Assembly (NCBI GenBank): GCA_020137815.1
Contig: CM035351.1
Coordinates: 2,790,001 to 2,854,000 of the forward strand
Direction of reading: 5' to 3'
Length of the DNA: 64,000 nucleotides
Source: Hormiphora californensis
Taxonomy: Eukaryota; Animalia; Ctenophora
Shown here: one piece after another, positions 1-64,000 of the stretch
Layout of the letters: each line of letters starts with the position of its first letter
Position numbering within the stretch: the stretch's first letter is position 1
Notes under the pieces: generated by a model
Seen by the model: only the letters and a program-made list of their open reading frames with translations
Told to the model about the DNA's origin: nothing
Database searches by the model: none
Made by a program: the position numbers and the translations under genes

Positions 1-18364
<18,364 letters not shown>

Positions 18365-19320
18365 ACTGCTTGAAGAGCCCCAACATTTTTAAAAAGAACT
18401 TGAAGTTCTTGAAAGACACTGTCGAGAGAGTGCAGTATGAATTGAGACGAAATATTATTAAGTTTTTAATGAGTCATTAATAATGACACGTGACCTGAGA
18501 GATATTTGCAGGCCCTTTATTTACCCTTTTTGTACAATACTTGTAGAGCAAGCATATTTACAGTAATGACAATAAAATATTTTGATATTCTGTGGCCCGG
18601 GATGGCCTTTTTTCGGATTGTTGACCCTATTTTGTACTTGTAGCTATCCATTGGATTTTCATTCCAAACCAACGTGTCTTCAACTTTCAAGGAAGAGGAG
18701 ATGAAGGAAGGGGCAGTGGTGGGAGAAATCAAGGAATTTGTCTGAATCGAGTGCGGCATAAATTATTATTTTGCCGCTCGCCGCGCACGTTGCCGCCGCG
18801 CAAATACAGCGCCGCGCACAGACAATACTAATATTACATATGTGTCAGACATTTCGAGGCGTGTAACTTTCGATGTTTCCGGTTAGTAACGCATCAATGA
18901 TTTCTCTCACTGCGCCACCCCATGACACCACTTCTTTAGAAATAGAACCAGAAGTTCAACTTCTAATTTTAGTTCTAGACCGAACCGGACCGGAGCTCCG
19001 CGGAGCCTACTAATTCAAAACACGCTTCTACATAAGTGATAAAGTGTAAAATTTAGTAAAATTCATGTCATATATAATCTTTTAAAACGTTTGTCATACC
19101 CTGCCAAACACGTCTCTCAGACCTCATCCTACAACAATAATTAGAAAACATACTCCCGTTTCTCTCAAACTGTCAGTTGCATTTATCCAGTCAGTGTAGA
19201 ATTATAGAACTGTCAATACCCTCTAAAATAATAATCTCATTCTCTCTCGGCTAAAAATAAAAGTAGTCACTTCCTTAGCTCCCTTTAGCTGCTACTAACA
19301 CTACAAAATCCCAATTCTGA

Positions 19321-22300
19321 TCATTCTACATAGTCCCTGATGGCCTGTCCGTGTTTCGAAAGCCATGCAATATTCCCTTGTATGCTTTGTAGAGAAGATT
19401 CATAGGCAGCGGTTGCGGGTCCTAAACTCTCGTAGCGAGGGACGAAGAATTCTTTAATCTGAAAATAACAGGTGATGTTTAATGGAATTACTGTCAGTCC
19501 TAAAATTGGATTGTTTGCTATCAATTGTATCTGCATGTTTCTGACTTTTAATAAAGTAAGAAACACGCTTAGAAAATGACACGCCATTCTTACTTTGTCA
19601 TAACTCGTCTGATCAGAAAACTTGGATAACACACCAAAGACATAAGCATCAACTGCAAATATAGCTCCAGCAAACCGCCTGAAAAATGTCATCATGAGTC
19701 AAGGTGGAAAACTATACTTATTTGAGTTGTTCAGAGAAACAAAAATTACACTCAGACTGATGGCATTATAATACGCCCCCCCCCCTCCGGCCCCCACCCC
19801 CTATTACACACATAAAAGAGATGGGGGCAATAAAAGAAATCACCTATAGCTGGGCTAACTAGTTTGGTGCAGTGCACTTACTCTTCACGAATATAGTCCC
19901 AGTGGTCGATGAGGAACTTCAGGGAGACTTCACGGCCTAGTTTGGTTTGTGTTATACTCCTTCCCATGATGTAGAGGGCATCACTTGGTCGAACAAGGGT
20001 GTCATCCAGACAATAATTTGAATATCTGATGAGGGGGTCATGGTGTTGTATAGAAGGGACACACCTAGTGAAGTAGCAACCTACTAGTAGGTAGTGAACC
20101 TAAAACCTACAAAATATCAGCTGCACTAACTTGACAAGTGTAGCATTGTCCTGAATGAGGCCGAGTGCGTAGTATAACACCTGCTGTTCCGCTGCAGAGG
20201 GAGATGTAAGGTACTTTCCCCACAGCCACTGCCAATCATCCTTCAGTTCGTCAGTCACTGGCTGCTGACTCATCACTGTTTTTAGGATAGTGCTCTTGAA
20301 GTCGGTCGGGAGGGGAGAGTTTTCGCTGAAAATGAGAATGAGTTAAATGCCTCTCGCTCTCGCATGAAATGGACTTGTTATGTTCTAACCCTCCTTTACA
20401 TTTGTAAAGAGGGTCATGGCATAGATAAAAGTTGATAATGATATATGAGGCATAAACTCTTGCCAGTGGCGCGTTATTTCAGATACCTTTCTCCCAGCGC
20501 GCCGCTGGGAGAAGGTAGCTGTAGTTTATCCGCCACTGGCGGATAAACTGGTTTAAATCACGACGACGATCCCGAGGCGTAGCCGAGGGAGAGGCGGAGG
20601 GGTTTAAACCTATAACGCGTCTGTGGCAAGAGTTTATGGGTTATATACCCTGCTTTAGTTGTTTGTTACAAGTATTACACACTAACAAGAGAGAGAACAC
20701 TAATCAAAACACACAAAGAGAACTGAGAAACAGTCAAAAACATCTCTCAATTGAGTGTACATTGTTTGGTAACAGTTACTAAGGAGAGAGAGAAAGAAAT
20801 AACAAGATATGGGGCATGCTAGACATAACACAGAGGAATTGAGATAGTGAGAAAGAAGGGAAGATAAAGAGAGAGTAATTGACGGAATGTGTTGTTTCTT
20901 TCTCTCCAATTTAGTGTGTAACTCTTGCAAACAGTGTTCCCTCTGTATTTCAGTCAGAACTGATCATTTACACACACTTTGAATGTAACATAGGAGTTAA
21001 ACATAAATAACCTGCCAGTGGGAAATAATCTGCCGCTGGACTGGCTGGTTATCGAGAGCGCGCTAGTGGGACTTCTCGCCAGTGGCGCATTATTTAAGTT
21101 AGCAGGGTATATAATTATATATAAATAGTTAACTCACTCTTTGTATTTCTGGAAGAACTCCTTAGCGGCGGTGATGCAACCGGCTACTTCAAACTGACAC
21201 GCAGTCGAAATAGCGAAAACTACCTTTTGTCTAGCGGAGAATATTGAATAAGGGGCGAGGTTAAAATATAGATATATTGTTATAGGTACAATTAGGTTTT
21301 GTAATGAACACATACTATAAGTATAACACGAGGTATGACCTTCCACTTCTCAAACTCCAGAGACACTTTACTGTATAACAGTGTACGACTAACACTGGAA
21401 AACAACAACTAACCGTTTCTGGAAGTTTCCATCTGCATCATCAACTGGTAGTGGAGTTGGATCCGTCACCTTGAAATATTCTTTGTACTGTTCATACAAC
21501 GTTTCATAATACGGTTTCCACTTGGCCTTCCATTCGGTATTGAGAGTAGAATTCCCAGAGATTTGCCTCCCTACTACAGCCAGCTGTCTGTGGACCTCCT
21601 TCCAGGGTACCAAGGGTAGGGTGGTATCCTTCAGAACATTCCCTAACAACTCCAATCCAACTGACATAGGTTTCATCCCTGAGCTGATCATGAGGAACGT
21701 GTCGAATATCGTGCCCTGTTTTTCCGAGGTAGTCAGAGCCTGGAGGGAGGGATGGGTTAGCTGGTACCCAAAGGACATTGTATTGATCTCTTAAAGTCTG
21801 GTTTTGTAGTGTAACTGAAATGGTAACAATCAATACACTGTATGGTAACAAACAATACACTGTGTGCAACTACCTTCCACTTCGCTCCATCATCTCCATC
21901 ATCTCCAAACAGCTCCTTGTTCAGCCGGGCCGCCATATCATAACTGTAGTCAACAACGTAGTATCCATCACTGTTCAGATTGAGTCGGATAAACTCTTCA
22001 GGGTCCGAGAAATCGAAGGGAATGATCACTGAAATAGGGGGGAGGGTTAGGGAGGGTAGTTCTTTGAGGGGGGGGGGGGGTGAGTTAGTTTGGGACTGAT
22101 AGGAATATTCTCGAATTTATCCATCAATGCCATGGGGTGTCAAGTTTAATTTCTCTAGACCACTAATAATGTGTAGATAAGATGTGCCTACGTCGCAATG
22201 ACGTCACAATTTGAGATGACCCTACATTATATGACGTTATTGTATGGGGGAGGGATACACTAATAGAGAGATAAGAGGGATTTCTACTTAGTGACGAAGG

Positions 22301-25300
22301 CATTTTCGTGACACATATAACAGTACATAGAGGGAGGGCCCTCGAGAGATTAACAAAGATTATACTCACAATGAGAGTGTGGTTTTAGCCACTCAAACGA
22401 AGGTATCCCATCTTTCTTTATGTATTTAACTGGTACATACCACTGGTAGCTGGAGATAGGAAAATAAGGGTTAGATACCTAAATTTGAATATATCCACGG
22501 CCCATACTTTACTTCTAAGTTACTAGCGCACCCATTGGGTGCGCCTCAAGTATAAGGGCTTTTTAACAACCCACCCGGCTTCGCCGGGTGGTTCTTTTCG
22601 CCCCTTTCAACGGTAATAACGGTATTATAATAGAGATACGGTATTATAATAGAGATACGAATGTATAGTGTTTAAAACGAGCACCTGGTACCATCTACAT
22701 AAACCTTCCTAATGGTTCATTTCAAATATAATATCCTTTCAAGAATATATCAAGAATCTATCAAGAATCTAAAAGCACGGAGACTGACCTGTAAGGTGAC
22801 ACCTTGTCTCCCGTGGTGTCCTCTCCAGCGATCAGGAACCGTTCCTGTGACACTACCACATGACCCTCATCAAACCGGCTCACTTTTAGAACGGGGAAGT
22901 TCATTTGAAGGGTCCAGGTGCTCATCACATCCTTTATACTGACACCCGAGTCAGGGCTGACTTTCTGGTAAACCTGTTGAGGGGAAATTGCTAAGAAGAT
23001 GGGGAGAGTTAATCACAGTGCTATTCATAAATAAAAAAACCAGGGGGATGCCTAGCAAGACAGAATGAAAGTCTTGAGAAGTAAAGAGACTCACAAATCG
23101 CGGTTTTTGTGCAAATTATTCGTGGTTATTAATTCCAGCTAGTGTGTGTGTAACTCAAATGTAGTACCTTGTCTAGCTCCCCATACAGATCCATCTGGAC
23201 CGCGTTTCCGTATCTGTGCTCCTTGATGTACTCCTTTATTGCCTCCTCAAAATGATTCGTGTTTCCACCCGGGTCCATAAACATTTTAGCTTGTCGCAGA
23301 ATAGCAGATCCCTGGGAAGAGAGGGGATTTGAATAGCAGATCCCTGGAAAGAGAGGGGGATTTAAATAGCAGATTATAGTTTAGTCCAGGAAGCGACCGA
23401 ATATTCGGTTCGGTTCGGTTCGGTTCGGAAATTCGGTGTTTTTTGGGCGGTTCGGTTCGGTTCGGTTCGGTAGGAAATTTTGGCCGAACCACCGAATTTT
23501 TTGGTCAAAAAATGCCCAGAAATCGGGCTTTTTCATGCAAAATTTTTCAATTATTTCACGAAAATTGTATGGATTTCAATGTCAATTTCGCCGTATTAAA
23601 CCCTACTTATTTCGAATCGGTGGTGCTATGTGGAAATGATTTCGCTAGTTAGCGGGTTCGATATGGATTGATTTGATACCTGACTTCCCGTCGAATCGTG
23701 TCCTCATGAGAGGGTCAACAAATTCAGAAACTTTTTTTTCTTCAAAAAATTCATGGAGAGCACCGATCAAGGTGTTAAGAATCATTCTCTGAAATTTTGT
23801 AAAAAAGTTTGGAAAATATTTCAAAGTCAATTTTATGGAAAATTTTCTATGTCAATTTTTGCGTACGAATCGTGTTTCGAATCGGTATTGCTAAGCGGGA
23901 GTGATGTTGCTAATTAGTGGGTCCGAGATGGATTATGCTGATACGTGATCCCCCATCAAATCTAATTAGGAAGTTTAGGGGAAACGATTCATGTTTCAAT
24001 AAATCCTGCTAATTAGCGAGAGCACTGCCGCATAGCATCACCGATTCGCAGCACGATTCGTACGGCAAAATTAACATAGAATTTTTTTCCGAAATTGACT
24101 TTGAAATATTTTACAAAGTTTTTTCACAAAATTATATGTTTCTCTAAAAATTCATGGAGAGCATCGATCAAGGTATTGACAATCATTACCTGAAATTTTG
24201 TGAAATTTTTTTTCTGAAAAATATTTTAAGTAAATTATGGTATACGAATCGTGTTTCTAATCGACAATGCTAAACGGGAGTGATGTTGGTAATTAGTGGG
24301 TCCGAAATGGATTGTGCTGATACGTGATCCCCCATCAAATCTAATTAGGAAATTTAGAGAGACACGATTCATGGTTCGTTTAATCCTGCTAGTTAGCAAT
24401 ACCAATCCCGTATAGCATTGCCGATTCGAAACACGATTCGTACGCAAAAATTGACATAGAAAATTTACGATAAAATTGACTTTGAAAATTTTTTCACAAA
24501 ATTGACTTTGAAATTTTTTCAAACATTTTTTAACAAAATTTCAGAGAATGATTCTCAATACCTTGATCGGTGCTCTCCATGACTTTTTAGAGAAACATTT
24601 ATATACAGAAAAAGTTTTGTATGGTTCGGTTCGGTTCGGTTCGGTTCGGTTACCGAAATTCGGTTCGGTTCGGTTCGGTTCGGTTCGGTAAAAAAGTTTT
24701 TCAAATTCGGTTCGGTTCGGTTCGGTGGAAAAAAACCCGGTTCGGTCGTTTCCTGGTTTAGTCGTTTAGAGTTATAACACCATTTGGTGTATAATAGGTC
24801 GGTGCTCACTCACATACCTTTGAGTAGGAAATAGAGTCGAATTGAGATGTAATATCGTCAGGTTCTTCCACCGCAACAGATGTTGGTCGAGAACTCATGT
24901 AGGAGTCAATAGAGAGGGCAGCCGATTTGTCGGAATACGTCTGGAAATCATTCTAAAGGAAAATAGAGTTATGTGAGTGGTTATGGGGACCAGAAAACCC
25001 AGTCAACAATCACGTAGTTCCAATTAGGTGGATAATTTCAACACTTACATTATTCCAAAAAGGTTCACTGGCGTCAGTTCCAATCCACTCAACGTAGGAT
25101 GCAAAGCCCTCATTCAGCCATAAGTCATTCCACCATTTCATGGTTACTAGGTTACCAAACCACTGGAAATGATCATTGATGGAGACTTTGATAAACCCGA
25201 TATATATGGTGAGATGATATCCTAAAAAATAATAAATCTCCCAAACTAGAAATCATATCGTACCTGATGGGCGAGTTCGTGAGACACAACAGTGTTGACT

Positions 25301-27261
25301 CTCGACTTTGTGCTTATTGTATCATTCACGGTGTTGTACAAAAGTGCAGTTTCTCGGTAGAGGATTAACCCCCAGTTCTCCATCGCTCCAGCACTAAAAT
25401 CAGGCACCGCCACAGAATCTGCGGGAAATATTTCATTAATCATTATCGGAGTACCATGGTGAACTAAATAATAACAGGGTGTGTGTGTGTATAAACAAGC
25501 CAAAATTGTAGTTTTGATAAACTAACCAATCTTCCTGAGAGGGAAATCCGTCCCATAAAACTCCTCGTATTTATCAATCACTTTCCGTGTGATATCTGCA
25601 GAGTAAACCCCATCACCAGCATCAATAGCAGGACCTCGACCACACGTCCTAACTTTAACATTAGTATTCGTTTGTTGGACCTCAGTACATTTAAAGTCAG
25701 CGATAACAAAAGCCAGAAGATATGTTGACATTTTGACGCTCTTTTCAAATGAGAATGTCCTGTAAGTATCGTCCACTGAGACAGGGTCTCCCTTTTGAGG
25801 CATGTTCCAAAGCACCAGAGGGTACTTTTTCTCTGTGGTAATGGTCATCTTGAAGACGGCTTTCATGTCAGGTTCATCAAAACAGGGCATAACTTTGCGG
25901 GCGGCAAGTGGCTCCATTTGAGACGCCAACAACCACCTGAGAGGAAGATTATGGAATTGGAAAATATAGATATCTTTCAGGTTCCTAATATATTCGGATA
26001 ATAACTTCAGATCTTACTTTTTCTCTCCGTTTTCTTTGTAGGAGCTCAGGTAGATTCCATCCAGACCCTCCACCAGCCGGGACCTCCACTCTAGAGTTAG
26101 GAAGTACCTGCCTGGCTCTAGGGTGGAGCCCAGTTGCATCACATAGAAACTATTAGCAGTGAACGGGTAGGCATGGGTCACTTTCACATGTTCCCTATCT
26201 TCAGGCTTACCCTGTGGAGAAGGGTTTGTTAAATTCTCAAATTTAACTCTTATTAAATACCTCACTTCAAGATTATCAGCAGGAACCGACCGAAACAAGT
26301 AAACAACCAATCAGAACTCGTTATTTAGGTCATGTGACTGGTTATCAGCCAATCAGGCACCAGTATTTCCTGATTTGGTCGGTTCCTGATTCTCAGATTC
26401 AAAATTCAAATATAATGTAATCACTCCCTCTACCCATTCTCACAGTATAAGCCTGCTCCAACTACAAAAAGTTTACTCTATTAGTCCTACCTTACTCACT
26501 GTATTGCTCCTTCTTACCTTGCCATCCCGTTGTACAGTGCAACTAGTAACGTTCATCTCATACCCCTGTAGTTTGTGTCGAACATTGTTCATGTGCATTA
26601 TGATGGAAGATGTCTTGTTCACTACATCCACTGATATCGTCTCTCTGCCTGGTGAAGCGGGGACGGGGTTCGTGCCTTGTTGTAAATAATTGGAGATATT
26701 GGAGAATTGAAATTAGACATGATAGTAGTCGGTGTAAAAGATGGTTTGGGTGACTGATACTGGTAAAGTAAGAACATTTCAGAAGGCGTTCTAGTGAGGG
26801 TCTAGTTGAAAGAAGAGTCACCCCGCCCCTATAATACACTGTCCCTATACCTAACCTGTAAACAACTGGTCAGTGATGGATATTTTCAGGGAAACGTCAT
26901 ACTCCACTGGTATCACATTCCGAGGTAAGCGGATATCTTCCCAGTTTTGTTGGGGCTCAGGCTTTTCAGCGCTCACCGAGGAACCTGAATCAAGGGGGGG
27001 GGGGGGGGGAATAAACAAACAAACAAACGGAGAAACAAACAGAGAAACAAACAAACGGAGAAACAAACAGAGAAACAAACAGAGAAACAAGCAGACAAAC
27101 AAACAGAGAGACAAGCAGACAAACAAACAAACAAAGTGCTACTTACTGACTGTTGCGATGACAACTATTGATATGATAGCTGAGACCACCAGTAACGCTA
27201 AAATGATCCGCTTTGTGTCCCGGTTAAGGGATCCCCATTTCTCCCTCGCGCTCTCTAACAT
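19321..27261 (-). CDS. M1 family zinc aminopeptidase (aminopeptidase N/A-like), type II membrane protein
   Basis: [67 protein letters not shown]; N-terminal [22 protein letters not shown]. Exons: 27261-27147, 26984-26856, 26648-26518, 26211-26018, 25936-25527, 25418-25264, 25162-25049, 24940-24818, 23311-23168, 22973-22789, 22449-22370, 22028-21874, 21739-21414, 21230-21138, 20325-20131, 20025-19882, 19678-19594, 19458-19321. Confidence 0.95.
20452..21114. mobile_element. Non-autonomous element with asymmetric inverted repeats and a multi-hairpin end (Helentron-like or foldback)
   Basis: TTATATACCCTGCT (20641) / AGCAGGGTATATAA (21101-21114); nested hairpins ATAAACTCTTGCCA..TGGCAAGAGTTTAT, AGTTTATCCGCCA-C-TGGCGGATAAACT, CCGAGGCGTAGCCGAGG. 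Confidence 0.6.
22523..22655 (-). mobile_element. Miniature non-autonomous Helitron
   Basis: Minus strand reads A|TCTCTATTATAATA (5' segment duplicated) ... CCACCCGGCGAAGCCGGGTGG hairpin ... GCGCACCCAATGGGTGCG-CTAG|T. Confidence 0.6.
23387..24755. mobile_element. Non-autonomous hAT element
   Basis: TIR CAGGAAGCGACCGAA / TTCGGTCGTTTCCTG; perfect 8-bp TSD GTTTAGTC (23379-23386, 24756-24763); (TTCGG)n subterminal arrays; internal direct and inverted duplications. Confidence 0.9.
26280..26388. mobile_element. 109-bp hAT MITE related to the 23387 element
   Basis: TIR CAGGAACCGACC / GGTCGGTTCCTG; TSD ATTATCAG / ATTCTCAG (1 mismatch). Confidence 0.85.
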
Positions 27262-28394
27262 GCCACCACCTGATCATAAAGAGAGAGATTTGTATTGGAA
27301 AACTATCTTTAATCCACAAAACAAAGCTGGTGAAGATAGGATAGGGGTTATATGGTTACTATAGCAACAAAGTTCGTTACAGTTTTATACGGGTGTAACA
27401 TCATTACAATATATTATATATATATGCACTGTGTAGAGGTATATTTGAAGTCATTCGCTCTCGAAGCATATGGTTTATTGGTTTGGGGTCCCCTTCTTGA
27501 AATATTTAATACCAAGCATTCACTATTGGCAAATTTTTCGTCTAAATAATGAACATTTGATACTTAATTAGCAACTTATACACGTGATAGAATCCTACAT
27601 TTACAATTTACTCAACAGGTAAATAATAGCGTAATATTTTGCCAGTTTCACCACGCCCCACACAGGAGGGTTAGAACAATAACGTGTCACAAGACGACGA
27701 CAAACCGGGGTCAAAAAAGGGACCGGGATCTGTGCCAAGAAATCAAAAGAAAGGGAGCTTCGTAGGCAATGGTATGTTTGGACGACCATGAGATAAGAAA
27801 ATGAGAGTGGGGGTAACTAGATTACAACTTAACTGCGGCGAGAGTGTGAAATTCACGATAAAATATATATGGGTGAAGAATGGGCTAGATTCAACAAGGG
27901 GGAGAGAGGGAGGGAGCTGGGCGTTGTGAGAAACTAGAGATGCTGGGGGAATTAGGTGGAAGTCTGGTGTAAAATTAGAGAGAGAGAGGGGGGAGATCGG
28001 TAAACAAAGGTGGTGTTTCCTGATGAGATAAATTAGGGCGCTAAATTTCAAATCTCTCCGGCCGGACAATGTAATTGAGAATATTAAAAACGTGCTGCAG
28101 ACGTGGCTGAATAGTAAGATGCAATGGGGGGGGGATAACAATGAAATGGGTTGCGAAACCGCCAATTGAAATAGGAAACGACCGAATATATAATGTTTTT
28201 AAACAATGTGAAGAAGAGAGAGAATAGCGCTGGACGGTAGTGTACAATTACCTATACGTATAATGCAGCTATATTTTCGGTTCACTAGTAAAATGCAGCG
28301 ATGCGTGCAGCTATAGACGGAAAAAGGCGACGTACCGGGGCCAGACAGACAGTAGACACAGTATGAGAGAAACTCAGGAACAATAAATTAGAGT

Positions 28395-28461
28395 AAAAAT
28401 ACACATAGCCCCGCACTGACAGCCGTTTATTCTGAATTTATTACCAGTTTAGAGTTTCTCT

Positions 28462-28497
<36 letters not shown>

Positions 28498-28609
28498 CAC
28501 CTCCAGCCACGTGGAGGTGAAAAAAAAAAAAAAAAAAAAATTAGAGAAACTCTAAACTGGTAATAAATTCAGAATAAACGGCTGTCAGTGCGGGGCTATG
28601 TGTATTTTT
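28395..28609. repeat. Near-perfect ~215-bp palindrome (foldback MITE) with poly-T/poly-A arms
   Basis: AAAATACACATAGCCCCGCACTGACAGCC...T-run-CACCTCCA / TGGAGGTG-A-run...GGCTGTCAGTGCGGGGCTATGTGTATTTT. Confidence 0.9.
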
Positions 28610-28764
28610 GTTATCTAATTATTTCTTACATAACCAGTAGTGAACTGCCCCTAGAAGTATGCCCCAACCTAAATAGTTGGGTACTGTTTACCTCCCTAAA
28701 TAATTACACCAGCAATACATGTAACAGTAAGGCGGGCAGTGCAACAATGAATTTCTGATAGAAA

Positions 28765-28923
28765 TACTAACCCGATCTGATCCTCCCAAATTGTAGCATT
28801 GTTCAAATGTATCACGTTGCAGTATCTATAGAAATTTTCTATTGATCTACTGCAACCCGGGACACATTTGAATTAAACAATGAAACAATTGATGAGATTT
28901 AGGAGGATCAGATCGGGTTAGTA
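28765..28923. mobile_element. TA-flanked hairpin MITE
   Basis: TACTAACCCGATCTGATCCTCC / GGAGGATCAGATCGGGTTAGTA with an imperfectly self-complementary interior. Confidence 0.75.
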
Positions 28924-28991
28924 TTGGGAGAATTGCTGTCCACCCACTGTCAGGACAATGCTCTGACACCCCCCCAGTATATAATACTCAC

Positions 28992-29100
28992 ACCAGGTTT
29001 GGTGGGGTTGCTTCATCTCCACAGTAGGCTGCTGATCCTGGTCTGATCCCTGATCCATTTCCAGCCGCATCATAGGCAACTCAATACGGTCCTGGGACAT
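28992..29100 (-). CDS. Probable alternative first coding exon of the aminopeptidase (cytoplasmic tail)
   Basis: MSQDRIELPMMRLEMDQGSDQDQQPTVEMKQPHQTW ends in phase 1 at GTGAGT, matching the phase-1 acceptor at 27269 (xGT GGT GGC ATG). Confidence 0.5.
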
Positions 29101-30298
29101 GATTTACTAGAGATGTATCAGAAGGGTGCTGTTTGGGAGTTTCTAATCTCAGTAACAGAATAGTAACACAACTCGAATCAAAATGTAATAATCTTATCTT
29201 ATGTAGAGGTACAACTAAGATCAACACATTATTGGGAGCGACACATTGTGTGTTACCGACATATAATGCTGCCCCCAAATGATAGGAAATCGTCTGAAGA
29301 CACCACATTTGAAGACCATTATCTCTCACCTAGCACCCACACTCGCACTGTCTCTCTCTCAGTCTCTGTATATCTCTCTCCCTGTCTCTCTATTTATCTC
29401 TATCTCTCTCACTCTGTATATCTCTCTCGCTGTCTCACAAAGTTGTGGTAAGATATATGGTAAATTTGTCATCTGCCGTCGGAACTTGCTCAAGAGGTAG
29501 AACACATGTGACAGTACACTACAAAATGGTACAATAGCATCAGGAGTCAGGACTCTGTGAATGAAAGATGCACACATATATTATTGTTGAATTTAATATC
29601 AGATGACATTTGTAATTTTGGATCGGGTTTGGATCACAGAAACCAGTATTACATAGAAACCAGTGCACATGCACTAAAATATATGCAAGGAATGATCAGA
29701 TAATTGATTAAATCTTGTTGATTGGTGCATTGATAGTGCTGCATTGTTATTTCATTATTTAGAGCCACACAGAGTACAACACATACACGTTACCGATAGG
29801 AGAGAGAGGGAGAAGAAATCCACTCAATCTGTATGAATAGAAATGTGTATTGTGACTCGAGCCACTTACCCAAGTCCCAATCTTATTTTCAACAAAAGAA
29901 CCCCATTAATGACCCCCCCCCCCAACGTGTATAATACAGTCACCACATAGCGACTGTAAGAAAGAGAAACTTGGACCACCACAGCTCTACTAATACTCCG
30001 TTTGGACAGTGGTGGTGGGACTTTCCATTACCCAATACCCACCAATGACCTGATCGGGTCTGCACCATACCCGTTTCGATCAGGTCGGCGCCGCCAGGTA
30101 GTCAATTATAAACACCAATAACGGACAATATCCCACCAATAACTAACAAACACAATAACTAACAGAAACTAACAATAATCCTACCTCTTGTAAGTCTTCA
30201 TACTGAACTAGCTCCAACTCATCTGTGAGAGGGTCACTTGTCGAGCTCATAGACCTGAGAAGGATATACAGTCATTATAAAACAGAGGTGGATTAGGG

Positions 30299-30422
<124 letters not shown>

Positions 30423-30854
30423 AAAATAATACAGTAACAGTATAGCACAACTCTAAAGCACTTATAGCAGCAAACACTTAAGCTATAGTATACGCGGCGG
30501 TTTACCCCCCCCCCCCCTGAGTACCGCGGTAAATTGAGGTACAGACACTACCAGTATAACAACACTAGAGAAAGAACACACACACACATGTGATCTTTCT
30601 GTACCGTTCTGCAGAGACATTTTTAACTAATAAGCGTAAACCAAATATGGCAGTAGAGGGAGCGATCTAAAAACTGGAGGTTCAGCACAGGCATGCATTA
30701 CCTACTGCACTTGTGCAGCACTGGAAAACATAGAATAGGAAACACCAACACTAAACCTCAATTCTCACTTAGGATATAATCAAACCTCCCTCTTCCCAGC
30801 ACATATATGCAGTAGTTAGACAAATGAGACAAGTTCTACCTGTCAGAATTCCAT

Positions 30855-30936
30855 CCCAACCTTGTGCAGCTCACATTGCATTTTATTTCATGATGACAAG
30901 TACGCTCTGTGATTGTTGAATTGAGTAACCACCCTT
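30855..30936 (+). repeat. 82-bp direct repeat, left copy
   Basis: CCCAACCTTGTGCAGCTCAC...GAGTAACCACCCTT; second copy at 36853-36934 with 2 substitutions seen. Confidence 0.95.
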
Positions 30937-31511
30937 GGCAGGTGAGTAGAACTTCGCTCCCAATAAAAGGCAATATTTACTTATAGGCCCTTTCTGGCGT
31001 TTTTCCCGCTCAAAAAGTATGTCAGTTGGGTCGCAGCTTGGTGACATACGCTCCAGTTGCAGATTGGAAACTGGCACCAGGATTGGAAACTGGCACCAGG
31101 AGTTAGCTGGGAGAATCCTTATGAACCATGCTGCGCGCGACATCTTCGATGACTAGCAGGGATTTCGATGTGAATTGCATTGAAAGTAGCGCCGCGCGAC
31201 AGTGTCAGCAGCAGAGTAGTTCTCTGGCATCAAGAACCTGGCTCCAGTAGTAAAATCTCTCACTGGGCCCATATAGACACCTGACGCGACCCCCGCACAC
31301 TCAATCTTGGTCACACACGGTGTCTATGTCACCAAGGTCGCAGCTACAGGGAACTATGGTAGACTTGGGGGGGGGGGGCATTTTTATTGCCCCACACGGT
31401 ATTATTGTTAGTACAGAGATGATAGATAGGGTGGTGTTTACGGGGTGGAAGGATGGCGGTGGCTCTCCTGGCGAGTTGGTTAAATGATGGCATGATGCCA
31501 TACGTAAAACG

Positions 31512-31850
31512 TTTTTAGCACCCTGACTCGAGTCGATCGAGTAAGGGTACTAAAAGGATCAGCTGATATATTATAGGCATGTAGGTGAAAACAAAGCATC
31601 CTGTCAGTGTCATGAAGAGTGCACTGATTGGGAGACTTGATATATTAGATTTGTTGAAAATAGTGTTCCCTCTGTATTTAAGTAAGAACTGATCATTTAC
31701 GCCCACTTTTAATGTTACAATGTTACATTGGGGGAAAACAGCCGAAGAGAGCCTCCACATCCTGAGCGTTAAAAGGAAGGCCGGTGCTAAAAGTTAAAAT
31801 TACTCTTTTAGCACCCTTCCTCGAGCCGATCGAGTAAGGGTGCTAAAAGG
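31512..31850. mobile_element. Helentron-like relic with duplicated terminal hairpin
   Basis: TTTTAGCACCCT..CTCGAG.CGATCGAGTAAGGGT.CTAAAAGG at ~31512 and ~31806; GGTGCTAAAAG at ~31783. Confidence 0.45.
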
Positions 31851-32193
31851 GCAAAGGCTCAGCTGATGTATGGGCTTTCTCCGGTATAAATGCCGTTAGG
31901 ATCCCTTGTCTTCATCTATTATACTATACCTATATAACGTTTTAATGTTCTCCAAAGATCCAGAAGAAGCTGGCAATAGAAACAGAACTCTTTGAGACCA
32001 CTGTTAGTGTTATTGAAGAGTGCTGACTGCTGATTGGGTCCCAATTTGGGGGGAAATAGTCGTGCCTGAACCTCAGGTTCAGGTCATGGCTATTTTCCAC
32101 CGAAACCTGATGATGGAGCACCACTGTAACTACTAGGGTAATTACTCTTGTTACTGTTATGTACCAACAAAATCACTTCACTTCTTATTATAG

Positions 32194-35100
32194 ATGTGGC
32201 GGGTCTACCTGTTTGTGCTAATTGCCGGTCATCATTGTATCACCCACGTTAAATGCCACGCCAACAACTGCAATATAACTGAAATTGGTCCCTTTCTTGC
32301 TGACTCATGCTCGGAAAAAAATGCCACAGGATATACAACTTTCCGATGCCATAACTCAAACGTCACTTTTGATGCCTACTCGAGATTTTCCTTTGCACGG
32401 CGCAACCGGTATACCCTTGTTACTAGACTTTGTCCGGATGACTCAGCTGTCTACCAAGCCTGTGTTGTCAAATACCTATTTGATGATTTATGGTGGGGTT
32501 TTGATAAAAATTACAAGGCCCAGCTATTTGATTCTCGACCTGTGTGTGGTCGTTTGTGTTGGAATGATGTGTATCGTGACTACCTGTATACAGTTGACCA
32601 ACACTGTCCAGGGGATGAAGAGAAACAAAAATTTACCTACACCCTGCCTCGGTCTCCACAGGACACATTCCCTATCCGGCCCAGTCTTGTGTGTGACGGG
32701 AAGTGTGATTATTGGGAGACTAGTTGGTTTTGTGTTGATGAGTTGGATTGTAATGGATTGTCATATGGCGTCGTTATTCCTGGATTTGGGATATTTCCCC
32801 AATCTGTCCATGTCATTGGAGATCCTAGCCATATACCCGAGATCAGAAACTTAACATTTGAGGGAACTTGTGAATCAAATGAAATTTCTGTAGAGTATCC
32901 GTTAAGCAACCAAACCCGATGTTTTTATTTGCGCAAACATGCAGTGCTAGGCATAAGTTACTCATACCCATACTGCATCAACGGTCATGATCAGACCAAC
33001 TGCTCCTATTCCGGGTTTGTAGCGGGACATGCAAGGTCGATGGATTCCCCACAACCATTTCGACCCACATGTTATGTGCGAAAGATATGCCAATCGTGTG
33101 CGATAACAAATTGGATGGGGAGTGTGTTACCACTGACCGTCATTGCCGCCTTCACAAACACCGACTCTGTGATGGTCACAGTGACTGTAGTTCAGATGCG
33201 GATGAGAAACGTGGCGTGTGTACAGGCACTAAGAGGAAGTGTAAACGGATAATGACTCAGGTTACAGCTATGCTTCCCATTCCCTCCAATTGGGTCCAAG
33301 ATGGCGTAGTTGATTGTGTAGGAGGAGAGGACGAGGACTTCACCAGCTGGGAGAGGTGTGGAACAGGATTTACAAACAGAGTCCAGAAAGATGGGAATTG
33401 TAAAGATGTCTTCTTGTGTCGACCGGAGGAAGAATTAAAGTTTTTGGAACTGGAAGACGTTTGCTCGATTACTACCTCTGCTTGCGGAGGAAAAGTGTGC
33501 GGAATCTCAAACCAAGCAGTGAAACGTTCAGGCTTGACTGAAACAGTTGAGGGCGACAAGCGGATCATACGTAGTGGATGGTGCAACAAAGGATTGGAAA
33601 CCTTTAGACAACTGATAGGTGACAAATGTGATGAAATGGATTTCACACATCCATTTCATAAGTTTTTTGGGAAAACTCAGACCACTCAATTGATTCTCTC
33701 GACAGTCCAACAATTTGTCGCTACTTCTATGGTAACCAGTACGTCTACCAAAGTTGCAGTGGCCAGTGCCGTAACGGAAAGTGTCCCTTGGAAAAACCAA
33801 TCTTGCATTCGTCTTGTGAAAATATTGAGAATGTTCGGTATTCCATTGGCCAACCTGGTGTCACTGTGGTAAAAAAGGACAGACACGGCTATCACAACAA
33901 CTTCTTTGCCTGTAATACTAACCTTTGTATACCATTATCCAAGGTTTGTGACTTGGTTAACGACTGTGGGGATGGATCGGACGAAGAGATTTGCGAAAAT
34001 AGCGTAAAATGCCAAGGAAGTAGTAAATACATTGTAATAAGTCAAATGTGCGATGGGGCAATTGACTGTCCTGATTTGTCGGACGAATGCAACAGTGTTT
34101 GTCATCGGAAGTCTATCGAGTACACTGGATTTATGGTTTGTGCAGTGGTGATGGGTATAGTCGGGACAGTGTTGAGTAGCGCCCACATCTTCAAAAGTCT
34201 CTTCTTTGATGAACCCTCCAAGACGGATGGTTTATTTGTCAGTAAAGTATTGTCCAACCTCATCGCTCTTGGTGACCTACTCACATCATTGTACCTACTG
34301 ATTCTGGTTGCATTTAACTGGGCTCATCAAAATAGTTTCTGTGAAAAGCACTAGCTTGGGTCAGCAGCTGGTCCTGTCAGTTCATCGGTATCATAAGTAC
34401 AACAGGCACCACCATCACGTCTCTCTCCATGGCAGTTGTCAGCCTGTTCAAACTCCAAGGAACCACACGTGGACTTAGATACCGGAGGTCCAATGATATC
34501 AGTCAGAACTTTAAGAAAAAAGTCTTTGTAATGGTGGGTGCTATAATTTTTATAGCAGTCGGTTTTGCCGTTGCCCCAATTATTTCCAGCTTTGAGGATG
34601 GTTTCGTAAATGGGCTTACGTACGAAGGTGCCAATCAGCTTTTCCTGGAGTGATGACAAAAGAGAAGCTCCTGGCGATTATCCAGGGATACCATGGCACT
34701 AGGATGATCACCAGATCTGAAACTGGCCTCTCCTGGGCGAGAATCCGGAGTATTGTGAGCAGTATGTTCACTAAAGATAACGGAGGAGTACAGCACAGGA
34801 ACCTGTCCTTCTATGGAAATGATCCAGTTTGTTTGTTCAAGTTCTTTGTCCTTCCAGATGATCCTCAGGTGACCTTCGTGTGGCTTTACATTTCCCTACA
34901 ATTCGTCTGTTTCCTAACTGTAGCTGTTTGTCACACTGTCATTGGGGTTCTGGTAGCACGGAGCAAACCACCTGAGGGCAGTAATCTTGCTTCGAAGCTT
35001 AACCAGAAAATTGTGTTAGTTTGTGCCACCGATTTCTGCTGCTGGATGCCGTTTCTGATTTGTTGTGCCCTCCACACGACAGAGGTAGTTGATATGTCAC

Positions 35101-35261
35101 CGTGGTACCAGGTTTTCTCCCTCACCATTCTGCCCATCAATTCCGTTATTAACCCACTGCTCTACAACATCGAATGCTTCACTGCTGCCCTGGATTTCTG
35201 TAAGAAAAGGTTCAGGATACGATTCCAAGTGGAACCAGCTATCCCAGCTAATGACAACTAA
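32194..35261 (+). pseudogene. Intronless LDLa-repeat rhodopsin-class GPCR (GRL101/LGR-like), disrupted
   Basis: Signal peptide; LDLa motifs (CDGHSDCSSDADE, CDLVNDCGDGSDE, CDGAIDCPDLSDEC); 7TM motifs NLIALGDLL, TDFCCWMPF, LPINSVINPLLY. Lesions: 1-nt deletions at ~33027, ~33698 and ~34645, and an in-frame TAG at 34352-34354. Confidence 0.85.
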
Positions 35262-35809
35262 AGCCAATTATCAAACTGACAGACGAGTGTTCTTTCGTGA
35301 CTGTTATTATAACATTTCATATGCTGTTTGCAGGAGCGTAAAAAGCTGATTCTAAGTTTAAGTTTTGTTAAAGTGAGAGAGAACAGCAGGGATTTTCACA
35401 AAAAGTTATCTGGATACGGCTTAACTGTCCTTAACTGTCCCTAGCTGTGTTGATTGCCTTCGATATTTTTCACTATAGCCCTGGATACTCCGGCTACTTA
35501 CTGAGAACAAGAATTATTATTATATATGTTTCATAATGCTGTGTTTCCCTGCCAACGAATACTCCAACTGATCACTGATAAACGATGAGATCTGGTAAGC
35601 GCCGCTCATAGTCACACCAGACGATACCGTGCAATGTGATCTGATCGTCGTGCGCCAACGCCTAATTACAATGTTATGTGACATGTTTGGTGAAGATGTG
35701 CAGAACAGGTGCATCCTCTCGGTCCGTCTGCAAGAACTTTTCGGTGAAGTGTCAGCGGTTGGAGTGTATGCCGTTTATGAGATTGAGTGTATAGGAGTGT
35801 GAGCGAGTA

Positions 35810-35928
35810 TGTGTCTGCGTGCGTACGTTTGTATGTGTGTATGTATTCATGTGTGTATGTGTGTGGCTTTGTGTGTGCGTATGTGTGTGTGTGTGTGTAT
35901 GTGTGTGTGTGTGTATGTGTGTGTGTGT
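35810..35928. repeat. Degenerate (TG)n microsatellite
   Basis: Direct reading. Confidence 0.9.
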
Positions 35929-36273
35929 TTAGGATCTAGCAACACAGTACAAGTGTTTTGATCTTCATTTGTTTAACTCTCGTTTAATTCTAATTCTTGT
36001 GACACTAAGCTATGCATGGGAAACTTCTCACGTTCCCTCAGTCATCATACTAACGAGCTGTACTGAGCTTTCAACGCCTTTAAGTTTCAAGAAGTTAAAT
36101 CCATTCGATCGCTAATAGCACCGCTATGCTGTAATGCGTGAGGTGTGCATACATACGCTGCATTGAGAGCGCCGTGCGCAGCAAATTTTGAGCGCGCGCC
36201 ACCGAAATCCGTAATGTAATAACTTTGCGGACGACGCTTTCAAAACGGATCGGTTGTCATGTGCGCGGCGCCG

Positions 36274-36338
36274 GTAACGGTGGACGGACAGACGGACGGA
36301 CATTTAGTTAACTCCACGATCTGCTGATTTCTAAACCC
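36274..36338 (-). mobile_element. Second copy of the Helentron/DINE-like core
   Basis: Reverse complement of ~9605-9669 (GGGTTTAGAAATCAGCAGATCGT.GAGTTAACTAAATGTCCGTCCGTCTGTCCGTCCACCGTTAC). Confidence 0.8.
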
Positions 36339-36853
36339 ACTGTTCATGAAATCTTCGGCCTACCCTTCCTCCCCAACGATCAGATTATTCCTGCCTGGAG
36401 GAGTTTGGTAACAGAACTGCTAGCGAAGCATCCCGCTGTCAGTACATTTTATTCTTATCTTTGGGACACTTGGATGGATGGACGTTACCCGGTAAAGATG
36501 TGGGGCTGTTACGAGCGAACATTAAGAGGAGAACATAGGACGAACAATGTGAGCGAGGGAGGTAACTCGGCCTTGAAACGAGGCTTCGGTCATAGTAAGC
36601 CAGTGCTATGGTCATGGATCAAGAAAATAAGAGATATTCAGGCCAAAACAGACATTATTGTGTTACAAACTTTAGCTGGGAAGTCAAATTAGGGGGGTCA
36701 ATTAGGGGGGTATTCGGTTTGTACACTGATGAGATCCCATGTCTCATATGGTCAGTATACAGGTCACTGAACCCAATTTTTGGTTGCTTCACTGATTACC
36801 CCTTTACTGATCATGTATCAGTAATGAGGTAATCAGGTAAGTGGTGTGACACC
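36339..36853 (+). mobile_element. MULE/Mutator transposase C-terminal fragment with a probable terminal repeat
   Basis: 36339-36692 translates LPFLP..FYSYLWDTW..YPVKMW..RTNNVSEG.N..LK..HSKP.LW.WI, the MULE C-terminal signature; it is followed by an ACTGAT-rich tract ending ...GTGTGACACC. Confidence 0.8.
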
Positions 36854-36934
36854 CCAACCTTGTGCAGCTCACACTGCATTTTATTTCATAATGACAAGTA
36901 CGCTCTGTGATTGTTGAATTGAGTAACCACCCTT
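36853..36934 (+). repeat. 82-bp direct repeat, right copy
   Basis: Matches 30855-30936. Confidence 0.95.
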
Positions 36935-37425
36935 ACTCAACAACTCTGTGAGGGTTCGGATGATCCCACACGACCATATCTCTGCCACAATCTTTTATTA
37001 CCCAACCTGTTTCACAATACCACTACTATTTTACCCTGTCAGAGCATTGGCCTGACCATATTTTCATTTCGCGAACTGTGGTCAGAGCATTAGCCTGAAA
37101 GATATTACCTGTTTTAGAATGATTTAGCCCTGATATTGGGCCGATTTGGAGGTTGTTCAGGGGAGTTTCACCCTGACTGCCTTGGAGTATTTAAGTGCCG
37201 GCATTCGTGTACCATTGAACTGTTACATGGCTATCATAGGGCAGGTTGTTAACAATTTTAATTGTTTCTAACACTGTTAGAAAATGGGGTTTATGGGGGA
37301 TATCGGTCAAAAAACAAACAATGTTATATTGTTTAACATATTATTGTATTAATGTTAGAAGAAAGAAATTAACCAATTAAATACACACGTGACACGTCAC
37401 AAACGAACACACACAGTCAAAAACT

Positions 37426-39756
37426 TTAAACAGGTAATTCTGTGGTCATGTAGACATACCCAAAGTACACAAACCAAACGCAAAGAAATAGGGCCATCCA
37501 TCGAATCGCCTGGAAGGTTAAATACCTCCTAACTTTGTTGCCCGTCCCCTCTACCTCCCCCTCCTCTCCCACCATAATCTCTCCAGGAATGGAACTAGAG
37601 GGAGGTTTAGCATACCTCAGCCTCGCCTCAGACCCGTGAGGAGAGGCCCATTTCTGAGAGATTGGTGGCGGTAAGGCCGTTACGGGGTCTATCGGCGGCG
37701 GGGGCCGAGAAGTGTTCGGTGTACTAGATCGGAATGTCTCACCGGGAGATGTATCCACCTGACCGCTTGGATTTGGAGGGAATAGTCTCTTGCTATCATT
37801 GACAGAGAGATTAGTCAGACCGTCCACTAAAATGTTTTGTATATTGTTCTCCTCCAGGGATAGGTCACTCATTAGGTTCCTAGCTATTCCTAGGTCTTCC
37901 AGATTGGCATTGTTCTTGGACATAGTCTTGCTTGGTGCGATGGGTGTACTTTGTAGGTTTTCGTTGAAAAGATTGGGCGCTTTCTTTTTCCGTACCCGCA
38001 CAGGGGTCGTCCAACTGAGAGTAAGGGAACATGTCAGTTGACACTAAATTGAATTGTGTTATACTGTAACCTGGAAACTACAATTAGGATTTAGTGCTCC
38101 ACCTAAAATACAAGGGAGGACGAGACAAAGCAATCCCCGAATACAGAAAACGGCCCACATAATTTGTTATCCAGTCATAATTCTTCCCACATATACATTG
38201 TAACACCTGGTGACCTAGCAACTTCATTTTGTTAGGTTAAACAGGTGTCACAAAGACAGTGTGATCCTCTCGCTCAGTGACAGCAACTTGAATTGCGGTC
38301 GAAACGGCGCGCAAAACGCGCGTTGCGCTTCCAACCATAGCAACACTGTCTCGCGCGCCACGTTATCGAACAAGGTCCTGTGACTCTGTTGCTCTCGAGA
38401 GAGAGAGAGATAGAAAGAGAACTGAGTTGCACTAATTACTCAGCTCTCTCTCCTAATTCCTCTCTCTCAGTCTCCCTATTAACCTACCATCTCCGTTCGT
38501 CCTCTGGGAATGCCAGGACCTGAGAGTACCAGTGGCAGACATTCGGAAACCTCTCTCCCAGTTGTGTTACCCCACCCGGGGGCAGAGCTAACAGGACGTC
38601 TTGATCAGCTTTACTGGGGGTATCACTGCAGCAGTAGGGATAACAGGTCAGATTATTAGATCTTTACAAGGGATCAGATAGTTGGGATAGCAATGACCTA
38701 TTGATGTGTATATACACACACATTTGTATACTAGCTAGGGCTAGTAAATATATGTGATACAGACCTATTTACTTGTGCTACTACACCAACAACAAAACAA
38801 CAAAACAATAAAACCATTTACCTAGATATGAAACAGGTAGGATTGTTTGCCAGGTATTTCTCTAGCAGTATCAACCCATCTTCCTCTCGTAGGTTCACAA
38901 AGGCGTCCATGAAAGGCCAATATTCCCTCCAAGGCACCCTCTGCTGTACTGCTAAATCCCGTCCAACCCTCTCCAGCCCTCTCTCACTATCACTCCGCAT
39001 GATCCCCTGGACTATGTCCCGTCTACGGGATGATAGTTCTCGGGGAGGGGTCTTCCAGACCCGTCGAAATTCCCGGGCATCAGAGGCCTTCATGGGTCCC
39101 GCGTAGGCACAGATACTAAGGGCCGGGGACAGGGGCGAGTGTCCTGTTGCTCCTATACTGGAGGTGAAGTGGGTGTTATGGGGTGAGAGAGGGTCAATCA
39201 AGCCAGGGTGTTATTAGGGTGTTATTAGGGTGTTATTAGGTGAAGAATGCATAAAACTTGGAGATAAGATATGAACCTGGTATTAAGAAGCGATGTATCG
39301 GGGCTTTGGAAATCTGATGATAAAATGCTATCCTCCATTGACAATTCGCCCAGCACAATTTTAGATCCAAATCCGGGCCTAAAAACACGAGAAGTTCTAG
39401 GTAAGTAGGTATAGGTAAATCATTAGGGCCAAATTTTTACAACATCATAACATCACAACTGTACTGTCTAAACCAACTTACTTTTTCTTGAAGTAAATAT
39501 ACTCGGGTGTAACGGGTTGTCCCAGAAAGGGTGGTGTTGAGTTGTCGATTGACCGGACCACAGGTACAAACACACTGTGACGACTCTCCTGTACCAACTG
39601 GTCGACCTGCTCCCGGATCTCTTCTGCCTCGGCACACCTGTGGAGATATTTCTGGGTTTCCTCCGATCATTAGGGGTGTAGGGATAGAGGGAGAGGTGTG
39701 GAGTGAGAGAGGGGTGGAGGGAGAGAGAGGAGAGGGAGAGAGAGAGAGAGAGAGAC

Positions 39757-39791
<35 letters not shown>

Positions 39792-42095
39792 CAGAGACAG
39801 AGACAGAGACAGAGACAGAGACAGACATAGGGGTGGAAACAGAAAGAGATATGATATATTATAAAACTAACCTTGATCCAGCAACCTCTTGGGCCGTTTC
39901 ATCACTTTTATTTCTCCGTGTTATGTCAACCTGACTGAAAGATAACAACCACCTCACAAAGGATAGGTGTCCAAACTTGCACGCAAAATGTAGAGGTGTC
40001 TCACCGCACTAAAAATGGGAGGTGGTTCAGTATCACGCAAAGGTTCCCTTGCCTTGTTCTACCCTAGCTGCCTCACAAAGGAGGGTTTGAACATAACATA
40101 GGTACACACATACACACAGACGACTCTCTCGCTCTAGCAGATTTATGGACAATTCAATCTTTTATTCGCTTCCTAAAAAAGAGGTGTATAATTAATGCAG
40201 CCTTTATGTCCTCCATGTAGCCTAACAATCTTTCCAAACACCCTACTAACCCCAATGTTAACTAACCCCAATGTTAACTAACCCCAATGTTAACTAACCC
40301 CAATGTTAACTAACCCCTTTATCGCTTGTGTTAAAATAGCAATCAATAACAATTGATCTTCTCTCCAGATGAGCTGAACTCTGAACGTCCTCACTCGGAT
40401 ACAACTTCCTCCAGGGTTCATCGCTCAGCAAGTAGGCCATTATCCTCTCAGCTACCTCCAGATTACCTGTAAAATGTACACCGTTACCCTTAGTAACACC
40501 TTTGTAACACCTTAGTAACACCTTTGCAACACCTTAGTAACACCTTAGTAACACCTTAGTAACACCTTAGTAACACCTTTGTAACACCTTAGTTCAGATC
40601 TTGCTCTCTCTATCTCTCTCTCTCTCCCTTCTGAGAACACCAAAGAGCATGAAGGGTGCAAGAATTACACCGGTGAAGTTGGGATATATTTTGGGAAACT
40701 TTCCCCGGGAAAAAAAGATAAGCAATCGAACGATAGAGGTGTAGATTTCAGTTGGTGGTTTTTAAAATAGGCACCTCTCAGTACATTAGGGACATCAATA
40801 CAAGAAGAATGTGGATAGATCGAGTGAAGAGGAACAGTATATTGTTTCGACTCTTATAGTACCACCCACCTAACTTTGCAGCACAGTGTAAAGCATTGTA
40901 ATGACATGCTTGTTGGAGCGTTACTGGCTTGTCATATGCAGAAACCAGGTACCTTGGGTTATCTCTCATACACTGTTCTACCGTCTGGGAGGGGTTAGGT
41001 GGTTAGATCACGTGGTTAGGTGGTTAGATCACGTGGTTAGGTGGTTAGATCTTCTCCTGGTTTAACAATATGATGGATTAAAATAATGATATGAGAGCTT
41101 AGGTAGGAGAGTGAATTATGAGAGTATGAGAGAGAATTGGAACTGTTTCACTTCTCTGTTTCACTTCTCTGTTTCACTTCTCTGTTTCATTAAAACAATG
41201 CAGGCGTGACTGGTAGTGCTTGGAAAGGAAATGAGGTACACAACTATATTGAAACACACTGTAAATACACACACGCCTCTGTGTGAGGGTCAGAGACTAT
41301 AATTGGTGTATGTATTCTAGGTAGATCGGTAGGACTAATTGTGGCATAACGGACCCCGATTTACCAGGAAAAATCCTTTCCCCGAACATCCCGGTAAATC
41401 GGGGTCCGACTGTCTAATAATGATCTTACCTCCATATCCGCCTTTTCGATGGCCTGCTTGAATCTGCTGAGTTCACGGGTAGGAACTGAGGGGCATGCCT
41501 TTACAGAGAGAGTCTCCTCTCCAAACCCTGATCTCTGTAAAATATGGTGTGTAAGATATAGAACGGTAGTCACGTGATATAGAACGGTAGTCACGTGATA
41601 TAGAACATGGTGTCACGTGGTGTAGGGAATTGCTATCCCTGGCCTGATAGAATTCGATTTTGTTTCATACCACTCTCAGGACCATATTACAATATCACAG
41701 AGGGTGGGGGGAGGTGGACTCACAAAGTTGAGAGATCTCTTTCGAGCAGGCGACTTTTCTGTGTTTTCCTTTAGGAATGTCCGGACCCGCCTGACCGGGC
41801 TGTCCAGATGACCTGTCTCAGCGTAGAGACGTGCTTCTTGTTCACTGCCAAACCTCTGGAAAGGGTGGGGAATTCAGGGAGGGTGATTTATTATAGAAGT
41901 TTAAATGGGGCTCTAAATTCTCAAGAAGTAATGGGGAAGTCAAAGAGAAATTCTGATGAAGATCAACTCTCGAGAAGGTAAGGGCGTGGTTTAATTTACT
42001 TTCACGTCAATCCTTATAAAGTTCGGCTGGGATCTTACACCACTGACATAATCATTCTACTCAGTACTCTCTCATATAATATTATCTTCTCTTTT

Positions 42096-42153
<58 letters not shown>

Positions 42154-42689
42154 CTCTCTTACCTTGAAGCGCCCATTAACCTTCTTGGACTCTACAACAG
42201 CAACAGCAACCTCAGTGTACACCCTTGGAGCTCCAATGGAGGGGCTGGAGGGGGAGAAGATTCCATACCAAGCCCCTCCTCCTCCTCCTACTGATACATT
42301 GCGGTTTTCCTGTTCTCCTGTGGATATGTGTATGTTTGTATGTTTGTGTGTTTGTGTGTTTGTATATTTGTGTGTTTGTATATTTGTATGTTTGTGTGTT
42401 TGTGTGTTTGTATGCTTGCATCATGTGTACAGATGTGTAATATATGTAGACGTGGTCTATAACTAGAGTCTACACTCTACAGAATCTACATGTTCTTTAG
42501 GTGTAGACTATTGGTCATTCTAAAGTTTTGTACAGAGATATTGAGAGAGAAGAGGACGGGAAAAGGGAGTTTTGGTTGGATTGGCAATCAGTACAATCGC
42601 TTCAGTCTGATTCTTAATTGAATTTAGTACTTGTTGTCGTTAATTGATATTCCCTGTAACTCACCTAACATCTGGGTCGCACCCGCCAT
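37426..42689 (-). CDS. ANKLE2: Ankyrin repeat and LEM domain-containing protein 2 homologue
   Basis: WYGIF..VYT..GRFKRF (viroplasmin-like), NPRYLVSAYDKPVTLQQACHYNALHCAAK, ETPLHFACKFGH, AYAGPM..W, RSDSERGLERVGRDLA..VPWREYWPF. Exons: 42689-42665, 42317-42163, 41855-41724, 41534-41430, 40984-40870, 40466-40315, 40008-39872, 39637-39482, 39157-38822, 38625-38488, 38014-37426. Confidence 0.88.
41350..41412. mobile_element. Short MITE (CAGTCGGACCCCGATTTA family)
   Basis: CGGACCCCGATTTACC / GGTAAATCGGGGTCCGACTG. Confidence 0.75.
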
Positions 42690-43024
42690 CAACAGAGAAA
42701 GGGCAGTGGAACATCTCTCCTTTTAATCATGGGTATACCAACGTACATGTTCTGGAGGCAAGTGGACTGGAGAGATATGGAAGGGGACTGGGGAAATGGG
42801 GAAGGGGATTGGAGAGATGGGGCGGGGGACTGGAGAGATAGGGGCTAGGGCGGGGACTGGAGAGGTTGGGAGGGGACTGGAGAGATGGGGAAGGATCAAT
42901 ACGTATTAAACACATGCGATATCTATCAAGCAAACTAAATAATAAATAAATACAAAACTCATACAAGTCACTGTCACTGTCCAAAAAATAAAAGTATATA
43001 AAAACCCATTTCTACAGCCTACAA

Positions 43025-43594
43025 TTACCCTTTTCCAGTCCACTCTACAATTTCCTGAATCTGTGGGCCAATATCCCGCCCATCATTGTTCAAAACTCGA
43101 TCATGACTGAAACTGTCCAACCCACACTCTGAAGTAACGTTATCCACCCCCTCTGTCCAGACCCAGCCCCGCTGGGACCTCACATCCAACCCAGCCTCAA
43201 CTCTTACAGTCAGTATAGGGACGGTGGGATGGTATGTCTCCAGGAACCACTTTATATCACTTTCCCTTCTGGTGTCAGTAACAAGCCAGACCTGGCCCTG
43301 GGGAGCAGCTTCACATGCTAGCCTACAGTAATGTCCTGGGTCCTTAGACCTCCGATCTTCCCCAAGAGCTATCATTTCCTGACGATACAGCTCCTTGTAG
43401 GGCCCATCAGTTAAAAGTTCCTTGTAATTCACACCTTTTAGCTCAGCGTATTCCTTCTTTATCGCGTTGGAAAGCCGCAGAGTGGAACATTTTCCGGTAC
43501 CAAGAGCCTTCTCGATCTCCCCAGCAGCAAAGTCTTTACCGCTTTTCCTTTTCCCACTGAGAAGAATAATGGAGGAAGGAAGTGGAAGTGTCAT
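43025..43594 (-). CDS. PMVK: Phosphomevalonate kinase (animal type), single exon
   Basis: SGKRKSGKDF, LRLSNAIKKEYA, LLTDGPYKELYR, DPGHYCR, VTDTRRESDIKWF, RGWVWTEGVDNVTSECGLD; ATG at 43594, downstream of an AG acceptor at 43615-43616. Confidence 0.95.
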   Translation of the reverse strand: MTLPLPSSIILLSGKRKSGKDFAAGEIEKALGTGKCSTLRLSNAIKKEYAELKGVNYKELLTDGPYKELYRQEMIALGEDRRSKDPGHYCRLACEAAPQGQVWLVTDTRRESDIKWFLETYHPTVPILTVRVEAGLDVRSQRGWVWTEGVDNVTSECGLDSFSHDRVLNNDGRDIGPQIQEIVEWTGKG

Positions 43595-43745
43595 GATCAC
43601 CAACCAGTCATTTTCTGAATTGAAAGGGGTTAAACGATGCTGTTATAATCAAATCTTTAAACCCAACCCCAACCCAACAAACGCACATAAAACACGAAAG
43701 TAAAACAGTGATAATAAGTTAAAATATAAAAAGTAAAATGTTCGA

Positions 43746-45614
43746 TCAGTCAATCTCGTGCCGAGTTTCTTCGCTTGGTGGAGTCTCTGAGCTTGGTTGA
43801 GTCTCTGAGCTAAGTTGAATCTCTGAGCTAAGTTGAGTTTCTAAATCTGCAGATGTTGGAGTTTCGGTGCTAAGTGGAGTCTCTGGATTTGATGGAGCTT
43901 CTGTATTTGGAGGGTCTCTCCTAAAATGCATGACCACCTCAAACTTCCGTGTATGTGGAAACATATCTACACTAACGGCCTTGACAAACTTGAATGGATC
44001 GCCCAGGAACTTGTTGGAGGTAGGTCCACAGAGTGCCACAATGTTATCCTTTATCTGAGTCACATCACAGCTCACATATACCAGCTCAGATATCATCTCG
44101 GTCTTCCGGAGACATGCAATCACCTCACTGTGTAGACCACTCCGGGGAGGATCAACTATCGCCACAATCCGACCTTTCTGGGGTATCCTTTTAACCGCTT
44201 TCGTTGTCATATGCTTAGCATTTCCCGCCAAAAATGTCACGTTACTCACACCGTTCCGCTCTGCGTTTTTAATTGCATCCTTCACGGCACTCTCGACAAT
44301 CTCAATACCATAAACATGTTTCACAGCGTGAGAGAGTATTAGACCGATAGTTCCAGTTCCACAACACACATCCATCAGATATGTATCCTTGTCAAGAGAT
44401 GCAAAGTCCCGGATGGTATTGTATAACACCTCCGCAGCAGCGGTGTTAACCTGGAAGAAAGATCCGGATGTGATTTGGAACTCCAGTCCGCACAACTTCT
44501 CCAGCATAGTTAGGGGTCCAGCCAGATGGAATATCTGTTCTTTCCCACCCACCAGTTTCAGGAACAGCGAAAAGGATTCCCTGCTCTTGTAGTACTCCTT
44601 CATCAGTTCCTTCACCTCACCCAGTCCAACTTCAGTTAGCTGCCTTTTATCGACAATTGCAGTGACCATGACATGACCCCCACTGTTGGTCCGTACCTCC
44701 AGTGCCTTCCATACACCAGTATTAGCGAGGGTGTCATAGGGAGGGAACTTGGAACCCTCGACCATGATTTTGAACGTTTTAACCTCAGCCAACATCTCAA
44801 CTGAACAGGTTTCCACGCACTCGCTCGCATCCTCCACAGATATGTTCCCCTGGGAAAATTGTCCCCGGACATACCCCACACAACAAAGATCACTCCTGTC
44901 AGCATTTGCACCCACGGTGAACTCACACTTGTTACGGTATCCTAGCAACGTAGGTGATGGTTTTATTTCTGTGAGCGCAAAATCCGGTCCTGCGAAATTT
45001 TTTCCACTCCAAGCGTATTTGACTGCACCAGTAAACTTGTCGAAGATGTCTTGTATTTCCAACGTTTTCAACTTCAGCTGTCCAGGGTATGGTGATTCGT
45101 AAAGAGGGGCCGTCTTCTCCCGGACTGGCACCGCCTCAACTGCACTCTGATTGGATCGCTGTTGTTTTACCAGTGGATTTTCATCAGCCGCTGCTTCTGA
45201 GGCCTTCAGTTTCCCTTTCTTCCACGTCAACTCATTTATAATGTTGATGGCGTTAAACCGCTCTTCATTATTCCTGAAGGTTACATAAGCAACAGCCCGC
45301 TTAAAGGGACGTTTAATCTTTACAATCTGAACATTGTTTCTTGTCAGGAACTTCCTCACTTCATTAGCGGTGGAGTATTTGGGAATGTTGAGGATTTGGA
45401 TCTTGAATATCTCAGAGGTAAAATTGTCAGTTGTTATCAGGGATTGTGAGTTGTCAGGCTGATTTTCTGTGGTGGGTACTGGTGGCTGAATTTCAGTGGG
45501 CTTTAGAGGTGCCTGGATATCGGGATCGCATTGAACATCCCTCACCACATCATCAGATTGATCTGCGGGTGTGCTAATTTCTATCCTGGGTCGTTTTACC
45601 TCTGGTTCTGCCAT
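43746..45614 (-). CDS. TRMT2A: tRNA (uracil-5-)-methyltransferase homologue A, single exon
   Basis: N-terminal RRM (SEIFKIQILNIP, AYVTFRN), GYRNKCEF, SFFQVN, DVCCGTGTIG, AIVDPPRSGL, VYVSC, VDMFPHT. Confidence 0.95.
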   Translation of the reverse strand: MAEPEVKRPRIEISTPADQSDDVVRDVQCDPDIQAPLKPTEIQPPVPTTENQPDNSQSLITTDNFTSEIFKIQILNIPKYSTANEVRKFLTRNNVQIVKIKRPFKRAVAYVTFRNNEERFNAINIINELTWKKGKLKASEAAADENPLVKQQRSNQSAVEAVPVREKTAPLYESPYPGQLKLKTLEIQDIFDKFTGAVKYAWSGKNFAGPDFALTEIKPSPTLLGYRNKCEFTVGANADRSDLCCVGYVRGQFSQGNISVEDASECVETCSVEMLAEVKTFKIMVEGSKFPPYDTLANTGVWKALEVRTNSGGHVMVTAIVDKRQLTEVGLGEVKELMKEYYKSRESFSLFLKLVGGKEQIFHLAGPLTMLEKLCGLEFQITSGSFFQVNTAAAEVLYNTIRDFASLDKDTYLMDVCCGTGTIGLILSHAVKHVYGIEIVESAVKDAIKNAERNGVSNVTFLAGNAKHMTTKAVKRIPQKGRIVAIVDPPRSGLHSEVIACLRKTEMISELVYVSCDVTQIKDNIVALCGPTSNKFLGDPFKFVKAVSVDMFPHTRKFEVVMHFRRDPPNTEAPSNPETPLSTETPTSADLETQLSSEIQLSSETQPSSETPPSEETRHEID

Positions 45615-45686
45615 CGTACTAGTGGGGCATTATCTGAGGTTAAAATATACACAAATATAAAACTCAGGCAAATAAAACGAACATTC

Positions 45687-45727
45687 TTTCAAACTTTTCA
45701 ACACTACTTTAAACAAATTAATTTGAG
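45687..45727 (+). other. Ctenophore spliced-leader exon sequence at the LINE 5' end (copy 1)
   Basis: TTTCAAACTTTTCAACACTACTTTAAACAAATTAATTTGAG, identical to 50575-50615; matches the ctenophore SL as I recall it. Confidence 0.85.
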
Positions 45728-45748
45728 GTGCGGCATCCTCCACCTCAA

Positions 45749-47062
45749 ATGATTTCAGAAGATATGTCCTCTACAAATACAACTGAGGAACAACTGCGGA
45801 TAATCTCGGAGCTGGTAGCTGAAGCGGATACCCCTGTCAAGGAGGTGCTCCAAGCCTATGATCCTGAGTTAACCTATGAGGAGATGCTACCGAAGATCGA
45901 AACACTCCCTGTAAGTGACCTAGAGGCTACTGCAGCTTTCCTCGGACAAGAGGTGACATGTGTGACTGGAGCGAAAAAATACCACTCAGAGAGAACACTG
46001 TCAGACTGGATTATCATGAGGACTGAGGCTCTCTTTCCCCAAACATGTAGAGAGTGTAGTGAATCCTATACGGTGAAAAGGACTGATACACCCCCCGTTC
46101 GGTGTAACTATTGCGATGCTGGACTTCACAACTGTGCGGCTATCCGTGCTGAAGCTGGGAACACAACCAACACAAGGAGCCGAATATGGATGTGCAACGA
46201 CTGTGTCTCAAAACATACTATTGAGAGGTTCAACAGTCACCTACCTGAGGGAGGTCCTCCAAACCCTACTCTTAATTCAACTCGACGCAGTTCAAATAGA
46301 GAGGTATTGGACAGAAGGACCAGTCAGCCTGCTGGCGGACGGAACGATCTTGCTGGCAGAAGGAATAATGGCCCACCTACCGGTGGAGATACAGGGTCGG
46401 ACACGGAGGTTTGTAAATTCTACCTGCAGAGGAGATGCCGACACGGCAAAAACGGAACCGCCAGGGTTGGAAACAGAACCTGCCCAAAAGCCCACCCCAC
46501 CCTGTGTAAAAAGTTCTGTAACTATGGAACCATGAGGAGATTTGGATGTAATACTGAAAATTGCAACCTATTTCATCCTCCCCTCTGTAAGAACTCAGAG
46601 TTACGTCACCAGTGCTTCAAACAAAACTGCATGAAGCAACATCTAAAAGATACTCAGCGGAGCCCGCCTTTTAGAGTTGATGAAGCACCCCGGAACACTG
46701 GTTTAAATGCTCGCAATGATCGTGACAGAAACCAATCCTCTCGGAGCAGGGGTGCAAACCAAGCACCTCCAAATGAACCAGGAATCTGGTCGTCTGAGCC
46801 AACTAGGGATAGGATACCAAGCAGATCCCAATGGCCTCAGGATCAGAACAGGGGCACGAGGCCTGACCCAGACCCGGCTTTTTTAGACGCCATCATCGAC
46901 CGTCTCAGGGACTCTATAGCCGGGATAGTGAGGATGGAAATGAGGAATCGCCCGGAGCGGGAGCCCGACCAACAGCACTACAGCTCCCAGCCGACCCAAC
47001 TCCCTCCAGGAATGGGCAACACATACAGTCCTCATCATCAGAGGGACAGACGGTCTTACTAA
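45749..47062 (+). CDS. LINE ORF1 (PHD-like Cys cluster plus CCCH-type zinc fingers)
   Basis: CRECSE..CNYC..HNC..WMCNDC; CKFYLQRRCRHG..CPKAHP..CKKF..C..FHPPLC; homologous to 50660-51958. Confidence 0.85.
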   Translation: MISEDMSSTNTTEEQLRIISELVAEADTPVKEVLQAYDPELTYEEMLPKIETLPVSDLEATAAFLGQEVTCVTGAKKYHSERTLSDWIIMRTEALFPQTCRECSESYTVKRTDTPPVRCNYCDAGLHNCAAIRAEAGNTTNTRSRIWMCNDCVSKHTIERFNSHLPEGGPPNPTLNSTRRSSNREVLDRRTSQPAGGRNDLAGRRNNGPPTGGDTGSDTEVCKFYLQRRCRHGKNGTARVGNRTCPKAHPTLCKKFCNYGTMRRFGCNTENCNLFHPPLCKNSELRHQCFKQNCMKQHLKDTQRSPPFRVDEAPRNTGLNARNDRDRNQSSRSRGANQAPPNEPGIWSSEPTRDRIPSRSQWPQDQNRGTRPDPDPAFLDAIIDRLRDSIAGIVRMEMRNRPEREPDQQHYSSQPTQLPPGMGNTYSPHHQRDRRSY

Positions 47063-50000
47063 ATACAGCAGGACCCTCAGTTCCCAGTAATCTCTCAAAA
47101 CTGTTGCTTCTAAACGCCCGTAGCCTGAACCCGTCTGCGGGCAGTGAGGCAAGGTTCAAACTGGAGAACTTGAAGGACACCATTATGAACTCAAATATTC
47201 CTGTCATGGCTGCAGCCATCACGGAAACTTGGTGGCGGGCAGAATACTCGGACGCACAGGTTAATATTCCTGGTTTTTCTGTCATCCGCAGCGATCGGGA
47301 AGGTAGGGTTGGGGGTGGCTGTGCCCTCTATCTCCACTCGTCGGTGACCCCTTCCGATCAGATCACATTTTGGGGGGGGGCCTGCCGCAAGAATCTCATG
47401 CCTCATTGGCGATTTTCAGGGTAGCTGGGATTTTTGAGATTTTCGATTTTTGGCTAAAAAACGTGGGATTTTTGAGATTTTTGAGGCAAATTTGCGATTT
47501 TTCGGGGGGAAACCGCAAATTTTTCTCAAAAATCTCATAGAAAGGAAAAATTTCGATTCGAAAATTTGGAATAGAAACAATCCTTGTGTTTTTTTACCGA
47601 AAATCAAAATTCTGAATAGAAATTTTCCTTGTGTTCTAGTACAAAAGTTAATGTGAAGCTAAAACATGAAATCTACCTATTTAAATTACTAAACTGATAT
47701 TATGATTCAGTTTTAAGTTAAAAAATATGTCAAAAAACTGAGTATTGGCGGCCAAAATTGTGCCAATTTACCACAAAAATCTCAAAAATCTCAAACGTAA
47801 TTGAGCAAATTTTCCCAAAAATCTCAAAAATCTCATCGGCCGAAAAGAGGGTAGCTGAGATTTTTGCGGCAGGCCCCCCCCCCATTTTCAGATGAAAGCA
47901 ACAGTGTTGTGGCGGTATACATTCCAAACATGAACTGTATTATCTCGTCAGTTTACAGGGCTCCCACAGTGCCTGTGAACCTAGTTCTTGGGATTTTGGA
48001 GGAATTTATCCCGCGTCACTCGTGTGAAGATTGTCCTCCAGATGTGTTTACGCTTGGTGACTTTAACATGCCTCAGGTAAACTGGACATCAGTATCAGCG
48101 GATCAGGGAAATGCTCTGGTTGACTTTGCTGAGAGAAATTTCCTTACCCAGTTGGTTACAGAGCCTACTAGAGGACGGAACATTTTAGACATTGTACTTA
48201 CAAACAGGGTGGATTATGTTTTTGACACCGATGTATCAGCCACCCAGATGTCGGACCACTCCATGGTGTCTTGTGTCCTCGGAATCGGGATCCACCAGTC
48301 CAAAACAGAACGTGCAGCAGCTGGAAGAGGATTCAAGGCCCTTGACTACCACAACGCAGATTTTACTGCTGCAGGAGAGGAGCTGAGCAGTATTGATTGG
48401 GACACACTCCTATCCTCTTGTATTTCAGACGATGATGGGCACTCAATTGTGCAGTGTATCAGAGAGAAGATACTAGAGGTATTTGAAAAACACAGCAAGA
48501 GAAAGAGGTTTGGTACCCAGAGAAAGAGAGATCCCTACCTGAGAAGACTGAAAAGGAGGCAGAAAAAGCTGAACTCTCGGATGAAACTGGCCAAGCAGAG
48601 ATGCTCACACCAGTCCCTCATCGATAAACTCGAACGCAAGATAGACAAGACAGCCGATAAGATTAAGGCGTACTTGTTAGGCCTGCTGGAAGTAAAGGAG
48701 AGGAAAGCCATTGACACTATCAAATCAAATTCACGGTTTTTCTGGTCCTTTGTCAACAAGCACCGAAAAATCAAATCGAGTGTGGCTCCACTCCTGAGAC
48801 CTGATGGTACAGTGACTGATGACCCTCTGGAAAAGTCAAATATTCTCCAGTCGCAATATGTAGGAGTATTCAGTGATCCGTCCATGTGCTCGGTTGAGGA
48901 GGCTATCAAGGACATTCCTTCTACGACCTGCACGCTAGATGAACTTGACTTCACCCCTGGTTGTATTGAAGCTGCACTGGCTGAATTGGACCCCTACGCT
49001 GGAGCACCTTCAGATGACATACCTGCGGTTATACTATCAAAGTGCCGGAAACAGCTAGCATACCCACTTTGGTTGCTCTGGAACCGTTCATTCACTGAGG
49101 GTGTTGTACCAGGTTGTCTCAAACGGCAACAGGTGACCCCAATTTTCAAAAAGGGTTCAAAGATGGAGGCTAAAAACTATCGCCCTGTTGCCCTCACATC
49201 CCATATGATAAAAACTTTTGAAAGGGTTGTGAGGAACAAAGTTGTGGATCACCTGGAGGGAAATGGAATCTTCAATGATGGTCAGCACGGCTTTCGGAGA
49301 AATAGGAGTTGTCTGACCCAACTTTTGAACCACTATGACAACATCATGCGTGAACTGAATAACGGTCTGGAAGTGGATGTTGTTTATTTGGATATGGAGA
49401 AGGCGTTCGATAAAGTCGATATCAAGGTTGGATAAGTGACTTTCTTTCAGCTAGAATACAGACAGTAGTGGTGGATGGAGTTCAGTCTCGGCCGGAACTC
49501 GTCATTAGTGGAGTCCCCCAGGGCACTGTTCTTGGCCCGCTTCTGTTCTTGGTTTATATGATAGACATTGAATCACTTCTTGCTGGAACAGTCCTAACTT
49601 TTGCAGATGACTCCAAGCTGTGGAAAGCGATCAGGTCACTCAACGACAGAGATAACCTGCAGCTGAGTCTTAATGAATTTGGACGTTGGGCTTCAGACAA
49701 CAATATGTCACTCCATCAGGATAAGTTTGAGGTGATAAATTATACACTTCGCTCCACCCAACTCCTGAGGGAGCTTCCTTTCTCCACTGACAATTATCTT
49801 TACAATGGTCCCGGAGGCGAGACAATATCACCAAGTTTCACTGTGAGAGATCTAGGGGTCCTTGTATCTGCAGACTGCACTTGGTCAGAACACATAGGCA
49901 GCATTACTGCCAAGGCTAGACGCATGAGTGGCTGGGCACTTAGTGTATTTCGGGATAGATCCGATGATACTATGCTAACGTTACTGAAGTCCATCATTAG

Positions 50001-50541
50001 GCCTCAGGTGGAGTACTGTTGTCCATTATGGAGCCCGGTGAAAAAGTCTGATATCGCCCTGGTTGAAGAGGCTCAAAGACACTTCACACGTAGGATTGAG
50101 AGCTGTTCCGGCATGGGGTACTGGGATCGGCTCCAACATCTTGGTATCTTGTCCCTCCAGCGGCGTCGTGAGCGATACATGATTATCCATGTCTGGAAGG
50201 TTCTTCATGAGGTAGTTCCAAACGGCACGGGTCTCCTGTTTACTGAGCACACCCGTCTTGGTACCAGAGCATTGGTCCCCCGTTACAATTACCTCGCTCA
50301 AAAATCCATATCTGGCCCTTATGACTCATCATTCGGTGTTAGAGGAGCACAGTTGTGGAATTCCCTACCCCGTGCAGTGAGAGAGGCAACATCACTGCTC
50401 GAGTTGAAACAGTCCCTTGGGTCCTACTTAACCACCATCCCCGACCAGCCACCTGTCCGCGGTTACCGGGTGGAGCACAGTAACTCCTTAATTGATTGGA
50501 GAAATGACCCCAGTGTGTTTAAAGAGATGGGCGAATCATAG
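47063..50541 (+). pseudogene. LINE ORF2 (APE endonuclease plus RT), disrupted
   Basis: LNARSL, ITETW, LGDFN, SDH, NYRPVALTS, QHGFR, SGVPQG, FADD; broken by the MITE at 47372-47882 and a ~49-nt deletion at ~49427 relative to the inner copy. Confidence 0.92.
47372..47882. mobile_element. MITE with G-run/C-run termini inserted in the LINE endonuclease
   Basis: G9-CCTGCCGCAAGAATCTC / GAGATTTTTGCGGCAGG-C-run; duplicated CATTTT (CACATTTT / CCCATTTT); removal restores Q-I-T-F-S-D. Confidence 0.9.
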
Positions 50542-50574
50542 AAATGTGTTTTGCTTTTCATTGTCATTTGGCTG

Positions 50575-50615
50575 TTTCAAACTTTTCAACACTACTTTAA
50601 ACAAATTAATTTGAG
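50575..50615 (+). other. Ctenophore spliced-leader exon sequence at the LINE 5' end (copy 2)
   Basis: 41/41 identical to 45687-45727. Confidence 0.85.
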
Positions 50616-50659
50616 GCGCGCGCCCGTGCGTTTTCAAATATTCCACTGTAGTGTCTAGT

Positions 50660-51958
50660 ATGGCAATGGACCATGCTAATGACACAGATCCAGCCGTCTT
50701 TGCTGCTGTACTCTCTGAGCTGAAAGAGGATGCCAGAACACCGGTTAAGGAGGTTATTGAAGTTTATGACCCTTCTCTGGACTATGAGGAAAACCTCAGC
50801 AAACTGGAGGCTATCCCAGCTAGTAATCTGGAGGCAACTGCTATCTTCCTTGGCCAAGAGGTTAGATGTGTGGCGTCTGGAGTGCAGAAATACCATTCAG
50901 TAACAACCCTGGCTGACTGGATCATCATGCGGATAGAGGGATTTGGTCCCCAAACATGCAGCGAGTGTACCGAAAAGTATTCCGTGAAGAGAAATGAAAA
51001 TCCCCCTGCTCGGTGCTTCATCTGTGGTGGCGGTCTGCACAACTGTGCTAAGATACGAGAAGAGGCCAGCAGCACTGCTATCAAAAGCCGAATTTGGGTG
51101 TGCTCCCCTTGCCTCGGTAAACAAACTCTGGAAAGGTTTACTAGCCATCTACCTGACGGTGGTCCAGATCCTAGTCATAACTCGACCAGACGTAGTTCAA
51201 ACCGAGAGCAGATCCTGGGAAGGCACATCAGCAGAACTGCAGAGGAACGAGAGGACCTACCGGACCCAGCGGAACAGGGAGAGAGGGTTGTTCCCGGAAA
51301 CGAAGTGTGTAGGTTTTATTTGCAAAGGAGGTGCAGACACGGGAGAGATGGGACGAAGCTAGTTAGTGGCAGATCTTGTCCCAAATCTCACCCTACACTG
51401 TGCAAAAAGTTTTGCAACTATGGATCTATGAGGAGCGTTGGATGCCAGAACACTGAATGTAACTTTTTCCATCCTCCACTATGTAAGAATTCTGAGTTAC
51501 GGCACCAGTGTTATAAACTCAGCTGTACCAAACATCACTTGAGGGACACCCTGAGGACTAGGCCTGGAGAAGGAACATCACGTGGGACTGGAAATGAGAG
51601 GAACCGCCGTGAAAGAATCCCTTCAGCCCAATCACGAACCACAGGTCAAAACCAAGCACCTGATGCAGGACCTTGGTCAAGTGAACCCAGTAGGGCGAGG
51701 GTGTCGAGTGGAGTCCAATGGTCCCAGTCTCAGAATCAGAGACCTGGACCAGATGCTGCTTTTTTAGAGGCAGTCCTCGATCGGCTGAGGGACTCAATAG
51801 CCGGGATAGTGAGAACAGAGATGAGGAATCGTCCAGAGCCAGAACCAGTTCTACTTCCAGACCAGTTATACTCCCAACACACCCAACCGGCTCAACTGCC
51901 GGCAGGAACAGGTTACACCTTCAGCCCTCATCAGCAGAGGGGGAGACGGTCGTATTAG
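50660..51958 (+). CDS. LINE ORF1
   Basis: Same Cys/His pattern as copy 1; ends RRSY*. Confidence 0.87.
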   Translation: MAMDHANDTDPAVFAAVLSELKEDARTPVKEVIEVYDPSLDYEENLSKLEAIPASNLEATAIFLGQEVRCVASGVQKYHSVTTLADWIIMRIEGFGPQTCSECTEKYSVKRNENPPARCFICGGGLHNCAKIREEASSTAIKSRIWVCSPCLGKQTLERFTSHLPDGGPDPSHNSTRRSSNREQILGRHISRTAEEREDLPDPAEQGERVVPGNEVCRFYLQRRCRHGRDGTKLVSGRSCPKSHPTLCKKFCNYGSMRSVGCQNTECNFFHPPLCKNSELRHQCYKLSCTKHHLRDTLRTRPGEGTSRGTGNERNRRERIPSAQSRTTGQNQAPDAGPWSSEPSRARVSSGVQWSQSQNQRPGPDAAFLEAVLDRLRDSIAGIVRTEMRNRPEPEPVLLPDQLYSQHTQPAQLPAGTGYTFSPHQQRGRRSY

Positions 51959-51999
51959 CTTCCGAGAAACCCTCAGTTCCCAGCAACCTTTCCAAACTT

Positions 52000-54958
52000 A
52001 TGCTGCTAAATGCTCGCAGTCTAAACCCGAGTGCTAAGTAGCGAAACAAGGTACAAGCTGGAGAATCTTAAAGACACTATTTGCAACTCTGATATTCCTG
52101 CCATGGCCGTAGCCATTACTGAAACTTGGTGGCGGGCTGAATTTTCAGATGCCCAGGTGGGTATCCCCGGTTATTCTATTATACGCAGTGATCGGGACGG
52201 CAGGGTGGGGGGTGGCTGTGCCCTATATCTTCATTCATCCTTGTCCCCCTCTGATCAGGTTGCTTTCTCAGATAACTGTAATAGTGTCGTTGCAGTCTAC
52301 ATTCCTAACTCAAACTTCGTTATTGCAACAGTTTACAGGGCCCCCACATCAAACCCACTCCAAGTCATCGGAATCCTGGAGGAGTTTATTCAACGCCATT
52401 CCTCCGGTGATTGTCCGCCTGAGGTTTTTGTGCTAGGTGACTTCAATATGCCCCATGTAAACTGGTCAAATCTTCCAACCGACCAGAGTAACTCCCTGGT
52501 TGAATTTGCTGAGAAAAATTTTCTTACCCAACTAGTGACGGAGCCCACGAGAGGTAAGAGTATCTTGGACATTGTTCTTACGAATAGAGTGGACTATGTC
52601 CTCGACATGGATGTAACGGCGACCCAAATGTCTGACCACGCTCTCGTTTCTTGCATTCTGGGAGTTGGGCTGAAACAGGCTAAGTCAGACTGCAAACGAG
52701 CTGCTAGAGGGTTCAAGGCACTTGATTACCACAATGCTGACTTCACCGGGGCACGTGAGGAGCTAGACGCTATCAACTGGGACGAACACTTAGCTCCATA
52801 TGACATGGAAGATGGCGGCCACGCCTATGTCCAATGTATTACAGAGATTGTTCTAGGCGTGTTCGAAAAGCATTCTAAACGGAAGGTTTTTAGCAATTTA
52901 AAGAAGAGGGATCCCTATCTGAAACGATTGAAAAGGAGGCAGAAAAAGTTGAACTCCCGGCTAAAACTTGCTAGGGAGAGATGTTCCTACCAGTCCCTGA
53001 TTGATAAGCTTAACCGTAAAATTGAGAAGACTGGTGATAGGATAAAGGTTCACCTCCTTGGGCTTCTGGAAGGAAGAGAGAGAAAGGCTATTGACACTAT
53101 CAAATGTAATCCACGGTTTTTCTGGTCATTTGTGAACAAGCATCGGAAAATCAAGTCTAGTGTGGCCCCACTCCTAAGACCTGATGGCACAGTTACCGAT
53201 GATCCCCTGGAGAAATCAAACATTCTTCAGTCACAGTATGTGGGGGTATTCAGCGATCCTGCTAAGTGTTCGGCCGAGGAGGCTACTAAGGATATTCCTT
53301 CTACGACCATCACACTGGACAATCTTGACTTTACTCCCGGCTGTATTGAGGATGCATTGGCTGAGTTAGATCCTTACGCTGGAGCACCACCAGGGGACAT
53401 ACCAGCGGTTATACTGTCCAAGTGCCGGAAACAGTTGGCATACCCCTTATGGTTACTTTGGGATTGTTCTTTCCATGAGGGTGTCGTACCAACATGCCTT
53501 AAACGCCAATATATAACACCCGTGTTTAAGAAAGGATCCAAAATGGAGGCAAAAAATTATCGGCCTGTCGCACTCACCTCCCACATGATTAAAACATTTG
53601 AGAGAGTTGTAAGAAACAAAGTTGTCGATCATCTGGAGGGAAATGGGCTCTTCAACGATGGCCAGCATGGTTTCCGGAGGAACAGAAGCTGCTTGACTCA
53701 ACTCTTAAACCACTACGATAATGTCATGAGAGAACTGAATAACGGACACGAAGTGGATGTTGTGTATTTAGACATGGAGAAGGCTTTTGACAAAGTCGAT
53801 GTCAAGGTCTTGATGGCAAAATTGGAAAAATACGGTATTCGGGGACAGCTACACCGTTGGATCAACAACTTCCTTTCAGAAAGAGTACAAACAGTGATGG
53901 TAGATGGTGCTCAGTCTCGGGAGGAATTGGTCATCAGTGGTGTCCCACAGGGTACAGTTATTGGTCCCTTGTTGTTTTTAGTCTATATGATAGACATAGA
54001 GACACTTCTTTCTGGCACAGTCCTCACCTTCGCAGACGATTCCAAGCTGTGGAAGGCAATCAAGTCATTGGATGATAGAGAGGATCTCCAGAAAAGTCTA
54101 GCTGTGTTTGCTCGTTGGGCGACAGATAACAACATGTCCCTACACCAGGACAAATTTGAAGTTATGAACTATACTCTTCGCTCCACCCAACTGTTAAGAG
54201 AGCTGCCATTCTCCAATGAAAACTACTCCTACAGTGGGCCTGGAGGCGAAACGATATCCCCTAGCGAATCTGTCAAAGACCTAGGAGTCCTTGTTTCAAC
54301 AAACTGTGCATGGTCGGAGCATATCGGCAGCATCACGACTAAGGCTCGTCGGATGAGTGGCTGGGCACTTAGTGTGTTTCGGGATAGATCGGATGACACC
54401 ATGCTAACCCTACTCAAATCCATCGTCAGACCCCAGGTTGAATACTGTTGCCCCCTATGGAACCCTGTCAAAAAGTCAGATATTGCACTGGTTGAGGAGG
54501 CACAGAGACAATTCACCCGCAGGATCGCGAGTTGTTCGGGCATGAATTACTGGGACAGACTCCATCACCTCAAAATCCTGTCCCTTCAACGGCGCCGAGA
54601 ACGATATATAATTATCCACGTCTGGAAGGTCTTGCATAAGGTAGTACCAAACAGTACGAGTCTCTTGTTTACAGAGCACCCACGCCTTGGCACCAGAGCG
54701 GTAATCCCTCGGTATAACTACTTGGCCCAAAAATCCATCTCTGGCCCCTATGACTCATCATTCGGCGTAAAAGGAGCTCAGTTATGGAATGCAGTGCCTC
54801 GGGTAGTGAGATCTTCAGCTTCCCTACTCGAGCTAAAGCAGTCGCTCGGTAAATATCTGTCCACCATCCCTGACCAGCCACCGGTTCGTGGGTATAGTGT
54901 TCAGCACAGTAACTCCCTGTTGGATTGGAGAAACGATCCGAGTGTTTTCAGAGAGTAA
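52000..54958 (+). CDS. LINE ORF2 (APE plus RT) with one apparent 1-nt insertion at ~52037
   Basis: MLLNARSLNPSA then a frame change to SSETRYKLE; the 975-codon ORF that follows is intact with FADD, YCCPLW and LSLQRRRERY. Confidence 0.92.
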
Positions 54959-55317
54959 ATCATTCAGGGGTGTTTTGCTTTTCTATGTTGTTTGGCTGCC
55001 CACTAAAACCCGATTCCTTTTGGTGTCTGAGTGTTAGCTCTTTTTGAGCTGAAACTTTGTGTACAATGCTTAATTTATTTATGAATGTTTATGAATGTTT
55101 ATAACCTGCTGACTTTCCATGTCATCTGAGTGTTGGCTCCTTTTGAGCTAAAGCTTTGTGTACAATACTAAATTTATTTACGAATGTTTACGAATGTTTT
55201 ACGAATGTAAAAAGTAACCAATAAACAAATCTATTTACATAAATGTAGTTATTTCACAAACAAAAATAAATGGTTGAGATTGTACAAAACTATCTTTTAG
55301 TAAACCTTGTAATGTTT

Positions 55318-55869
55318 CTACAAGGTTCCTTTCTGTAGTGCCACGATTTTTCTCTTTTTCGCATTTAATAGTTCGACACACCGTCCCAACAGATCCCTCT
55401 GAATGTTGTTACATTCAACAACTCGATCACTGAGCACTGCTTCAAGATCCGCTTTGGATTTTTGGCAATCATTCAAACTGTCTTCAGTCTCCCGAAGAGC
55501 GGTTGAATTTTCTGAATTTTCAATGAGCATTCGATTTATAAGGGCTGTTGCTGCAGACAAGGTAAACTCCTGAGACGGTATCAAAGTGAACTCAGCCCAG
55601 GTTATAGAGGATGAATCATCTTCAATTTCTTCGCTGAATGTAAGTGTTTGTTCGGCACATGACCATGAAAACTCAGAGTCAGTTGAACGGATTTTACCCC
55701 ATAGTTCATCCAGTGAAGTACCCGTTAAGAATGGAGATGTTGCTTCTAATTTGCCCTCATGTTTTTCACCGTTGATATATCTCTCCACTATAATACTGTC
55801 TCCCTTCAACTGTAAAACGACGGGCTCGCCAGATTTCGTTTGTTTAACTATGTAACCACTGAGATCCAT
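55318..55869 (-). CDS. XRCC4: XRCC4-like NHEJ protein, single exon, short
   Basis: Beta-rich head, coiled coil and the ligase-IV-binding-like motif DLLGRCVELLNAKKRKI. Confidence 0.72.
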   Translation of the reverse strand: MDLSGYIVKQTKSGEPVVLQLKGDSIIVERYINGEKHEGKLEATSPFLTGTSLDELWGKIRSTDSEFSWSCAEQTLTFSEEIEDDSSSITWAEFTLIPSQEFTLSAATALINRMLIENSENSTALRETEDSLNDCQKSKADLEAVLSDRVVECNNIQRDLLGRCVELLNAKKRKIVALQKGTL

Positions 55870-56650
55870 AGCCTGGAAATATGAAATATTTTAGTCTGAG
55901 GAGATTAGATAAAGTTTGTTTGAAGGAACTACCGACAACGTGGAATTGAAATATTAAATAGGAGTCGGCACCGGGCACTCTGGTCACAGCAGACTTGCCA
56001 GATTTAGTTTAAATTTGGTTATTTTTCTTTTTAACATTTCAAGTGTGTTCTCAGCTTACTTTGGGAAACATCTCAGCCCATTAACAACGCTAAATTTGGT
56101 TTATTTTGATTTTGGAGACTCCGTAGTAGTTTTTCAAAAAGTGACGATCGGTTTTTCAAAATTTTTAATTTTTATTTATTTGGAAAATTCAAATTCAAAA
56201 TTTACATAAACAACGAAATTCGCGCGGCTTTATATTTGCGCGTTAATCTCGCGCGTTACATCGACTTCATTAAATTTGACTCAATTATTGTAATTGACTG
56301 TTGGAAAACAGGGTAGTGAGTCGCCAGACAGATCAAATGAAATAAAATCTATACACTTCTTTCATTAATTGGAAAAATTATTTACACCAATTTCAAATCT
56401 GTACAGTTACATCTGTAAAATACTTCAGTCCTTCACGTACAGCCACTGCCACTGCCAGAGGTCTGAGTCCTGAGAGTCTCACACTCAACTGTCTCACTCG
56501 AGACTCTCAGTCACTGAGAGACTCACTCACACTGAGATTGAGTCTCTATCTTAACTTACATATGTATTTACAACTGCAGTTACAAAATACTGTTCCACTA
56601 ACCACTTTGTTGAGTTTATTCAGCAAGTTCCACTGTTCATGTTTCCATCC

Positions 56651-59600
56651 CTATTGGACCTTTCTCGATAAACTTGGTGACTTCGGCACGAGATACTTGG
56701 TGGAAGATTTCTTAATCCTCTGGATGTTAACTTTAAGGTAGATAGGTTCTAAAACTCGACCAAAGAACCGTGGCTCTGTCACATCTGAGATCTGAACAAC
56801 ATACATTCCCGGAGCACCGAACTTTAGAAGATCCTTGTCCCTCTCTGCCCTTGCTCCCTGGACCCTCCATCTGTCCCTCTCCTGAAGGGGGGATTATTAC
56901 TGTCATAGACGGTATTGAAAACCACCGAGATTGTTGCTGAGCTGTACAGTAGGGGTTGCTAAGTTGAAAAATATCGCTTTCGAACATTATGTCTGGTATT
57001 CAGTAGGTAATTTTCTACTGATATCCGAAGTTTCAGCCCAAACGGTTGAGCCACTTCGAATCGCAAGCGACTTTCATAACCCGCGTTTTTGCGTAAATAA
57101 TGAGAATTTTAGGGATAATGAAGTCAATGGAGCACTATATTTTGTATACCTTGCTGTATACTCAAAATATCGCTTTCGAACATTATGTCTGGTATTCAGT
57201 GGGTAATTTTCTACTGATATTTGAAGTTTCAGCCCGAACGGTTGAGCCACTTTGAATCGCAAGCCACTTTTGTGACCCTTATTTTCGGTGAAAAATCGGG
57301 CAAAAATCGGGAAAAAATTTTGAAATTTTAAAATTTTAAAACACGGAAATTAGTCCCTAGAACATCCCAATACATGTGCAACATTTTAAAATTGTGTATT
57401 TTTGATTTTCAACTTAGCAGCCCTACCGACATAATATAAGTTTGAACAGGGTAATGGACAATGGTAAAACTTATACCATCTGGGGCCCGGGCGTCTGAAT
57501 TTGTTGAGTCATCACTCTAGCCCCCCTAACATTACGTCTAAGTTTTATACCACCCACACTCACATCAGGGGTAGCAGATCTGTCCTTGCGACCCGGTGCC
57601 GGGCTGTTCTTTCCCTTCTTCTTAGCTTTTGGTTTTGCTTCCTCCGTCTGTTCAACCTCCTCGTCTTCTGAATCAACTACCTCCAACATCTCGTGACCTG
57701 CAGGATAATGTTTAGTAGAGGGTGGTAGTAATACTAGACACTAGTTGCTTAAAGATAATGCAGCAAGATCAGATTCATTTCATCAAATTAGAAGGGTACT
57801 TTTTTTTTTACATCAGCTAAGTAATCAGGCATCAAGCAATATTTCGACGCCCATCTGCCAATTCGATGACAGAAGCCCATGCAACAGGATCAGGTTACCA
57901 TGCAGTGACTTACCCGCGTTAGGATTGACAAATGTGAACGCTGGGATATAAATTGTTTGTTCTGCCGAACCCTCAAAATACAATGTGAGCTACACAATAA
58001 ATTATATGACCCTCACTGTACATCAAATAAATTAGGATACATTTTCTATTGATCCATTGTTCTAACCTGGAATAACAACATTGGTCCAGGAGGCGTGTCC
58101 ACAGTGTGTTTTGTGGTCGGTAGTGGTCGGTTGGGGGCTTGGCAGGCGGATATATTCGTACCCTGATCGACTTACCGGTCTCTCCTGAAAGGGGCGTATT
58201 GATTATGATGCTATTTGGTATTATCATACCACTCAGCTGCTTCAATCATGCAAGTGTTTTTTGTTGTTGCTCAACAAAGTGTTTTAGGAATTTGGTCCTC
58301 ATACTCATAGGCCTTTTCACATAGCTAAACGACTATTTTATCAGCGGTTAGCCACGACTGTCCCCGCACGTCCAGGCCACCTACTCCCAGTCCCTATCAT
58401 CCATTGCGGCAGAGCTGTCAGGCAAATGCTCTGACAACAGCAGACGGAATCACACATCTGACTCCCACACTCACAAAATCACATGCAAGTTGATTGTCAC
58501 GGCGCGCAGCAACAGAAACACCTTTCCATCCACCTCTTTCATCACACCAAGTACCACGCGCGTTACTGTAAGTGCGAGTTTGGGACAAAATATTGTGACA
58601 TTGTGACAAACAACATCTGTCAAAATCCTTGGAATGTTCGTTTATTTTCCCCATTTCACTGAAGACTTCGTGAGTGGTGTTGTACTATGCACGGTGCCCC
58701 TGAAGGACGTTCCACCTCGACCGAGCCCCCCAAAAAAACGAACGGTTGTGTGACCTAAAGGGGACCTCTGGGAACTACGCAGGACCGTGGGGGAAAATAT
58801 ATCATAGTAGCCTAAGGAGAAAATCGCATTTTCCCTCACACTGGCCAAATTCTACATTCCACACTTTCAAATCTTATTTTTTCGGCCAAAATCAAGTCAC
58901 CCTAGGGTTTTTTGACACGCCGAATCGATTGCCGCTGGAATTGGAACTCTAAATCCACGGCAACATTGTTAAAATGGCGTTTTTTGGGGTTTTTTTGCGC
59001 TTTTTTGCCCTGAACTGCATTTATATGACGAGTGAGACTTCTGACTATATTTTTAAAGTGTTCCTCGGTCGATTTTCTTCCCGATTCCAAATTTTTGTGA
59101 AAATCGGTTACCAAGTAGATAAACTGTTAAAAATACAGCACTAATGAAAAATGACTGTTTCAGATGAGAACAATGTGACGCTCATACCTTTCCAAGTAGA
59201 TCTCTTCCCAGGCAAGAAACAGTGCTACTGGTCGATCAAAACATGACTTCTACATTCCCTAGAGGATAGGAGGGAGTGGAACATGGTGAGTACAAAATTA
59301 AAATTGATTGCCAAGTTACATTAATTGTTAGACAGGATTAAATGTACGCAACCGGGTATAAAAAATTAAAAGTGTAAATGGTATAGTCATAAATAGTTTG
59401 TAATGCTGTGAGTCTATACATGAGAAGCGTTATAAGCTAGCCCCGCTCTTCCCAGCTGCAGTTTGTAGTGGGGCGAGGTCATGTTGTTCACTTTGTAGTT
59501 GGACCACAGTGCATTCCAACTAGAATGTGCGTTCTCCAGCTCCTGCTCGGAGAACATCCCTAGAGGCCTACCCAAGTTATAATCTATGAACTCCTCCAAA

Positions 59601-62600
59601 TGTTCCTCAATGATGTGGAACTTGGTGGTGGTGGATGTTCCATAGTAGGCCCTAAGTGTGGAGAGGCAATCCCTGAACTCCTGTATTGCCGACCTGTATC
59701 CTGATTGGAGAGAGGGTGGTAGATGCTACATTCGGACCATGATTTAGTGGCACCCCAATTTAGTGGCATCCCGATTTAGTGGTCAAAACCCTTTCCCGCA
59801 AGGATGTCCGAATGTAGCATCTACCACCCTCTCTCCAATCAGGATACAGGTCGGCAATACAGGAGTTCAGGGATTGCCTCTCCACACTTAGGGCCTACTA
59901 TGGAACATCCACCACCACCAAGTTCCACATCATTGAGGAACATTTGGAGGAGTTCATAGATTATAACTTGGGTAGGCCTCGACTAGGGATGTTCTCCGAG
60001 CAGGAGCTGGAGAACGCACATTCTAGTTGGAATGCACTGTGGTCCAACTACAAAGTGAACAACATGACCTCGCCCCACTACAAACTGCAGCTGGGAAGAG
60101 CGGGGCTAGCTTATAACGCTTCTCATGTATAGACTCACAGCATTACAAACTATTTATGACTATACCATTTACACTTTTAATTTTTTATACCCGGTTGCGT
60201 ACATTTAATCCTGTCTAACAATTAATGTAACTTGGCAATCAATTTTAATTTTGTACTCACCATGTTCCACTCCCTCCTATCCTCTAGGGAATGTAGAAGT
60301 CATGTTTTGATCGACCAGTAGCACTGTTTCTTGCCTGGGAAGAGATCTACTTGGAAAGGTATGAGCGTCACATTGTTCTCATCTGAAACAGTCATTTTTC
60401 ATTAGTGCTGTATTTTTAACAGTTTATCTACTTGGTAACCGATTTTCACAAAAATTTGGAATCGGGAAGAAAATCGACCGAGGAACACTTTAAAAATATA
60501 GTCAGAAGTCTCACTCGTCATATAAATGCAGTTCAGGGCAAAAAAGCGCAAAAAAACCCCAAAAAACGCCATTTTAACAATGTTGCCGTGGATTTAGAGT
60601 TCCAATTCCAGCGGCAATCGATTCGGCGTGTCAAAAAACCCTAGGGTGACTTGATTTTGGCCGAAAAAAATAAGATTTGAAAGTGTGGAATGTAGAATTT
60701 GGCCAGTGTGAGGGAAAATGCGATTTTCTCCTTAGGCTACTATGATATATTTTCCCCCACGGTCCTGCGTAGTTCCCAGAGGTCCCCTTTAGGTCACACA
60801 ACCGTTCGTTTTTTTGGGGGGCTCGGTCGAGGTGGAACGTCCTTCAGGGGCACCGTGTATGTGATTGGGGAGAGTCACGTGATCGGTCTGAGAGGCCGGC
60901 TCATGTGACATCCACCCAAAGGGTTACACATAGTACAACAGTGGGCCTGAAAAGCTCAACACGTGCAGATTTATAAGTGGGCTCCACTAATAGAAGGAAT
61001 CAGAAAAAAGGTCATCAGGGAACTCAAGAGATTTAAAATAGATTCAGTTTATTAAAATCAAGTGCTGGTTGACTGTTACCTTGTCATCTATAACAGGGCT
61101 CTCAGTACCCTGATCTACTACTACTGTAGCAGCCTGGGGTTAGCAAACAGATATGAATGGAGTGGTTTTATAACAACCAATACCTCCCTAACCTCCCAAT
61201 ATATTATCATGATTATGATATAATATCCTGGCCTGATCCCGACTTGTCCATACCTTTACACAATGTCAACTTAATTCCAACCACCCTGTACAGCAAGGGG
61301 GAGACCCCCATGTTACCTTTTCAGGGATATCCTCGTAATCAGTTTGTCTGGTACGGGGTGTCACCTCAGCTAGGTTCACCAACTTCACATCCCCGAACGG
61401 AGTGGTGAAGGTTGGAGCAGTGTCGGCCAGTTCCGGGCGCACTTTTGTACTCTTGTCCGCCGCTACAGTGGGGAATTGGGATTCAAAAAGCTTGCTTTTT
61501 TTGTGGGGAGATGAGTTAACACAGAAAATACATTACATGAAGGGTTGGACAGAAAGCATCTCTTGAACGGTATGTTGTCTACTTACGTGCGGAAAGAAGT
61601 CCAGCTTTAGTTTGTAAAACTCTCCCACTATCTCCCTCCATAACATCTCCACTGCTGTGCAAAACAGCCACCTCTGAAATGGGAGATTGTGAGGGGCTTC
61701 ATGTTGCATCTTGATATAATGTGAGCTACTTCATTCTTCATCATAACCGGATAATAACCGCGACAACTATCATTTGTAATACTGAAAAGTATTTACAATA
61801 CCGATAGTAAGATAGTACATACCGATAGAAAAAGGTTCTCCCTGAAAGACCTCTATCTCAGAAGCTCCCACAAGAGCCATACCACAAGCGAACTCTTCAG
61901 GCGGAATCTCATTGTGTATCCACAGACCACTGTACGTTATCCCTGTGGAACCAATGAGTAGTTCAAACAAAACTAGTGAACAACAACATAAATGTAGCAA
62001 GATCAGGGAAAGCTTCGTTGCAAATTTTGTTCCCATTATATACCTGTGCAGTGTATGTAAGTGCCCTGTCCTTGTTTCAGGCCATGATTGAATTGTCCAT
62101 CGTAAGTGCTTCCATCTGCGAATGTCATGTTACCATGACCATGTGGTTTATCCGACACCCACCCTCCCTCATACTTCCTGCCATCAGCCCACACCTAGAG
62201 AGGTACAGGTGACTGTTAGGAAGAGGTCTGAGAACTAGGCGCGAGTCCAGACTCCTGATAATTTGATAGTAATTGAAATCAAAATACGGGTGTTGCAACA
62301 CAACGATGAACGATATAATGTTTGCAGTTAGTTATCACGCCTAAGGAGATCCTATTTTTACCTGTTCCCCATCGCCATGTCGTTTGTGAAGGTGAAACTG
62401 TCCAGTAAAGATGTCCCCACTGTCACTCAACAACATTCCATTCCCCTCGTACTTATTCTCTAGCCACTGACCCTCGTACCTTCTCCCATCACCATACTTC
62501 ATCTGCCCCTTCCCACTCAGCTCACCCATTTCAAACTCTCCTAAAACGAGTCTGATTATCAAAATAAGTCGTACAAGTGTTATATTACCATGGCGTGTAT

Positions 62601-63058
62601 TTGATGTATTTTCAGTTGCCATGCTGACAATCTTTTTCTGCAAAGTTTTAGGAACATTTTGACAAACCAGTGTAAAAGTTTCCATTGCTCCAGGACCGTT
62701 CTCCTCTCCCAGTTATTTCCCCGTTATTAAAATCACCCTTATAGTATCCCCCATCTCTCATCTGGAGTGTTCCTTTGCCGTGCTTCACACCTGGAAACAC
62801 GCGGTTACAGGAACAGAATTTTACTTGCCTTGGTCGACCCTCTCTCTCTCTCTGCCCCCGGGTTTGAACAAAACATAGATTTACAATTCATATGGACCAC
62901 TTGATTTTGTATATACAATGTCACGTACCTTCGATCCATGAGCCGTCATATGAAAAGAAGGAATTGTGGTAATTGTACTTTCCCTGACCGTGTCTGATCT
63001 GGTTCACAATTTGTCCAACATATTTTCCGGGTTTTTCAGATTTATCGGCAGTCGGCAT
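56651..63058 (-). CDS. MORN1: MORN repeat-containing protein 1
   Basis: Multiple MORN repeats (YEGQW..GNG), GDSGRVLQTKAG and C-terminal PGMYVVQISDVTEPRFFGRVL. Exons: 63058-62929, 62790-62737, 62540-62362, 62193-62044, 61942-61823, 61673-61587, 61462-61365, 61133-61080, [unresolved small exon(s), possibly 57940-57914], 57697-57477, 56881-56651. Confidence 0.82.
56950..57425. mobile_element. MITE in a MORN1 intron
   Basis: TAGGGGTTGCTAAGTTGAAAA / TTTTCAACTTAGCAGCCCTA; internal ~105-bp direct duplication; no clear TSD. Confidence 0.7.
59414..59700 (-). pseudogene. Chapaev/Transib-like DDE transposase terminal exon (left arm)
   Basis: Reverse complement of 59843-60132 lacking one codon. Confidence 0.8.
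59843..60132 (+). pseudogene. Chapaev/Transib-like DDE transposase terminal exon (right arm)
   Basis: After acceptor CCAATCAG: YRSAIQEF..TTKFHIIEEHLEEF..LGMFSEQELENAH..W..YKV..YNASHV*. Confidence 0.8.
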
Positions 63059-63190
63059 CCTACAAAATCAGAAATCAGCATTTAATTTCGGTTTTTCTCG
63101 TTCCATTTGAAGATAAGGGTTTTTGGATTGTGCTGAGTGATTGGTTGAGTTGCTTGCTGCAAATTAGCATTGTCGATAATGCCCAGGTCT

Positions 63191-63317
63191 GCACCACGTG
63201 ACCAGTTTCAACCAATCACAACACATAACAGCTCCATCACGATTCACGCACACGTGACCCACACGTCATAAGGGCTGTTTTGAGCTGTAATTGGTTGAAA
63301 CTGGTCACGCGGAATGC
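63191..63317. repeat. Small inverted repeat with E-box and CCAAT motifs upstream of MORN1
   Basis: CACGTGACCAGTTTCAACCAAT / ATTGGTTGAAACTGGTCACGCG. Confidence 0.65.
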
Positions 63318-63339
63318 TCACTAGTTTCCGGGTTGCTCC

Positions 63340-63860
63340 TTAAAACGATGGCCGGATTTTAGTCGGATTTTTTGTCACCCGGCACCCCCAAACTCACGTG
63401 TGACGTGCAATTTGCATGTGATATTTATCCATTTTAGAGCCGTATAATACACTTTAACATGTGATTGATGCGCAAAAAGAGCGCACGAGAAGGTAGGCTT
63501 AAAAATCCGACTTTAAACTAGAATTTTTTAAGCTTTCAAATTTCTTTCAAATTTCAAATGACCATAACTCCGGTTCCTGATGAGATAGAGACTTGGAATT
63601 TGGAGGTTAGGAAGATCATGCCAAATTCTTTCGAACCTCGAAATTTCAAGTCTGTATCTTATCACGAACCGGAGATATAATGACGAATTTTATCATTTTG
63701 AGAAACGTCACTCGTTTTTAAATCCGTCTCGGGCTTCTTTTTTACTCAAAATTACACTGCGCGGCGCGAACATCGCACTTGAAAAGAAGAATTTGCGCGT
63801 CTTTGAATCGCCGCGCCATTTGAGATTTATCGCGTCGCGCGTCACGCTCCATGCCAATGT
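63340..63860. mobile_element. Probable non-autonomous DNA transposon fragment
   Basis: Starts after TTAA; AGTCGGATTTTT / AAAAATCCGACT inverted pair and a long imperfect hairpin at ~63566-63680; ends not resolved. Confidence 0.4.
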
Positions 63861-64000
63861 TACAGAATTATACCTGTACCCAGTGCCCATCATTCAACCC
63901 AGATTGAATACACTTTTTTGAGATTCGTTGGACATTCTCTAAGTCTAAAGGTAGTAGCTACACAAGCAAACAAAAACCAATGATGTTGTTATTGCAGACA

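Follow-up and report, generated by a model that had tools for sequence, protein, structure and literature searches.

APE-type LINE retrotransposons with the host spliced leader as their 5' end in ctenophores

Non-LTR retrotransposons must remake their 5' end in each cycle. The answers known for LINEs are internal promoters, a promoter situated in a neighbour's 3' end, and ribozymes, and borrowing the trans-splicing of the host would be another. Some non-LTR elements, including CRE and CZAR, target the genes of the spliced leader (SL) itself. Leader sequence at LINE and LTR loci of an animal is already published for parasitic flatworms, in which partial leaders mark 597 loci and the authors suggest that retrotransposons were integrated whose transcripts had gained the SL by trans-splicing (PMC12582326). 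In the portion of that report considered here, this is a by-product of filtering that occupies one paragraph, with no boundaries, family-wide test, cycle or junction structure, whereas the ctenophore case covers two lineages and includes a near-complete SL, an empty site and a predicted hairpin; the predicted pairing of both 5' UTRs of the present locus with the SL end is new. In dinoflagellates and Perkinsus, reverse-transcribed trans-spliced RNA likewise deposits the SL in DNA, in repeated rounds, and the SL has been proposed as a promoter (PMC6050394). These retrogenes are passive copies of host genes and often carry relict SLs in tandem, in contrast to the autonomous ctenophore LINEs with their single SL.

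Transposable element (TE) RNAs of Hydra also exploit host trans-splicing, but in the available text of that study this concerns the RNA level only, and the SL is not given as the genomic 5' end of the elements (PMC12220107). The NeSL, SLACS and CRE elements resemble the ctenophore LINEs as non-LTR elements adjoining SL sequence, yet are described as inserting into SL RNA genes and as having a restriction-like endonuclease, whereas those discussed here are APE-type and carry the SL to unrelated sites (PMC4640811). The trypanosomatid L1Tc/ingi elements show a LINE's own way to a 5' end in a trans-splicing host, with the Pr77 internal promoter and an HDV-like ribozyme; L1Tc is reported to produce unspliced RNA through its own promoter or self-cleavage, while in the ctenophore LINEs the host leader is the 5' end (PMC1874656, PMC3185411). 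A literature search returned no report of SL-headed LINEs in ctenophores, where older or supplementary texts may mention the SL beside repeats. Genomic leader copies have been reported without explanation, 718 in Hormiphora and 491 in Mnemiopsis (PMC8527503), and SL-headed LINEs offer a testable explanation for them.

Two nested LINEs headed by the spliced leader

The window, by which the whole stretch of 64,000 nucleotides from Hormiphora californensis is meant, contains two LINEs, one within the other:

43746-45629, - strand: host tRNA (uracil-5-)-methyltransferase gene
45687-50574 and 55100-55208, + strand: outer LINE
45687-45727, + strand: SL copy (SL nucleotides 4-44), 5' end of the outer LINE
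45715-45755, + strand: predicted hairpin of the SL 3' end with the outer 5' UTR; 15 pairs listed, 14 at p of at least 0.77
45728-45763, + strand: outer 5' UTR, with acceptor-like TTTCAG (putative acceptor) at 45753-45758
45764-47062, + strand: outer ORF1, with presumed PHD-like and CCCH-like Cys/His clusters
47040-50541 (start approximate), + strand: outer ORF2 (APE and RT), disrupted by a MITE and by a 49-bp deletion near 49428
47366-47883, strand unassigned: MITE-like insertion of 517 bp with 27-nt terminal inverted repeats
50542-50574, + strand: outer 3' UTR, part 1, split here by the inner LINE
50575-55099, + strand: inner LINE, nested in the outer 3' UTR
50575-50615, + strand: SL copy (SL nucleotides 4-44), 5' end of the inner LINE
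50609-50639, + strand: predicted hairpin of the SL 3' end with the inner 5' UTR, in the register of the outer one
50616-50659, + strand: inner 5' UTR; first AG downstream of the SL at 50650-50651
50660-51958, + strand: inner ORF1, open
52025-54958, + strand: inner ORF2 (APE and RT), 977 open codons
54959-55099, + strand: inner 3' UTR, ending with a 10-nt tandem-repeat tail (55070-55099)
55100-55208, + strand: outer 3' UTR, part 2, ending with a related 10-nt tandem-repeat tail (55178-55208)

Both elements begin with one and the same 41-mer, which agrees in 41 of 41 positions with nucleotides 4-44 of the leader, 44 nt long, that has been published for H. californensis (PMC8527503); the identification offered in the preliminary description, a ctenophore SL without its first bases, is thus borne out. 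The match is exact at both sites, with no third occurrence in the window when up to 3 mismatches are allowed and with matches in 0 of 100 shuffles. The claimed spacing of 20-45 nt to the ATG of ORF1 is also correct: the first ATG follows 21 nt past the SL in the outer element (45749, inside the predicted stem, with an in-frame ATG also at 45764) and 44 nt past it in the inner (50660). While the SL copies differ at 0 of 41 positions, the bodies are 24-31% diverged, in agreement with the earlier statement that the two LINEs are clearly diverged (ORF1 59% identical in protein and 69% in aligned nucleotides; ORF2 74-76% in nucleotides). The G at 50574 could be part of either the SL or the target. 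Neither copy is an SL RNA gene, given that LINE UTR follows and shows no similarity to the intron of L087 (shuffle p 0.36 and 0.64); in the SL RNA genes L087 and L088, arranged in tandem with 778-bp spacing, the SL runs into GTAAG. Rfam holds no match to the ctenophore SL RNA gene, and 109 of 113 loci in mRNA-type data sets begin inside the SL.

The nesting described earlier is evident from the outer element, which continues at 55100-55208 within its 3' UTR. Both are APE-type LINEs, with an N-terminal APE and an RT in ORF2 (PF14529/PF03372 and PF00078, above the curated Pfam cut-offs) and no LTR, and the family is multi-copy, with contig depth roughly 5-14 times that of the flanks and simple-repeat 3' tails. 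ORF1 comprises about 430 aa in each and is named by Pfam in neither; an Atlas comparison places zf-CCCH clusters at 0.76-0.82, as a lead only, and the names PHD-like and CCCH-like for its Cys/His clusters are our assumption from their spacing. The labels CR1-like and L2-like, taken from motifs, are likewise presumptive. Elements of the CR1 and L2 clades (Jockey superfamily) have in common with these LINEs two ORFs, APE and RT, a PHD-like ORF1, a tandem-repeat tail and no target duplication, but the ORF1 CCCH cluster is not among the types described in that source (PMC4120745). The outer copy is dead because of the 517-bp MITE and the 49-bp deletion; other outer-type copies are free of the MITE, as joints 47365->47883 and 47367->47885 in four of four runs attest. 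Inner ORF2 bears in the window one additional base at 52035 that is absent from contigs of runs X2 and X5. The pair lies antisense to, and directly upstream of, the tRNA (uracil-5-)-methyltransferase gene.

The leader arrived with the inner element and heads its relatives

The empty site of the inner element, a joint 50574->55100, is present in two of four sequencing runs (X2, depth 634; X5, depth 3352), and it is free of the SL; the leader therefore arrived with the inner element rather than serving as a target or arising by target duplication, which confirms the earlier view that the 41-mer travelled with the element. The insertion lost 5 bp of target and made no target duplication, and the same contigs dispose of a head-to-tail reading of the two elements. 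Among the joints listed for the four runs, none marks an empty site of the outer element.

Other family members carry the SL as well, as had been anticipated. Contigs of run X2 pass unbroken from inside the SL into an outer-type element (45719-46145, depth 376) and into an inner-type element (50606-51461, depth 484, where three ORF2 contigs reach 399-500 and the flanks about 45-72), and a contig of X8, from a second organism, does so for the inner type (50610-50949, depth 426, with 29 other letters in 340). The SL thus heads family members in two species; 5' ends lacking it were absent among the contigs listed, a listing that leaves out 707 loose ends and from which an assembler can prune low-depth branches. 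Many copies in the second organism (X8, X12) are probably 5'-truncated, since summed depth increases by a factor of about 7-19 in the 5' to 3' direction. RNA runs X7, X19, X20 and X22 contained a fraction of 0.00-0.13 of the words, from which no conclusion is drawn.

Metagenomes were scanned with an exact 24-nt SL match, a requirement that in part dictates the identity of the SL in the elements recovered and leaves no room for relatives without the SL. Two DNA-type sets yielded 8 loci, comprising 2 SL RNA gene units and 6 SL-headed elements, of which 4 belong to one LINE lineage, 1 is ORF1-like (a distant relative) and 1 could not be assigned. The RT of this second lineage, which stems from seawater sequence data and has its RT within the contig at three of the four loci, is 28-29% identical to that of the window LINEs, and a tree without named references sets the window lineage apart from L039, L042 and L064 (100/100). 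To judge from these sequences, an unrelated LINE lineage is also SL-headed. An mRNA-type set added L081, in which the SL precedes an ORF1 belonging to the window family (E 5e-19). In a set of nine elements, seven of them found via the SL itself, the SL directly opens the insert and stops at the splice junction in all nine; eight extend to within at most 3 nt of the SL start. Their flanks are unlike each other and match neither the region upstream of the SL gene nor its GTAAG intron, and none of the nine has a second, relict SL. Scans of viral contigs and of genome contigs with the SL gave 0 matches, and an ORF2 scan of genome contigs gave two loci, L123 and L122 (27% identity), the latter with no SL 12-mer.

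The leader junction and a proposed cycle

The 5' UTRs, which the preliminary description had called dissimilar, are not unrelated: 22 of 39 aligned columns agree, and both are predicted to form a hairpin with the end of the SL. It is strong in the outer element, where no host mRNA end (0 of 104) and no shuffle (0 of 200) pairs as much and where the terminal AG of the SL is predicted to be paired at p about 1.0, and moderate in the inner (2 of 104 and 9 of 200). Two pairs are compensatory between outer and inner, and three of three listed substitutions in sister copies are compatible with it. An SL-antisense hairpin is not supported as a general feature; it is weak or absent in five of the nine elements, and those of L028 and L042 show no excess over their own shuffles (20 and 26 of 200). 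The idea that the UTRs derive from the intron of the SL RNA was also rejected; L085 alone of the nine beats its shuffles (p 0.004, uncorrected). An AG-free stretch of at least 21 nt follows the SL in seven of nine elements versus 18 of 104 host ends, a post hoc comparison in which the nine represent about five independent groups and which is a lead only.

On balance, we favour the reading that these APE-type LINEs have the host SL as their 5' end, likely acquired through SL-trans-spliced RNA, with the leader probably renewed in most cycles. It is observed that the element starts with the SL, that the SL arrived with it, and that it heads the family in two species and an unrelated lineage as well; that the RNA copied was SL-trans-spliced is likely; and renewal in each cycle would presumably take place at the SL's own AG. 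In the proposed cycle, a full-length copy would integrate with its SL short by 0-3 nt and be transcribed from an upstream host promoter (of an intron, an operon or another LINE) or from a weak start within the SL. Trans-splicing at the terminal AG would then replace the genomic SL with a fresh, capped one and remake the same junction, while the hairpin may mask both the AG that comes next downstream and the SL|G(T/C) junction, which resembles a donor, and for this reason the UTR would rarely be shortened. Finally, ORF2 would copy the SL-headed RNA by target-primed reverse transcription.

A DNA contig of X5 joins the SL to the next AG downstream (50613->50650, depth 297), as splicing would; the joint, seen in one contig of one of the four runs with one side of 25 nt, would equally be given by a cis-spliced 36-nt GC-AG piece or a deletion at 2-nt microhomology. 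GAG is a rare and poor 3' splice site, which counts against renewal at the SL's AG, as does the predicted hairpin, which covers this AG and would form in the precursor as well. In L081, about 280 nt of flank are continuous through the SL in mRNA-type data, which also counts against this reading, as does one contig of X2 (depth 235) that apparently joins a shortened SL to an outer-type ORF2 (49000->50605). In favour counts Hydra, where about 30% of TE Iso-Seq reads bear the SL (PMC12220107). A stronger proposal, that at least two unrelated ctenophore LINE lineages are promoterless and follow an obligate trans-splicing cycle, with the integrated SL as its own acceptor, a co-evolved hairpin that fixes the junction, and a capped full-length 5' end restored in each round, is tentative and carries slightly more doubt than confidence.

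If true, the cycle would join internal promoters and ribozymes as a third general 5'-end solution, one at which SL-using eukaryotes would have arrived repeatedly, here in an animal and in two lineages. Ctenophore genomes contain hundreds of unexplained SL copies, and the majority of these would then be heads of retroelements. Each insertion may place a potential acceptor inside host transcription units, and caution is due in gene annotation by SL, which mis-maps first exons onto LINE heads.

Alternative origins of the leader

The alternative that survives best, unlikely but serious, is an SL captured once per lineage and now encoded as an internal promoter and/or translation signal, with no re-splicing and with the hairpin shielding the junction from the spliceosome. 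A retroposed SL has been proposed as a promoter in dinoflagellates (PMC6050394). The SL|UTR junction is homologous inside each lineage and is spanned by the hairpin, whose compensatory pairs and conserving substitutions suit such a fixed sequence, and the base directly after the SL is never C in the elements (0 of 9 versus 51 of 104 host ends), unlike at ordinary acceptors. The hairpin over the SL's AG, as modelled, fits this explanation as much as renewal. However, it would constrain only the last 13 nt of the SL and is weak or absent in five of nine elements. The 41 nt show not one substitution between the window LINEs, and neither does the freely varying 5' part of six other copies. Insertion loses 0-3 nt, yet no lineage has eroded or flank-derived first bases.

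It is improbable that SL-headed copies are offspring that do not propagate, derived from masters with their own promoter and an outron before the acceptor. Trans-splicing of TE transcripts is described as common in Hydra (PMC12220107), the relevant passage of the flatworm paper so reads its loci, implying no cycle (PMC12582326), and a pristine SL is accounted for equally well as by renewal. Against this stand the unbroken SL|UTR contigs of both families in X2 and of the inner family in X8, and the 5' depth of the inner family in X2, which is near that of its body, although masters starting with a different 5' end ought to produce a branch there; the master would, moreover, require a second, unspliced route of self-copying.

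U6-L1 chimeras are a precedent for template switching by RT, or RNA ligation, with a small RNA, and chimeras of SL RNA and LINE RNA would likewise be expected to have pristine small-RNA sequence at the 5' end. This origin is very improbable here, as the join is always between the SL splice junction and one fixed, homologous UTR position, and never involves SL intron sequence or random LINE positions. Least credible of all is the SL as insertion target, or the 41-mers as a target-site duplication on either side of the outer element. Although they do bracket 45728-50574 and SL RNA genes are in tandem, the SL-free empty site of the inner element contradicts it, the outer element resumes at 55100, and the flanks, unlike SL gene sequence, and the APE, in place of a restriction-like endonuclease, set these LINEs outside the NeSL/SLACS/CRE group.

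Spliced-leader copies and the nested LINE pair

A sequence search of the window finds the spliced-leader (SL) 41-mer in two exact copies, at 45687-45727 and 50575-50615, with no further match at up to three mismatches in the window and none in 100 shuffles. As the preliminary description had proposed, the 41-mer is the ctenophore SL without its first bases, since alignment places it at nt 4-44 of the printed H. californensis leader (PMC8527503). The same paper counts 718 leader copies in the Hormiphora genome and, for Mnemiopsis, 491 copies of the leader motif; no explanation of their nature was found in the available part of its text.

Each copy is followed by a short UTR, an ORF1 of ~430 aa and an ORF2 with APE and RT domains. 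The inner element (50575-55099) is nested in the 3' UTR of the outer one (45687-50574 and 55100-55208). Their ORF1 proteins are 59% identical, and alignment of the DNA gives 69% identity for ORF1 and 74-76% for ORF2; an identical leader heads two clearly diverged LINEs, as had been claimed. At ~26% divergence, all 41 bases would be expected to stay unchanged in about four cases per million without constraint or renewal. The SL-headed pair is a real, well-bounded feature, lying antisense to and directly upstream of a tRNA methyltransferase gene, among the following:

43746-45629, minus strand: host tRNA methyltransferase, a single long ORF flanking the LINE pair
47366-47883, within outer ORF2: MITE-like element whose 27-nt inverted ends are flanked by runs of G/C and whose interior contains short repeats
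55318-55890, minus strand: unnamed 190-codon ORF on the other side of the LINE pair, sharing its strand with the tRNA methyltransferase

The outer element is dead, bearing the 517-bp MITE and a 49-bp deletion near 49428, and the inner is open except for one additional base at 52035 that is absent from the contigs of runs X2 and X5. The MITE-like element is high-copy and is seen in both organism A (runs X2 and X5) and organism B (X8 and X12). Minus the 9.5-kb insertion, the two flanking ORFs would stand ~170 bp apart, in an operon-like arrangement. Directly 5' of the outer SL, the minus strand of 45670-45686 resembles one unit of the element's 3'-tail repeat, reflecting either chance or target preference.

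Arrival of the leader with the element and its spread in the family

Contigs of four of the 22 listed runs (X2, X5, X8 and X12) were placed on 45000-56000. In two of the four, 50574 is joined to 55100 with five other letters between (X2, depth 634; X5, depth 3352), so that elsewhere the outer family's 3' UTR is uninterrupted and SL-free at the inner element's site; in the window, this UTR continues from 55100 and its 10-nt repeat tail ends at 55208. The inner LINE therefore brought the SL with it, removing 5 bp and leaving no target duplication, which bears out the earlier view that the 41-mer travelled with the element. These SL-free empty sites rule out the SL as an insertion target, and equally a target duplication, flanking the outer element, as the origin of the 41-mer pair. 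An empty site of the outer element was not among the joints listed for the four runs.

Other family members also carry the leader, a point on which the preliminary description had made its reading depend, and contigs of both organisms lead from the SL into the element. Those of X2 do so unbroken at 45719-46145 (depth 376) and 50606-51461 (depth 484), compared with depths of 399-500 in three inner-family ORF2 contigs and ~45-72 in flanking DNA. A 340-nt contig of X8 (depth 426; 29 other letters) begins within the SL at 50610, and the variant rows place the starts of outer-family contigs of X8 and X12 at ~45719 and ~45700. Among the loose ends listed, each row has 9-13 distinct continuations 3' of the SL, including a sister subfamily that departs at 45748. 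Summed contig depth, which is no copy number, climbs ~7-19 fold between ORF1 and the 3' end in organism B, a pattern that 5' truncation would give. In one X2 contig (depth 235), outer-type ORF2 (49000) is apparently linked to a shortened SL (50605); this may be another nested insertion whose leader was damaged, multiplied along with its flank. Contigs of X2 and X8, from both organisms, join SL sequence (45697) to the MITE (47561) on opposite strands.

SL-headed elements in other lineages

A metagenome scan for exact matches to the last 24 SL bases returned at least 121 loci. Among the matches listed, eight data sets supply 113 loci, and 109 of these have contigs that begin inside the SL, as mRNAs do, confirming its role as a leader. 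The remaining eight loci, from two other data sets, were taken for DNA because none of the matches listed is mRNA-like; none of the eight was recognised as a retrocopy of a host gene. Two of them, L087 and L088, are SL RNA gene units in tandem on one contig, 778 bp apart, in which the SL is followed by GTAAG and a folded intron of ~100 nt (z -3.55), with no matching Rfam family. The templated SL is likely 43 nt, since mRNA ends and the SL RNA gene agree from the AG onward. A loose-end consensus of X8 matches the upstream flank of these units.

Four loci (L028, L039, L042 and L064) are SL-headed LINEs of a single lineage, three with APE and RT in the contig, whose RT is 28-29% identical to that of the window and forms a long separate branch (100/100) in the tree; L042 and L064 have just 6 and 5 nt of flank. 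Locus L071 carries the SL and a frame that we take, from its motifs, to be ORF1-like, and L085 a 35-nt SL and sequence of unassigned type, in which the frame 3' of the SL (186-486) contains DIEGNP, reminiscent of the 2A-like peptides of some LINEs. From an mRNA-type set, L081 joins ~280 nt of flank to the SL and a window-family ORF1 (E 5e-19). Of nine elements, the window pair included, eight lack at most 3 nt of the 5' end of the SL; no flank is shared, and a relict second SL is absent from all nine. Of these, seven were found via the SL itself, so that the sample says nothing on the share of SL-free relatives.

In L071 (1-1258), a short tandem repeat terminates the sequence ~100 nt after the ORF1-like frame, and the locus is possibly an ORF1-only non-autonomous LINE; the SL-headed, mRNA-type contig L015 has a related ORF. 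The ORF2 of L042 bears about eight in-frame copies of a 13-residue Gly-rich repeat between endonuclease and RT. An ORF2 scan found a LINE-type RT (27% identity) filling a bacterial MAG contig of 3.3 kb (L122), probably animal contamination. In the eukaryote gene model P0126, a window-type ORF1 is fused to a cyclic-nucleotide-binding domain, probably through inclusion of a LINE in the model of a host gene.

Proposed renewal of the leader and a predicted junction hairpin

The SL is the 5' terminus of these elements, comes with them, and is family-wide and recurrent. Very probably, the template RNA at some point carried an SL from trans-splicing. That trans-splicing at the genomic SL's own AG would renew the leader in most cycles is, judging from the contigs, a moderately probable reading: renewal alone would preserve a pristine and almost full-length SL together with a constant junction, with no SL-free master among the contigs listed. 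Against this reading stand the rarity of GAG as an acceptor (3' splice site) and the hairpin predicted over this GAG.

This hairpin, which the preliminary description does not mention, is predicted to form between the UTR and the 3' end of the SL in each of the two window elements (z -2.75 and -2.31), in equal register. Two pairs differ with compensation between the outer and the inner element, U-A becoming C-G at +2/+15 and G-C (p 0.37) becoming C-G (p 0.99) at +6/+11, and +3/+14 and +5/+12 are unchanged. Among the variants listed, sister copies have three substitutions in this stretch, at 45736 in the loop, at 45739 (G-U to G-C) and at 45752 (U-A to U-G). The outer element's pairing with the SL end is equalled by none of 104 host mRNA ends and none of 200 shuffles, and the inner element's by two and nine, respectively. 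The SL|UTR junction is therefore likely under selection in the window lineage and no one-copy accident. Pairing in L028 and L042 is within that of their own shuffles, and five of the nine elements show nothing. A fixed mimic, with the SL captured and encoded without re-splicing, would account well for the hairpin but poorly for the unaltered 5' portion of the SL, and is a less likely explanation. Locus L081 weighs for neither this nor renewal, since contigs do not separate replaced from unreplaced SLs.

Related associations appear in the available text of several papers: partial leaders at 597 LTR and LINE loci of parasitic flatworms, for which the authors suggest integration of trans-spliced retrotransposon RNA (PMC12582326), Hydra TE transcripts carrying the SL (PMC12220107) and SL relics in dinoflagellate retrogenes (PMC6050394). 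The flatworm case likewise has a leader at LINE and LTR loci, with trans-spliced RNA as the suggested source, whereas its leaders are partial and those of the ctenophore LINEs nearly complete. In a literature search with most subscription papers and Repbase outside its reach, no account turned up of ctenophore LINEs headed by the SL, of its renewal at its own AG, or of an SL junction hairpin.

In one X5 contig, the SL end is followed directly by the base that comes after the inner UTR's first downstream AG (50613 to 50650), at depth 297 compared with 286 and 354 in X5 flank contigs, and with a side of 25 nt. Use of a second acceptor in trans-splicing would be expected to leave such a DNA copy, with the SL at the next AG; the same join would result from cis-splicing or from a microhomology deletion of 2 nt. 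The DNA copies L071 and L081, and the window at 45753-45758, also keep an acceptor-like TTT(T/C)AG immediately 3' of the SL or of the hairpin.

Follow-up and report, generated by a model that had tools for sequence, protein, structure and literature searches.

How does a LINE that begins with the spliced leader (SL) of its host keep that leader intact, and what does a hairpin folded over the leader's 3' end do for it? Regenerating the 5' end and being expressed at a new site is a central problem of LINEs, to which other elements respond with internal promoters or ribozymes. The question is raised by two elements in the window, the 64-kb stretch of Hormiphora californensis DNA analysed here, both of which are APE-RT LINEs headed by the host SL (Table 1). 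ORF1 lies 5' of ORF2, LTRs are absent and the tail is a simple repeat in both; each ORF2 contains PF14529/PF03372 and PF00078 above the Pfam cut-off, with the APE endonuclease before the RT. Copy 2 is nested within the 3' UTR of copy 1. Other family-1 contigs extend beyond 50574 with letters that match those from 55101 onwards, and 5-6 nt of target were lost upon insertion. A head-to-tail tandem of two copies was considered and dropped.

The 3' tails consist of short tandem repeats without target-site duplication, features which may place both elements with the CR1/L2 LINEs; neither poly(A) nor a target duplication was found at the 3' end of copy 2. CR1/L2-type APE LINEs likewise have two ORFs, APE and RT domains, a Cys-rich ORF1, a tandem-repeat tail and no target duplication, whereas the window copies start with the host SL and have a 5' UTR of only 36-44 nt. 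By eye, ORF1 of copy 1 contains Cys-rich PHD-like and CCCH-like motifs; no Pfam family scored above the cut-off for this protein, and the Atlas lead, zf-CCCH, scores <0.9. An alignment to copy 2 shows two disruptions of ORF2 of copy 1: an insertion of 511 bp and, near 49426, a deletion of 49 nt. Rfam gave no match at the gathering score across the window, with sub-threshold miRNA matches only in the MITE-like insertion, and no match at E<=1 to any known ribozyme or snRNA over the segments that follow the SL, hereafter cassettes.

Table 1 Features of the two nested LINEs and their surroundings (positions within the window)
Feature	Position	Strand	Remarks
tRNA (uracil-5-)-methyltransferase gene (neighbour)	43746..45614	-	single ORF; divergent from copy 1
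SL of copy 1	45687..45727	+	41 nt; terminal AG = AG1
Hairpin 1	45721..45750	+	perfect 10-bp stem across SL/element junction
Cassette of copy 1	45728..45758	+	31 nt: GT..., anti-SL arm 45741-45750, pyrimidine tail, AG2 45757-45758
ORF1 of copy 1	45749..47062	+	upstream ATG 45749 in stem arm; ATG 45764 past AG2
ORF2 of copy 1	47063..50541	+	APE endonuclease + RT; Pfam Exo_endo_phos_2, RVT_1
MITE-like insertion in ORF2 of copy 1	47372..47882		19-bp perfect terminal inverted repeats
3' UTR of copy 1, first part	50542..50574	+	interrupted by insertion of copy 2
SL of copy 2	50574..50615	+	42 nt; terminal AG = AG1
Hairpin 2	50609..50639	+	13 pairs, 3 G-U, one bulge, across junction
Cassette of copy 2	50616..50651	+	36 nt: GC..., anti-SL arm 50626-50639, tail, AG2 50650-50651
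ORF1 of copy 2	50660..51958	+	432 aa; 59% identity to copy 1 ORF1
ORF2 of copy 2	51959..54958	+	APE + RT; frame change near 52040; open frame 52103-54958
3' UTR of copy 2	54959..55100	+	two terminal 10-nt tandem repeats (55081-55100)
3' UTR of copy 1, remainder	55101..55209	+	about three terminal 10-nt tandem repeats (55179-55209)

The leaders of both copies are the published H. californensis leader, which is also the exon of the SL RNA gene in locus L068. All 41 nt are the same in the two copies (the first G of the copy 2 SL is common to the 3' UTR of copy 1), despite the divergence of their ORF1 proteins, and the cassettes that follow share only 16 of 31 aligned nt. The SL lies exactly at the 5' boundary of the retroposed unit, with unrelated upstream flanks. 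At 11 flanked LINE-like loci, the 16 SL nucleotides beyond the search pattern were intact in seven, changed at the first nucleotide in one and cut at the 5' side in three. The leader itself is AU-rich, has no AG within the 40 nt preceding its terminal AG and ends in a 12-nt palindrome (CAAATTAATTTG). A search of viral and genome contig collections with the SL pattern returned 0 matches, and an ORF1 query against the viral contigs gave six pattern matches, none of which was confirmed.

In both copies, folding predicts that the cassette pairs with the last 7 nt of the SL. An earlier note on this DNA had described these hairpins, and its positions and sequences hold: 45721-45730 and 45741-45750 are exact reverse complements of each other, and 50609-50621 forms 13 pairs with 50626-50639, including three G-U pairs and one bulged U. 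The donor-like dinucleotides after the SL (GT at 45728, GC at 50616) and the acceptor-like AGs ahead of the ATG, ending at 45758 (5 nt to ATG 45764) and 50651 (8 nt to ATG 50660), are likewise present. An extra in-frame ATG of copy 1 within the 3' arm of its hairpin (45749) had been missed.

Pairing at the junction exceeds chance for each copy. We required at least 5 of the last 7 SL nucleotides to be expected paired downstream and the junction to be closed with p>=0.8; these thresholds, chosen after both copies had been seen, were passed together by 2/93 host SL-mRNA loci and by 74/1000 and 19/1000 dinucleotide shuffles. A perfect 10-bp junction helix like that of copy 1 occurred in none of 93 hosts and in 4 of 1000 shuffles. 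The longest contiguous Watson-Crick run of copy 2 is only 3 bp, a length reached by 62/93 hosts.

The earlier note had further claimed that the element's sequence has evolved to pair with the SL, with compensatory changes between the copies. The letters bear out both the complementarity and its upkeep: the two stems differ by two two-sided and three G-U changes, a count that takes in two full cassettes only (n=2, without statistics). Being homologous, the stems are not independent, and only the inner pairs can covary because the first 7 nt of the 5' arm are invariant SL. The anti-SL arm was found again in further subfamilies and in a second species (organism B), where the arm and an AG are retained while loop and tail are altered. 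In one contig of another subfamily (run X5), 45748 is followed by TTTTTCAG, with an ATG 2 nt further, and in two organism-B contigs the loop is altered, the arm reads CACCTCAA and the tail closes with TGTAG. Family-2 contigs of organism B show 0 differences over the stem, the first one falling at 50640; one contig is without difference from 50589 to 50639 and has 17 differences across all 189 nt. Taken alone, this conservation of the stem is not significant (0/24 vs 17/159, Fisher p=0.13).

We then consider the other places where the leader heads genomic DNA. Of the ten SL loci for which flanking DNA is present, eight are the 5' end of a LINE or LINE-like element. At 8/12 other SL-headed LINE loci a TTTYAG acceptor is retained ahead of ORF1, a motif present in 2/89 host 5' UTRs and in 7/93 hosts within the first 165 nt. 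The hairpin thresholds are passed by only one of the 12 other LINE-like loci, and L063, the nearest outside relative, has no hairpin. The hairpin is therefore not required for the SL-headed life cycle, and the idea that it is a universal trait of SL-headed LINEs was discarded.

Joining of the SL exactly at the second AG had been predicted in the earlier note, and we found it in one contig per family, both from run X5. In the copy 1 family the SL is joined to 45759 and exactly the 31-nt cassette is missing; in the copy 2 family it is joined to 50652 and exactly 36 nt are missing. Each short form is one contig with 25 nt on the shorter side, and the library type of X5 is a guess. Both joints run precisely from the SL end to YAG. 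Since they begin halfway along the 5' arm and reach 8-12 nt past the 3' arm, they are not stem-base deletions, and that origin was rejected; they may be 2-nt AG/AG microhomology deletions. Contigs that continue upstream of the SL number 24 and 14 in X5 vs 1-3 per place in run X22, which is guessed to be RNA. X5 thus behaves like DNA, which suggests that the short-form contigs are likely retroposed spliced RNA. The joints were not seen in runs X1, X2 and X12, but contigs drop rare variants, so that short forms may occur there too. In the two runs guessed to be RNA (X22, X7), cassettes and element 5' bodies were uncovered except for one low-depth ORF1 piece in X7.

We propose that the hairpin switches the choice between two trans-splice acceptors in both nested LINEs, a reading whose chances we regard as evenly balanced. 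The genomic copy would be transcribed by read-through, and the element's own SL copy would serve as outron and branch region. A fresh SL spliced onto AG1 would restore the full 5' end letter for letter, and such renewal could be the reason why the element SL stays identical to that of the host while the elements diverge. When folded, the stem would bury AG1 and draw the branch region near AG2; splicing at AG2 would yield a shortened RNA in which 5-8 nt separate the SL from the ORF1 ATG and no stable stem is left, and this form is probably translated better. Either RNA could be reverse-transcribed, with the cassette passed on only by the AG1-spliced RNA. The long RNA would be a self-renewing template and the short RNA the translated mRNA. 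Against this reading, GAG is an unusual splice acceptor, and the host acceptor examples in the window end in CAG.

Contig depth also runs against the switch. Folding of the stem should shift splicing to AG2, but in X5 the long-form contigs are deeper than the short-form ones (855 vs 28.5; 647 and 941 vs 297, a weak measure). LINE proteins moreover usually show cis-preference, which would favour copying of the translated short RNA. Given both points, the switch needs an extra step, either common use of AG1 or a preference for the long RNA as template. Tentatively, we extend the proposal to ctenophore LINEs at large: they would be promoterless, with the 5' end rebuilt in each cycle by trans-splicing onto the AG of their own SL, the anti-SL hairpin of one subclade would split template from mRNA, and SL-headed LINEs of several clades would make up most of the dispersed genomic SLs. 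We think this general picture somewhat more apt to fail than to hold.

The observed joints would be the same if the cassette were a tiny cis-spliced intron (GT/GC...AG) with its donor hidden by the hairpin, so that some template stays unspliced. Each cassette has a donor dinucleotide at its start, directly behind the AG that would end the exon, and YAG at its close, the sole variation seen at +2 is C/T (50617), and the greater depth of the long-form contigs agrees with such splicing. However, the usual spliceosomal introns of animals are longer than 31-36 nt, related SL-headed LINEs have an acceptor without a donor (the SL is followed by TTTCAG in L063 and L101 and by TGTTCC in the L020-type), and trans-splicing at AG1 would still be needed for SL renewal. 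Most other SL-headed LINEs in fact lack GT or GC after the SL, and a downstream acceptor without such a donor indicates trans- rather than cis-splicing; we consider a cis-intron possible but unlikely. It is quite unlikely, in our judgement, that the genomic SL is an internal promoter or transcription start, with SL and cassette as an outron and a hairpin that damps trans-splicing at AG2 and so spares unit-length RNA. The element 5' ends do fall within 0-3 nt of the SL 5' end, relict SLs have been proposed as basal promoters in Symbiodinium (in the sections of PMC5585692 on relict SLs), and C. elegans mRNAs with a 5' hairpin are described as only marginally trans-spliced in the corresponding part of PMC9984361, but identity of a 41-nt SL across deeply diverged families is easier to obtain through renewal from the SL RNA than through selection.

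The cassette might also be a decayed relict second SL with old flank, leaving the hairpin a functionless by-product of SL self-complementarity. With the palindromic SL end, a decayed second SL would supply five pairs free; the copy 2 cassette resembles the SL 5' half to a degree equalled by 2/93 hosts and 1/2000 shuffles, a tandem SL joint is present in run X2, and Symbiodinium often has relict SLs in tandem, spaced by about 30 nt, according to the passages concerned in PMC5585692. Yet the SL likeness of copy 1 is ordinary (18/93 hosts, 299/2000 shuffles), every anti-SL arm necessarily resembles the SL, the inner 3-6 pairs do not stem from the leader but are retained through two-sided changes, and the arm persists while loop and tail turn over. 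As history, a relict-SL origin of the cassette may be right; with a functionless hairpin it is very unlikely. A hairpin that served as a signal in cis for reverse transcription or for joining of the 5' end (packaging, RT pausing, second-strand priming), with no role in splicing, would fit the 5'-complete state of both window copies, the similar depth of 3' and 5' ends in family-2 contigs of X2 (500 vs 484, a weak measure) and the in vitro self-priming of cDNA by SL hairpins that part of PMC9984361 describes. Such a role is highly improbable: the retained AG2 is left unexplained, stem-less short-form copies have integrated together with the SL, and complete 5' ends occur without the stem in L063 and other SL-headed LINEs. 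Next to no probability attaches to mimicry of SL RNA stem-loop I, raised in the earlier note, or to a 5' end taken from the SL RNA gene as upon NeSL/CRE/SLACS insertion, although GT follows the SL in copy 1 and its arm can pair over 9 bp in trans with the exon/intron junction of the SL RNA. The likely ctenophore SL RNA gene (L068, a 778-bp repeat with 5S rRNA) has an unrelated intron start, GTAAGCTGAG..., that resembles neither cassette. According to the predicted fold, the junction of the SL RNA pairs upstream, within the exon, and downstream pairing amounts to 0.03 of 7 nt; in the elements the predicted pairing is downstream. An SL intron or gene array is absent at the element SLs and no SL-intron or 5S flank lies beside them, so that the SL RNA gene was rejected as insertion target; mimicry and SL-gene origin are largely refuted.

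NeSL-1, CRE, SLACS and CZAR are non-LTR elements that insert into SL RNA genes, carry a restriction-like endonuclease (RLE) and, like the window LINEs, adjoin an SL exon. Unlike them, the window LINEs encode an APE endonuclease, occupy dispersed sites and lack an SL intron beside them. Classification as SL-gene-specific RLE elements was excluded by the APE endonuclease and by flanks that are the methyltransferase gene and another LINE.

The arrangement in the two LINEs resembles SL-relict retroposition, with an SL that was probably added to the template RNA by trans-splicing, as the SL identity and the AG2 joints suggest. Retroposed mRNAs of dinoflagellates carry relict SLs (Song et al. 2017, PMC5585692; Slamovits and Keeling 2008 as cited there); as the relevant sections of that paper have it, the SL there too heads the retroposed sequence and an AG within it is proposed as next-round acceptor. 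In contrast to the dinoflagellate cases set out in those sections, the SL is carried in the ctenophore by autonomous-type LINEs and, instead of decaying, is complete and probably renewed. Its only AG is terminal, so that another round of splicing would leave nothing of the old SL behind, and it is followed by a conserved anti-SL stem and a second acceptor. About 30% of TE Iso-Seq reads in Hydra carry the host SL, so that TE transcripts use host SL trans-splicing there as well; the portion of PMC12220107 concerned reports the SL on RNAs rather than at genomic 5' ends, and has no hairpin or two-acceptor cassette. In the yeast COF1 and UBC13 introns, a stem located between the branch point and the 3' splice site hides one AG and brings the AG that is used closer, as the hairpin would do here; the part of PMC3239191 on these introns deals with cis-splicing in host genes, shown by mutation, whereas trans-splicing in the LINEs is what we infer. 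For poorly trans-spliced C. elegans mRNAs, a 5' hairpin is similarly tied to the extent of trans-splicing, but there, in the account excerpted from PMC9984361, it replaces the SL, while the LINE hairpin pairs with the SL itself.

Genomic leader copies number 718 in H. californensis and 491 in Mnemiopsis leidyi in the section of PMC8527503 that counts them, which assigns no origin; SL-headed LINEs offer an explanation for them. If the proposed switch is true, renewal by host SL trans-splicing, with the acceptor chosen through a hairpin, would add another answer to the LINE 5'-end problem. The 5S-linked likely SL RNA gene of the ctenophore is now on hand for comparison. Upstream of copy 1, the ATG of the methyltransferase gene lies 72 bp from the SL, and this gene has its own acceptor-like AG at 45634-45635.

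An identical 42-nt block occurs at 45687-45728 and 50575-50616, with no third occurrence in the window, and without its last G it matches the published spliced leader (SL) of Hormiphora californensis in PMC8527503, where the leader has 718 genomic copies and is present on 56% of Iso-Seq reads. Each SL begins a two-ORF element with an APE endonuclease and a reverse transcriptase (copy 1 of family 1, copy 2 of family 2). Between the two copies, identity is 59% for the ORF1 proteins and 76% for the 3' part of ORF2 at the DNA level, and both copies end in 10-nt repeats. Copy 1 is interrupted by a 511-bp MITE-like insertion plus a 49-nt deletion, and copy 2 has a single frame change near 52040. Because other family-1 contigs pass 50574 and continue with the letters found at 55101, a tandem arrangement was rejected and copy 2 is placed inside the 3' UTR of copy 1; this nested insertion lost 5-6 nt of target, without duplication.

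The copy 1 LINE lies 52 bp from the acceptor of a divergent methyltransferase gene. A contig from sequencing run X1 matches the flank 45586-45693 with 8 differences and then departs from the window sequence, possibly as a second haplotype without the insertion. Depth in run X2 is nearly equal at family-2 3' and 5' ends (500 vs 484; 50474-50516 and 50606-50800), a weak hint that family-2 copies are mostly full length, which is unusual for CR1/L2-type elements. One X2 contig links SL nucleotides 1-30 (50574-50603) via CA to another SL start, giving a tandem SL.

The stems that the earlier note described over the SL junction of both copies were borne out. For comparison we used an SL scan of metagenome loci, which gave 107 matches in 106 loci: 93 host-like mRNAs, partly redundant, which served as the null set, 12 LINE or LINE-like 5' ends and 1 SL RNA gene. 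With thresholds chosen after seeing copies 1 and 2, a comparable junction-covering stem was found in 2/93 hosts and in 74/1000 and 19/1000 shuffles. The perfect 10-bp helix of copy 1 was matched by no host (0/93) and by 4/1000 shuffles; the longest uninterrupted Watson-Crick run of copy 2, 3 bp, is ordinary among hosts. RNAalifold on the two aligned copies gave 8 pairs, 3 unchanged, 3 changed from G-C to G-U and 2 changed on both sides, with none broken. As a comparison of two homologous sequences that carries no statistic, this is suggestive of a stem kept through compensatory changes.

Additional family members were visible as fragments only. Among the matches listed, a contig from run X5 reads TTTTTCAG after 45748, with an ATG 2 nt further, and two X1 contigs match SL and cassette (the segment between SL and second AG) up to 45748 with 2 and 4 other letters, then diverge. 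Two listed contigs from a second species, organism B, whose SL is identical to that of the window, differ after 50620 from the copy 1 loop at 2/8 places; they keep the same anti-SL arm, CACCTCAA, and have a different tail ending in TGTAG. Judging from a C>T difference at 50617, their cassettes would begin GTGCG. A family-2 contig of organism B, also among the matches listed, has 0 differences over 50589-50639, and two variants branch from 50640; 17 differences lie within the 189 nt of the longer one (stem vs rest, 0/24 vs 17/159, p=0.13). From these X5, X1 and organism-B fragments, arm and AG therefore persist in two organisms as loop and tail turn over. Three organism-B contigs in run X12 run from the SL plus 3 nt (50618) into one other common sequence, which would belong either to another family with an SL at its head or to SL RNA genes of a second type.

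The earlier note had also named a second AG just before an ATG, and in both families we found the SL joined at exactly that AG, in one X5 contig each: 45727 is linked to 45759, skipping 31 nt (GT..AG), and 50615 to 50652, skipping 36 nt (GC..AG). The joints start within the 5' arm and finish 8-12 nt past the 3' arm, positions unlike those of a stem-base deletion, which was rejected as their origin. X5 comes from a sample and study other than those of the best-matching run, and its library kind is a guess. Because many X5 contigs extend upstream of the SL (24 and 14), a pattern like that of the DNA runs X1 and X2 and unlike X22, the short forms probably arose by retroposition of spliced RNA; should X5 be an RNA library, they would represent that RNA directly. 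By contig depth, a weak measure, long forms exceed short forms in X5 (855 vs 28.5; 647 and 941 vs 297). In predicted folds of the short forms, no stem covers the junction AG of copy 2, and copy 1 shows a different pairing that is weaker. An in-frame ATG (45749-45751) lies in the 3' arm of hairpin 1, so that an ORF1 protein 5 residues longer is possible from the family-1 long RNA only.

The SL carries a single AG, which is terminal and preceded by 40 AU-rich nt. A fresh SL spliced onto the terminal AG of the genomic SL in a read-through transcript would rebuild the exact 5' end, and SL identity across diverged families would follow because of this rebuilding. The second, better acceptor would give the trimmed form, which was observed as a product. 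The stem would bury the first AG and put the second 8-12 nt past its base. PMC3239191 describes the same geometry in yeast introns, where a stem masks one AG, which is skipped for another. We consider it an even chance that the hairpin is a switch between trans-splice acceptors.

The main difficulty for this reading is that the folded stem should favour the second AG and yet long forms seem dominant, which keeps two rival readings alive: that the cassette is a cis-spliced mini-intron, which we regard as unlikely, and that the genomic SL is the element's own start, with SL and cassette forming an outron, which appears quite improbable. As history, the outer pairs plausibly derive from a relict SL: the SL end is palindromic, and the copy 2 cassette resembles the SL to a degree reached by 2/93 hosts. 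However, 18/93 hosts score as high as copy 1, and the inner pairs are left without explanation.

Mimicry of SL RNA stem-loop I, one of the possibilities raised by the earlier note, is disfavoured by the predicted fold of locus L068, likely the ctenophore SL RNA gene. Here the SL exon occurs twice at a spacing of 778 bp, continues each time with GTAAGCTGAG... and alternates with 5S rRNA genes; no Rfam SL family matches this gene. Its exon equals the window SL (42/42 nt), and an X1 loose end opens with its SL intron letters. In its predicted first stem UUUGAG/GUA pairs with UACUUUAAA upstream in the exon, and 0.03 of the last 7 SL nucleotides pair downstream, so the element hairpins would compete with that stem and not copy it.

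Coordinates of repeat features in the window and in the SL RNA locus
Feature	Coordinates	Location	Description
MITE-like insertion, 511 bp	47372-47882	Window, in copy 1 ORF2	19-bp G/C-rich terminal inverted repeats
Large near-perfect foldback	58687-60860	Window	Arms ~1.05 kb, 68-nt centre
SL exons	692-735 and 1470-1513	L068	778-bp tandem repeat
5S rRNA	263-381 and 1041-1159	L068	778-bp tandem repeat

Ten loci had at least 5 nt upstream of the full SL: 8 LINE or LINE-like 5' ends, 1 SL RNA gene and 1 host mRNA extended by 6 nt. The 12 LINE-like loci come from ctenophore-like sources and were picked by an exact 25-nt SL match. Five of them show ORF2 within the locus (L020, L029, L032, L049, L063), three are ORF1 homologues of these elements (L066, L098, L105), and L009, L054, L096 and L101 were classed by ORF1 likeness and a common 5' motif alone; together they represent at least 3 ORF1 types, and the L063 ORF1 is 31-33% identical to the window ORF1s. 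TTTYAG stands between SL and ORF1 in 8/12 of them (5 from one clade) vs 2/89 host UTRs. TTTCAG directly follows the SL in L063 and L101, and L020-type elements continue with TGTTCC...; because no donor follows the SL in any of these, the retained acceptor would serve trans-splicing. The hairpin thresholds were reached by L020 alone (1/12) and not by L063. Two acceptors are thus general, and the long stem is confined to a subclade. The SL-headed LINE with its hairpin is real and a form of SL-relict retroposition; a function of the stem we infer. Neither SL-headed LINEs in ctenophores nor a two-acceptor cassette with an anti-SL arm turned up in a literature search of partial texts, whose scope excluded Derelle et al. 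2010, Repbase and the NeSL paper.

Within the first 50 nt after the SL, L009, L054, L096, L101 and partly L063, otherwise unrelated SL-headed elements, share a GCCC-N4-GGGC stem followed by AGAA; Rfam gave nothing at E<=0.5 for the loci tested. In the first 12 nt after the SL, L020, L032, L098 and L105 carry a second, much weaker junction hairpin of 5-6 bp with a 3-nt loop, in which an A/G change preserves pairing and which reaches the thresholds in L020 only.

Follow-up and report, generated by a model that had tools for sequence, protein, structure and literature searches.

Two diverged CR1-like non-LTR elements of Hormiphora californensis, lying head to tail in the 64,000-nt stretch of DNA analysed here (the window, GCA_020137815.1 CM035351.1:2790001-2854000), probably express their second open reading frame by a programmed -1 frameshift on the slippery heptamer U_UUU_UUA, which would yield an ORF1-ORF2 fusion protein. 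The original prediction, made from this one sequence, had already proposed such a fusion; as a prediction, it now gains support from the heptamer itself, its reading phase, the open overlap that follows it and a constraint that extends across the ORF1 family. The coordinates of all features are collected in Table 1.

Table 1. Features of the two elements, with positions counted from the first nucleotide of the window.
Feature	Positions	Strand	Remark
Copy 1 5' end, 41 nt = nt 4-44 of the ctenophore spliced leader	45687..45727	+	Leader as given in the accessible text of PMC8527503
Copy 1 ORF1, 437 aa	45749..47062	+	Pfam matches weak
Copy 1 heptamer T_TTT_TTA	46879..46885	+	
Copy 1 stop-free -1 frame, heptamer to endonuclease motif, no ATG	46879..47109	+	61 codons overlap ORF1
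Copy 1 ORF2, APE endonuclease and RT, broken	47110..50541	+	
511-nt non-coding MITE-like insertion in copy 1	47372..47882	.	27-nt terminal inverted repeats, ATTTT on either side
Copy 1 short U-rich 3' UTR	50542..50574	+	Similarity to copy 2 3' end stops at TTTGGCTG
Copy 2 5' end, identical spliced-leader block	50575..50615	+	Abuts copy 1 3' end
Copy 2 ORF1, 432 aa	50660..51958	+	
Copy 2 heptamer T_TTT_TTA	51760..51766	+	Unchanged in all but one contig of four runs
Copy 2 stop-free -1 frame, heptamer to endonuclease motif, one ATG at 52000	51760..52005	+	66 codons overlap ORF1
Copy 2 ORF2, APE and RT	52006..54958	+	
Copy 2 3' UTR, ends in TTTGGCTG	54959..54998	+	

The ORF1 proteins of the two copies are 59-60% identical. 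In copy 1, ORF1 encodes a Cys-rich PHD-like finger, CCCH-type fingers, a disordered linker and a C-terminal amphipathic segment that starts with F-L. Pfam recognized PHD in 4 and zf-CCCH_2 in 8 of 67 ORF1 relatives, every match being weak; ORF1 has an invariant Cys/His pattern. ORF2 matched Exo_endo_phos_2 and RVT_1 above the cut-off, the same Pfam search returned no integrase or protease match in the elements, and there are no LTRs. The copies are APE-type non-LTR retrotransposons. The best solved-structure relatives of ORF2 were L1 ORF2p and R2, both distant (phmmer E 6e-12 to L1), and an avian reverse transcriptase (RT) protein (P0036), which we take to be CR1, aligned with 30% identity over 938 aa (BLAST E 5e-119). 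The label CR1-like is a provisional one, assigned by BLAST. No ORF1 or ORF2 relatives and no leader match were found among viral contigs.

Both copies are damaged. The endonuclease of copy 1 is interrupted by the 511-nt inverted-repeat insertion, and its RT has lost 49 nt at 49426/49427. The inverted repeats of the insertion open with a G-run, and it is present in a single copy within the window. Copy 2 has one surplus base near 52035-52037, which shuts the -1 frame right after LNARSLNPSA and cuts motif I off from the remaining ORF2. This base is absent from runs X2 and X5 (one spanning contig per run, one run possibly being the window's own source), so that in the family the -1 frame is unbroken from the heptamer through ORF2.

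Both ORF1s contain GCT TTT TTA in the X_XXY_YYZ phase, as originally predicted, and the -1 frame, for which some 75-80 open codons had been claimed, stays open to LNARSL for 77 codons in copy 1 and 82 in copy 2. Upstream in ORF1, the same frame is closed by stops at 34 of 377 codons (copy 1) and 32 of 367 (copy 2), compared with none in either overlap, and it opens 4-5 codons before the heptamer in copy 1 and in a metagenomic relative, L001, described below. When the ORF1 protein was held fixed and codons were drawn from each ORF1's own usage (20,000 draws), the probability of an open overlap was 0.011 for copy 1 and 0.008 for copy 2, and that of the canonical heptamer, given A-F-L, 0.03 and 0.02, respectively. 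TTTTTTA is common in the window (12 occurrences on the plus and 11 on the minus strand), and the weight of the observation therefore rests on the position of the heptamer and its shared context.

Other parts of the original prediction required revision. Copy 1 indeed has no ATG at the ORF2 start, but the codon aligned with the copy 2 ATG is TTG (47104), not the reported CTG, which lies one codon earlier. The tract after the site had been described as unusually well conserved, which comparison with upstream codons did not bear out: where both copies encode the same residue, 12 of 20 codons after the site are identical, a share not significantly above the 96 of 205 upstream of it (p=0.35). The tract does contain an identical run of 17 nt, but ORF2 has four more of that length and two that are longer. 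Suppression of synonymous change was likewise absent in the comparison of copy 1 with copy 2.

Conservation of the heptamer in the family, by contrast, can be traced at the protein level, where the residues it demands are kept in relatives. Among the first 10 ORF1 matches, [AD]-F-[LF] was present in 8, the region being missing in the remaining 2. A profile built from 10 ORF1s matched 2,622 clusters (50% identity), of which the best 150 were examined; removal of 19 truncated or unparsed sequences left 131 at a median identity of ~0.32, a set made up of proteins only, kin to each other and ranked by a profile that contains the slip site. Within this set, Phe occupies the site in 122/131 and F-[LF] in 116/131, and the column entropies at F-[LF] are 0.5 and 0.8 bits, against 2.7-3.9 at neighbouring positions. 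A site of the form U_UUU_UUH needs a preceding codon ending in U, so that E, Q, K, M and W are unable to precede the Phe. Before the site Phe, these five residues were never seen (0 of 122 sequences), whereas they precede 78 of the 245 F-[LF] pairs located elsewhere in these proteins and, at positions -2 to -6, are present in 22-38 of 116 sequences. Nor is the residue preceding the Phe frozen, having changed at least 56 times on a 113-row tree (median identity 0.32). S/D-F-L-E can be read as a helix capping box too, but capping alone does not account for the pattern, as the exclusion persists where the capping-box residue at +2 is lacking (0/48).

In the same set of relatives, the codon after the heptamer starts with G in 81 of 116. 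Potential for -1 stops is 0.031 per codon in the ORF1 tail, taken beyond the helix, vs 0.083 in the upstream linker and is lower in the tail in 113/116; the +1-frame control went in the opposite direction. Moreover, the order of residues in the overlap avoids -1 stops relative to shuffling in blocks of eight (87/116, p=3e-7), an effect not seen in the linker or the N-terminus.

The 15 of 131 sequences without F-[LF] include two kinds worth recording. One group lacks F-L (P0122, P0130, P0143, P0157, P0168), and three of its five members have K-N 2-3 residues upstream, as would suit slippage on A_AAA_AAY instead. In another six (P0070, P0089, P0139, P0149, P0159, P0178), the Phe is followed by neither L nor F and preceded by D throughout, and their D-F would be compatible with a U_UUU site acting in the P site only. 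A naturally fused, longer ORF1 was not found among the relatives, a weak negative result.

DNA of relatives allowed the heptamer to be read directly. A metagenome scan, in which 120 stretches were examined, confirmed two loci, L001 and L002, and a search of genome contigs gave 2 RT fragments only, neither reaching the ORF1-ORF2 junction. The L001 ORF1 is 32% identical and, at the homologous D-F-F, reads T_TTT_TTC in phase; the -1 frame of L001 opens 4 codons before the site and continues without any ATG for 75 codons, as far as LNGRSL (shuffle P 0.011). An in-phase heptamer is present in 3/3 elements with DNA, each followed by a stop-free overlap of 56-66 codons (shuffle P ~0.01 each), and an ATG before endonuclease motif I is missing in two of the three (copy 1 and L001). 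The L001 ORF1 also has a separate 68-codon stop-free -1 run elsewhere. L002 is a 5' ORF1 fragment, in which an array of short TTGGCGCCAA-type palindromic repeats (1-430) precedes the truncated ORF1.

Contigs of four runs were aligned to the copy 2 junction; run X12 gave no cover over the heptamer. From the heptamer to 52005, the contigs list 23 substitutions, none of which, applied singly, makes a -1 stop, and two overlap indels, of 12 and 9 nt, both in frame. One contig breaks the heptamer (51764 T>C, giving TTT CTA), at a depth of 61 of 671 and within a 73-nt match in a 377-nt record, and looks like a decayed fragment. The original prediction had named synonymous changes in the heptamer, or -1 stops before ORF2, in intact relatives as evidence against frameshifting; apart from this low-depth fragment, the relatives examined gave no such evidence, L001 keeping both heptamer and open frame and the contigs adding no -1 stop.

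A stimulatory stem or pseudoknot, usually placed 5-9 nt downstream of such a site and proposed in the original prediction as something to look for, was not recovered as a significant or conserved fold in the three sequences compared; this is where the proposed mechanism is weakest. Fold z-scores for the 60 nt after the site were -0.44, +0.46 and -0.82 in the three elements, the best value being -1.89 for L001 over 90 nt, and the three-way consensus fold reached -5.6 kcal/mol only. For copy 2, though not for copy 1, it is possible to draw a pseudoknot. The idea that the post-site tract pairs with the 3' tip of the element was rejected: among 455 windows in copy 1, those of the tip ranked 169-445, and among 409 in copy 2 they ranked 175-382. 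No Rfam family was matched at the slip site; four sub-threshold miRNA matches all fall within the copy 1 insertion. Given that no conserved 3' stimulator was found, either shifting is probably infrequent, or it is assisted by hairpins peculiar to single elements or by a signal that escaped detection.

In the mechanism we propose, tRNA-Phe and tRNA-Leu or tRNA-Phe would slip in tandem, as at HIV-1 gag-pol. The majority of ribosomes would produce ORF1p of ~430 aa, and a minority, slipping back by one base, a predicted fusion of ~1,430 aa (369 + ~1,063 codons in the geometry of copy 2). Such a fusion would retain the zinc fingers and exchange the C-terminal helix and P/Q-rich tail for a linker of ~80 residues, followed by endonuclease and RT, and the ratio of ORF1p to RT would be set by the shift rate.

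The strongest competing explanation is that ORF2 is made separately, by termination-reinitiation 40-50 nt past the ORF1 stop, at the ATG in copy 2 or a near-cognate TTG or CTG in copy 1 and L001, and that F-L is kept for protein reasons only. A start-like codon does stand in 3/3 elements, 3-4 codons ahead of the Asn of motif I (ATG in copy 2, TTG at or adjoining the same spot in copy 1 and L001), which keeps reinitiation alive as a rival or minor route, and two relatives (P0024 and P0025) carry a Met a short way ahead of motif I. There are also precedents, in the accessible parts of the papers concerned: initiation of L1 ORF2 is described as AUG-independent (PMC5009743), and SART1 uses reinitiation (PMC10275272, PMC3708506). 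We nevertheless regard this explanation as unlikely, because it leaves unexplained the stop-free overlap of 56-66 codons, the rule of U-ending residues before the Phe and the avoidance of -1 stops in the ORF1 tails.

These overlap constraints are predicted equally well by transcriptional slippage, in which the polymerase would add one U within the six-T run, present at 3/3 sites, and place ORF2 in frame in some RNAs. Six T is short for slippage by a cellular polymerase, and the Leu/Phe pattern fits tRNA re-pairing. Furthermore, inserted copies would inherit the extra T, and no insertion within the run is listed in the contigs of the four runs, though contigs drop rare variants. We consider this route highly improbable. 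Least credible of all is splicing, whether by a cis-intron that joins the two frames or by trans-splicing of a leader to an acceptor inside the element, which would yield an mRNA for ORF2 only. The host does trans-splice, its leader is on the elements, and in Mnemiopsis one gene model (P0031) continues from ORF1 into the endonuclease. However, this model leaves out endonuclease motif I and seems to be an artefact of gene prediction, an ORF2-only mRNA would be without an ATG in copy 1 and L001, and splicing gives no reason for the open overlap. The P0031 model has S-F-L at the slip site.

A programmed -1 frameshift, the reading we favour, has its closest functional parallel in HIV-1 gag-pol, whose shift site is U_UUU_UUA according to the accessible text of PMC5009743. 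The two systems share the heptamer and its phase, a structural ORF upstream, an enzyme ORF in a -1 overlap and, usually, a G as the next base; the elements described here differ in being non-LTR with an APE and in having no protease and no conserved 3' stem-loop that we could find. Among non-LTR elements, Dictyostelium TRE5-A and TRE3-A, which are also of the APE-RT type, are stated to need a -1 frameshift for ORF2 translation, with no shift site or assay given in the accessible text (PMC5911963); they belong to another host, have a different ORF1, and tRNA-gene targeting is theirs. Out-of-frame overlap or frameshifting is also described for Drosophila R1B, with ORFs overlapping by 14-59 bp in the -1 frame (PMC2718515, accessible text), and for HeT-A, with a frameshift within gag, but the R1B overlaps are shorter, no heptamer is given for either, and HeT-A lacks RT. 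The frameshifting review from which the HeT-A case is taken names, in its accessible portion, only HeT-A, TART and LINE reinitiation as non-LTR cases (PMC5009743), and +1 shifting or readthrough has been suggested for Paramecium elements (PMC5405496, accessible text). CR1-group elements with a PHD-type (type III) ORF1 (PMC4120745) resemble those studied here in the APE and RT of ORF2 and in the PHD-like finger of ORF1, whereas the latter add CCCH-type fingers, a long -1 overlap and a 5' spliced leader and have no 3' tandem tail; neither 'CCCH' nor 'frameshift' occurs in the accessible text of that paper. We found no report of a conserved slippery site in CR1-like elements in the titles and abstract openings covered by our search, to which Repbase and most subscription journals are external. 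The strategy is rarely described and little documented for the non-LTR class, -1 shifting having already been stated for TRE5-A and TRE3-A; what is new here is the family-wide slip-site signature, together with the spliced-leader 5' end.

The three intact 5' ends all open with the ctenophore spliced leader, from its nt 3 or 4 to nt 44; in L001 this block occupies 353-393. The flanks upstream of the leader are unrelated among the three insertions, so that these are not SL-gene arrays; element sequence follows downstream, with no second relic copy. NeSL, SLACS and CRE insert into SL RNA genes, the NeSL/SLACS type carrying a restriction-like endonuclease. The elements described here do not fit the NeSL/SLACS kind, given their APE-type endonuclease and the three unrelated flanks. 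A GT directly follows the leader in copy 1.

At their 3' ends, which are U-rich, neither copy has a poly(A) or tandem-repeat tail; the 3' ends of vertebrate CR1 are short tandem repeats. There is no spacer between the end of copy 1 and the start of copy 2 (50574/50575), and no target-site duplication is visible outside the pair. Such a junction is compatible with template jumping in the course of reverse transcription and also with an insertion at the leader in which the leader was duplicated.

That both copies and L001 begin with the leader suggests that the life cycle of this animal retrotransposon passes through trans-splicing. A DNA copy of a spliced leader at the 5' end is also known from dinoflagellate retrogenes, which are described as tagged by spliced-leader relics (PMC12014239); here, the host is an animal, the element is autonomous and of the APE type, and a single near-complete leader takes the place of a relic stack. 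We found no report of leader-headed ctenophore retrotransposons in the titles and abstract openings searched, most subscription journals lying outside that search. Of the hundreds of leader copies reported to be scattered over ctenophore genomes, some may stem from leader-headed elements. More speculatively, a large and old CR1-like LINE lineage (2,622 ORF1 clusters) might follow retroviruses in using the HIV heptamer for a gag-pol strategy, with no conserved RNA element to stimulate it, and, in ctenophores, might be promoterless and capped by trans-splicing; the leader's DNA copy, with a U-rich stretch and AG at its end, would then serve as the next acceptor and regenerate the 5' end in each cycle. 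We offer this scenario tentatively and think it somewhat doubtful as a whole.

Translation of LINE ORF2 has been studied mostly in L1 and SART1, for which reinitiation is the preferred model. A defined shift site common to more than 100 divergent relatives makes the frameshift alternative testable by a seven-base mutation. Frameshifting predicts an RT covalently joined to the RNA-binding domains of ORF1, which bears on cis-preference and on RNP stoichiometry. It also bears on annotation: the called start includes motif I in 3 of 20 ORF2 relatives (gene callers may miss earlier starts), and ORF2 annotations in this lineage begin inside the endonuclease and miss motif I in the other 17.

The surroundings of the element pair contain several gene-like features. 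A TRMT2A-like tRNA uracil-5 methyltransferase gene (43746-45626, minus strand; Pfam E 5e-15) stands head to head with the pair, the 5' end of its ORF lying ~60 nt from the copy 1 leader. Next to it, on the same strand, is a 205-aa ORF (43025-43642) with a P-loop-like motif, putatively that of a phosphomevalonate kinase, and beyond copy 2 an ORF at 55321-55890 (minus strand) has a weak match to the XRCC4 coiled coil (E 0.012). Farther away, exons of three gene-like features, assigned by eye only, extend over about 900-16900 (plus), 25500-26000 (minus) and 32200-35300 (plus) and resemble those of a large mosaic extracellular protein that combines lectin-like segments with repeats, a gene of the aminopeptidase-N type and a receptor-like gene rich in cysteine repeats.

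What the first reader, a model, noticed from the sequence alone, without database searches (positions are those of the whole stretch)
58674..60944. Triple-nested structure: a Chapaev 3'-end palindrome folded at one MITE and then transposed into another
Seen: ~1.05-kb arms are near-perfect inverted copies (differences noted: CGA insertion at 59980-59982 and one A-run). The 68-bp spacer (59738-59805) is the interior of a MITE whose end TACATTCGGAC is mirrored on both sides with the same variant base relative to TACAGTCGGAC-type copies. The outer ends CACGGTG are flanked by a direct TATG, and removing the element restores a perfect 14-bp TIR of a TGT..ACA MITE with its own GTGG TSD. Known: Chapaev elements have CAC termini and 4-bp TSDs. 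Inference: MITE-primed fold-back created a two-right-ends element that was still mobilisable, a concrete route to foldback elements.
Basis: partly seen in the sequence, partly recalled or inferred. Interest (0 to 1): 0.7.

Follow-up and report, generated by a model that had tools for sequence, protein, structure and literature searches.

The report
Chapaev palindrome hinged on nested MITE
A 2.2-kb transposon fragment in this genome is a near-perfect mirror image around a tiny second transposon, likely because faulty DNA repair replaced its front half with a reversed copy of its back half; mirror-image transposons of this kind are known, and nothing yet shows that this one has jumped since it formed.

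Summary
The anatomy is confirmed. A 2,168-bp element (58690-60857; CAC…GTG) has arms of 1,048 and 1,052 bp with no substitutions and two indels, a 68-bp spacer and a direct TATG duplication. It sits in one end of a 91-bp TGT…ACA element that has its own GTGG duplication. Each arm carries the C-terminal ~100 codons and 3' end of a Chapaev-type transposase. Public contigs show a multi-copy family whose dominant form is not folded: it runs through an intact ~100-bp TA-flanked MITE with two different ends. This copy lost 13-14 bp of the MITE's right repeat and carries a mirror of its left end instead. The MITE is therefore the hinge, and the long inverted repeats are derived. The join is out of register for hairpin priming, and the target duplication does not prove that the palindrome itself moved: repair in place explains it as well. 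The apex of this copy was not verified in reads. Same-end transposon palindromes are known (mariner Rpmar49, Galileo, Mu killer); in my searches of the held library I found no case with a nested MITE as the hinge.

The parts
58690..60857 (.). Palindromic non-autonomous Chapaev-type element with two 3' ends (2,168 bp; CAC…GTG)
58690..59737 (-). Left arm; matches the family's dominant contigs, so probably the original half
   Evidence: table 8 (X1 records 4-8: 0 other letters, 0 gaps)
59806..60857 (+). Right arm; carries both indels, so probably the newly made copy
   Evidence: P0001 lacks the extra codon
59818..60132 (+). C-terminal ~100 codons of a Chapaev-type DDE transposase (K-x-H-x4-H, SEQxxE, stop), with an in-frame 3-bp insertion
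59414..59725 (-). Mirror copy of the same transposase segment, without the insertion
59727..59816 (.). Hinge: TA + left TIR, three ATTTAGTGG repeats and interior of a ~100-bp MITE, then a mirrored 9-bp left end + TA in place of its own right end
   Evidence: intact right end seen as 24 loose letters behind 59806 in X1, X4, X5
59738..59805 (.). 68-bp non-palindromic spacer; junction at 59805-59807
59816..59817 (+). Candidate AG splice acceptor overlapping the MITE's TA (inferred; parent intron not seen)
   Evidence: sequence
59980..59982 (+). 3-bp insertion found only in the right arm
60664..60670 (+). 7-A run (6 in the left arm and in the dominant X1 contig)
58686..58689 (+). Left copy of the 4-bp target duplication TATG
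   Evidence: junction held by a 172-nt contig with 0 differences in X1 and X4, with only 24 letters on the element side
60858..60861 (+). Right copy of the target duplication TATG
58678..58689 (+). First 12 bp of the interrupted left TIR of the 91-bp TGT…ACA host element
60862..60940 (+). Rest of the host element with its 14-bp right TIR
58674..58677 (+). Host element TSD GTGG, left
60941..60944 (+). Host element TSD GTGG, right
61080..63058 (-). Upstream exons of a MORN-repeat host gene whose transcript probably crosses the element (context; gene model across the insertion not resolved)
   Evidence: Pfam MORN at E 4.7e-9 and 2.7e-13 for two exons; candidate exons

Best explanation
The element is a palindrome of two 3' halves of a Chapaev-type transposon joined inside a nested ~100-bp MITE, likely made by a template switch during gap repair that replaced the 5' half with an inverted copy of the 3' half, probably at this very site. 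Inferred sequence of events: a MITE entered a family member at a TA just upstream of the last coding segment, and that form amplified. One copy inserted by ordinary Chapaev transposition into the TIR of a 91-bp element, making the TATG duplication. During repair of a break or excision gap, synthesis starting at the 5' end switched through TIR homology to the 3' end and copied 1.05 kb inward, picking up two indels. It stalled about 9-10 nt into the MITE hairpin and was joined by 1-3 nt of microhomology to the opposite strand, which ended 5 nt into the MITE's right TIR. The MITE acts as the stall and join point. The product has two intact 3' termini and may be mobilisable, but that is untested.
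For: Shown: arms, TSD and restored host TIR. Dominant unfolded form: X1 record 8 (499 nt, depth 731, against 28-54 in the flank) matches 59332-59806 with 0 differences, runs unbroken through the MITE and ends in 24 other letters. Their reverse complement matches the left TIR at 21 of 24 positions (compared by eye) and has G where both window ends have T; the same loose end is listed for X4 and X5. Both indels are in the right arm: the dominant X1 contigs and an independent 61-aa record P0001 have the left-arm state. The mirror stops at the termini and does not extend into the flanks, unlike a read fold-back chimera. Both inner breakpoints lie within the MITE's ~27-bp TIRs but 14 nt out of register. 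Depth drops about 8-fold between bins 58732-58792 and 58793-58853, and contigs leave the sequence at 58815 (3 in X1, 1 in X4); this fits a shared terminal ~125 bp that could serve the outer switch (inference). Precedent: Galileo TIR extension by repair that copies past the opposite TIR (PMC3573991); mariner 5'-by-3' replacement attributed to abortive gap repair (PMC4678618).
Against: The apex junction, the 3-bp insertion and the right TSD junction of this copy were not verified in any read set. The count of contigs that reach beyond the end of the laid stretch can be explained without a junction-bearing contig. The parent's 5' part and natural 5' end were never seen, so TIR homology for the outer switch is inferred. 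Both termini are identical, with no trace of a distinct 5' end. Formation in place and formation elsewhere followed by transposition leave the same sequence. Contig depth is not a copy number, and Logan contigs drop rare variants.
Confidence: 0.5

Rival explanations
1. One reading: a strand ending in the MITE folded back and primed synthesis, giving a large palindrome; Chapaev transposase then cut at the two 3' ends and inserted the piece here. The apex lost 14 bp at priming or later.
For: Breakpoints in the MITE TIRs and the mirrored left-end variant. Clean 4-bp TSD at two 3' termini. Fold-back priming at short inverted repeats is established in yeast and mammalian cells (PMC7999016 section 12). 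Two-3'-end mariner elements have transposed (Rpmar49, 13 independent copies).
Against: In-register priming would keep the inner part of the right TIR, which is missing, so a second event or a 1-3-nt primer is needed. No second copy was found. The dominant contig form is unfolded.
Confidence: 0.3
2. Assembly or sequencing artefact: a real, ordinary family member is inserted here, and its interior was assembled as a mirror by looping through the MITE.
For: Arms belong to a multi-copy family. The apex is unverified in reads. The left junction contig covers only 24 element letters, which any TIR could supply.
Against: The arms differ by a 3-bp in-frame insertion and the apex has a 14-bp loss; neither is in the dominant X1 contigs, so a graph path through collapsed repeats would not produce them. 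The mirror does not include the flanks. The 64-kb window has no N.
Confidence: 0.1
3. One aberrant sister-chromatid transposition used the 3' ends of two sister copies; the inner broken ends were then fused at the MITE, as proposed for maize Ac composite insertions.
For: Ac composite insertions carry inverted fractured Ac ends (10.1101/2020.01.07.897926). Explains the TSD, identical arms, the mirrored variant and an out-of-register microhomology join in one event.
Against: Such events in maize come with flanking duplications or deletions. Here the host TIR and its TSD are restored exactly, and no donor-flank DNA is captured.
Confidence: 0.06
4. The family naturally has ~1-kb TIRs that include this coding segment, or most copies are palindromes with an intact MITE at the centre.
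For: Sequence after the MITE's right TA in the dominant form was not seen, because the contig ends there.
Against: A palindromic majority would fork the assembly graph at the MITE boundary, yet the dominant contig runs through unbroken (inference from graph logic). The arm holds the catalytic C-terminus of a 630-810-aa transposase, and the rest must lie beyond the MITE.
Confidence: 0.04

Closest known systems
mariner Rpmar49 and Rpmar17 of Rhodnius prolixus (PMC4678618; section 13 read)
   Same: 5' part replaced by an inverted 3' part, giving long TIRs with transposase homology and two 3' ends.
   Different: Different superfamily; TIR 221 bp in Rpmar49; multiple transposed copies shown; no nested MITE described at the breakpoint in the section read; origin ascribed to deletion between neighbouring copies.
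Rearranged Dromar MITE sublineages of Drosophila (PMC4161770; passages)
   Same: One end region replaces the other, giving unusually long TIRs; the authors call the origin of these rearrangements elusive.
   Different: Two 5' ends rather than two 3' ends; amplified families; mariner.
Galileo 2RT copies (P superfamily; PMC3573991; passages and part of Discussion)
   Same: Internal sequence recruited into ~1.1-kb TIRs in non-autonomous copies; proposed repair that copies past the opposite TIR.
   Different: Galileo has long TIRs to begin with; recruited DNA is non-coding flank; no MITE hinge in the passages read.
Mu killer of maize (PMC3440606; passages) and Ac composite insertions (10.1101/2020.01.07.897926; abstract and section 16)
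   Same: Two same-end TIRs with ~1.3-kb inverted transposase fragments beside or inside host transcription units; in both papers PCR across the centre failed.
   Different: Plant elements with 5' ends and demonstrated silencing; here 3' ends, a resolved apex in the assembly, and no expression data. The Mu killer paper disputes the long-hairpin model.
Fold-back priming at short inverted repeats (review PMC7999016, section 12)
   Same: Large palindrome centred on a short pre-existing inverted repeat.
   Different: Products there are palindromic chromosomes; here the palindrome is bounded by transposon ends, and the junction is out of register with the repeat.

Membership tests
Chapaev (CMC) | [quoted passage not shown] | tested here: met
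   58690 CAC, 60857 GTG
Chapaev (CMC) | 3- to 4-bp TSD | tested here: met
   4 bp, unique among 2-9 bp, confirmed by the restored host TIR; one site only
Chapaev (CMC) | DDE transposase with C(2)C, LH and H(4)H motifs | tested here: met
   Fragment has H37/H42 and E60, invariant in 19 of 19 aligned rows. C(2)C and LH lie upstream of the fragment and were seen only in homologues (15 and 17 of 17 long hits, loose patterns).
Chapaev (CMC) | N-terminal Chapa (ZAD-like double zinc finger) domain, absent from Transib | tested here: inconclusive
   Not in the element. 13 of 17 homologues of 550 aa or more match a His/Cys pattern that I derived from the alignment and from recall. Sub-threshold zf-AD hits in 4 and RAG1_imp_bd in 1 of 21 proteins.
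Chapaev (CMC) | Clusters with named Chapaev transposases in a tree | not testable with these tools
   No named reference among hits. The profile's only PDB hit below E 1 is RAG1L 6b40_A, E 5e-4, which places it only in the wider Transib/RAG/Chapaev group.
Chapaev3 subgroup | 3-bp TWA TSD | tested here: not met
   3-bp flanks ATG and TAT differ
Transib | 5-bp TSD (example CCAGG in PMC4411706; the general rule is recalled) | tested here: not met
   5-bp flanks differ
Foldback-type mobile element family | Long TIRs | tested here: met
   ~1.05-kb arms
Foldback-type mobile element family | Several copies at different sites, each with its own TSD | tested here: inconclusive
   No genome held; one copy in the window; dominant contig form unfolded
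Tc1/mariner/pogo-type MITE (hinge) | TA TSD and short TIRs (TA for ITm: PMC10045372) | tested here: met
   TA at 59727-59728 and at the end of the parent's right TIR; TIR 21 of 24 identical; very high contig depth over the MITE bin; a related element at 41350-41412
Tc1/mariner/pogo-type MITE (hinge) | Matching autonomous transposase-coding element | not tested
   The pogo-like label rests on recalled TIR motifs
Ginger-type MITE (host element) | TGT…ACA ends and 4-bp TSD (4 bp for Ginger1; TGT termini recalled) | tested here: inconclusive
   Ends and TSD fit, but other TG…CA elements share them; no second copy or autonomous partner seen
Killer locus (Mu killer / Ac killer type) | Read-through transcript gives dsRNA and small RNAs that silence the family | not tested
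   Only the position in a predicted host transcription unit; no RNA data examined

The most novel reading that the evidence does not exclude
A MITE nested in a larger transposon is a repeatable hinge that turns its host into a mobile foldback element with two 3' ends; this one, lying in a host gene's transcript, makes a 1.05-kb hairpin RNA that silences its own Chapaev family, an animal counterpart of Mu killer.
Probability: 0.1. Interest if true: 0.72.

Novelty: new variant of a known kind. Interest (0 to 1): 0.4.

Why it matters
The origin of transposons with one end copied over the other was called elusive in the Drosophila mariner survey, and the centres of Mu killer and the Ac composite insertions could not be amplified. 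Here the apex is resolved to the base in the assembly, the unfolded parent form is visible in public contigs, and the event looks recent (0 substitutions in 1,048 bp). That makes one idea testable: hairpins of nested MITEs fix where repair synthesis turns or stops. It would matter more if the same apex recurred at other sites or if the locus produced small RNAs. As it stands it is one copy of a known class of rearranged non-autonomous element.

Tried and rejected
No whole genome was held, so other copies and the parent could not be searched in the assembly. Pfam and PDB searches with the 104-aa fragment alone found nothing. The word-index search for longer homologues found none among 146 candidates, which is weak evidence. 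A metagenome scan with the protein gave 144 pattern matches and 0 confirmed. A 20-nt terminal pattern gave 3 loci, all GC-rich (61-68%) with no similarity beyond the 20 nt, so rejected as chance. A homologue search to confirm the host gene across the insertion found none among 5 candidates, and the exon phase chain across the insertion was not resolved. Sample S2 (X5, X6) shows many flank differences and no listed contig across the left junction; half depth near the junction in S1 could mean heterozygosity. Neither is used, because holes and depth in contigs prove nothing. The 1-3-nt microhomology at the apex is too short to count as evidence. The protein atlas did not answer. Earlier scan notes: none for this genome or sequence; the 8 shown concern bacterial or giant-virus nested MITEs and do not bear on this. 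Literature searches for a MITE-hinged palindrome: 0 papers with 5 of 6 terms; 0; listings read, none by title or abstract start; the library lacks most subscription papers and Repbase Reports. No supplements were read; those of PMC4678618 and PMC4161770 may give breakpoint sequences that bear on novelty.
Full report
Observation. The sequence and repeat scan show a palindrome at 58690-60857. Alignment of the arms gives 1,048 and 1,052 bp, no substitutions and two indels, both adding bases to the right arm, around a 68-bp spacer. Only a 4-bp duplication fits (TATG; lengths 2-9 tested). Removing the element restores a 91-bp TGT…ACA element with a perfect 14-bp TIR and a direct GTGG duplication. 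The same test gave 0 hits in 30 simulated sequences, and the 3 other hits of 4 in the emptied window have self-complementary or homopolymer flanks.

Identity of the arms. Each arm has an open frame of 103-104 codons ending in a stop, followed by about 725 bp to the terminus. Pfam and PDB do not recognise the fragment alone. phmmer against 1.84 billion representatives found 222 proteins at E 0.001 or better, 150 listed; 98 of the 150 end in the same terminal motif and 17 are 550 aa or longer. In a 19-row alignment K35, H37, H42, L55, E60, Q61, E64 and W74 are invariant. The long homologues show the C(2)C, LH and H(4)H motifs named for Chapaev (PMC4079192, section 14), and 13 of 17 have an N-terminal His/Cys pattern like the Chapa domain, which Transib lacks (10.64898/2026.01.24.700457, passages; PMC4411706, passages). 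A profile of the alignment hits RAG1L (E 5e-4). With CAC…GTG ends and a 4-bp TSD (hallmarks) this is the 3' end of a Chapaev-type element, not Chapaev3 (TWA; PMC3014272, passages) and not Transib. No tree with named references could be built.

The parent form. No genome was held. Six public runs of one organism hold 0.66-0.82 of the words of the region (2 samples, 2 studies), and the best may be the window's own source. Four runs were laid on the left flank, left arm and spacer. In X1 the flank contigs have depth 28-54, the arm contigs 731-1,145, and the summed depth over the terminal ~100 bp and over the MITE is far higher. Depth is not a copy number, but the arm is clearly repeated. The listed X1 arm contigs match the left arm with 0 differences. 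X1 record 8 runs from 59332 through the MITE to 59806 and then carries 24 letters absent from the window, ending in GTCCGACTGTA; the same loose end is listed in X4 and X5. Their reverse complement matches the left TIR at 21 of 24 positions (by eye) and has G at the position where both window ends have T. So the dominant form has an intact ~100-bp MITE with two distinct ends and is most likely not folded, since a folded majority would break the contig at the MITE edge (inference). A related hairpin element at 41350-41412 (z -5.8) shows the MITE type exists on its own. The left insertion junction is held by a 172-nt contig with 0 differences in X1 and X4, with 24 letters on the element side, below the tool's 31-letter bar.

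What is not verified. The apex, the 3-bp insertion and the right junction of this copy were not checked against reads. In one search the number of contigs reaching past the end of the stretch (2, 3, 2, 3) can be accounted for by the flank contig plus the parent-form contigs, so it neither shows nor excludes a junction contig. An artefact remains possible (about 0.1). Against it, the mirror ends at the termini, and the right arm has changes that the dominant contigs and an independent protein record lack.

Mechanism. Shown: the forward sequence stops 5 nt into the MITE's right TIR, and the mirror begins 9 nt into its left TIR. Both points lie in the TIRs but 14 nt out of register, with 1 nt of microhomology (3 with a one-base slip). 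Classical hairpin priming (PMC7999016, section 12) would keep the inner right TIR, so it needs a second deletion. Gap repair with a switch between the element's own ends, as proposed for Galileo (PMC3573991), explains the same product in one repair event: the right arm is the new copy, stalled where the MITE stem becomes perfect, and joined by microhomology. Contigs that share the terminal ~125 bp and then diverge suggest enough end homology; this is inference. In that model the TSD was made by the ordinary parent and the palindrome need never have moved. I put this at 0.5, fold-back followed by transposition at 0.3, artefact 0.1, sister-chromatid transposition 0.06 and natural long TIRs 0.04. 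All but the last two real routes make the MITE the hinge; only a second copy with another TSD separates the first two.

Context. Exons of a minus-strand MORN-repeat gene lie upstream. The nearest candidate exon (61133-61080) ends at a GT donor in an open frame, and further candidates lie beyond the element, so the transcript probably crosses it. That would give a 1.05-kb hairpin and a sense-strand acceptor and stop in the left arm. The model across the insertion is unresolved, and no RNA was examined.

Comparison and novelty. Two-3'-end mariner derivatives that transposed (PMC4678618), two-5'-end mariner MITEs (PMC4161770), Galileo 2RT copies (PMC4168063, passages), Mu killer (PMC3440606) and Ac composite insertions share the architecture. 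I found no description of a nested MITE as the apex, or of such a derivative in Chapaev, in searches of a library that lacks most subscription papers. The superfamily labels for the two MITEs (pogo-like, Ginger-like) rest partly on recall and on TSD lengths in PMC10045372 (passages).

Verdict. Very probably real, recent and well resolved: a new variant of a known kind. The hinge at the MITE is supported; hairpin priming and later mobility are not shown. Interest 0.4.

Noticed in passing
window 41350-41412: 63-bp hairpin element with TIRs and interior resembling the hinge MITE; outer TA bases degenerate.
   Followed up: partly
window 58690-58815: The terminal ~100-125 bp has about 8-fold higher summed contig depth than the arm just inside it, mostly with A>C at 58734, and several other flanks are seen in S2: a large set of short relatives shares this end.
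   Followed up: partly
window 59332-59356: Contig depth steps from ~1,140 to ~730 in X1 (1,494 to 1,083 in X4), suggesting a subfamily that keeps the outer 640 bp and diverges here.
   Followed up: no
window 28395-28609, 28763-28925, 23737-24595: Further palindromes: 215 bp with long T and A runs (86%), 163 bp (73%), and an ~860-bp degenerate array of inverted units (69%). Palindromic elements seem common here.
   Followed up: no
window 8436-11018: Element with inverted ends, short subterminal repeats and two arrays of ~64-bp tandem units (8945-9526, 10150-10647), foldback-like.
   Followed up: no
window 45687-54998: Two head-to-tail copies, 67-74% identical, of what by eye is a non-LTR retrotransposon (Cys-rich ORF1, endonuclease and reverse transcriptase ORF2); the second has a 977-aa open frame. 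Not scanned against Pfam.
   Followed up: no
window 55318-55890 (-): ORF with a weak XRCC4 coiled-coil match (E 0.012, below the Pfam cut-off).
   Followed up: partly
window 56953-57423: 471-bp stretch with 18-bp inverted ends and an internal 122-bp direct repeat, probably another MITE.
   Followed up: no
window 60948-60941 (-): A pyrimidine-rich AG lies just outside the host element's TSD on the host-gene strand, so the nested insertion may sit at an exon start rather than mid-intron.
   Followed up: no
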